Position numbers and translations under genes: made by a program. This document shows positions 1-64,000 of a stretch of 64,000 nucleotides of DNA, in pieces. Under the pieces are notes generated by a model. That model saw nothing but the letters and a program-made list of their open reading frames with translations. It did not search any database and was not told the origin of the DNA. Every line of letters begins with the position of its first letter. Positions within the stretch are counted from its first letter, which is position 1. This DNA comes from Malacoraja senta (lineage: Eukaryota): positions 9,424,001-9,488,000 of the forward strand of contig CM075980.1 of the NCBI GenBank assembly GCA_038087875.1, in the 5' to 3' direction.

Positions 1-11900: not shown

Positions 11901-14221
11901 TAATTCTCTATTTCCATTAGTGATATTAGTTCAGACATCCCTGAGCTGCATTTACCATCTCCATTCAGATGTCCGCACTCACCAAGCGTATTTCTTCAGA
12001 TCTAGACAGGCAACTGACTCCAGCTTTCTGCAAGGAGACCCTGAACTCGAGCTCGGGCTGGGATGAGTAGGTCTGAGAGAGCCGCGCTAATGGACTTCCC
12101 CTTGAGGAAGGAAGGATACATCCATCCCCAGGTTTCCATGTCCTCTGGAGATGCTGCACGACCCGCTGAGTTACTCTAGCACTTTGTGTTTTTGTTAGTA
12201 AATCAGCACCTGAAGTTCTCTGTACTCCCAGGTTTTCCATCTATAAATTTACCAAGGTGTTGAGTGGCTCTGAATGTCAATGAACATCATAAAGATTATA
12301 AAAACGACGGCATGACATAAATAACTGAACACTAATCTCTTAAAAGAAACAAACAGAAAATCAAATTACAACTCATTTAACACTGAGAACTATTGCTTGC
12401 AGAAACATCGCAGGCACGTGGACTTAAAAAGAAAATACACAGGAAAGAATAATCAATAAATGATACATTACAAATCTGAAATAAAGAAATACGATTGCGT
12501 CCAAAATCATAATAATAAAAAAACATGTCGATTGTGTGCAAGGAATGGGGCACAATGTCACGTTGTCGAGGCAAGATTAGGGTTATGTAGGTCCTTCCAA
12601 AAATTGGATAGTTGTAGGCAAGTAACTGTTCTTGAGCCGGGTGGTGTACTTTCTATAGTAGATCTGTAAAAGTTTGTTGGTGTATTTGGAGTTGGAGACA
12701 AAGTATTTTTTTAAATTCTTTAAAAGTAGTGGCATTGGCGCTCCTTCGTGGATGCATTTGTTTGCTGGGCCCGGGACAAGTCATCCACGATGTCAATGCC
12801 TTGAATTTAAAGCTGATAACTCTCTCCACCACTGCTCCACCGAAAACAAACTGGCCTGAGGTCCCCGGACATCCTCTTTCTGAAGTCAGCGACCACTTCG
12901 GTCTTGTTGGTTTGGAGAGAAAGGTTGTTGTTCTGACACCACTCAACCAAGTGTTCCGGTTCTCTTCTCTATGTTGACGCAGCACCATCAGTGATTCATC
13001 CAAACAGTATGGTGTTAGGGGTGGACCAATGGATGACTTTGGAGCTGTGCTTCATTCCATAGGTGTAAAGGAAGTAGAACAGGCTGCAAAGCACGCAGCC
13101 TTGAGATGCACTGTGTTGATGGTCAATGGGGAGGAGATGATGTTCCCCATCCGCACTCGGTCACTTGAAGCTAATTCACCAAAAAGTAAAATGGTGACTA
13201 AGCTGATTGTAACCTCCGATCTGCGGTCCCATCCACCTCTGTAACATATCACTACCCACCTTGTTTATTAGGAATATTTCTACCTTTGAAAAAAAATAAA
13301 GACTGCTTCTACCGCATTTTCAGAAACGTAATTGACGAGGCTTTCTCCATTCTGATAGATGTGTTTTGTTTCTACACTTTTTGAAGTAGGTATTTATTTT
13401 TGTGTAACCGGTGACCTTTAGTTTTAGATTACCCCAGACGAATTGTCCTCTCCCTTCACATGCTGTTAAGACCCCGCCTAATCACCTGTGCTTCAATTAA
13501 AGCACCTCTCACGCTTCGAACCTTCGAGCAATTCCTCATGACAACTCGCTCGTTGCATATATGGGTCTATTAGTAATCATTTTCTGAATTGCTTCAAAAG
13601 CATTTACATTTCAATACTCTGCTCGATTCTGCGATGAAGTATAACTGAAGCACTATCAACCTCTCTCTTTTGCATTAGTTTTTTCTGTCGTAAGATGCTA
13701 ACACTGTTACCTTTCATAGGTAGTTGTTGTACCTCATTCTAGCCTGTTGCGAATCCTAGCAGGGAACCGAAATAATTCTGCATCTCAAAACACTGCAAAA
13801 TGTCAGAATGTAATAAGAAGGTTCTCGACCCGAAACGTTATCCATTCCTTCTCTCCAGAGATGCTGCCTGTCCCGCTGAGTTACTCCAGCATTTTGTGTC
13901 TATATTGTAAAGAACATTCTTTTATATCAGTTACCCTTCCAAAATTGACATTTCACGTGATCCCACATCGTGCATTTACCAGGCATTTGCCCATTCACTG
14001 GAACTATCCACATGCACGGTGGTCTTGTTTTGTTCTTCATGTCATTAGCAAATTCAACAGCCATACATTTTTTTGCTTTTTTGACCGTGTGTACTGATCC
14101 ATGAGGCACATCAGTTTTTGCATCTTTCCAACCAGAAATTAGCCTGTTTATGCGTTTTCTATGTTTCCAACTAATCGCCCAATGTTCTGCTCTTCCGATT
14201 ACCATAAACACCAGGACTCTT

Positions 14222-16030
14222 AGAAAAAAGGAACAGGAGTAGGCCATTCGGTCCTTCGAGATGCACCTCCATTCAATATGATCATGGCTGATCATCCAAA
14301 ATCAGTACCCCGTTCCTGCTTTCTCCCCATATCCCTTAATTCCATCAGCCCTAAAAGCTATATCTACCTCTCTCTTGAACATATCCAGTGAATTGGCGTC
14401 CACTGCCTCCACTTCTATGGCAGAGAATACCACAGATTCACAACTCTCTGGGTAAAAACGTGTTTCCGCATCTCAGTCCTAAATGCCCTACCCTTTCGTT
14501 TTTTTACGGCGAGCCCTGGTTCTTGACTCCCCCAACATCGGGCACATGTTACCTGCATCACGCGTATCCAATCTATTAAGAAGTTTATATATTTTTATAA
14601 CCCCTCTTATAGTTCCGAATTCCAGTGCATATAAGCCCAGTCAATCATTTGTTAGTTCCACCATCCCGGGAATTAATCTGGTGAACCTACGTTGCACTCC
14701 CTCAATAGCAAGAATGTCCTTCTTCAAATTAGGCGACTAAAACAGCACACAATACTACAGGAGTGGTCTCGCCAGGGCCCAGTACAACTGCAGTAGGTCC
14801 TCCTTGCTCCTATACTCAAATCCTCTCGATATGAAGGCCTACGTGCCATTTGCTTTCTTCACTGCCTGCTGTACCTGCATGCTTTCGTTCAGTGACTGAT
14901 GTTCAGGGACACCCAGGTCTCGTTGCACCTCCCCTTACCACAATCTGACACCATTCAGATAATAATCTGCCTTCTTGTTTTTGCCACCAAAGTGGATAAC
15001 CTCATATTTATCCACATAATACTGCAGCTGCCATGCATCTGCCCACTCGCCAATCTTGTCCGTCACCCTGCAGCCTCATAGCATCCTCCTCGCAGCTCAC
15101 ACTGCTACCCAGCTTTGTGTGAGCTGCAAACTTGGAGATGTTACATTTAATTCCATCATCGTCTATATATATTGTAAATAACCGAGGTCCCATCACGAAG
15201 CCTTGTGGCACCCCACTAGTCACTGCCTGCCTATCTGAAAAGGACCCGTTAATTCCTACTCTTTGCTTCCTGTCTGCCATACAGTTCTCCGTCCATATCA
15301 ATACCCTACCCCCAATATTACCATATTATTTACCAGATCAACCTTTGATTCATCACCTTATCAAATGCCTGCTCGAAATTATATCTGCCTGGCATGGTAC
15401 TTCATCAAAGACTTTCGTTAAATTGGTGAAACATCGTTCATAAATTCATAAATTGCAGTAGGAGAATTAGGCTATTCGGCCCATTAATTCTAGCCCGCCA
15501 TTCTATCACGCTTGATTCATCTTTTCTTCTCAACCCCATTCTCCTGACTTCTTCTCATAAACATTAACACTGTTACTAATCAACAACCACTCAATCTCCA
15601 CCTTAAAAATATCCATTGACTTGGCTTTCACAGCCTTTTGTGGCAATGAATTCCACTGATTCACCACCCTCTGACGAAAGGAACTCCTCCTCGTCTCCTT
15701 TCTAAATGGACGTGATTTTATTCTGAGGCTTTCACCTCTGGTCCTAGACTCCCCCGCTCGTCGAAACATCCACTCCACATCCACTCTATCCAGGCCTTCA
15801 CAATTCGGTAAATTTCAATGAGGTCTCTTCCCTCTCATCCTCATAAACTATATAGCGAGCACGGATCCAGTGCCGTCAAACGCTCATCACACGTTAACCC
15901 AATTATCACTGGGATCACCCTCGTAAACCTCCTCTGGACCCTCTCCAACACCAGCTCATCCTTCCTCAGATTGGAGCCCAAAACTGCTCACTTCACTCCA
16001 AATGCGGTCTGACCAGTGCCTTATAAAGGC
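14222..16030 (-). mobile_element. Cluster of CR1 RT / 3' fragments (paralogue at ~33293-35600)
   Basis: Minus-strand ORF pieces KQRVGINGSFSDRQAVTSGVPQG, KCNISKFA and SRTRGESLRIK; CR1 3' UTR at 14225-14340. Confidence 0.85.
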
Positions 16031-16855
16031 TCAGCATTACATCCCTGTTTTTGTATTTTGTTTTTGTGTTCTGGCCCTCTCGAAAGAAATGCTTTCCTTG
16101 CTACCGACTTGTAAATTAACTTTTGGGGAATCCTGCACCATCACTCCTGAGCCCCTTTGCTCTCTCTTTATCAACAACATTTTAACTTTTCCGAGATAAC
16201 CTGGATCATTTTGTCAGTACCCTTTATATCGATTTGGTAACAGCTTACAATATTTCTGCAGGACAGATGTGCAACCAACTGGCCTGCGGTGGACGACTTT
16301 CTGTCTCTCTTCCTTTCTTGATGAAAATGAATACCAAGGAACGTCCATGGTAGTTTTGAAATAAAAAACTCTAAGCAATAAATTCAGTACTGCAATGAAA
16401 TTAATTAAGACTCTAGAATGAAATACAATACATCTTGTCCACCCTGTCAGCCCGTGGCTCTATCGACTTCCTAATGATTGCAACTTTTGTGAATTTGTTC
16501 CTTGCTTCCATGTCTGCAGCCGTTTCTGGGATGCTAAGTCCATGTTCTGTAGAGCAGACTGATGAAAAATTACCTTTTAAATTATCTGTCATCTCCATAT
16601 TCCCCTTTAATTATACGACTGCGAATTATTTGTAGGAAAAGGACAAATGTATTATTTTATAATTATGAGAGCCGGCTCTCACAGAACAGTTCCCGTCTGA
16701 GTCTCAGAGCTTCCCTCCCCCTCCCCCCGCAGCCGTTGAGTTTACCGTTGTCTGCTATTCTCCTCCCACTTAAAACAATATGAATATTTCATTTTCCCAA
16801 AGGACTGGAGCTGCCAGAAATATCATTTTACATCGAGCCAATAATTCAGTGAATC

Positions 16856-16926
16856 GATGTCACGTGGATAAAGATTTGCTTGAATAATTAATAATTAGTG
16901 ACGTTGGGATGCTGAAGAGTTTAAAA
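16856..16926 (+). promoter_or_regulatory. IgL cluster 1 V promoter: E-box, degenerate octamer, CRE half-site, TATA-like
   Basis: GTCACGTGG (CACGTG 16861-16866), ATTTGCTT 16874-16881 (octamer with one mismatch), TGACGT 16899-16904, TTTAAAA 16920-16926. The module is conserved in all three clusters. Confidence 0.75.
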
Positions 16927-16989
16927 GAGAAATTCGAAAGGGCTCAAAACCGCACTTGTGCAGCAAAATATTCCTTTATCACCTTCGAC

Positions 16990-17035
16990 ATGGCTGAATG
17001 GGTTTGGGTTCTCGCCTTGGTGACCTGTTTCCACT
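16990..17035 (+). CDS. IGL: Ig lambda light chain cluster 1 leader exon
   Basis: ATG..MAEWVWVLALVTCFH+T, hydrophobic signal peptide, phase-1 donor GTGAG at 17036; 96-nt intron to the AG at 17130-17131. Confidence 0.92.
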
Positions 17036-17131
17036 GTGAGTCGAGGGCAGAATGATTAATACTGTATCGTTTTACATTCTGCTGTGTTTTTTTCTAATGG
17101 TTCTGTATATTTATCTGTTTTTTTCTATCAG

Positions 17132-17480
17132 CTATAAACGCGGAGACTACCTTGACTCAGGACCCGTCTATATCAACATCGCCGGGAACAACCGTCAAAA
17201 TCACCTGTACCCTGTCAGGGGGCAGCATCGGTAGCTTGTACACGAGCTGGTACTGGCAGAAGCCGAGCAGCAGCCCTGTCTTCGTGTGGTATGAAGGCTC
17301 CACCAGAGGCACCGGAATTCCAGACAGATTCACGGGTTCCGTGGACTCATCCATGAACCAAATGCATTTAACCATCACCAACGTGCAATCGGAGGACGCT
17401 GCGGGATTATTACTGTGGTGTGTGGGACAACAGTAAAGACAAATTCACCTTTGGCAGAGGAACCAAACTGAATCTAAGCA
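17132..17480 (+). pseudogene. IGL: Germline-joined VJ exon, lambda/type II, cluster 1; +1 frameshift before Cys104 (pseudogene or assembly error)
   Basis: ETTLTQ..ITC..WYWQKP..PVFVWY..IPDRFTGS..EDAA, then an extra G at 17403-17405 leads to TAA at 17434-17436. The corrected frame reads DYYCGVWDNSKDKFTFGRGTKLNLS with a GTAAGT donor at 17481. No RSS lies between V and J. Confidence 0.9.
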
Positions 17481-19824
17481 GTAAGTAAAGTATTCACGTT
17501 TTGAAACAACGAATCGTTGAACTTAGGTTTTGCTTTCCATCATAAATCCTCGGTAGAAAGATCCTATAAACCTAAGTAGAACACAACGGGTCAGGCAGCA
17601 TCTCCGGTAGACGTATGTATGGGCAATATATCATATTCTCTTTGGGAGACTTTCCCGAACGGAAATATCGTCTTTCTATGTCCTCCAGAGATGCTGTCGG
17701 ATCCGCTGGATTACTTCAGCACTTTGTGTTGTACTCAAGTTGCCAACTTGTTTCTCCTACGTGAACTTGGTGTTTATGATCCTTTACCTCCATCCCTACA
17801 ACACTCCGAGAAATCTGCGCTCACCTAACCGTGGCTTCTTGATCATCGTGGAATTTAGCACCTTCACATACTGACAGCTGTGCATCAAAGTTGTTAAATT
17901 CTGGAATGATCTCCTGAAGCTCTATTTTCCCCTTTCTTCCCTGATGTTCATGAAAACTGCTCGTTCAGGCGAAATGCTGATTCTCTGATTTGATGTATCC
18001 TCAAGTGGCGGGTTTCATTCGAGACTGCTGCTATTGATCACTTTGCTTCAATATAAGCGTAATGCAAACGAACACTGTTGCCGTTACTTGAAAAAATGTT
18101 CGGGAAATTATGAGATATTATTAGCTTACGGTATATTGTGGAAACTGAGAATACCAACTCCGAGAGTGGGCCAAATAGAATCATTGGAAGCATCCAAAGG
18201 AAAGTTAATAAACATTTGGCAAGGGATGTTGGTGAATTTAAATGGGATATTTTTGACATTGCAAATACCCATTAGGGCAAATTGCCCGGTTGCTTTCTGA
18301 TCGTTTTAATGATACCATCAGGGTGAAGTCGCGTCTCGACAGGTTTACACGCGCTCCCTACAACAGCGCTAAAACTAATTGTCAAGGAAAAGGTAGAAAA
18401 CAAATATTTAAACGCTTCGCACGGCACCATTTTGAATTCCCTTCATGCGAAAGTGTGGAGGATTGTTGCAAGTCTGATTCAGGTCCGAAATTAGAAACGA
18501 GAGCAGAACCTTATTTGGGTTCATTTCTCGTTCAGCTCGCCATTGCCTCCTTAGCTGATCACATTTGTGTGGATATGCCGTCAGACTCTTTGTACCCACC
18601 TTGCAAGGGATTTTGATGCTGGTTCTCCGATTGTCATCGAGTGTCTGATATAGCAAAAAACACTGACTGTTCATTATGCTGATAAACATGATCCCTCTGA
18701 GTGTTGATTTTTTTTACAGGCAAGCGAGATATCATTTTGCCTTTTTCGGATAAATTAGTGCAGAAATGGGCACACAAGTATACGAGGTTATTGCTGAATT
18801 GCTCAGAATCGAAAGATTGGGAGGAAATAGTACAGCGTCTTTAAATTCAGCATTAGCTTGAAATGTTTGTTAAAGTTCGAATATGTTGGATGTTCACCCC
18901 AGAGCTGTCTGGATCTGTGTCAGAAGGAATTTGAATCTGACCAAAACATTTCTTTAGTTTTACCTTTCATTTATCTGGCCGCCACCATCCTTAAATCATG
19001 GACTTTCTGGACGATGTGGAAGGTTCACTAATAACATTCTAAAGACTATTCCGCGAAAGAATAGGGATTACTATTTAAACAAGCATTAATTTGGAAATGC
19101 TACTCATTCTGCCAGGATGAGTTGTGATTCAATTTTTTCCTCCCGTTTCCAAGATCTGAAGAAAATCGTAGACTACATGTTTCACCAAACCTCGGATATT
19201 CGCACAATAAAAATTAACCTATCATGATTCTGCTGTATAAAATGAGGTTTATAAATCAACGGTAATTGTAAAGCCAGTGCAGTACACGACCATAGAGCCG
19301 CGGAGTTATGCAGCGGTGGAACAGCCCTGAACTCCACCTATTTCATGCCGACCGAGGTGCTCTACTTAAGCTGGTCCCATTTGCGCGTGCCAGGCCCATA
19401 TCTCTTTGAACCTTTCTTATCCAAGTATTAATTCAAAAGTTTTTTAAAATTGTGTTATTGTACCTGCCTCATCAACTTCTCCGGGGAACTCATTCCATGG
19501 AGTCTACGCATTATGTGTACAAATGTTGCCCTGAACCAAAGCCCTCTAGTTCTTCATTCTCCTACTACGGGGAAAAGACTCCGTGCGCTAACCCTATATA
19601 TTCCCCTCGCGATTTTGTACACCGCCATGCAATCACCCCCTAAGGTCTTCTACACTCCAAGGACTAACGCCCTAGCATATCCAATCTATGCCTATAGTTC
19701 AGGCGTTCGAAACCTGGCACCGTCGACATAAATCTTGCCTGGAGTCATTCCAGCTTAATCGATTCTGACTTTTAACGTAAACTGATAAATAATTCACTTG
19801 AATTTATTTCAATTCTATTTTCAG

Positions 19825-20147
19825 GTCCGCGGCCCCCCAACGTTTCCATTCTGGCGCCTTCAATGGGCGAAGTCACCGCAAAAAGTACTGCCACCCTGGT
19901 GTGTTTGGTGAGCGGGTTCAATCCGGGCGCTGTTGACATTGAATGGACCGTAGACGGCAGTGCGAGAAGTGATGGCGCTGCGACCAGCCGGGTCCAGCAG
20001 GAGAAGGACAACTCGTTCAGTGCGAGCAGTTACCTGACTCTGCCAGCCTCCGACTGGAACTCACACGACCTTTACTCCTGTGTGGTTAAACACGAAACCC
20101 AGGCAAACCCGATTAAGGCCAATATCGCCAGATCCAGTTGCCTCTAA
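19825..20147 (+). CDS. IGL: Ig lambda constant exon, cluster 1 (intact)
   Basis: Acceptor ttttcag, then (S)PRPPNVSILAPS..ATLVCLVSGFNPG..EWTVDG..SSYLTL..LYSCVVKHE..RSSCL*. Both Cys, the Trp and the terminal interchain Cys are present. Confidence 0.96.
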
Positions 20148-20326
20148 TTCAAAGGATGAAATTCCCGATTTGCTACATTTCTTTGTAAATTAATCCAATA
20201 TTCAGATATCGAATGTTCGCTTTAACAGGGTATTTGTTCAAACGCAGCACGTGTGCATTTTGTTGCCTTGTATGCGCTGTCCGTATTTTACGATGAACTG
20301 AAAAACAATAATGTAACATTTAATGC

Positions 20327-20332
20327 AATAAA
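20327..20332 (+). terminator. Candidate polyadenylation signal, cluster 1
   Basis: AATAAA 180 nt after the C stop codon; conserved at 40026-40031 in cluster 2. A second AATAAA lies at 20397-20402. Confidence 0.6.
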
Positions 20333-22119
20333 CCCGATTATTCTATTTACGATGCATCGTTGTCATTTTTTGTGCAAATGTCCTTGCCTTCAATAGAATA
20401 AAAACAATAATGTCCGATGATGCCAGTGTGTATAAACTGGCATTTTGTGAAACATCGTTATATTTCAAATAAACTGCGTTTTCATGATTGATGATGATCC
20501 ATGTGTTAGGACAGCTGAAGGGACTGCTTGCAAGTACCCCCCGAGTGAAGAAATTAGGTGCAAATCCGTGTTTCCTACTTTGGATATCCCAGAAATACGG
20601 GTGCAGTCTTGGCATTACGCTAATATGCTTAAAGTAGCCAAATGTCTCTAATCGATCCGCACAAAATATCACAATATATCAGTTTATCCCATGCAAAACG
20701 CGATGAAAAGTGTGGTTTGACGAATTAGTTAACCGCGGCATTACCGTGGGCTTAAATCAGCTCAACATTAATCACCAGAAGTGGTCATATATTTAAACAG
20801 TATAACGAGAGGAATAAAGTTCAGGCTGGTAGGGGTGAGCGCTAGACTCATCTTGAAGGGGGGCTTCGCACCAACAATTAACCGAAGTAAAAGTAGTTAC
20901 TTCGCGATTCCCAGAAATGGGATAAACAGCTTGCGGGATATGGCAACTGGTTGGATGTTCTTCTCTGGGAATTAATAAAATGTTTAACAGGGGGAATAAA
21001 TTGAGAAAAGTGATGTACTGTGGCTGGGGAAAATCTGCTTCCGATGTGGGTAAGTCCTATCCGGAGGGAACCTCCAGTACGATGTCAATTTCCAGTAGTA
21101 AAATAACAGGTTGGGGACGTGTGCTGTCTATTTTCACCCCATCTCTTCCTCCACGGTTATCATTCACTCCCTTTCCCCCTTATTTTGTAGCCTATTTCAC
21201 TTCTTGTTCCCTTTTCGCCCCCAGCCTTTGCTAATTAACCCCCTACCCCCATCTGTTTATTAACCCCCTCTCACTTGTATCCACCTATCACTTGGCAGGC
21301 TGTATCACACCTCATATCTATTTTCCAGCTTTCTCCCCTCTGTTCCAATTAGTCTGCAGAAGGGTCTCGACCTGAAATGATGCCTCGCCATTCTAATCAG
21401 ATGTTGCCTGACCCGGCGAGTCATGTTGAGTCCAATGGCGAAATCTTGTTTTGCTGGATTTGTCCGGTATTATGACCACCTCTCTGATCGAATTTACCTC
21501 TTCAATCCACTTCTTGTCAGACATAACATAATCTCATAACATTAATCAAATGGAGAGCCGAGATTAGAAACTGATAGTAGAAAGAAAAGTAGCGTTTTAT
21601 CCTTAAATATATACTGTTTTCATTTTCTTGAATCAGCTTTTTCAACGATATAATTAATTTTTAAAAATTGGTTTTTTACAAAGAAACAAATTTCGTATTT
21701 TATAGTTTTACAACTCCTTGTAAAATTGAAGTAATTAGGTGGCGAAAGCCTCAAAGTTAGTGACAGAAGGAGAAGCTCCGTTCTCAGCATTCCCCTCTCT
21801 TGTTCCAGGGCCAAGGCTTGATTGCTGGCTTGCATGAAGCCGACAACTCCTGGGGCCTGGTGGCTACCATCCGCATCCGAAGCAGGTAAATGTGGACGGG
21901 CGGTGGACCGCATCTGGAACAATTCGCATGATATTCAATTACAATTCGATACCCAACATTCTCACAGTTCCACTTGTGAAGATCTCCACGTATATTTGTC
22001 AGTTAATGCAATACTCGTTACAAAGCCTTAATTGACCGATATTTTCCACCATGGCCACGGTACATTATGATTCGTTCTTCACTAAAGGCTGGAGCTACGA
22101 ACGTTTTCAAACAAAGGAG

Positions 22120-22285
22120 AGGGGCACATTGGCCCAGCGCTGGAGTTGCTGCCTTACAGCGCCAGGGACCCGGGTTCAATCCCGACTGCGGGTGCTGTCT
22201 GTATGAAATTTGTACATTCTCCCCGTAGCCGCGTGGGATTTCTCTGGGTGCTCCGGTTTCCTCCCACGTTCCAAAGACGTACAGG
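22120..22285 (+). mobile_element. tRNA-derived V-SINE (HE1-like)
   Basis: Box A-like TGGCCCAGCGCTGG, box B GGTTCAATCCC, then the V-domain (ttctccccgt..gcgtgggatttctctgggtgctccggtttcctcccac). Confidence 0.75.
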
Positions 22286-22455
22286 TATTTTACTGGATTG
22301 GAATGCTCGTCCGTTTCTTCACTTCCTAGTTCAGTTGCAAAAATAAGACAAAGTGTCTTATTTGCCCCGACATCAGCGCCACCCCCCCCCCTCCCCATCA
22401 ACCCCTGAACCTCCAAGGGATCTTGGTCCCTCCAATACACAGCATACTAATTCAT

Positions 22456-22705
22456 GGGCGGGCACGGTGGCGCAGCGGTAGTATTGCTGCGTTACAGTGC
22501 TTACAGCGACAGAGACCCGGGTTCGATCTCGGCTACAGGAGCTTCTCTGTACGGAGTTTGTACGTTCTCCCGGTGACCTACGTGGGGTTTCTCCGAGAAC
22601 TTCGGTTTCCTCCCACACTCCAAAGACGTAGGATAGCGTTAATGTGCGGGGATCGCTCGTCGATGCGGACTCGGTGGGCCGACGGGCCTGATTCCGCGCT
22701 GTATC
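22456..22705 (+). mobile_element. tRNA-derived V-SINE (HE1-like) with LINE-like 3' end
   Basis: Box A TGGCGCAGCGG, box B GGTTCGATCT, V-domain, 3' gggccgacgggcctgattccgcgctgtatc. Confidence 0.78.
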
Positions 22706-25327
22706 AACCTCATCATACCCTTCTCCCAACCCATTCAATGCCTTAGACTTTGTTGAACATAACAAAGTCCCTGACAGATCAGAGCAGTAATTCCACAAAC
22801 ATTTGCATAAAAAGAGAAAATCCTTTTATTTATTCCGCATCTGAACCGCAATTTCACGATTAAAGATCGATATCGCCTAAACGACGCAGGTCGGTGGACT
22901 CATCGATCGTGTTCCACTCGAGTTCCCTGGGCCTCATCTTTCACCCCACCAGCCTCTGCATCCAACACATACTTCTTTGACATTTTCGTCACCTCCCAAC
23001 GTGATCCCACCACTAAGCACATCTTCCAATCTCCAACCTATTCCACCTTCCGCAGAGACCATTCCCTCCGCAACTCCTTGGTTCACTCATCTCTTTTCAC
23101 TGAAGCCACCCCCACTCCTGCCACCTTACCCTGCAACCGCGGGAGATTTAACATCGGTCCTTATTCCACCACTCTCATCTCCACCCAGGGACCTCGGCAG
23201 TGAGATTCACATGCTCCTCCTCTAAACTTATATCCTCGATCTGTTGTTCCGGATGTGGGGTACTGAACATCGGCTACACCAAGCCTATACTCGGCACAGT
23301 TTAACTGAACTTGCGAAGGCCAACTAGATCTCCCGGTGGCTAGCCCCATTAACCCCCCCCCCTTCCCATTACACTGACTTTTCTGGCCTGGGCCTCCTCC
23401 ATTGTCGGAGCGAGTCTACACGCACATTGGAGAAATGCAACACATTTCGCTCGGGTAGCTGATTGATCACCTATCCTCACATATTGTGGTCCGTTGGTCA
23501 CGAAGTCGAAGACCCAATTGAAGTGGGGAGTCCTGATTCCGTTCCAATAGTTTGGAGATGAGCTTGCTTCGGATAATGGTATTGAAAGCAAGGCTCTAGT
23601 CTATGAATAGGAGTCTGATGTAGGTGCTCGTCTTATCCAGATGTTCCAGGGAAAAGTGTAGGGCCAGAGAGAAGGCATCAGCAGTGGACCTGTTGTGGAA
23701 GTAGGTGAACTGCTGTAGATCAAGGCTGCTTGGTAGGCTGAATCTGGCTTCTCTAGAAGCAATTCGTAATGGTCGATGTCAAGACATCTGGACGGTAGTC
23801 ATTAAGGCATGAGATCTCGATGTTGTTTGGCATCGAGGTAATAGTGGTCTTCTTGATGCATGTCGGTATCTCAGAATTAATTCACGGTCTACAACTAGAC
23901 CAGTCCCATTCCCCAGAAAGAGCAAAATATTTGATTTTTCGATGATCAACATTGATATCCTACACCCAGTTGCAAGTCGAACATATCCATGCTTTGTCCC
24001 CATTTTTCCTTCCCCCGCGATGCTTCGTTTGCTTTTGATGGACGACGGATATTTTGGAAATACTGGTCAGCGTTTAGTGTTTCATCAACGCAGTATTCCT
24101 CAACCTCCATAAGAGCTTGGATATTTGGCCCAGCAAGCTCCTGCCGTCACATCTCCGCGGCGCCACATGGTTTATTTACACTCAGAAATGACAAGGAACA
24201 ATAATCTTGCTGATAGTCCCTCCCCACGAACCCATATTCGCCAACGACATATCTTCCCTACTCTAGAACCATTGGTGGTGGCCAGTGGCAGATCCGTCGA
24301 TGGTTCTTTCCTGGGATCCCGAAACTCATCCCGTTGTTCAATGGCTTTAATGTTCACATCAATGGTAGGCTCCTTTGCGTTCCGGCTGTATTTGGTGAGA
24401 TTATGTTGGTTCTGGTACAGTGGAATTGCAATGCAGTTTGTGGAAGTAGGTTGGTCAGAGCAGGCATGAAGGAGTGGACAATATACATGTTAAAATTGTT
24501 CCACTTCCAATGGTGTAAGATGGTGTAACCTGAATCCAATAATACACATTTTAAATGACCTTTAAAATAAATCAATTTGAAATATATGTATAAAACTGCA
24601 ACAGTTTCAGAAGGAAATGTCACTTCCTAATTAAAAAAAAGAGGTCTAAAATTTGATCAACAGAGATGGCTTTTGAGGTCAGCTACAAGGAGAAGTACAA
24701 AGTAGTGAGATGAAGATATGTTGGGGTGAAATTCCAGAGATTTGGGATTTGTCAGGTGAGGACTGACGCCAATAATAAAAATAATTAAAGCCAGGGATGC
24801 GTTTTGGTCCAGAATTGCTCTTTCCAGTTGATATATTCTTTGTGTCTGATCAGCTATTTATTACAAATTTTACTCCTATTGAGGTAGTTAGTCTGGTGAA
24901 ATGAATAATGGGGTTTTCAATGAAATTAGGCGAGAATCAAATTATAGAACTACATCTTTTAAAGGTGCTTCGACTGCAAGCTACTGTGATATATATTCAA
25001 TTGCATTATTGTACTTTAGTAAATTTCACCAGTTGTTATATCCATCATATACTGCATTTACAACTCATAAGTCTGCATAACAACCTGGGAGCTCTGGTGA
25101 AAATTCTCATTTGTTCTGCAATTTGGTTGTCTTCCGGATGAAAACCCAGAGGGAAATATCTATCATTTCCGGTTAGATTTAATTTCACAGAAGAAATGGC
25201 AGTACAAGTCTCACATAATATTATGTAAATAAATGATTGGAAAGTTCATGAAATTGCATTTATTTGAATGCAGATCATTCGTAAATAACCATATAATTGG
25301 GAACAATTCCTGAGCTTATATGATCAC

Positions 25328-28300
25328 GAGGTCGTGGTACATATAGGTACCAATGACATAGGTAAAAAAAGTGAAGAGGTCCTGAAAGGAGTATTTGGGG
25401 AGTTAAAGAGAAGGACAGCAAAGGTAACAATCTCGGGATTACTGCCTGTGCCAGCGACAGTGAGAGTAGGAATGGAGCGAGGTGGAGGATAAATGCGTGG
25501 CTGAAGGACTAGTGCAGAAGGCAGGGATTCAAATTTCTGGATCATTGGGACCTCTTTTGTGGAAGGTTCGACCTGTACAAAAAGGATGGGTTGCACTTGA
25601 ACCTGAGGGGGACCGATATCCTGGCGGGGAGATCTGCAAATGCTACTGGGGAGACTTTAAACTAGAATGGTTGGGGGGAGGGACTCAAATAGAGAATGCT
25701 ATTAGACAGTGTGTGAGGCAGGAGGCAGAGAAGGAAAGCACTCAGACCCAACATGTAGGGGGAGAGAAGAAAACAATAATAAACAGAGAATAAGAGGTGG
25801 TGGGGTTCTTAAATGGGTGAGCAGAGAAACAGAGGGGTGTAAAATGCGGGCGGAAGCAATAGGTAGCAAGGTGAAAAGTAAAAGTGGCAGGCAGACAAAT
25901 ACAGGGCAAAAATCAAAAAGAGCCACTTTTCAACATAATTGTATAAGGGGTAAGAGCGTTGTAAAAACAAGCCTGAAGGCTTTGTGTCTCAATGCAAGGA
26001 GCATTCGCAATAACGTGGATGAGTTGAACGTGCAGATAGCAATTAATGATTATGATATAGTTGGGATCACGGAGACATGGCTCCAGGGTGACCAAGGCTG
26101 GGAGCTGAACATCCAGGGATATTCAATATTCAGGAGGGATAGAGAGAAAGGAAAAGGAGGTGGGGTAGCGTTGCTGGTTAGAGAGGAGATTAACGCAGTG
26201 GAAAGGAAGGACATTAGCTTGGAGGATGTGGAATCGGTATGGGTAGAGCTGCGAAACACTAAGGGGCAGAAAACGCGGGTGGGTGTTGTGTACAGGCCAC
26301 CTAGCAGTAGTAGTGAAGTTGGGGATGGCATCAAACAGGAAGTTAGAAATGCGTGCAACAAAGGCAAAACAGTTATAATGGGTGACTTCAATCTACATAT
26401 AGATTGGGTGAATCAAATTGGCAGGGGTGCTGAGGAAGAGGATTTCTTGGAATGTATGCGGGATAGTTATCTAAACCAACATGTAGAGGAACCAACGAGA
26501 GAGCAGGCTATTCTAGACTGGGTATTGAGTAATGAGGAAGGGTTAGTTAGCAGTCTTGTTGTGCGTGCCCCCTTGGGCAAGAGTGACCATAATATGGTTG
26601 AGTTCTTCATTAGGATGGAGAGTGACATTGTTAATTCAGAAACAACGGTTCTGAACTTAAAGAAAGGTAACTTTGAGGGTATGAGACGTGAATTGGCCAA
26701 GATTGACTGGCAATTAGTTCTAAAAGGGTTGACGGTGGATATGCAATGGAAGGCATTTAAAGACTGCATGGATGAACTACAAAAATTGTTCATCCCAGTT
26801 TGGCAAAAGAATAAATCAGAGAAGGTAGTGCATCCATGCATAACAAGAGAAATCAGGGATAGTATCAAAGCAAAAGATGATGCGTACAAATTAGCCAGAA
26901 AAGGCAGCATACCAGAGGACTGGGAGAAATTCAGAGACCAGCAGAGGAGGACAAAGGGCTTAATTAGGAAAGGGAAAATAGATTATGAAAGGAAACTGGC
27001 AGGGAACATAAAAACTGACTGCAAAAGTTTTTATAGATATGTGAAGAGAAAGAGATTAGTTAAAACAAATGTAGGTCCCTTGCAGTCAGAAACAGGTGAA
27101 TTCATCATGGGGAACAAGGGATATGGCGGACCAATTGAATAACTACTTTGGTTCCGTCTTCACTAAGGAAGACATAAATAATCTGCCGGAAATAGCAGGG
27201 GGCCGCGGGTCAAAGGAGATGGAGGAACTGAGTGAAATCCAGGTTAGTCGGGAAGTGGTGTTGGGTAAATTGAATGGATTAAAGGCCGATAAATCGCCAG
27301 GGCCAGATAGGCTGCATCCCAGAGTACTTAAGGAAGTAGCTCCAGAAATAGTGGATGCATTAGTGATAATTTTTCAAAACTCTTTAGATTCTGGAGTAGT
27401 TCCTGAGGATTGGAGGGTAGCAAACGTAACCCCACTTTTTAAGAAGGGAGGGAGAGAGAAAACGGGGAATTACAGACCAGTTAGTCTAACATCGGTAGTG
27501 GGGAAACTGCTAGAGTCAGTTATTAAAGATGGGATAGCAGCACATTTGGAAAGTGGTCAAATCATTGGAGAAAGTCAGCATGGATTTACGAAAGGTAAAT
27601 CGTGTCTGACGAATCTTATAGAATTTTTCGAGGATGTAACTAGTAGAGTGGATAGGGGAGAACCAGTGGATGTGTTGTATCTGGACTTTCAGAAGGCTTT
27701 CGACAAGGTACCCCATAAGAGATTAGGATACAAACTTAAATCACACGGTATTGGGGGTTCAGTATTGATGTGGATAGAGAACTGGCTGGCAAACAGGAAG
27801 CAAAGAGTTGGAGTAAACGGGTCCTTTTCACAATGGCAGGCAGTGACTAGTGGGGTACCGCAAGGCTCAGTGCTGGGACCCCAGCTATTTACAATTTATA
27901 TTAATGATCTGGACGAGGGAATTGAAAGCAACATCTCCAAGTTTGCGGATGACACTAAGGTGGGGGGCAGTGTTAGCTGTGAGGAGGATGCTAGGAGACT
28001 GCAAGGTGACTTGGATAGGCTGGGTGAGTGGGCAAATGTTTGGCAGATGCAGTATAATGTGGATAAATGTGAGGTTATCCACTTTGGTGGCAAAAACGGG
28101 AAGGCAGACTATTATCTAAATGGTGGCCGATTGGGAAATGGGGAGATGCAGCGAGACCTGGGTGTGATGGTACACCAGTCATTGAAAGTAGGCATGCAGG
28201 TGCAGCAGGCAGTGAAGAAAGCGAATGGTATGTTGGCCTTCATAGCAAGAGGATTTGAGTATAGGAGCAGGGAGGTTCTGCTGCAGTTGTACACGGTCTT

Positions 28301-28881
28301 GGTGAGACCACACCTGAAGTATTGCGTACAGTTTTGGTCTCCAAATCTGAGGAAGGACATTATAGCCATAGAGGGAGTGCAGAGAAGGTTCACCAGACTG
28401 ATTCCTGGGATGTCAGGACTTTCATATGAAGAAAGACTGGATAGACTTGGCTTATACTCGCTAGAATTTAGGAGATTGAGAGGGGATCTTATAGAAACGT
28501 ACAAAATTCTTATGGGGTTGGACAGGCTAGATGCAGGAAGATTGTTCCCGATGTTGGGGAAGTCCAGGACAAGGGGTCACAGCTTAAGGATAAGGGGGAA
28601 ATCCTTTAAGACCGAGATGAGGAAAAACGTTTTCACACAGAGAGTGGCGAATCTCTGGAACTCTCTGCCACAGAGGGTAGTTGAGGCCAGTTCATTGGCT
28701 ATATTTAAGAGGGAGTTAGATGCGGCCCTTGTGGCTAAGGGGATCAGGGGGTATGGAGAGAAGGCAGGTACGGGATACTGAGTTGGATGATCAGCCATGA
28801 CCATATTGAATGGCGGTGCAGGCTCGAAGGGCCGAATGGCCTACTCCTGCACCTATTTTCTATGTATCTATGTATCTATGT
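25328..28881 (+). mobile_element. Young 5'-truncated CR1 LINE with almost intact ORF2
   Basis: ORF1 esterase tail (VVVHIGTND-like), then ORF2 split into ORFs 25709-27142 (APE: LNARSI, ITETWL, VYRPP, MGDFN, SDHN) and 27096-28781 (RT: [21 protein letters not shown]) by one extra G at 27118-27120. Tail is (TCTATGTA)n. The empty site is at 9700/9701 in unit 1. Confidence 0.97.
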
Positions 28882-31800
28882 AAGTGGATGGATCGCAGTT
28901 CACAACCGCTGGTTCTTGATTCTGCTACTCTGGGTAAAAGAGTAGAGGACGTAGGTTTAAGGTGAGAGATGAATGATTTAATAGGAACCTGAGGGGCAAC
29001 ATTTTCGCACAGAGGTCGATGAGTATATGGAACGAGCGGCCACAAGAGGTAGTTCAAACAGGTACTATAACAACATTTAATAAACATTTGGACAGGTACA
29101 TTGATAGGAAAGGTTTAGAGCGATACGGGCCAAACGCGGGCAGGTGGACTTGTAGGGCCGAAGGGCTGTTTCCCTACTGAATACATGCTTACAGTGGTTC
29201 TGCAGAAATCATCCGGACCTGTACAAAAAGAAGCCCAGTTGGCAGTGGAATGCGGGGGCTGATGGGCAGGCGCATTCATCTCTGTATCGTAAAATAAAGT
29301 TGTCTGGCCGCTCACAATAACCCAAGATGTAGCTTCGAGTAAATGTTCATCCTGCATTCGACAATCTTCTGTGGTCCCTGCCGTTATCTTGCTCTTAGAT
29401 GCCGAATCAATCCAAAATAGTGACATGATCTGTAGCACCTTTGGGATATTTACAGTTCTTGTCATTTATGGGGAGGCAAATGCAAACTGCTTGATTAGAT
29501 GTGAAAATGCTGGTATTGCCCAAATGTTCGTCTTTGTGTCGCACAGTCTTGCAACAGTAGATGGCAGCATTGCATCGGTTATGAAATAATGTTGATTTAT
29601 TGCGGAGATAGGACAAATGGTCAATTATCACTGTAGCAATATTACGATAATGTGCTTGCCCATAAACCCATCTAATGCCTGCTCATTTGGCGATTATGGG
29701 TGTGGATGCGAATATACTAAGTGAGGAGCGGCTTTAACTTTTGACACATGATAGTAAAAAGGACGGAGGCAATAAACTTACTGAATGCTCAATTGCACTT
29801 GGAGAAACAAACACAAAATATTTTTCCTCGTGAGTGCAATTCATAGTGACATAGTCCAGGTCTGGATATATGGTCCATGCCTCTGCGTTCGTAATGATGT
29901 GAATTCGGTTTGAAACCATTGCTTATCTGCACTTCCTTCACCTTTGCAGGGAGCGATTTGGAGGAATCTTTCACTACATACATATATAGTCCTTTCTTAG
30001 TTTTCTGATTCTGCTACGGTCTAACCAGCTTGACAGCTAACTTCTCCGCTTACTCAATACTTCGTTCTTTGAAACCCCACATATATCACGGGTTTTGTTC
30101 ACTACTCTCGCGATATATCTTTCTGCCTTGCCAGATGTGTGCTCATGAACCTAAAGTCCCTCTGTTCCTGCGCACTATGAACCCACATTGCCCCCCAAAA
30201 TATACCAGCTCATACTTCTCTGTGAGAGATTTCATCCATCATTCATCTGCTCATTCTCCTGTCATATTTAAGTTTGGATTGCTCGCTGAGTACTCTCTCT
30301 CTCTCTCTCCTGCGTGTAAGCCGCTATTCAATCACGATTGTTGATGTGAATATATTGCTGTCGGCACAGAACACAACTAGGTATGGGGATAGAGGAGAAT
30401 GAAACAATTGGCCAAAATGTTCGTGTATACTGAATGTGAATAATAAGAATGTTACCTTAAATATCTCCGGGAGAACCTGTAATTTTATTTGGACAAACAT
30501 GAAGACAGTTGCAAACAGGATTTTGTACATTTGAGTCGGTTTGCTTTATCTATGACTTGCCCAAAATCGAATCTCTGGACAATGCAGAGTGGTTGCTTTG
30601 AATTTATTGTTGTTATTCTCCATTACACTGTTTATTATATTTGAGGATCCTGTCAGGCAAATTCAGAATAATTGTGGGTCTGGGGTCACATACATTTTAG
30701 ACTTTTCCTTCATAAAGTAACTGAAATTGCTTTTATTTGCAATCCAATGGCGTCATGCTCGCGTTACCAATTACAGCTTTTCATTTCAGATTTACTTTAA
30801 CTGATATCAGCGCCAATTCACAGAATTATATTGAATTCGGTTATCTCCTATTGAGCTGAATATCAAATAGACTACAGGTAAGATACGTGATTCATTAATT
30901 CAAAGAATATTAATGTTTGTTTTGCGTGTCTTATTCTGTGTCACGAATGTACAACAATGGTGTTCCACATTGGACATGGGAGAATAACACGAAACATACA
31001 TGAATATCATTCTCCACTTCCATTAGTGATATTAGTTCAGACCTCCATGAGCTGCATTTGCCATCTACATCCTCCATTCAAATGTCCGAACTCACCAAGC
31101 GCATTTCTTCAGATCTGGACAGGCATCTGACTCCAGCTTTCTGCAAGGAGACCCTGAACGCGGGCCCGGACTGGGGTGAGTAGGGCTGAGAGAGCCGCGC
31201 CAACGGACTTCCCCTTGAGGCAGGCAGGATACACCCATTCCCAGGGTCTCCATGCCCTCCAGAGATGCTGCACGACCCGCTGAGTTACTCCAGCACCTGA
31301 AGTTTTCTGTACTCCAAGATTTTCCATCTATAAATCTTCCACGGTGTTGAGTGGTTCTGAATGTCAATGAACGTCATAAAGAAATGTAAAAATGACGGCA
31401 TGACATAATTACTGAACACGATTCTCTTAAAAGAAACAAACAGAAAATCAAATTACAACTAATTTAACACTGAGAACTATTGCTTGCAGAAACATCGCCT
31501 GCACGTGGACTGAGAGAAAATACACAGGAAAAAAGTAATCAATAAATGATACATACAAATCTGAAATAAAGAAATATGATTGCGTCCAAAATCATAATAA
31601 TAAAAAAACATGTCGTTTGTGTGCAAGGAATGGGGCATAGTGTCACGTTGTCGAGGCAAGATTAGGGTTATGTAGGTCCTTCCAAAAACTGGATAGTTGT
31701 AGGCAAGTAACTGCTCTTGAACCGGGTGGTGTACTTTCTGTAGTAGATCTGTAAAGGTTTGTAGGAGTATTTGGAGACAAAGTATTTTTTTTAATTCTTT

Positions 31801-34800
31801 GAAAGTAGTGGCATTGGCGCTCCTTCGTGGATGCATTTGTTTGCTTGGCCCGGGGCAAGTCATCCACGATGCTAAAATGCCTTGAATTTAAAGCCGGACT
31901 TCCTCTTTGTGAAGCGACCAGTTCGGTCTTGTTGCTTTGGAGCGAAAGTTTGTTGTTCTGACATCACTCAACCAAGTGTTCCGTCCCTCTTCTCTATGTT
32001 GACGCAGCACCATCAGTGATTCATCGAAACAGAATGATGTTGGGGGTGGATCAATAGATGACTTTGGAGTTGTGCTTCATTCCATGGGTGTAAAGGAAGT
32101 AGAACAGGGTGCAAATCATGCAGCCTTGAGATGCACTGTGTTGATGGTCAATGGGGAGGAGATGATGTTCCCCATCCGCACTCGGTCACTTGAAGCTAAC
32201 TCACCAAACAGTAAAATGGTGACTAATCTGATTGTAACCTCTGATCTGCGGTCCCATCCACCTCTGGTAACATATCACTACCCACCTTGTTTATTAGGAA
32301 TATTTCTACCTTTGAAAATAAGGTTTTAAAAAAAAGACTGCTTCTACCACATTTTCAGAAACGTAATTGATGAGGCTTTCTCCATTCTGATAGATGTGTT
32401 TTGTTTCTTCACTTTTTGAAGTAGGCATTTATTTTTGTGTAACCGGTTACCTTTAGTTTTAGATTACCCCAGACGAATTGTCCTCTCCCTTCACATGCTG
32501 TTAAGACCCCGCATAATCACCTGTGCTTCAATTAAAGCACGTCTCACGCTTCTAATCGTCGAGCAATTCCTCATAAGACAACTCGCTCGTTACATATATG
32601 GGTCTATAAGTAATCATTTTCTGAATTGCTTCAAAGCCATTTACATTTCAATTCTCTGCTCGATTCTGCGATGAAGTATAACTGAAGCACTATCAACCTC
32701 TCCCTTTTGCATTAGTTTTTTCTGTCGTAAGATGCTAACACTGTTACCTTTCATAGGTAGTTGTTGTACCTCATTCTGGCCTGTTGCGAATCCTACCAGG
32801 GAACCGAAATAATTCTGCATCTCAAAACACTGCAAAAAGTCATAATGTAATAAGAAGGTTCTCGACCCGAAACGTTATCCATTCCTTCCCTCCAGAGATG
32901 CTGCCTGTCCCGCTGAGTTACTCCAGCATTTTGTGTCTATATTGTAAAGAACATTCTTTTATATCAGTTACCCTTCCAAAATTGACATTTCACGTGATCC
33001 CACATAGTGCATTTACCGGGGCTTTGCCCATTCACTGGAACTATCCACATGCACGGTGGTCTTGTTTTGTTCTTCATGTCATTAGCAAATTCAACAGCCA
33101 GACATTTTTTTGCTTTTTTGACCGTGTGTATACATTTTTGCAAATTGAGGCTCCAGCACTGATCTATGAGGTACACCAGATTTGCATCTTTCCAACCAGA
33201 AATTAGCCTGTTTATGCGTTTTCTATGTTTCAAACTAATCGCCCAATGTTCTGTTCTTCCGATTACCATAAACACCAGGACTCTTAGAAAACAAGGAGCA
33301 GGAGTAGGCCATTCGGCCCTTCGAGCTGCACCTCCATTCAATATGATCATGGCTGATCATCCGAAATCAGTACCCCGTTCCTTCGTTCCATCAGCCCTAA
33401 AAGCTACATCCAGGTCTCTCTAGAACATATCCAGTGAATTGGCCTCCACTGCCTCCACTTCTATGGCAGAGAATACCACAGATTCATAACTCTCTGGGTA
33501 AAAAAGTGTTTCTGCATCTCAGTCCTAAATGCCCTACCCCTTCTTTTTAAACGACGAGCCCTGGTTCTTGACTCCCCCAACATCGGGCACATGTTACCTT
33601 CATCTAGCGCATCCAATCGCTTAAGAAGTTTATATCTTTCTATAAGAACCCCTCTCATCCTTCCGAATTCCAGTGCATATAAGCCCAGTCAATCATTTGT
33701 CAGTTCCACCATCCCGGGAATTAATCTGGTGAACCTACGTTGCACTCCCTCAATAGCAAGAATGTCCTTCTTCAAATTAGGGGTCTAAAACAGCTCACAA
33801 TACTCCCGGAGTGGTCTCGCCAGGGCCCTGTACAACTGCAGTAGGTCCTCCTTGCTCCTATACTCAAATCCCCTCGTTATGAAGGCCAACGTGCCATTTG
33901 CTCTCTTCACTGCCTGCTGTACCTGCATGCTTTCTTTCAGTGACTGATGTTCAGGGACACCCAGGTCTCGTTGCACCTTCCGTTTCCCTAATCTGACACC
34001 ATTGAGATAATAATCTGACCTTGTTTTTGCCAACGAAGTGGATAACGTCATATTTATCCACATAATACTACATCTGCCATGCATCTGCCCACTCACCCAT
34101 CTTGTCCAAGTCACCCTGCAGCCTCATAGCATCCTCCCCGCAGCTCACACTGCCACCCAGCTTTGTGTGATCCGCAAACTTGGAAATGTTACATTTAATT
34201 CCTTCATCATCGTCAATATATATTGGAAATAACCGAGGTCCCATCACTGAGCCTTGTGGCACCCCACTAGCCACTGCATGCCATTCTGGAAAGGTCCCGT
34301 TAATTCCTACTCTTTGCTTCCTGGCTGCCATACAGTTCTCCATCCATGTCAATACCCTACCCCCAATATTATCATATTATTTACCACATCAACCTTTGAT
34401 TCATCACCTTATCAAATGCCTGCTCGAAATTATATCTGCCTGGCATGGTACTTCTTCAAAGCCTTTCGTTAAATTGGTGAAATATCGTTCATAAATTCAT
34501 AAATTGTAGGAGGAGAATTAGGCTATTCGGCCCATCAATTCTACACCGCCATTCTATCACGCTTGATTTATCTTTTCTTCTCAACCCCATATCCTGACTT
34601 CTTCTCATAACCATTAACACTGTTACTAATCATCAACCACTCAATCCCCACCTTAAAAATATCCATTGACTTGGCTTCCACAGCCTTCTGTGGCAATGAT
34701 TCCACAGATTCACCACCCTCTGACGAAAGGAATTCCTCCTCATCTTTCTAAATGGACGTGCTTTTATTCTGAGGCTTTCACCTCTGGTCCTAGACTCCCC

Positions 34801-35045
34801 CGCTCGGCGAAACATCCATTCCACATCCACTCTATCCAGGCCTTCACAATTCGGTAAATTTCAATGAGGTCTCTCCCCTCGCATCCTCATAAACTATATA
34901 GCGAGCACGGATTCAGTGCCGTCAAACGCTCATCACACGTTAACTCAATTATCCCTGGGATCAGCCTCGTAAACCTCCTCTGGACCCTCTCCAACGCCAG
35001 CTCATCCTTCCTCAGATTGGAGCCCAAAACTGCTCACTACAATCC

Positions 35046-35554
35046 ATATAACCATATAACCATATAACCATAACAGCACGGAAACAGGCCATCTCGGCCC
35101 TTCAAGTCCGTGCCGAACATTTTTTTAAATTTCTTTTAAAATTAAAAATAAATACTTCCCCCTAGTCCCATCTACCTGCACTCAGACCATAACCCTCCAT
35201 TCCTTTCCCGCCCATATACCCATCCAATCTATTTTTAAAGGATAACATCGAACCTGCCTCCACCACTTCCACTGGAAGCTCATTCCACACAGCTACCATT
35301 CTCTGAGTAAAGAAGTTCCCCCTAATGTTCCCCCTAAACTTCTGTCCCTTAATTCTCAAGTCATGTCCCCTTGTTTGAATCTTCCCTACTCTCAATGGGA
35401 AAAGCTTATCCACGTCCACTCTGTCTAACCCGCTCATAATTGTAAAGACCTCTATCAAGTCCCCTCTTAACCTTCTGCGCTCCAAAGAATAAAGACCTAA
35501 CTTGTTCAACCTTTCTCTGTAACTTAGTTGCTGAAACCCAGGCAAAATTCTAGT
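35046..35554 (-). mobile_element. 5'-truncated CR1 3' end inserted into an older CR1 fragment
   Basis: Minus ORF 35162-35545 (..LNKLGLYSLERRRLRGDLIE..WNELP..); tail appears as (ATATAACC)n on +. Absent at the orthologous position ~15999/16000 in unit 1. Confidence 0.9.
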
Positions 35555-36493
35555 AAATGCGGTCTGACCAGTGCCTTAGAAAGGCTCAGCATTACATCCC
35601 TGTTTTTGTATTTTGTTTTTGTGTTCTGGCACTCTCGAAAGAAATGCTTTCCTTGCTACCGACTGGTAAATTAACTTTTGGGGAATCCTGCACCCTCACT
35701 CCTGAGCCCCTTTGCTCTCTCTTTATCAACAACATTTAAACTTTTGCGAGATAACCTGGATCAATTTGTCAGTACCCTTTATATCGAATTGGTAACAGCT
35801 TACAATATTTCTCCAGGACAGATGTGCAACCAACTGGCTTGCGGCTGACGACTTCCTGTCCCTCTTCCTTTCTTGATGAAAATGAATACCAAGGAACGTC
35901 CATGGTAGTTTTGAAATAAATAAAACTCAAATCAATGAATTCAGTACTGCAATGGAATGAATTAAGACTCTAGAATGAAATACAAAACATCTTAACTCCC
36001 TGTCAGCCGGTGGCTCTATCGACTTCCTAATGATTGCAACTTTTGTGAGTTTGTTCCTTGCTTTCGTGTCTGCAGCCGTTTCTGGGATGTTAAGTCCATG
36101 TTCTGTAGAGCATACCGATGAAAAATTACCATTTAAATTATCTGTCATCTTCATATTCCCCTTTAATTATACGACTGCGAATTATTTGTAGGTAAAGGAC
36201 AAATGTATTATTTTATAATTATTTAGGAGCTTAAGGGGATTAGTGCAAAATCTCTCCACAGTCCCATCATCCAACACAGCTGACCCCTTTTACTCAGTAA
36301 ATAAGAACCTGCTCTCACACAACAGTTCCCATCTGAGTCTCAGAGATTCCCCCCCCCCCCTCCCCCCGCCGCCGTTGAGTTCACCGTTGTCTGCTATTCT
36401 CCTCCCACTTAAAACAATATGAATATTTCTTTCTCCCAAAGGGCTGGAGCTGCAGAAATATCATTTTACACCGAGCCAATAATTCAGTGAATC

Positions 36494-36565
36494 GATGTCA
36501 CGTGGATAAAGATTTTGCATGAATAATTAACAATTAGTGACGTTGAGATGCTGAAGACTTTAAAA
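36494..36565 (+). promoter_or_regulatory. IgL cluster 2 V promoter
   Basis: CACGTG 36499-36504, ATTTTGCAT 36512-36520 (octamer with an extra T), TGACGT 36538-36543, TTTAAAA 36559-36565. Confidence 0.75.
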
Positions 36566-36629
36566 GAGAAACTTCGAAAGGGCTCAAAATCGCACTTGTG
36601 TAGCAAAACATTCCTTTATCACCTTCAAC

Positions 36630-36675
36630 ATGGCTGAATGGGTTTGGGTTCTCGCCTTGGTGACCTGCTTCCACT
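36630..36675 (+). CDS. IGL: Ig lambda light chain cluster 2 leader exon
   Basis: MAEWVWVLALVTCFH+T, GTGAG donor at 36676, 94-nt intron. Confidence 0.94.
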
Positions 36676-36769
36676 GTGAGTAGAGCGCAGAATGATTAAT
36701 GTTGTATCGTTTTACATTCTGCTGTGTTTTTTCTAATGGTTCTGTATATTTATCTGTTTTTTCTATCAG

Positions 36770-37111
36770 CTATAAACGCGGAGATTACCTTGACTCAGGT
36801 CCAGTCTATATCAACATCGCCGGGGAAAACCATCAAAATCACCTGTACCCTGTCAGGGGGCAGCATCAGTAGCTGGTACACGAGCTGGTACTGGCAGAAG
36901 CCGGACAGCACCCCTGTCTTCGTGTGGTATCAAAGCTCCGACAGAGGCACCGGGATTCCGGACCGATTCACGGGTTCCGTGGACTCATCCATGAACCAAA
37001 TGCATTTAACCATCACCAACGTGCAATCGGAGGACGCTGCCGATTATTACTGTGGTGTGTGGGACAACAGTAAATTCACCTTTGGGAGAGGAACCAAACT
37101 GAATCTAAACA
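36770..37111 (+). CDS. IGL: Germline-joined VJ exon, lambda/type II, cluster 2 (intact)
   Basis: 342-nt phase1/phase1 exon: (S)INAEITLTQ..ITC..SISSWYTSWYWQKP..VFVWYQSSDRGTGIPDRF..DYYCGVWDNSKFTFGRGTKLNLN, GTAAGT donor at 37112. The WYWQ and PVFVW framework is typical of elasmobranch type II (lambda) chains. Confidence 0.96.
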
Positions 37112-39523
37112 GTAAGTAAAGTATTCACGGTGTGAAACACGAATCTTTGAACTTAGGTTTTGCTTTCCATCATAAATCGTAAGTAGAAAGATCCTATTAG
37201 ACCTAAGTAGAACACAACGGGTCAGGCAGCATCTCCGGTAGACGATGGGCAATGTTTCGTGTCGGAACCTTTGCGAGACTTTCCCGAAAGGAAATATCAT
37301 CTATCTATGTCCTCCAGAGATGCTGTCTGATCCGCTGGATTACTTCAGCACTTTGTGATGTACTCAAGCTGCCAACATTCGCGATTCCTTGTTTCTCCTA
37401 CGTGAACTTGTTTTTTTTTTATTATCCTTTACCTCCATCCCTACAACACTCCGAGAAATCTGCGCTCACCTAACCGTGGCTTCTTGATCATCGTGGAATT
37501 TAACGCCTTCACATACTGACAGCTGTGCTTCAAATGCGAAGTTGTTCAATTCTGGAATGATATCCTGAAGCTCTATTTTCCCCCTTTTTTCCCAGATGTT
37601 CATGAAACCTGCTCCTTTAACATAAATACTGATTCTCTGATTTGAAGTATCCTCAAGTGGCGGGTTTCGTCCGAAACTGCTGCTATTGATCACTTTACTT
37701 CAATATAAGCGTAATGCAAACGAAAATTGTTGCCGTTACTTGACGAAGTGCTCGGGAAATTATGAGATTTTATTAGCTTACGGTATATTGTGGACTCGGA
37801 GAATACCAAATCTGAGAGTGGGCCAAATAGAATCATTGGAAGCATTCAAAGGAAAGTTAATAAACATTTGGCAAGGGATGTTGGTGAATTTAAATGGGAT
37901 AGTTTTTAAATTGTAAATACCCATTAGGGCAAATTGCGCGAAGTTGATTTCTGATCATTTTAATAATACCATGAGGATGAAGTGGCATTTCGACAGGTTT
38001 ACTATACATGCGCTCCCTACAACAGCGCCAAAACTAATTGTCAGGGAAAAGGTAAAAAACTAATATTTAAACGCTTCGCACGGCACCATTTAAATTCCCT
38101 AGACGTGAAAGTGTGGAGGATTGTTGCAAGTCTGATTCAGCTCCAGGATTAGAAACAAGAGCAGAACCGTATTCGGGTTCATTTCTCGTTCAGCTAGCCA
38201 TTGCCACCTTAGCTGATCACATTTGTGTGGATATGCCGTCAGGCTCTTTGTACCCACCTTGTAGAACCTGCAAGGGATTTTGATGCTGGTTCTCCGTTTG
38301 TCAACGAGTGTATGGTGTAGCAGAAAACACAGAGAGTTCATTATGCTGTTAAACATGATCCCTCTGATTGTTGATGTTATTTACGGGCAGGCAGTTGGTA
38401 GATCGACATGTCAAAAAGCTTAAAAGAGCGAGACATGATTTTGCCATTTTCGGATAAATTAGTGCAGAAATGGGCACACAAGTATACGAGGTTATTGCTG
38501 AATTGCTCTGAATCGAAAGATTGGAAGGAAATAGTGCAGCGTCTTAAAATTCAGCATTAAGCATCAGTTGAAATGTTTTTTAAAGTTCGAATATGTTGGA
38601 TGTTAAACCCAAAGCTCTCTGGATATGTGTCAGAAGGAATCTGGATATGTGTCTGACCAAACCATGTCTTTAGTTTTACCTTTCATTTTTCTGACCGCCA
38701 CCATCCTTGAATCATGGACTTTCTGGACGATGTGGAAGATTCACTAATATGTAACATTCTAAAGACTATTCCGGGAAAGAATTGGGATTACTATTTAAAC
38801 AAGCATTAATTTGGAAATGCTGCTCATTCTGCCAGGATGAGTTGTAATTCCATTTTTTTTCTGCCCGTTTCCATGATCTGAAGAAAATCGTAGGCTACAT
38901 GCTTTACCAAACCTCGGATGTATCAAATGAGGTTTATATATCAACGGTATTTATAAAGCATGTGACGAAGGATGTACACGGCCATGGAGCCACGGAGATA
39001 TGCAGCGGTGGAACAGACCTTAGGTCCACCTATTTCATGCCGACCGAGGTGCCCTACTTGAGCTGGTCCCATTTGCGTGTGCCAGGCCCATATCTCTTTG
39101 AACCTTTCTTATCCAAGTATTAATTCAAATGTTTTTTTTAAATGGTGTTATTGTACCTGCCTCATCAACTTCGCCGGGGAACTCTTTCCATGGAGTCAAC
39201 GCATTATGTGTACAAATGTTGCACTGAACCTAAGCCCTCTAATTCTTCATTCTCCTACTATGGGGAAAACCTTATGTATTCCGTGCGCTAACCCTATGTA
39301 TTGCCCTCGCGATTTTGTACACAGCCATGCGATCACCCTTAGGTCTTCTACACTCCAAGGGCTAACTTCCTCGCATGTCCAATCTATGCCTATAGTTCAG
39401 GCGTTCGAAACCCGGCACCGTCGTCGTAAATCTTGTCTGGAGTCATTCCAGCTGAATCGATTCTGACTTTTAACGACAACTGATAAATAATTCACTTGTA
39501 CTTATTTCAATTCTTATTTGCAG

Positions 39524-39846
39524 GTCCGCGGCCTCCCACCGTTTCCATTCTGGCGCCATCAGTGGGTGAAGTCACCACAAAAAGTACCGCCACCCTGGTG
39601 TGTTTGGTGAGCGGGTTCAATCCGGGCGCTGTGGACATTGAATGGACCGTAGACGGCAGTGCGAGAAGTGACGGCGCTGCGACCAGCCGGGTCCAGCAGG
39701 AGAAGGACAACTCGTTCAGTGCGAGCAGTTACCTGACTCTGCCAGCCTCCGACTGGAACTCACACGACCTTTACTCCTGTGTGGTTAAACACGAAACCCA
39801 GGCAAACCCGATTAAGGCCAATATCGCCAGATCCAGTTGCCTCTAA
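39524..39846 (+). CDS. IGL: Ig lambda constant exon, cluster 2 (intact)
   Basis: Acceptor tttgcag, then (S)PRPPTVSILAPS..RSSCL*. L+VJ+C = 46+342+323 = 711 nt, giving 236 aa plus stop. Confidence 0.97.
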
Positions 39847-40025
39847 TTCAAAGGATCAAATTCCCGATTTGCTACATTTCTTTGTAAATTAATCCAATAT
39901 TCAGATATCGAATGTTCGCTTTAACAGGGTATTTGTTCAAACGTAGCACGTGTGCATTTTGTTGCCTTGAATGCGCTGTCCGTATTTTACGGTGAACTGA
40001 CAAATAATAATGTAACATTTAATGC

Positions 40026-40031
40026 AATAAA
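40026..40031 (+). terminator. Candidate polyadenylation signal, cluster 2
   Basis: AATAAA at the same offset from the stop codon as in cluster 1. Confidence 0.6.
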
Positions 40032-43000
40032 ACCGATTATTCTATTTACGATGCATCGTTGTCATTTTCTGTGCAAATGTCCTTGCCTTCAATCGAATAA
40101 AAACAATAATGTCCGATGATGCCAGTGTGTATAAACTGGCATTTTGTGAAACTTCGTTATATTTCAAATAAACTGCGTTTTCATGATTGATGATGATCCA
40201 TATGTTAGGACAGCTGAAGGGACTGCTTGCAAGTACCCCCCGATTGAAGAAATTAGGTGCAAATCCGTGTCTCCTATTTTGGATATCCCAGAAATACGGA
40301 AGTGCACTCTTGGCATTACGCTAATATGCTTAAAGTACCCAAATGTCTCCAATCGATCCGCACTAAATACCATGGAAAACGCGATGAAAAGTGTGGGTTG
40401 ACGAATTAGTTAACCGCGGCATTACCGTGGTCTTTAATCAGCTCAACATTATTTACCAGGTGGTCATATATTTAAACAGTATAACGAGAGGAATAAAGTT
40501 CAGGCTCGTAGGGGTGTGCGGTAGACTCATCTTGAAGGGGGGCTTCGCACCATTAATTAACCGAAGTATATGTCGTGATTCCCAGAAATAGGATAAACAG
40601 CTTTCGGGATATGACAACTGCTTGGATGTTCTTCTCTGGGAATAACAACAAATTTTAAACAGGGGGTATAAAGTATGAAAATTATGAAAATTATAAATTA
40701 TGAAAAAATAAATTATCCGATGTGGGTAAATCGTTTCTAAAGAGACCCTCTAGTGCGATGTCGATTTCCAGTCGTAAAATACATTTATAATTATAAAATA
40801 TACAACCTATTTGACAATATTGTTAGTAACAGGTTGGGGACGTCTCCTATCTTCTTTCACCCCTTCTTCCAGGGTTATCCTTCACTCCGTTCCCCCCTTA
40901 TTTTGTGGCTGATTCCCTTTTCACCCCTAGCCTTTGCCAATTAACCCCCTACCCCATCTGCTAATCAACCGCCTCTCACATGTATCCACCTATAACTTGG
41001 CAGGCTTTATCACACCTCATATCTATTTTCCAGCTTTCTCCCCTCGGTCCCAATTAGTGCAGAAGGGTCTCGACCTGAAACGATACCTATCCATTCCCTA
41101 ATCAGATGTTGCCTGCCCCGGCGAGTCATATATAATCCAATGGCGGATTCTTGTTTTGCTGGATCTCTAACCGTGACGGCATTCATGAGAATGTTTCTTG
41201 AGATCTGTAATCTCAATGCATGAGTGGGGCCTGATGGTTTCAGTCTGAAAATTGGCGTTCATCTGCTCTTTCTGATGTATATATTAGTTCTGGTCATACC
41301 GGGCTGCTTATTGCTATTCTCTTCTTATCGATGTATATTTCACAATATTTCTTAAATGATGATATCTTTTGCGCTAGTAATCAGGTGATTGAACCGTTTC
41401 CTCAACTGATCCTCCTGTTGTATGGTGCTCAGTTACAGATCGAAAAACATCATTTAAATACTGAAATCTAACTTCCAACATTTGTTATATTAATTTCCTA
41501 CTATATTTGCAATCATGCGAACATCGCAATGTTCGGTGATGACATGGTCCATTCATGGAGTGCTAACGGCCAAATATTTCAGTCAGAAACACCAATTCAT
41601 GGCTTATTTTCAAGCCCATTGGTGTTAATGATTGAGGTTAATAATTGAAGCAATGATTTGGAACTTTGCATTAAAATACGATGAAAACAGTTATAAATGG
41701 TGAGAGACGGTTACTGCTGACATACACAAAAGCACATGTACACGCATAAATGGAGGGTAGCTGGCAGGGAAATGGGGGCGGGAGTGGGTGGTGTGTAGGC
41801 GAGCGGGACCAGTCACCCCTGGCCCCTAAAATAATAGTTATTGAGCCGCTCAGAACGACCTCATTTTGTAGCACCGCTGTTGCACAAGTGAACATCTACT
41901 ACAAATTTCATTACTTCGCCATAAGAGCTCCCTTTGCCATTGAACCTATATTGTGTTAACTTGTGCTTAAGTGTTGAACTAATCTTAAGTAGTGAAGACC
42001 TCCGCAATACTTGAGAGACATTACTGCTTGTCAAAGCTGCTGATGGCATTCAATGTTTTTGAAAGCAACGACGTTCATGCAACCATATAAATTAATTCAC
42101 ATTTCGAAACACAACAAAAATATTGAAAATAAAGCTATATACAAATAGCAAATATAGCTACATACAACAGTAAATCTTACAGATGACAATTGAAAACATT
42201 GAAACAATCTCACTTGAGTAAAATACTGCTAATCACGTCAGTTAACCGTTTCCATCATTGACATTTCTCTCAATTCAAATGAATGGACTTGCCGTTCCGC
42301 TCCCGTTTAATGGACAAGTTCCTCAAAATAATTGTTGTTAAGTTCAGCAAATTCCTGCTCCATTGCCAAACTCCACCAAGAGTATAAATTTGAACGAAGG
42401 TAGAGATAATCGGTGAACCCAAATCAGCAAAGGTGATCTCTGTGCGCCGTTTGAACATTCATCGGTAGATAGTAGATGGCATTATTGTCTCACATATGTC
42501 TGAAGAAAAGTCTCGACCCGAAACGTCACTCATTCCTTCTCTCCAGAGATACTGCCTGTCCCGCAGTTACTCGAGCTTTTTATGTCTATCTTCGGTTTAA
42601 ACCAGCATCTGTAGTTCCCTCCTACACATATGTCCATACTTGTGAGCATTACAATTTATTGCAGAGATGATATACATTTACAGTCAATTGTATACAATAT
42701 CACGACAATGATATTGTTGCAAAATCCATATAAAATCCATAAACGTGAACGCATCCTAATGCATGCAATAGTGTGCATGCCCGTGACCTAATTACACCGA
42801 TTTAATAGGCGAGTATTGGTGCAGATGGTGTTGGATTAGGAAGGCGAATATCTTTTAATCCTTTGAATTTCTATACTAAGGATTAAGAAATTATGTATGC
42901 AATTATGTAAGTCAGATGATTTGACACAGGCACATAGAAAATATATATAATCTTAATGGTAAATCAGAGTTTCATATTCTTCAATTTAATATAATGATAA

Positions 43001-44018
43001 ATAGAATTTATGCAGTGCGTACTTTGTCCTACGTGAGTCAAATAAATGGAGGGTGGACATTATTGGTACAAACTCATATCCTGACATTTAGATGCAGCGT
43101 TGTACTTTCATATTGTGTTTGACCTGTGATGCAGCAGATTTTGGAGCAAGAGCCTGCAACACTAAAACATAATGCTGTCCTAACCATTAGTATTTTATTT
43201 ATCAAATAAACAACATTTTATTGATTTTATGCAGAGTGGGCTGAAAATAACTGGAAACACTTCAGTCTTTGTGTAAGAAGGAACTGCAGATGCTCGTTTA
43301 AACCGAAGATAGACGCAAAAAGCTGGTGTAAGTCAGCGGGTCAGACATCTTTGGAGCATCCCTGGAGAAAAGGAATAGAATCCCTTCTTCAGTGATTTCC
43401 AAAAACGGGCACCCAACTTTTACAATTCAAGTTTCTGACAATTTGTGGGGTATCGGTGACATTTCATAATTAGTATTCGAGGAGAACTTTTAAAATAGTG
43501 TACATATGCCAGTGCAAGTGTTATAACGTCATTGCAGATACGCTCCTCTCCTCCCTGCACTCCACCTGAATTCGCATCCATTTCTTTCACCCCCACCCCG
43601 GTCCCCTTCCAACAACATTCATCCTCAGGATTCACAATTCGCACTTTTTCTACCATTATCTCACTCTTTTCCTCTTTTCATCTCTGGCCTTGTCCAACCA
43701 TCCGCCAATTACCACCCCTTCACCTTTCACATCTCAGGCTTTGCCCTGATCCCACTTGTCTTTCAACTTTCTCACCCACCCCACCACAATCAGTCTCTAC
43801 GAAGGACCCAGATCCGAAACGCACTTAAAAATGTCACCTTCTTCGGAGATGCTGCCTGACTTGAGTTACTCAAGCACTTTGTGTCTAATTTGCAGATAAT
43901 CATTGTTTTATTAATCATTGTTAGCCCTATTCCGTCTGCTCTGCTTTCAATCATGGTTGATCTATCTTTCGTTCTCAACCACCTTCTCCTGCTTCCTCCT
44001 CAGAAACCCCGACACCCT

Positions 44019-44773
44019 GGGCCTGTCCCACTTTCACGACCTAATTCACGACCTTTTTTAAGGACCTGTCCCACTTTCCCGAGTTACTCACGAACTCTCC
44101 CGAGTTTTCCCCTTGATTCGAACCCTGAGAATTACGGTAATAGCCGTTCGTAGGTACTCGGGGCTATTTTTTTAAACTCGTGGACATTTTTCAACATGTT
44201 GAAAAAACGTTCCCACTTACCTGATGCCCCGAGTTCCTACGGCTGGCATTAAGAGCCGCTACGAAACATCTACGGACTCCATCGGGCTCCTACGAGCTCG
44301 CTACCGACATTACCCGACATTCCCCGAGTTCGAATCAAAGGGTAAACTCGGGAGAGTTCGTGAGTAACTCGGGAAAGTGGGACAGGGGCTTTACTCGTGG
44401 ACATTTTTCATCAGGCTAGAAAAACGCCCCGATCTACTTGATGCCACGTGCACCTACAGCCAGCATCACGACCTACCCACGACCCACCTACGACCCCGTG
44501 ACAACCATGCTGCGAGTATGTCAAGGACAAACTCGGCAGAGGTCGTGCATCAGGTTGTGCGCACGACCTGATTCACGAACTCGGTCGAGGTTGCCCTTGA
44601 CTCATACTCGCAGCATGGGCGTCACGAGGTCGTAGGAGGTCGAAGGAGGTGGTGGGTCGTAGCAGGGCGCCATGCTAGTCGTAGGTACTCGTGGTATCAA
44701 GTAGATCGGGGCGTTTTTCAACATGATAAAAAATGTCCACGCGTAAAAAAGTTAGTGAATTAGGTTGTGAAAG
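44019..44773. mobile_element. Outer PIF/Harbinger-type MITE (right terminus truncated)
   Basis: Left end GGGCCTGTCCCACTTTCACGACCTAATTCAC is inverted against GTGAATTAGGTTGTGAAAG at 44755-44773; further internal arms 44394-44450 vs 44690-44745. Confidence 0.7.
44061..44390. mobile_element. Inner PIF/Harbinger-type MITE with long TIRs and TTA target duplication
   Basis: CCTGTCCCACTTTCCCGAGTTACTCACGAACTCTCCCGAGTTT is perfectly inverted at 44346-44388; TTA flanks both sides (44058-44060 and 44391-44393). Confidence 0.88.
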
Positions 44774-45440
44774 AATGTGTCAACCTCTGCTTTAAAAATA
44801 TCCATTGATTTGGCCTTCGGAGCTGTCTGTGGCATTGAATTCCACGGTTTCACCACCGTCTGACGAAATAATTTTCTCCTCATCTCCTTTCTAAAGGTAT
44901 GTCCTTTTATTTGGAGGCTATGACCTCTGGTCCTAGTTTCTCCCACAAGTGGTAACATCCTCTTCACATCCACTCAGTCCACTCAGTCCAGGCCTTTCAC
45001 TTTTCCATAGGTTTGAATCAGGGCCCCCCTCATCCTTCCAAACTCCAGTGAGTACTAGGCAAACTAGTGCAATCAAACACTCTTCATATGTTAACCCAAT
45101 CATTCCTGTGATCATTCTCGTAAACATCATCTGGACCCTCTCAAATGCCAGCACATCCTTCATCATATATGGCGCCCCAAACTGCTCATAATACTCCAAT
45201 GCGGTGTGACCAGTGCTTCATAAAGCCTCAGCATTGCATACATTCTAGTCATCTAGAAATAAATGCTAGCATTGCATTTGCCTTCCTTAATACTGATTCA
45301 ACGTGCATTTTTTGGGGAATCCTGCACTACCAAGTCCCTTTGCATCTCTGATTTCTGAAATCTCTCCCCATTTAGAAAATAGTCTAAACCTTTATTCCTT
45401 ATACCAAAACGCATTACTTCACACTTCACTACGCTGTATT
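44774..45440 (-). mobile_element. Old CR1 RT C-terminal fragment
   Basis: Minus-strand pieces QFGAPYMMKDVLAFERVQMMFTRMI and GETRTRGHSLQIKG. Confidence 0.8.
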
Positions 45441-46593
45441 TCTAAGTATGTTATAGTATATACTTTCCATAAAACATCAGTTAAAGATTTAGAACGTGAT
45501 TTAAGAATATCATAAAACTTCACACTGCAACTGATTTGGAAGCTAGTGAATAAGGGTGAGTATATTGATTTAAATAACTTTTTAACCAAGATTTGTCTCA
45601 TTTGTTTCTCTTGAATAAATGTTTTCTATATCGCCTTGAATTGCCAAATGTTACTGACTTATTAATACATCCATGGCTTAATGAGAAAATCAAGACAAGG
45701 TAGATGATGGGCTGGAGTTACTGACCAACCAGCATTCACACGTGCCATAATTTCGAGCAATATTCTATATATTTTATAAACAAACATGGGGTAGTCAAAA
45801 CGTCAGAAAAACTGGTGATTTTTGCATTGATCTTTTTTCAGATTTTTGGTTGTAATTAATAATGAGTTTGATGAAATTCACAATTTGTATTTTATTTTAA
45901 ACTAACTTTAGTTATGAACTGCCGATTTACGAAGGGATGAATATGATGGAAAGTGAGAATGTTAACATAAAGAACAAATGCTAGAAAGAGTTAGCAGACC
46001 CGATACCATCCACGTGGAGAGAAAGGGGTGGCACTCTACCTCTTTCAATAGGTCCCCAATTGCTCAATGGTTCTTTATTGTCGCTAATGCAGTGCACAGT
46101 GAATTTCTTTTTGCATACGCACGTCGCCTTATTTAGGCGCAATTTACACAAAGAAACAGTCCATAGTTCAAAGTCAGGTCCACATGCTGGATGTACTGGA
46201 GAGCTCCAGATCCAAATAAGCCCAGGTAGCCCCAAGCTGTTGCAGACCCTTCTCCGACGCCCTCGACCGGCCTGGCCCACGGACAGACGTCCCTCTCCTC
46301 GTCCGACAGCCTCTGAGGGCAGCGGCACGCCAAGTCCTTCTTCGTGGCGGCGAGCCAGGCCTGTGCCGCACGTGACAGCGGGCGGCCCTCCAGGTCCGTC
46401 TTTGTTCGCGGCTACCCAGCAGATTATTAGTGGCGGCCGGCAGGGTCCGTCTTCATTCGTGGTGGTCCGTCTGTGTGCAGAATGTTCCAGTTCTATTCCG
46501 TGTCTGCCAATCTGTAAGGACAGGGGACTATAGCACCAATAATACAATACATAATACAAATTCACGCTCACGTACACTTGCTCCTACTTCCAG

Positions 46594-46754
46594 ACCCCCG
46601 CGCCCCCCCCCCCCCCCCACCCTCCATGCAGTGTCAATTGTACTCCTGTGTGGTTCAACACGAGACTCAGGCAAACCCGCTTCAGACAAACATCGTGAGA
46701 TCCGGTTGTAACAGGGTCACAAGCAACTTTAGGCCAAGGATCATGTCCCTGTAA
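46594..46754 (+). pseudogene. IGL: Orphan, internally deleted Ig lambda constant exon (mini-C), still in frame
   Basis: Pyrimidine tract + CAG acceptor (46591-46593). Phase-1 reading is (N)PRAPPPPPPSMQCQLYSCVVQHETQANPLQTNIVRSGCNRVTSNFRPRIMSL*. The LYSC..RSGC block is 58/72 nt and 18/24 aa identical to the cluster 2 C-terminus. Confidence 0.85.
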
Positions 46755-46990
46755 CCGTGACAGTGCCAGGAAAGTTCTCAATAAGCAAAATGGATAGGCC
46801 TTTCCTTTTGTGATCCACTGTACCTTTCATTAATCATTTACTCCTCGTGATATGGAAGCAGCGTAATCATTCAAATTTAGTTATGCCTCAAGAACGTGTA
46901 AATTTAAATTTACCTGTAGCATTGTTTCCATGGCAAGATGTACGGTGCTGTAAGGAAAAACAAAATGAGCAACCATTTAAATCCTCGAGA

Positions 46991-47830
46991 CTCCGGAAGT
47001 GGCGGCGCTGCCCTAGCAGCTGCGACTCGCCTGCAGTCCGTCTGTTTTTTGTTTTTTGTTTTTTTTCCTTTTGTCCCGTTTTAGTTAATTTTAGTTTATT
47101 AGGTTGTGTATGTGTGTGTGTTGGGGGGGGGGGGTGGAAGAAACATGTTTTTGGTCTTTTCCTTCGGGGGGATGCGACCTTTTCTTGTCGTATCCCCCGT
47201 CTCCGTCTCCGTCTGCGCTGAGGCCTAATGGCGGAGCTGACGGCGTCCAACTGGGACCGATCTCGAGGCTCCGGAGGCAGAGCCAGCCAGGACTTACCAA
47301 CGCGAGGCTGGCCGACTTCGGGACTGTGGCGGCGTTGCGGCGGCGGCGACCCGACTTCGGAGCCTCGGAGGCTCGACCGCGGGCTCAGTGGACGACATGG
47401 TCGGGAGCTCGCAGGTCACAGGTTGGTGACCTGTTTCTCCGGATCTCCCGCAATAACAGCTTCGTCCGCTGGACTGGAGGGCGGTAGCTTCGGCAGCTTC
47501 GACCGCCCCGGGCCGCGGAGTTTGAACTGACCCGTTCGCGGAGCTCGGATTCAGCTGCGGGACTGACTCACTTACCATCACCCGGTGGGGTCACAACATC
47601 GGAAGCCTGGATCGCCTCAGCGCAGAGGGAGAACAAGGAGGGAAGAGACAAGGAGACTTTTGCCTTCCATCACAGTGAGGAGGTGCCTGGTGGACTCACT
47701 GTGGTGGATGTTAAATCTGTGTTTATTGTGTGTTTTTGTTATTTTATTTTATGTTATGACTGCAAGGCACGACATTTCGTTCAGACTGAAAGGTCTGAAT
47801 GACAATAAAGGATCTTGAACTTGAACTTGA
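46991..47830 (+). mobile_element. Non-coding GC-rich retroposon with LINE-type 3' end
   Basis: Starts CTCCGGAAGTGGCGGCG; ends AATAAA (47804-47809) + (CTTGAA)n tail; no convincing ORF. A related reverse-oriented element is suspected at ~46030-46550. Confidence 0.55.
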
Positions 47831-48022
47831 GTCTATTCTAGTATTCAAAGAGATCAACGCTGTATCTGACTTGACTTAATCGTCGCACAGTTAAAAAGCA
47901 ATTAACATTTAAAAATAAGAAAGTGTAGCATGATTCTGAATGTTTGAAAAGTGAAATTTAAAAAGGCATCGGCTGACATTTCAGCCATTACAGCCGTTGG
48001 AGCAATACAACTTTAACAGTCA

Positions 48023-49203
48023 CTAGGCCCCGTTCCCCCGTTCCCCCCACGCAATATTTCACCAAACTGCGCATGCGCAGCTGACGGACCCGCAGGCGTG
48101 ACTGCCGCGTTCAAAGTTGTGCCGGTGACGGCAGAAATTAAGTTAAAGTTAATAAAGTGAATAGAGGACCCGTGGAGGCATTTGTAAAGGAGAACGAAAC
48201 TTACCCGTGGAGCCATTGGGTCCCCGTTGTGAGGCCAGGCAAGTACACGCGGAAAAAAAACATGGCGATGTGAAAGTCGATTGCAAGATGGCGGTAGGCC
48301 AACTGCGCAGGGGGCGGACCCATTGGGATCCCATTGTGACATAATTGTGACGTCGAACGCGGCTGATGGGCAGGGCGTGGAAAAGTGTTTATTTTTGTAA
48401 AGTTTAAAATGTCAATAACGTAAAATATACCATAAATCTGAAGGAAACTTGTTTCATTTACATCACAGGACAATGGTGTGAAAGGTGGGCCAAAAATTGT
48501 ACCGCTATCGTGTTCTGTTTTGGCAGAGTTTCGGGAACACACACACACACACACAAACAAACAAACAAACAATCAAAATGAGAGTTTTAGTAATATACTA
48601 GACCAAATGCAGGTCTGCTCCCCCAACGCAGCCGTGTCCTACCCGTAGCCCCCACGGGAGGCGCGGTCTTCCAACTCAAGCCGAAAAATTTAGAGTGTTT
48701 CAGTGAAGCTGATCACTGCTAGCTGAGCCATTGTGACGTCATCAGTTGAAGCTGGTCTTTTTAAATTTAAAGTCTTTTGATTTTTTTAAACTTTAATCAG
48801 TAATGTCGAAAAATAAAGCATAAAATGTTCAGTGAAGGTGTCTCTGCCTAGAGGGGAAAAATTTGAATCAGAATATGTAAACATCTTGTGAAAGTTGGCA
48901 TTTTAAAGCTTTAATCACAAATAATGTGAAATGTAGGATGAAATATACAGTGAAGCTGATCACTGCCAGTGTGACGTCATCAGTGAAAGCTGGTCATTTT
49001 AAATTCAAATTCTTTTCATGTTTTTAAACTTCTTACTTACTTTTAATCAGTAACAAGGAGAAATAAAGCATAAAATGTTCAGTGAAGGTGTTTTCGGCCT
49101 CGAGGGGAAAATGTCAATCAGAATATGTAAAAATGTTATTGTTATCGCGTAGTGTTTTCGCGAAGATGTAAAGACAACCACATATACACACACATATACA
49201 CAC
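48023..49203 (-). mobile_element. Two adjacent non-autonomous Helitron-like elements (tentative)
   Basis: Minus-strand CTAG|T ends at 48023-48026 and 48598-48601. The minus-strand 5' end TATATTACTAAAA is followed by (GTTT)n(GT)n (48537-48570). The second element has an internal ~240 bp diverged duplication. Confidence 0.4.
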
Positions 49204-49962
49204 TAACATAGAAACATAGAAACATAGAAAATAGGTGCAGGAGTAGGCCATTCGGCCCTTCGAGCCTGCACCGCCATTCAATATGATCATGGCTGATCAT
49301 CCAACTCAGTATCCTGTACCTGCTTTCTCTCCATACCCCCTGATCCCTTTAGCCACAAGGACCATATCTAACTCCCTCTTAAATATAGCCAATGAACTGG
49401 CCTCAACTACATTCTGTGGCAGAGAATTCCAGAGATTCACCACTCTGTGTGTAAAAAATGTTTTTCTCATCTCAGTCCTAAAAGATTTCCCCTTTATCCT
49501 TAAACTGTGACCCTTTGTTCTGGATTCCCCCAACATCGGGAACAATCTTCCTGCATCTAGCCTGTCCAACCCCTTAAGAATTTTGTAAGTTTCTATAAGA
49601 TCCCCCCTCAGTCTTCTAAATTCCAGCGAGTACAAGCCGAGTCTATCCAGTCTTTCCTCATATGAAAGTCCTGACATCCCAGGAATCAGTCTGGTGAACC
49701 TTCTCTGTACTCCCTCTATGGCAAAAATGTCCTTCCTCAGATTAGGAGACCAAAACTGCACGCAATACTCCAGGTGTGGTCTCACCAAGACCCCGTAAAA
49801 CTACAGTAGAACCTCCCTGCTCCTATACTCAAATCCTTTTGCTATGAATGCTAACATACCATTCGCTTTCTTCACTGCCTGCTGCACCTGCATGCCCACT
49901 TTCAATGACTGGTGTACCATGACACCCAGGTCTCGTTGCATCTCCCCTCCTAACAAGATCAG
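49204..49962 (-). mobile_element. Young CR1 3' portion (same subfamily as 25328-28881), runs into gap
   Basis: ORF 49306-49788 is nearly identical to the C-terminus of 27096-28781; near-identical 3' UTR; tail appears as (CATAGAAA)n on +. Confidence 0.93.
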
Positions 49963-50227
49963 NNNNNNNNNNNNNNNNNNNNNNNNNNNNNNNNNNNNNN
50001 NNNNNNNNNNNNNNNNNNNNNNNNNNNNNNNNNNNNNNNNNNNNNNNNNNNNNNNNNNNNNNNNNNNNNNNNNNNNNNNNNNNNNNNNNNNNNNNNNNNN
50101 NNNNNNNNNNNNNNNNNNNNNNNNNNNNNNNNNNNNNNNNNNNNNNNNNNNNNNNNNNNNNNNNNNNNNNNNNNNNNNNNNNNNNNNNNNNNNNNNNNNN
50201 NNNNNNNNNNNNNNNNNNNNNNNNNNN
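49963..50227. other. Assembly gap (265 N)
   Basis: Run of N. Confidence 0.99.
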
Positions 50228-52161
50228 AATGGGCTTCTTCTCTTGCTCATGTAAATGACCCATAAATAATATCAAAGTCGCTGCTTAGAATGTGGAATAT
50301 TTTGAAATAACTGACATCTGAGAATGTTTCTTCTTTTGGTTCCCGATATATGGTACATTAGCCGCAGTCACTGCCTCTCTGGGGAGTGGGGAACTCCCGA
50401 AAGCCACCTGTTCATAGTTGAGCTTGAGATGATTTATTGACAAGCTACCAGTAAATAACTAAAATGAAAATAGTATGCAAACACTGTTGTTATATTTAGC
50501 AAAAAGATATCCGGTTTCAGTTTTTTCATTGGTGTCAAATATGCCACAGTCGTAATGGGCACTATTCAGCACGGGTAAGCATAATCGGAGCTATAAGAAG
50601 ACAAATAAATAAATGGACCCTACAGATTTTATTTTGTGACAAAGCTACAGTAGTCCTGACATTTTGCTTTTAATATAGCAGTAGCTTATATATGTTTTCA
50701 CTCCCAGTACAGAGCGAAACTACATTATTCCCACCGTATCATCCTCTTATGTTCAATCTCCATTGGGGAGAAATCATATCAGTAACAGTGAACGGTAAGC
50801 AATGTATGAAAAAAACAATATAAATAAAAGACTAAATGCCATTCCAATGAAACGTTAAAAAAATATTTGCTTTTATGAATGCTATTTGAGCTGCTGCTGA
50901 GTATCCCTTTCATTTTGCTGACTTTATTCCAGATTTCCTGCATCAGCACTGGATTGTGACAAAGATTTTCACAGACATCCTCAAAGTACACAAAAATGGT
51001 GCTTTTGTTTATAAATTGTAGCCCAGTGCAAATTCAATTACTGGATTTATGGTGAATGGAGTGGCTGTTGGAGGATGATGCCCCGAAGAGATTTAACTGT
51101 TTTGAAGCAGAAACAGTGCGGAAATCTTTCAACCCTATTTGAATTAGATATCCATATTGGAGCAATGTAATGCAAAAGATCATGGTTACATATGTCTATT
51201 GAGCTATAGCAGTTTATTTTTTACACCCTTTCGCTCTTTATATGTGAATTCTGCATTCATTTTGTGTTTTCGTACTGAATGTTAGACATCTCGAGATCAT
51301 GATTCTCCACAGTGTGCAAAGTTTAATAACTTGGGCTCGCAGCCCAACAATTAGTGTGCTAAAATTCCATTTAGTATTGATTAGAATTATGTGTCTGAAG
51401 TTCCCGGGAAAGCTGAACATAGACAAATGATTTGAAGCATCCAAGGGGGGCATTGAGACAGAGACATTAACAATCCTGTTCTTTTTGACACATGCAGGAA
51501 AGCATCAGACCGTGCAACACAAACCTACTAACTCAGCATCTTTAGGAGCACACATTGTGTATTACAGGAATGCTAATATTTTCGACATGTCGAGGTACAG
51601 TGCCAATTGCGGAGGTTAATTTCAAACCAATTGTATTTTCAAGAAGGGAAGCACAGCAATATTGGAATGATAGTAAAGCATGTTAATCCTTATCCTTCCA
51701 GAATTTTGGTTGATTAATGTGGAACTATGAAACATCATATCAATCAAATCATGATCAGCAGTATGGGTAGTTTTTGGAAGTCTTGCAATCATTTGAGAAT
51801 AAACTTGAGAATCTGTTCTATTGTTACAAAATCTCACAGAAAATATAGAAAAACTTTTTAGCCCCATGTAGCATATACCTATGTAATCGAACATGGTGGA
51901 TATCAGTTTTTGCCAAACCATATATTCATTAGATATCATCTACTATCCTTATAAGGCAATTTTTGTACAGTTGGGTTAATTATTCAATTTTTTATTGCTA
52001 TCTTCATCATATTTTCCATTTGATTTGATCCCCAGTATTGTGTTTAATCCAATGTTTTGCCTGTCGCTTTCCTTTCTTTATCTCCCCCATCCTTCATAAT
52101 GTATTTCCTTGTTTGCTTGCATTCATCAGATGCTTCGGTGGTTTTCAGCGATCATCTAGAC

Positions 52162-52533
52162 CAGGGGTGGGGAACCTGCGGCCTGAAGGCCGCATGCAGC
52201 CTTCTAAGCTATTAAGTGTGGCCTTTTGAATGAATCCAAATTTTGTAGAACAAATCTTTTTATTATTATTAATATGTTTTTGTTCATCTTTTATTATTTT
52301 TATTTTAATCTTAAAATGAACATATTTAAAATACTAAAGAGTAAAAGAAGTTTCAACGAAATAATCCTCCCCGACTGACGGCCACAATTAAAACATTAGA
52401 AAGTCATGAGGGCTATTTTAACCAAATAATGTACATTTTGAAATATATCTAATTGACGTTTCTTGGATGCAGCCTTATTAGATTACAGCTAACTTAATGC
52501 GGCCTTCCACCATGAAAAGTTTCCCCACCCCTG
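52162..52533. mobile_element. Non-autonomous hAT (Charlie-like) element
   Basis: 13-bp perfect TIR CAGGGGTGGGGAA / TTCCCCACCCCTG; 8-bp TSD ATCTAGAC / ATCTAGTC (7/8), matching the NTCTAGAN preference of Charlie-type hATs. Confidence 0.9.
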
Positions 52534-53145
52534 ATCTAGTCGTTCTGCTGAATTATGCTCAATGGTATTTACAAATGTCCACAATTTCATTGTTCCTGAC
52601 ATTGCAGTGCAATGTAAACTATTATTGACGTACTTTGACAGGAATTAGTTTCAGAGACTAATTGCTGTAAGTGTGGAAGGGTGTCTCTGATTTGAATCAG
52701 AAATAGTCTTGCTGTAATTGGAACATTCTGCATATATCCAGATTTCTTACGTGCACTTGGCTTCTTTCCATCTTTCCAATAGATTCATAATAAATACGTT
52801 GGTTAGATTAACTCCTTGTACTTTTCGCTGTCATTCAACAAATATACGTTATGTGCCTTGCAAGGCTAATGCTGTTTATCTTTCTTGAGCCCCAGTGTCC
52901 AAACCTGACAGCAGTTATCCATTTGCAGTATCAGAAACTGTGTACCTAGGAGAATTAGCTCTTCATTGTTACGTCATCCTCTTGTGGCAAAGCTCAAAAT
53001 TCTACTCAAGGTTTGAATCAGCTTTCATTCATGCATGAACTTCTATATAGCGTTTGCTGCCTTTCGTATAATCTGCAGGGCTATATATGTTCTTCACTAT
53101 TCTAATCTTTCGGTAATCAAGTTCTGAACAATAATGTTTCCACTA

Positions 53146-55112
53146 TCAGATTCAGATTCAGATTCAGATTCAGATTCAACTTTATTGTCATTGTGCAGTG
53201 TACAGTACAGAGACAACGAAATGCAGTTAGCATCTCCCTAGAAGAGCGACATTAATATGAGCAGTAAATAAATAAATCTAATAAATCCTGGTGGGAGGAG
53301 TGTCCGGGGGGGGGGGTGTGATTGGCAGTCACCGAGGTACAGTGTTGAGTAGTGTAACCGCCGCAGGGAAGAAGCTGTTCCTGGACCTGCTGGTCCGGCA
53401 ACGGAGAGACCTGTAGCGCCTCCCGGATGGTAGGAGGGTAAACAGTCTGTGGTTGGGGTGAGAGCAGTCCTTGGCGATGCTGAGCGCCCTTCGCAGACAA
53501 CGCTTGCTTTGGACAGACTCAATGGTGGGGAGTGAGGAACCGGTGATGCGTTGGGCAGTTTTCACCACCCTCTGCAGTGCTTTCCGGTCGGAGACAGAGC
53601 AGTTGCCATACCATACTGTGATGCAGTTGGTAAGGATGCTCTCGATGGTGCAGCGGTAGAAGTTCACCAGAATCCGAGGAGACAGATGGACCTTCTTTAG
53701 TCTCCTCAGGAAGAAGAGACGCTGGTGAGCCTTCTTGACCAGAGTTGAGGTATTGTTGGTCCAAGAGAGGTCATCGGAGATGTTGACCCCCAGGAACCTG
53801 AAGCTGGAAACACGTTCCACCTCCCTCCCGTTAATGTGGATGGGGGTGTGCATGCCGCCCCTAGACTTCCTGAAGTCTACAATGAGCTCCTTGGTCTTCT
53901 TGGAGTTAAGGGCCAGGTTGTTGTCAGCGCACCATGCTGCTAGGAGCTGGACCTCCTCCCTATAGGCCGACTCATCGTTGTTGCTGATGAGGCCAATCAC
54001 CGTTGTATCATCTGCGTACTTGATGATGGTGTTAGTACCATGTACAGGTGTGCAGTCGTAGGTGAAGAGGGAGTAGAGGAGGGGGCTCAGCACACAGCCC
54101 TGTGGAACGCCGGTGTTCAGGGTGAGGGTTGAAGAGGTGTGCTTGTCTAACCTAACAGACTGGGGTCTGTTGGTTAGAAAGTCCAGTATCCAGTTGCAGA
54201 GGGAGGGGTCGATGCCCAGGTCACCGAGTTTGGTGATCAGTTTAGAGGGTATGATGGTGTTGAATGCTGAGCTGTAATCGATGAACAGCATTCTTACGTA
54301 AGTGTCTCTGTTGTCGAGGTGGGAGAGGGCGGAGTGAAGTGCCGTTGAGATGGCATCCTCCGTACTCCTGTTCTTGCGGTAGGCAAACTGATAGGGATCC
54401 AACGTGGGGGGTAGGCAGCCTTTGAGGTGTGCCAGGACCAGCCTCTCAAAGCACTTGGCGATGATGGGAGTAAGTGCAACTGGGCGGAAGTCGTTGAGGC
54501 TTGCCGCAGTGGAGTGTTTTGGCACCGGCACGATGGAGGTGGATTTAAGGCACGTGGGCACAACTGCTTGGGCAAGTGACAGGTTGAAGATGTCAGTCCA
54601 GACGTCTGTCAGCTGCGCAGCACAGGCCCTGAGGACGCGCCCGGGGATGCCGTCGGGGCCAGCAGCCTTACGTGCATTAGTCCTACTCAGTGCCACGTAC
54701 ACGTCGAAGGGGGTGAGTGAGAGGGGCTGGTGATCGGCAGGGAGCACCGCCTTGATGGCCAACTGCCGATTGTCCCTATCGAAACGGCCATAGAAGTGGT
54801 TGAGCTCCTCAAGGAAGGAGGCGTTACTGGATGTGGGGGTGGTGTTGGTGGGTCTAAAGTCCGTGATGGCCTGGATGCCTTGCCACATGCGTCGGGGGTC
54901 GGAGTTGTTGTTGAAGTGCTCCTCAATCCTGAGTTTATGGCAGTGCTTGGCCTTCTTTATGCCCTTCTTCAGGTTAGCCCTGGATGAACTATAGGCTCGG
55001 GCATCGCCTGACCTGAAAGCGGTGTCCCGTGCTTTCAGCAGTAGCCTGACCTCGCTGTTCATCCATGGCTTCTGATTCGGGAATATGGTCACCTGTTTGA
55101 GGGAGGTGACAC
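53146..55112 (-). mobile_element. 5'-truncated Rex1/Babar-clade LINE
   Basis: Minus-strand AATAAA (53181-53186) and (ATCTGA)n tail at 53146-53178; contains an uninterrupted RT ORF. Confidence 0.9.
53329..55092 (-). CDS. Reverse transcriptase ORF of the Rex1/Babar element (N-terminally truncated, no internal stops)
   Basis: 587 codons: [64 protein letters not shown]. Confidence 0.9.
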
Positions 55113-56461
55113 AAATACTTGGGGGTTCAGAATGGCTAGAATTTTGAAATGCATTTCAGGGATTTATCACCAAGATATTTTGCATCGATGAGATGAGACG
55201 AATCAAGGAAGACAGAAAATATGCCCTGGAAAATATTAGCGTATCCTAATGTGATAATCTTTGGAGCGAGAAGCTTCATCAGATCCTGTATATGAACTTT
55301 ATTTTTCTCTCCATGGAAGTTGCTTGATAGCAGAGCTTCTGAATAGTCCTAATCTATATTGTATCATCTTATTCCCTTACTTGCTAGATACATGCCTATT
55401 CTCTACCTATCTGCATTCGCATGTAGCCTCCCTTTGTCATCTTCAGAGCTTTGGCTGATTAGACAGCAAGCTTAAAAACATAATGTAGGTGCCTTATCCG
55501 ATTTATCTATGTAAACTAATTGGCTGCACACCATTATAACACTGAAGAAAATGGACAATCGTCTACATGATAATACAATTGGGAGAATTAACTAACTGGA
55601 TGAGTTCACAAATTTGATTTAGTCAGGAAAAGAAGAAATTTGTGTCGCGGGTTGACATTTGACATTTGAAAGGGCTGTGGCACGAAATTTAATATTTACA
55701 ATCACAGTTCACTTGGTCACATTTAGTCGTATCTGGTCAATAACGCAATGAGCTAAAGGATCCTACAATAATACCCACTGTATGCCCACTAAGAATGGAA
55801 AAACGTACATGTTTCCTTTTCCAATTTAAAACAATCCTTTACCTAATTATCTCTGGATCCTTCATCCTCATCTGCAATAAAAGTGCAAGGACGCTTGCCA
55901 TTCTGATCGGACAATACTGATGGTCTCTGCTGCTTCTGTGCCTTCCTTTATCCCATTAGACCAAACTTCCTCTCCTTTTCATCTCTAGCCTTTGCTAAAT
56001 TTGGACCCCAGTTGCTAAAAATGTATACTCCATCTCCAGGTCCCTTACCGATGTTTCTGTCCTAGGCTTCCTGTATTTCCAGGGTGAACAGGGAAAATGG
56101 CGGAAATGCACCTCAAATTCCACTGGGGTTGCTTACAACCTAACGGAAGATAGACACAAAAAGCTAGAGTAACTCAGCAGGTCAGACATCATCTCTGAGG
56201 AAAAGGGGTGTCGGGCCAAGACCTTTCTTCAGACCTCATGAGAGTCAGGGGAAAGGGAAACTAGAAAGATAGACGATGATACAGAGAGACAGAACAAATT
56301 AACAAAAGATATGCAAAAAGTAACGATGGAAAGGAAACAGACCATTATTAGCTGTGGCGTAGAAAACGAGTTACAGACAATGAAACTCACCAAGAAGACA
56401 GTGAAACTAGTACAACAACTGGGGTGGGGGTTTGAATCGTCCAATTTTGAGGTATCCCTTA

Positions 56462-56710
56462 CTTTTTTCACACAGAGAGTTGTGAATTTGTGGAATTCCC
56501 TCCCACAGAGGGCAGTGGAGGCCAAGTCACTGGATGGATTTAAGAGAGAGTTAGGTAGAGCTCTAGGGGCTAGTGGAATCAAGGGATGTGGGGAGAAGGC
56601 AGGCACGGATTATTGATTGGGGACGATCGGCCATGATCACAATGAATGGCGGTGCTGGCTCGAAGGGCCGAATGGCCCCCTCCTATTTTCTATGTTTCTA
56701 TGTTTCTATA
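56462..56710 (+). mobile_element. CR1 3' end fragment (subfamily of the 2684-6278 element)
   Basis: FFTQRVVNLWNSLPQRAVEAKSLDGFKREL; 3' UTR and (TTTCTATG)n tail match 6030-6278. Confidence 0.88.
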
Positions 56711-58795
56711 ACGTTGCTCTCGTGTCTGGCGGTTTCGCGCAAATGTTCTGAAATATAGCTGATGTAATATGCCTTTGCGCCATTAGATGGAAATGTTATA
56801 CTATTTACACATTTTGTTGGATCGTGAGCGACCAGAGGGAAATTTGGATTAGTACTTGAAATCCTGTTGCATGATAAAGAAAAGTCATTGTGTGGCTCAG
56901 CCAAAAAACCTGTTTCTTTCAAATAATTCCCCAGGATTTTCCTGAATGCGGTTTGACACTGATATTTAATGCTTGTCATCTCCATCGATAGAGTGCACCT
57001 TCTGAAAAGAAGACGAGTGCGGTTCCTGATTGCAAAGAAAGTCTGCTGATGTAATACATCTGAAATAATAATGGCAAATATCGACTAAGGCAGGATCTAT
57101 GGAGAAAGCAACAGGGTTAATCGTTTACGCTGATGATCGTTCGCCAAAACTTAAAAAAAGAAAAAGAAAACATGCATAATTTGAATTGCAGGGAAGTGGG
57201 TTGAGGGGGGATATCAGTAATATATGTGGAACGGAGAGGGGACCAGGAGAAATGGAGGAGGCTGATATGTGTCGATGAAAATAAAGAAGACTTGCGAGTG
57301 GCGGCAGACCTGCTGGAGGAGGTTTAAGTAGTCATAGAAAGTTACAACGCAAGAAGCACCACCGAATCTGCGTTAATCCTCATCCACCTATTTAGGCTAA
57401 TGTACACGAATCCGTTCTCTTTTCGCTCCACATTCTCAATTGAATGAGTACATAGGAGGAGAATGAACTTCAAAATGTGTAAAATCATGATTATATAGAG
57501 TCGGGAATCTATCTAATTCCACCTTCCAACATATATGAAATAAGTTGAGAGGGAAACCAGCGCCTCATCCCTGACAGGAATGGATGCCCATCCCCCACCC
57601 CCCCACCTCCACCGTCCGTTAATATTAAGCAGTAACCTGACCTCTAGATACAGTATTTCTAAATTTAAAGATGTGCGGAGCAGTGTTTATACGCAGAGGG
57701 TGGTAAGTGCTTGGAACGCGCTGTGGTGGGTGGTGAATTCATGAAGTAGATACATTAGTGGCGTTTAAAATTACTTTTGGGTAGGCATATTGACATGCAG
57801 GGAATGGAAGGATATCGATTATATGCAGGCAGATAACGGTTGGCCATGGCATCTAGTTGGTGGGCTGAAGGGCCTCTTCCTGTGCCATATTGTTCTTAAT
57901 AATATGTTCTATCAAGACTCCTCAAAATTTTACGTTTCATTCAAATCCCCTCGCGATCTTCTAAATTCCAGCAGGTGCAAACCTAGCCCGTCCAGTCTTC
58001 CGCAACAATCCTGCCTGTTTCAGATTATCGTGTAAAAAATGTTCCCTAGACTGCACTCAAGGCAATAATAGCATTACTTTAAAAAGCAGACTGATGCTAA
58101 GTGGTATACTAAAGGTATGATTGCGACAATTGTCAACTTCTCAAAAGCACATCCTTCTATTTTCATTCAATCGCCCAGCAAAGAAAAATAGCATTGTGTT
58201 AACTTTTTTAATTGCTTGCTACCTGCATTGTATTCTTTGGTGTATCATGGACATCCCTAATCGTTTACACAACGTAATTATATATTTAATAGAGAGGAGA
58301 CACGATGGTGCAGTGTTGTTTGGTCATCCCGGTGTGTGCCTGGAGTGCAAAAGAGATTGAACAGCGCACATCGAAACAGGAAAGTGTTAACTTTATAGAG
58401 ATTGAAGAGAGTGCTTTTGGTGGAATCTTAAGGGGAACTCAAAGTGCTGGAGGAACTCAGTGGGCCAGGCAACTTCTGAGGAATGAAATTGACAGATAAC
58501 AGTTCGGATCAGGACCCCTGTTCAAGTGGATGTTATGGATTGCATCAGAATTGGAAGGAGAATAAATGGGAGATAAAAAATTGAGTCAAAGAAGGAAATT
58601 GATCAAAAGCCAGCTAAAGTAACACCCCTACATAATTGAGACTGTGAAAGAAAGATTTCCCGAAGAAACCAAACGCCATGGACCTGAAAAGTCACCTCTA
58701 CTTCTGTAGTCATAGGTGCCGTCTGACCTACTAACTGTTTCCAGCCTTAAAAAAAAGTCACTACATCTGAAGGTAGACAAAAATGCTGAAGAGGT

Positions 58796-58880
58796 CTGAA
58801 GAAGGGTCTCGACCCGAAACATCGCCTATTTCCTTCGCTCCATAGATGCTGCCTCACCAGTTGAGTTTCTCCAGCATTTT
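58796..58880 (+). mobile_element. Penelope-derived short repeat with hammerhead-like core
   Basis: CTGAAGAAGGGTCTCGACCCGAAAC-ATC, followed by the same terminus as 901-964 and 1624-1688. Confidence 0.65.
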
Positions 58881-60550
58881 GCTACCTTCGATTTTCCTGC
58901 ATCTGCCGTTCCTTATTAAACATCACTACATCAGAAAGTCTCCAATATTTTTAAATAATCGTATGATATTAAAAGAAACACACAATGAAATATTTTACTC
59001 AAATGGATCAGTTGGCGTTCCTGTGCCGCGTTTTCTCAGAGCGGATTCCTCTCTGAATGTAAATGCAGCCATATGTCCAGCGACGGAGCGCAAAGCTAAC
59101 ATGGTTGGTGGAACTTGGTGGTGTAGTTTGTACCTTCCGCATACAATCTAACGTCCGAAAACGTCACGGAACTGATCAGCAGCTATATCAACCATTTAGC
59201 CAGTACCAATTCAAGGACAAGATGGTTCCAAGCCATTAATGTTATGTCCGAAGTCCGGTGCGCTGAAGACTGAAAAAGTACCAATCCAAGTCACGCGTGC
59301 CCATCCAGTCCTCAGAATGACCTCACGGGCCAGACTGGTTACGAAATAGTTAGACAGGTTCGTGGACAGGACAGGTTTGGATGGATATGGACCAAACGCA
59401 GGCAAGTGGGACTAGTGTAGCTGGGGCATTGTTGGCCGGTGTGGGCAAGTTGGGCCGAAGTGTACACACTGTAGCCCTCTATGACTATGACTTATTTTTC
59501 CAAACTCTGTAATTTCTCGACAATTATCTCAGCCTACCCAATTGCGCAAATTTAACTCCAAAGTTTCCAAGTGTCCTTATTTTCTGATTTGTTGTTTTAC
59601 ACATTCAGAAATATGTTTCACGACATTATCGCCCATAATGACAAATCATTCAAGCTACCCCATGGGCCTTTTGTTTTGTCAACTGCGTTTCACGGATTTA
59701 TCGTGTTTTCATGTTATTGTGCAAAGCGTAATTGTCTTTCACATATCTTCATTGCAATGATACTCAGCGCCTTCTTTTCTCTTGACCATCAATCTGCCCT
59801 GAGCATTTCGAGTTGACAATTGAAGTATTAATGCTTTCAGTCTTATGGCGAAGACTACGGAAATGTCGGGAACGTCCTCTGAATTGTTAGCTCGTCACAC
59901 AGTATTATAACCTAAAAATATACATACACACATTGAGAACTGTTTTGAAGCCAAGCACAAAGTATATGGTGGTTTGCTGCAAAGATTATGCGGTGCTATC
60001 GAAAACCTAACCGATTCATAGCATTTTATCTGTATGGGTAACAACTGCAAAGAAAATCATGGTTTATAAAGTTTCCACAAATTAAGGCTAAAATTAATTT
60101 CAAAAATCTTCGTAAATCTTCAGCGTGTTTTTTTTACACTTTCCAGCTGGCAACCAAAAATACGAAGTTGAAAATTAAAATAAAATTGCGACATTGGCAA
60201 TCTGAAATAAAAAACAGGAAATGTTGGTTACACTCGGTAGCATCTATTTCTTTGCTGGTTTCTTTGGTTCTGGTGAAGCTTTATTGACTTAACAAAAGTT
60301 CACGTCCTTCTTCCCTTCACATGTATTCTCTGAGGTGTTGAGCATCCCTAATATTTTTTTATTTCTGCATAAAATATATCTGCCTGCCTACCCACTGGCT
60401 ACATAACAGTTCCTATATCTGGGCATGCAGTTTGCTACTCTTCTGTTCTCCTCTATGATTCTAGCTATGCCCTCCGGCCTCTACCCTACGCCCATGCAAG
60501 AAAACAGCCGGATAATTTGTCAATATCACTCTACAATGATCCAGTAATTC

Positions 60551-60601
60551 GATGTCACGTGGATAGAGATTTGCATGAATAATTAAAACTCGGTGACGTT
60601 G
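60551..60601 (+). promoter_or_regulatory. IgL cluster 3 V promoter with canonical octamer
   Basis: GATGTCACGTGGATA (CACGTG 60556-60561), perfect ATTTGCAT 60569-60576, GAATAATTAA, TGACGT 60594-60599. Confidence 0.82.
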
Positions 60602-60698
60602 TGATGTCGAGGAGTTCTTAAGGGGAGATTTCTAAAGAACCAGAAACGGACCCTTGTCGGAAAACATTTAGATTCAGACCCTCGCCACCTCCTTCACC

Positions 60699-60747
60699 AT
60701 GTCTGAATGGATTTGTGTTCTAGCCGCATTCGTGTTCTGTTTCCATA
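60699..60747 (+). CDS. IGL: Ig lambda light chain cluster 3 leader exon
   Basis: MSEWICVLAAFVFCFH+A, GTAAGT donor at 60748, 88-nt intron to the AG at 60834-60835. Confidence 0.92.
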
Positions 60748-60835
60748 GTAAGTAGAAAACAATCACCAGGCAGCTGCTCTTTGCATTTTGCTGATAGATT
60801 GTATGTTTACGAATATGTATTTGTTATTTCACCAG

Positions 60836-61177
60836 CTTCAATCGCAGAGATTTTGTTAACTCGGGGCTCTACGTCCATCTCTGCTTCCTCGGGGAAATCT
60901 GTCAAGATCACTTGTACCCTCTCAGGAGCCCAGATGAGCAGCTACTACACGAGCTGGTACTGGCAAAAGCCAGGCAGCGCCCCGGTCTTTGTGTGGTATG
61001 AGGGCACCAGAGCTTCTGGAATTCCAGATCGATTCACTGGTACCGTCGATGAGCCAAACAACAAGATGCACCTGACCATCACCAACGTGCGAGCTGAGGA
61101 TGTTGCCGATTATTACTGTCTAGTGGCAAAAGGTGGTGTACTTACATTCGGGAAAGGAACGAAACTGAATCTGAGCA
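60836..61177 (+). CDS. IGL: Germline-joined VJ exon, lambda/type II, cluster 3 (in frame, divergent subgroup); C exon outside window
   Basis: 342-nt exon: (T)SIAEILLTRGSTSISASSGKSVKITC..WYWQKPGSAPVFVWYEGTRASGIPDRF..DYYCLVAKGGVLTFGKGTKLNLS, GTAAGT donor at 61178; no RSS between V and J. Confidence 0.94.
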
Positions 61178-64000
61178 GTAAGTAAAATAATGGCTCTCTG
61201 AAAAATGGCATTTGACAAATCACCAGCTTTCAATTTTAACCGATTTTCAAAACGTTAAATGTCGTCCTCCAATTCTTGCAATAATACGGAAGCGTATAAA
61301 ACAAACCCCAATTTGCTTTGTGAATATAAATGGAAATTGATGCCATTATAATGTATTAATACAGGGTACTTGAATAGCCTCCGGTTAGATTGAAAGAAAA
61401 CGGACTGCACTTCCATTTGCGTAGCGTGATAAAAACTTGGGGGTAATAAACAAACAGGCTGAGGCACTCAGCGAGTTAGGCAGCATCTGTGGAGGCATTT
61501 CAGGTTGAGACCCAGCATCGTGACAACGTCCTCATTCCAAGGTGTTACGTACACAGATGGTGCCTGGTCCACTGAGTTCGTCCACCAGTTTGCTTTTGTT
61601 TGCTCTAGGTTTCAGCATCTGCAGTCTCCATGATTGCGTGTTAAAATCTTGGAGCGGATCTCGGACTCACTTATTAGATGATCCTCTTACCGAACATTTC
61701 AACTTTGAGAGGAGACGGAAATGGTTAAGTCTGGATGTAGCATAGTCATGTGTGATAGATTCAAAGAAAAAATAGCTGTGTCAGTATCGAAGCCAAAACT
61801 GATGTACCGATGAAAGTAGAGAATTGTTTGATTGTGTGTTTAGCAATGTCCTATGAGGATCTTCGCCGTAAGGTTCGACGAGGAAATACATTTTGAATTG
61901 ACTCCCGTGCTAAAACTCATTGTCAACAAATTACAAAAACGCAATTATAAAACCTGTATACGTCGCATTTTATTTCACAGCAAACACTATGGTGAGCATT
62001 TTTCGATTGATGTTGCAGGGGCTGGTGTATGAAATTATTGGAAGTCTCACTCATCTCCAAAATTATAACATTCAAATAGAACCTGAAGAAGAGTTTCTCC
62101 AGCATTTTTGTCGACCTTCGATTTTCCAACATCTGCAGTTCCTTTTTAAACATTCAAATAGAACATGCCTTGAAGCCCGTAACGTAACCTCTACGTTACA
62201 CATAGTTGGCGCATGGGCTCAAACGGCGCTCTTGAGTTGAGATTTCAAATAATTCAGCGCCATCTAATAACTAAGTTTATTTTCACCTGTCTTGACATCG
62301 TCCCCTCCCTTCCAGAATTCCAAGCCTAGAACCGGCATCCCGGTATCTAAAACTGTCAAAGGCAATAGGAAATATTTATGATATTGTCCCTGTTTTCAGA
62401 GCGCAGTCCCGGCCAGTATAACTTCTCTTTGTAGTACAATCTCCGCAACATAGGAATTAATTTGTGAATGAAGGTTGCAATCCCTCCATTGTATCAGCAT
62501 TCGTACAACTTGCAGCGCATGCATCTGATATCCAACTGCGCAATTATAGAAAACAATTTAAAGATTTAATTTTTTTAAATCCGCGCTTTTTCAGGAGCTT
62601 GTCAAAAACAATCCCTTTTGGTGCGACAGTATTAACAGCATTTAGTGCTATTGAAACGAGGACCGCGTGAAATGTGTTTTACGATAGCAAGAGAAGGGCT
62701 GTACAATAACTGCAAATGCTTAAATCCTGAATAAAACACAAAGTGCTGGGGGACACAGTGGGTCAGGCAGCAGCTGTGAAGCGAATGAACCTGTTCATTC
62801 CCTTCCAAGATGCTGCCTGATCCTCCGAGTTCCTCCAGCATTTTGTGTTTTACACAATAGAGTATGGCGAACATCGATGCGAATATCAGCAGTCTTACCT
62901 CATTCGTTGAGACGACAATGGATTTTATTTACACTAAGAGGGAATGTGCATTGATATCTTACGTTTCGCAACCCCAGTATCCAAAGGCAGTAAGGCAGTA
63001 AGGTATTGGCCTAGATACATCTGGGGACATTTCTTTCGAACTGAAATTTCTTCTTCGGTTTGGTGTAACGATAAACATTGATGCATAATAACTGTCGTTA
63101 TTTGTTGGAAAATGCATTTAATGAACTTGCACATTGTGTGACTTTAGCACCCACGACCTTGCCCATGTGTATGTATCGCGAGGAGGATTAAGTTGTTTAG
63201 CAGACTTTTGAATTTGTTCTTCCTGTGAACCGGCCGGGATCTTGGTCAATGCGAGTAGGTTGATTGAGGGAGTGAACATCCCGACGCCCCAGTGGTAGCC
63301 AAATATACCTTTGACACATCCATCAGAAATAGTGCAAAATTATAAACAATTGAAGTGGCGAAGGAGGTGGGGGTGGGGGGGGGGTGATAAATTCCAGCGG
63401 AAATTATCTGAATTGGTCGCACTGAAATATTTTGAGTTTGGTGGCAAAACTCGAAATCTCGCTGCTTATAATTTCAAGGATGGAGTGAAACTGACCAAAG
63501 CATTTCATTGTAAGAGTCCCGCTTTAATTAATGTTGATTTCTCTGACCGACCCCACCTTCCCCCACCCCTCCCAAGATTGTCCGAATTATTTTTTCAACC
63601 ACGAGGATGTAAATAGGATGAACATTGAATGGAACACAACGTATTTACGGGAGTGTCTCTTTCCAAAATATCTACCTAAAATCGTCTTACATTTGTGAAT
63701 TGTTTCCACACCTTTGGACAAACTGTAGTAATGATCTTCTGTTGCACAGACATTTTCACGTGTTTGCAAAAGTATATTAATTGTAAAGTAGTGGACATAT
63801 AAACATAATGAATGGTGGCTGGAGTATTCTACCCAATACTTCCAGTTGGCTCCGAAGATACTCAGTTCATATTCATCGTAAACGGCCTGAAAGATATTAT
63901 GTTTAAGAAAGAACTGCAGATGCTGGAAAAATCGAAGCTAGACAAAAATGCTGGAGAAATTCAGCGGGTGAGGCAGCATCTATGGAGCGAAGGAATAGGT

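What the first reader, a model, noticed from the sequence alone, without database searches (positions are those of the whole stretch)
46594..46754. Orphan mini-C-lambda exon: 67 codons removed, yet acceptor, phase and reading frame preserved
Seen: an intact splice acceptor, the PRAP start of a C exon, a 16-C run, then a direct jump to the last two strands (LYSCVVQHETQANPLQTNIVRSGC). The normal stop is lost, adding a 14-aa tail. In the phase used by J donors it is open end to end (53 aa). The B-strand Cys and core Trp are gone, a new Cys appears (MQCQLYSC) and the heavy-chain-linking Cys position is kept. The retained block differs from C1/C2 by silent and conservative changes, so it comes from a distinct, once-functional paralogue. 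I found no leader, VJ or promoter module between 41.2 and 46.5 kb. Inference: probably a relic of a deleted cluster. However, the cluster 2 J donor (37112) skipping its own C could splice to it and yield a V domain with a proline linker and Cys-containing tail, i.e. a truncated or surrogate-like light chain.
Basis: partly seen in the sequence, partly recalled or inferred. Interest (0 to 1): 0.72.

Follow-up and report, generated by a model that had tools for sequence, protein, structure and literature searches.

The report
Dead fragment of antibody lambda C exon
This is a decayed leftover of a skate antibody light-chain constant exon that lost 67 codons from its middle; it looks spliceable on paper, but the evidence gathered here says it is an ordinary gene relic, not a new kind of light chain.

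Summary
The sequence is as described. An AG acceptor at 46592-93 is followed by a lambda C-exon start, a run of 16 C, about 22 nt of unclear origin, and the last 24 codons of a lambda C exon. The normal stop is lost and a 14-codon tail follows. Both ends are truly homologous to skate lambda C exons. The 3' block is 81-86% identical over 68-70 nt to nine C exons. The first 14 exon bases match an Amblyraja "PRAP"-type C exon at 13 of 14 positions.

I read it as a non-functional relic:
- The orthologous Leucoraja erinacea locus is collinear on both sides but lacks the whole 5-kb segment that carries it.
- No V, J or leader remnant lies nearby.
- No AATAAA or ATTAAA occurs within 900 nt downstream; C1 and C2 each have three within 330 nt.
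- A Lys kept in 112 of 116 chondrichthyan lambda chains is Gln here.
- All 116 chains stop one residue after the last Cys; this one does not.
- The Ig fold cannot form, and the frame hangs on an unverified C16 homopolymer.

DNA contigs from two samples rule out a hidden full-length exon. No RNA evidence was obtainable. Earlier scan notes describe this genome's lambda array but not this relic. Interest is low.

The parts
46571..46593 (+). Splice-acceptor-like end: pyrimidine-rich tract ending in AG (46592-93)
   Evidence: 15 of 20 pyrimidines at -23..-4, the same as C1 and C2. The sequence upstream has no detectable similarity to C1-type introns (nhmmer) or to the introns of five other skate subfamilies.
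46594..46607 (+). Genuine 5' end of a lambda C exon (phase 1; AC + Pro-Arg-Ala-Pro)
   Evidence: 13 of 14 nt identical to the exon start of the A. radiata P0026-type C exon in L006. The pattern YAG RY CCN CGN NCN CC is found only at C1, C2 and here in the window, with about 0 expected. PRAP starts the C region in several skate subfamilies.
46603..46618 (+). C16 homopolymer; it decides the reading frame
   Evidence: Read directly. TRF reports a C tract at 46595-46622. Short-read contigs of X1 and X2 end inside 46590-46632, so the length is not verified.
46619..46640 (+). Junction stretch of uncertain origin (Pro-Pro-Ser-Met-Gln-Cys-Gln-Leu)
   Evidence: Ungapped identity to nine C exons is at chance level: 12-13 of 41 over 46600-46640. 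Two equally weak placements are possible, at the exon's P-S-M or at P-A-S before the F strand.
46641..46710 (+). Retained F-G strand block of a lambda C exon, through the heavy-chain-linking Cys
   Evidence: blastn gives 83.8% identity to C1/C2 and 81-86% to the L001-L007 C exons, with E 1e-13 to 1e-17. tblastn gives 81% to a Pristis lambda chain, E 2e-10.
46711..46754 (+). Read-through tail (14 codons) and a new TAA stop
   Evidence: All 116 chondrichthyan lambda chains compared stop one residue after the last Cys; here the stop is gone. No AATAAA or ATTAAA lies between 46709 and 47600.
43567..48600 (.). 5-kb segment carrying the relic, absent from the orthologous L. erinacea locus
   Evidence: L002 is collinear with window 39478-43567 (89.6%) and with 48587/48681-56281. 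Between these it holds only about 180 bp, including an (ATT)n run. The segment contains high-copy repeats at 45240-45505 and 46969-47900 around single-copy DNA at 45506-46969.
39524..39846 (+). Intact C exon of cluster 2, used as reference
   Evidence: Pfam C1-set, E 3.8e-25. 94% identical to A. radiata lambda chains. AATAAA signals at 40026, 40096 and 40167.
37106..37117 (+). J2 splice donor (last exon base A at 37111, then GTAAGT)
   Evidence: Read directly. The phase-1 donor gives AGT (Ser) with C2 and would give AAC (Asn) with the relic.

Best explanation
It is a non-functional pseudo-exon: what remains of the constant exon of a skate Ig lambda (type II) light-chain cluster from a subfamily different from its neighbours. 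A genomic copy of that C exon kept its acceptor, its first 14 nt and its last 70 nt. It lost about 201 nt from the middle, which carried the B-strand Cys, the core Trp and strands A' to E. The C-rich exon start grew into a C16 run, probably by slippage. The stop codon decayed. The V-J exon, the leader and most of the intron are gone or unrecognisable.

Shown here: both ends are homologous to lambda C exons, the deletion is real in the DNA of two samples, the segment is absent from the L. erinacea orthologous locus, and constraint looks relaxed. Inferred: no function, slippage as the origin of the C run, and whether the cluster decayed in place or the fragment arrived with the 5-kb segment.

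The open phase-1 frame is best read as coincidence. An in-frame deletion has a 1 in 3 chance. The C run cannot contain stops. A 14-codon tail without a stop has roughly even odds.
For: - Homology of the 3' block and of the exon start.
- The missing middle is not present in degenerate form, and Pfam finds no Ig domain in the 52-aa frame.
- No V, J or leader remnant between 41.2 and 60.4 kb.
- The orthologous L. erinacea locus lacks the 5-kb segment.
- K to Q at a site that is K in 112 of 116 chains and Q in none, and loss of a stop position kept in 116 of 116.
- No canonical poly(A) signal within 900 nt, against three behind each of C1 and C2.
- Contigs of two samples reach the C run from both sides, with single-copy depth and no full-length exon.
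- No RNA run holds it, and no protein in the 5.8-billion collection shares its words.
- Background: lambda genes of cartilaginous fish are multiple germline-joined VJ-C clusters (PMC5192425).
Against: - The acceptor looks as good as those of C1 and C2, and the phase-1 frame is open from end to end, with the heavy-chain-linking Cys kept. That is what a used exon would also show.
- Expression was not tested with spleen or other lymphoid RNA of this species.
- A related species (organism B) keeps a roughly 92% copy of the upstream single-copy DNA 45750-46524. The segment is therefore not unique to this genome, and its absence from L. erinacea could be a secondary loss.
Confidence: 0.86

Rival explanations
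1. It is a working alternative terminal exon. A lambda J donor (J2 at 37111, or another upstream) skips its own C exon and splices to 46594. The product is a V domain with a proline linker and a Cys-bearing tail, a truncated or surrogate-like light chain.
For: The acceptor-like site is intact, the phase-1 frame is open and the terminal Cys is kept. Cartilaginous fish have no known surrogate light chain (PMC9614664), so the niche is open.
Against: - C2 lies between, with an equally good acceptor and three AATAAA signals that must be read through.
- There is no poly(A) signal behind the relic.
- The segment is absent from the L. erinacea orthologous locus.
- The near-invariant Lys is replaced and the stop is lost.
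- The frame rests on a mutable C16 tract.
- No RNA run or predicted protein was found.
Confidence: 0.04
2. It is an assembly artefact. A full-length C exon was collapsed at the C-rich stretch, or the C-run length, and hence the open frame, is a consensus error.
For: Homopolymers of 16 are error-prone. The short-read contigs of both holder runs stop inside 46590-46632, so the run length is unverified.
Against: - In two samples the left contig (from 46172) runs 27-29 letters past 46589.
- The right contig (to 46979/47021) starts 32-37 letters before 46633.
- The two therefore overlap within the C run at single-copy depth, leaving no room for a hidden 200-bp insert.
- The unlaid contig ends were not shown, so this fits the assembly but does not prove the exact length.
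Confidence: 0.04
3. On origin only: the fragment did not decay in place. It arrived as part of a 5-kb repeat-rich insertion, through a segmental copy, transposon-associated transduction or repair filler that captured a piece of a distant lambda cluster.
For: The whole of 43567-48600 is missing at the orthologous L. erinacea site. High-copy repeats flank the 1.46-kb single-copy piece. No V/J remnant is present. The exon type differs from the neighbouring clusters.
Against: - It lies on the same strand as all three clusters and inside the array.
- Both species carry different private sequence and microsatellites at the site, which fits an unstable spot with loss in L. erinacea just as well.
- Organism B holds the upstream flank.
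- I found no target-site duplication or transposon end at the boundaries.
Confidence: 0.3

Closest known systems
Germline-joined Ig lambda (type II) VJ-C clusters of skates and sharks
   Same: - It lies inside such an array, on the same strand.
- Its exon start (phase 1, Pro-Arg-Ala-Pro) and its last 24 codons are those of a lambda C exon.
- The neighbouring clusters 1-3 have fused VJ exons, as described for all cartilaginous-fish lambda genes (PMC5192425).
   Different: - There is no V-J exon and no leader.
- 67 of 106 codons are missing.
- There is no Ig fold, no normal stop and no poly(A) signal.
Partly deleted, unprocessed Ig constant-region pseudogenes in multigene Ig loci (for example the defective J-C lambda units of the human IGL locus; recalled from my own knowledge, not checked here)
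   Same: It is a genomic, intron-bearing remnant of a duplicated C gene. It carries an internal deletion and sits among working copies.
   Different: It is far more reduced, with only about 84 nt of recognisable exon. It also lacks a partner J.
Mammalian surrogate light chain (lambda5/IGLL1 and VpreB)
   Same: This is a resemblance on paper only. The relic is a lambda-derived piece that would add a non-Ig tail and keep the Cys that links to the heavy chain.
   Different: - Lambda5 keeps a complete C-lambda domain plus a J-like strand, and VpreB is a separate V-like gene.
- Both are conserved and expressed, and are reported to have evolved in eutherian mammals (PMC9614664).
- Here there is no domain, no conservation in L. 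erinacea and no expression evidence.

Membership tests
Ig lambda C exon (C1-set domain), functional | Complete C1-set Ig domain with the B-strand Cys, core Trp and F-strand Cys | tested here: not met
   Pfam C1-set hits C2 at E 3.8e-25 but gives nothing for the 52-aa frame. Only the F-G strands remain, and 201 nt are absent.
Ig lambda C exon (C1-set domain), functional | Phase-1 splice acceptor followed by the conserved exon start (x-Pro-Arg/Gln-x-Pro) | tested here: met
   AG at 46592-93, then AC CCC CGC GCC CCC. This is 13 of 14 identical to the L006 exon start, and the pattern occurs only at C1, C2 and here.
Ig lambda C exon (C1-set domain), functional | Terminal Cys followed by one residue and a stop, then poly(A) signals within a few hundred nt | tested here: not met
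   The Cys is kept but the frame runs on for 15 residues, whereas 116 of 116 chains stop after one. No AATAAA or ATTAAA lies between 46709 and 47600.
Ig lambda C exon (C1-set domain), functional | A partner VJ exon and leader 2-3 kb upstream on the same strand | tested here: not met
   tblastn of 122 chondrichthyan lambda chains against 41.2-60.4 kb gives only noise apart from the relic itself.
Unprocessed (genomic) pseudogene relic | Derived from genomic DNA, not from mRNA: intron-side sequence kept, no poly(A) tail | tested here: met
   The acceptor AG and pyrimidine tract directly precede the exon start. No A-rich tail follows.
Unprocessed (genomic) pseudogene relic | Signs of relaxed constraint and lack of conservation at the orthologous site | tested here: met
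   K to Q at a near-invariant site and loss of the stop. The segment is absent from the orthologous L. erinacea locus. Only one orthologous locus could be examined.
Surrogate-light-chain-like component | Expressed in developing B cells and pairs with the heavy chain | not testable with these tools
   No RNA run holding the stretch was found.

The most novel reading that the evidence does not exclude
The mini-exon is occasionally used as an alternative last exon of the upstream pre-joined lambda gene. This would give a V-only light chain with a polyproline linker and a Cys tail that could link to the heavy chain, a lineage-restricted skate analogue of a surrogate or truncated light chain.
Probability: 0.03. 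Interest if true: 0.6.

Novelty: new member of a known kind. Interest (0 to 1): 0.12.

Why it matters
It matters little on its own. It is one more decayed piece in a large, fast-turning-over Ig lambda array. It documents that whole clusters are lost and that subfamilies were once interspersed: a PRAP-type C exon relic sits among PRPP-type clusters. It is also a reminder for annotation pipelines that an apparently spliceable, open mini-exon can arise by chance. Only if spliced transcripts were found would it bear on the open question of whether cartilaginous fish have any surrogate-like light chain.

Tried and rejected
- **Local alignment of the 5' side and the 3' flank against C1/C2, with shuffles.** Not significant. 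The 5' homology was settled only by the pattern count and by comparison with other subfamilies.
- **nhmmer profile of the last 400 nt of C1-type introns against 43567-46593.** No hit. blastn of 45500-47000 against nine skate lambda loci found no flank similarity. The parent subfamily's intron is therefore unidentified.
- **The apparent collinear upstream flank, 44780-45239 against 15591-16042.** Rejected as evidence for a cluster remnant. It belongs to a high-copy repeat.
- **A tblastn hit suggesting a degenerate full C exon upstream (46347-46712).** It rests on the last 25 residues only.
- **Weak tblastn hits at 43807-43896 and 45057-45131.** Noise.
- **Parent subfamily.** The 3' block is about equally distant from all sampled types, at 81-86%. 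Only the exon start points to a PRAP type.
- **Search for the A. radiata orthologue of the cluster 2-3 spacer.** I tried via P0095, P0106 and P0123. All three loci (L001, L008, L009) are followed by another C1-type unit, so none is the right boundary. No skate orthologue of V3 was among the hits. Insertion versus loss therefore stays unpolarised.
- **Protein search with the relic's frame.** No candidate.
- **Rfam and tRNA scans of 43-49.9 kb.** Nothing relevant.
- **Earlier scan notes, searched by sequence and by words.** Nothing on this relic.

Full report
**Setting**

The window holds three same-strand, germline-joined lambda (type II) light-chain clusters.
- Cluster 1: VJ near 17.1-17.5 kb, C exon ending near 20.14 kb.
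- Cluster 2: VJ 36.7-37.11 kb, C exon 39524-39846.
- Cluster 3: a more divergent VJ at 60.5-61.2 kb, whose C exon lies beyond the window.

C2 is a C1-set domain (Pfam E 3.8e-25). It is 92-94% identical to lambda chains of Amblyraja radiata, Leucoraja erinacea and Rhinoraja longicauda. The genome is therefore a skate, but none of these three species. Earlier notes of this scan describe the same array as ordinary pre-joined skate lambda genes. This matches the literature: lambda genes are germline-joined in all cartilaginous fish studied (PMC5192425).

**What is at 46594-46754**

- A pyrimidine-rich tract (15 of 20 Y, as at C1 and C2) ends in the AG at 46592-93.
- The exon-like part starts AC CCC CGC GCC CCC.
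- It runs into 16 consecutive C (46603-46618).
- Then come about 22 nt of unclear origin (46619-46640).
- Then come the last 24 codons of a lambda C exon (46641-46710), through the Cys that links to the heavy chain.

The usual stop is gone, and the frame runs for 14 more codons to a TAA at 46752-54. Against C2 exactly 201 nt, or 67 codons, are missing. The skate J donors end in A (AAC A|GTAAGT). A J2 junction would therefore read AAC (Asn), in phase with the open frame.

**Is it more than chance?**

Yes, at both ends.

The 3' block gives blastn E-values of 1e-13 to 1e-17. Identity is 83.8% to C1/C2 and 81-86% to C exons of five further skate subfamilies fetched from A. radiata and L. erinacea.

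The 5' end is too short and too C-rich to be significant by local alignment alone. Two other results support it.
- The acceptor-plus-Pro-Arg-x-Pro pattern occurs only three times in 128 kb of both strands, at C1, C2 and here, with about 0 expected.
- The first 14 exon bases are 13 of 14 identical to the exon start of the A. radiata P0026-type C exon in L006.

Several skate subfamilies begin their C region with PRAP, whereas the neighbours C1 and C2 begin with PRPP. The 3' block also carries states (NPLQT, IVRSGC) seen in other chondrichthyan lambdas but not in C1/C2.

The missing middle is not hidden upstream in degenerate form. No intron similarity to any sampled subfamily is detectable.

**Is the assembly right?**

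Two runs of the same species, from two samples (X1, X2), behave as DNA. Depth is even over non-genic single-copy stretches and enormous over repeats.

In both runs a contig covers 46172-46589 and continues 27-29 letters further. Another covers 46633-46979/47021 and starts 32-37 letters earlier. The two overlap inside the C run at single-copy depth, so a collapsed full-length exon is very unlikely.

The tool did not show the letters inside 46590-46632, so the length of 16 is not verified. The open frame depends on it.

**Context and conservation**

tblastn with 122 chondrichthyan lambda chains finds no V, J or leader remnant between 41.2 and 60.4 kb. An apparent collinear upstream flank (44780-45239) is a high-copy repeat.

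The relic sits in 1.46 kb of single-copy DNA (45506-46969), between very high-copy repeats at 45240-45505 and 46969-47900.

The most telling result comes from L. erinacea locus L002.
- It is orthologous to cluster 2 and its downstream spacer.
- It is collinear with window 39478-43567 at 89.6%.
- It is collinear again from about 48600 to 56281, at up to 92.5%.
- Between those points it has only about 180 bp, including an (ATT)n run, where this genome has 5 kb.

The mini-exon is thus not conserved at the orthologous site of another skate genus.

A third species (organism B) does hold a roughly 92% copy of 45750-46524. It shows nothing at 90% or more for 46703-46968. The segment is therefore older than this species, but its history is unresolved. 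I could not reach the A. radiata orthologue.

**Signs of decay**

- Among 116 chondrichthyan lambda chains, the Lys in C-V-V-K-H is kept in 112 and is never Gln. The relic has Gln.
- All 116 chains stop one residue after the last Cys. The relic reads on for 15.
- C1 and C2 each have three AATAAA signals within about 330 nt of their stop. The relic has no AATAAA or ATTAAA for 900 nt.
- The frame lacks the B-strand Cys and the core Trp, and Pfam sees no domain.
- A 16-base homopolymer inside a coding frame would be lost quickly to slippage.

**Expression**

No RNA run was found to hold the stretch. No predicted protein in the 5.8-billion collection shares its words. Both are weak negatives. For J2 to use this site, transcription would have to ignore the C2 acceptor and three poly(A) signals, then run 6.8 kb further.

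**Conclusion**

This is an unprocessed, internally deleted pseudo-exon of a lambda C gene of a PRAP-type subfamily, stranded between working clusters (confidence about 0.86).
- Whether it decayed in place or came with the 5-kb segment is open. I put insertion at about 0.3.
- The open frame is best explained by chance. An in-frame deletion has a 1 in 3 chance, a C run cannot hold stops, and the tail is short.
- The surrogate-like reading is not excluded, but I put it at 3-4%.

Noticed in passing
window 17395-17410: The cluster-1 VJ exon has one extra base compared with cluster 2 (GCTGCGGGATTATTAC against GCTGC-CGATTATTAC). This shifts the frame just before the conserved Tyr-Tyr-Cys. Cluster 1 is therefore a pseudogene, or there is a base-call error.
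   Followed up: partly
window 53148-55110 (ORF 53329-55092, minus strand): A LINE reverse-transcriptase ORF of 587 aa (Pfam RVT_1, E 9e-34) lies in a 1.96-kb stretch that is absent from the orthologous L. erinacea locus, where L002 21007/21008 are contiguous. This looks like a recent insertion.
   Followed up: partly
window 45240-45505 and 46969-47900: These are extremely high-copy repeats, with summed contig depth 10^3-10^6 against 4-19 for single-copy DNA. They are shared by runs of three skate species. The GC-rich part at 47100-47650 is the most abundant.
   Followed up: no
window 44489-44634: A palindromic hairpin gives sub-threshold matches to miRNA-precursor models on both strands (about 34 bits against gathering scores of 69-75). 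It may be a small inverted-repeat element.
   Followed up: no
window 7434-21459 and 22986-41164: Clusters 1 and 2 are part of a tandem duplication unit that is 87-94% identical over about 14-18 kb. The C exons are more alike than their flanks. Homology ends at 21459/41164.
   Followed up: partly
P0124 (Rhinoraja longicauda, 551 aa): One public gene model fuses two complete lambda light chains (L-VJ-C, a read-through spacer, then L-VJ-C) into one 'uncharacterized protein'. This is probably an annotation read-through between adjacent clusters.
   Followed up: no
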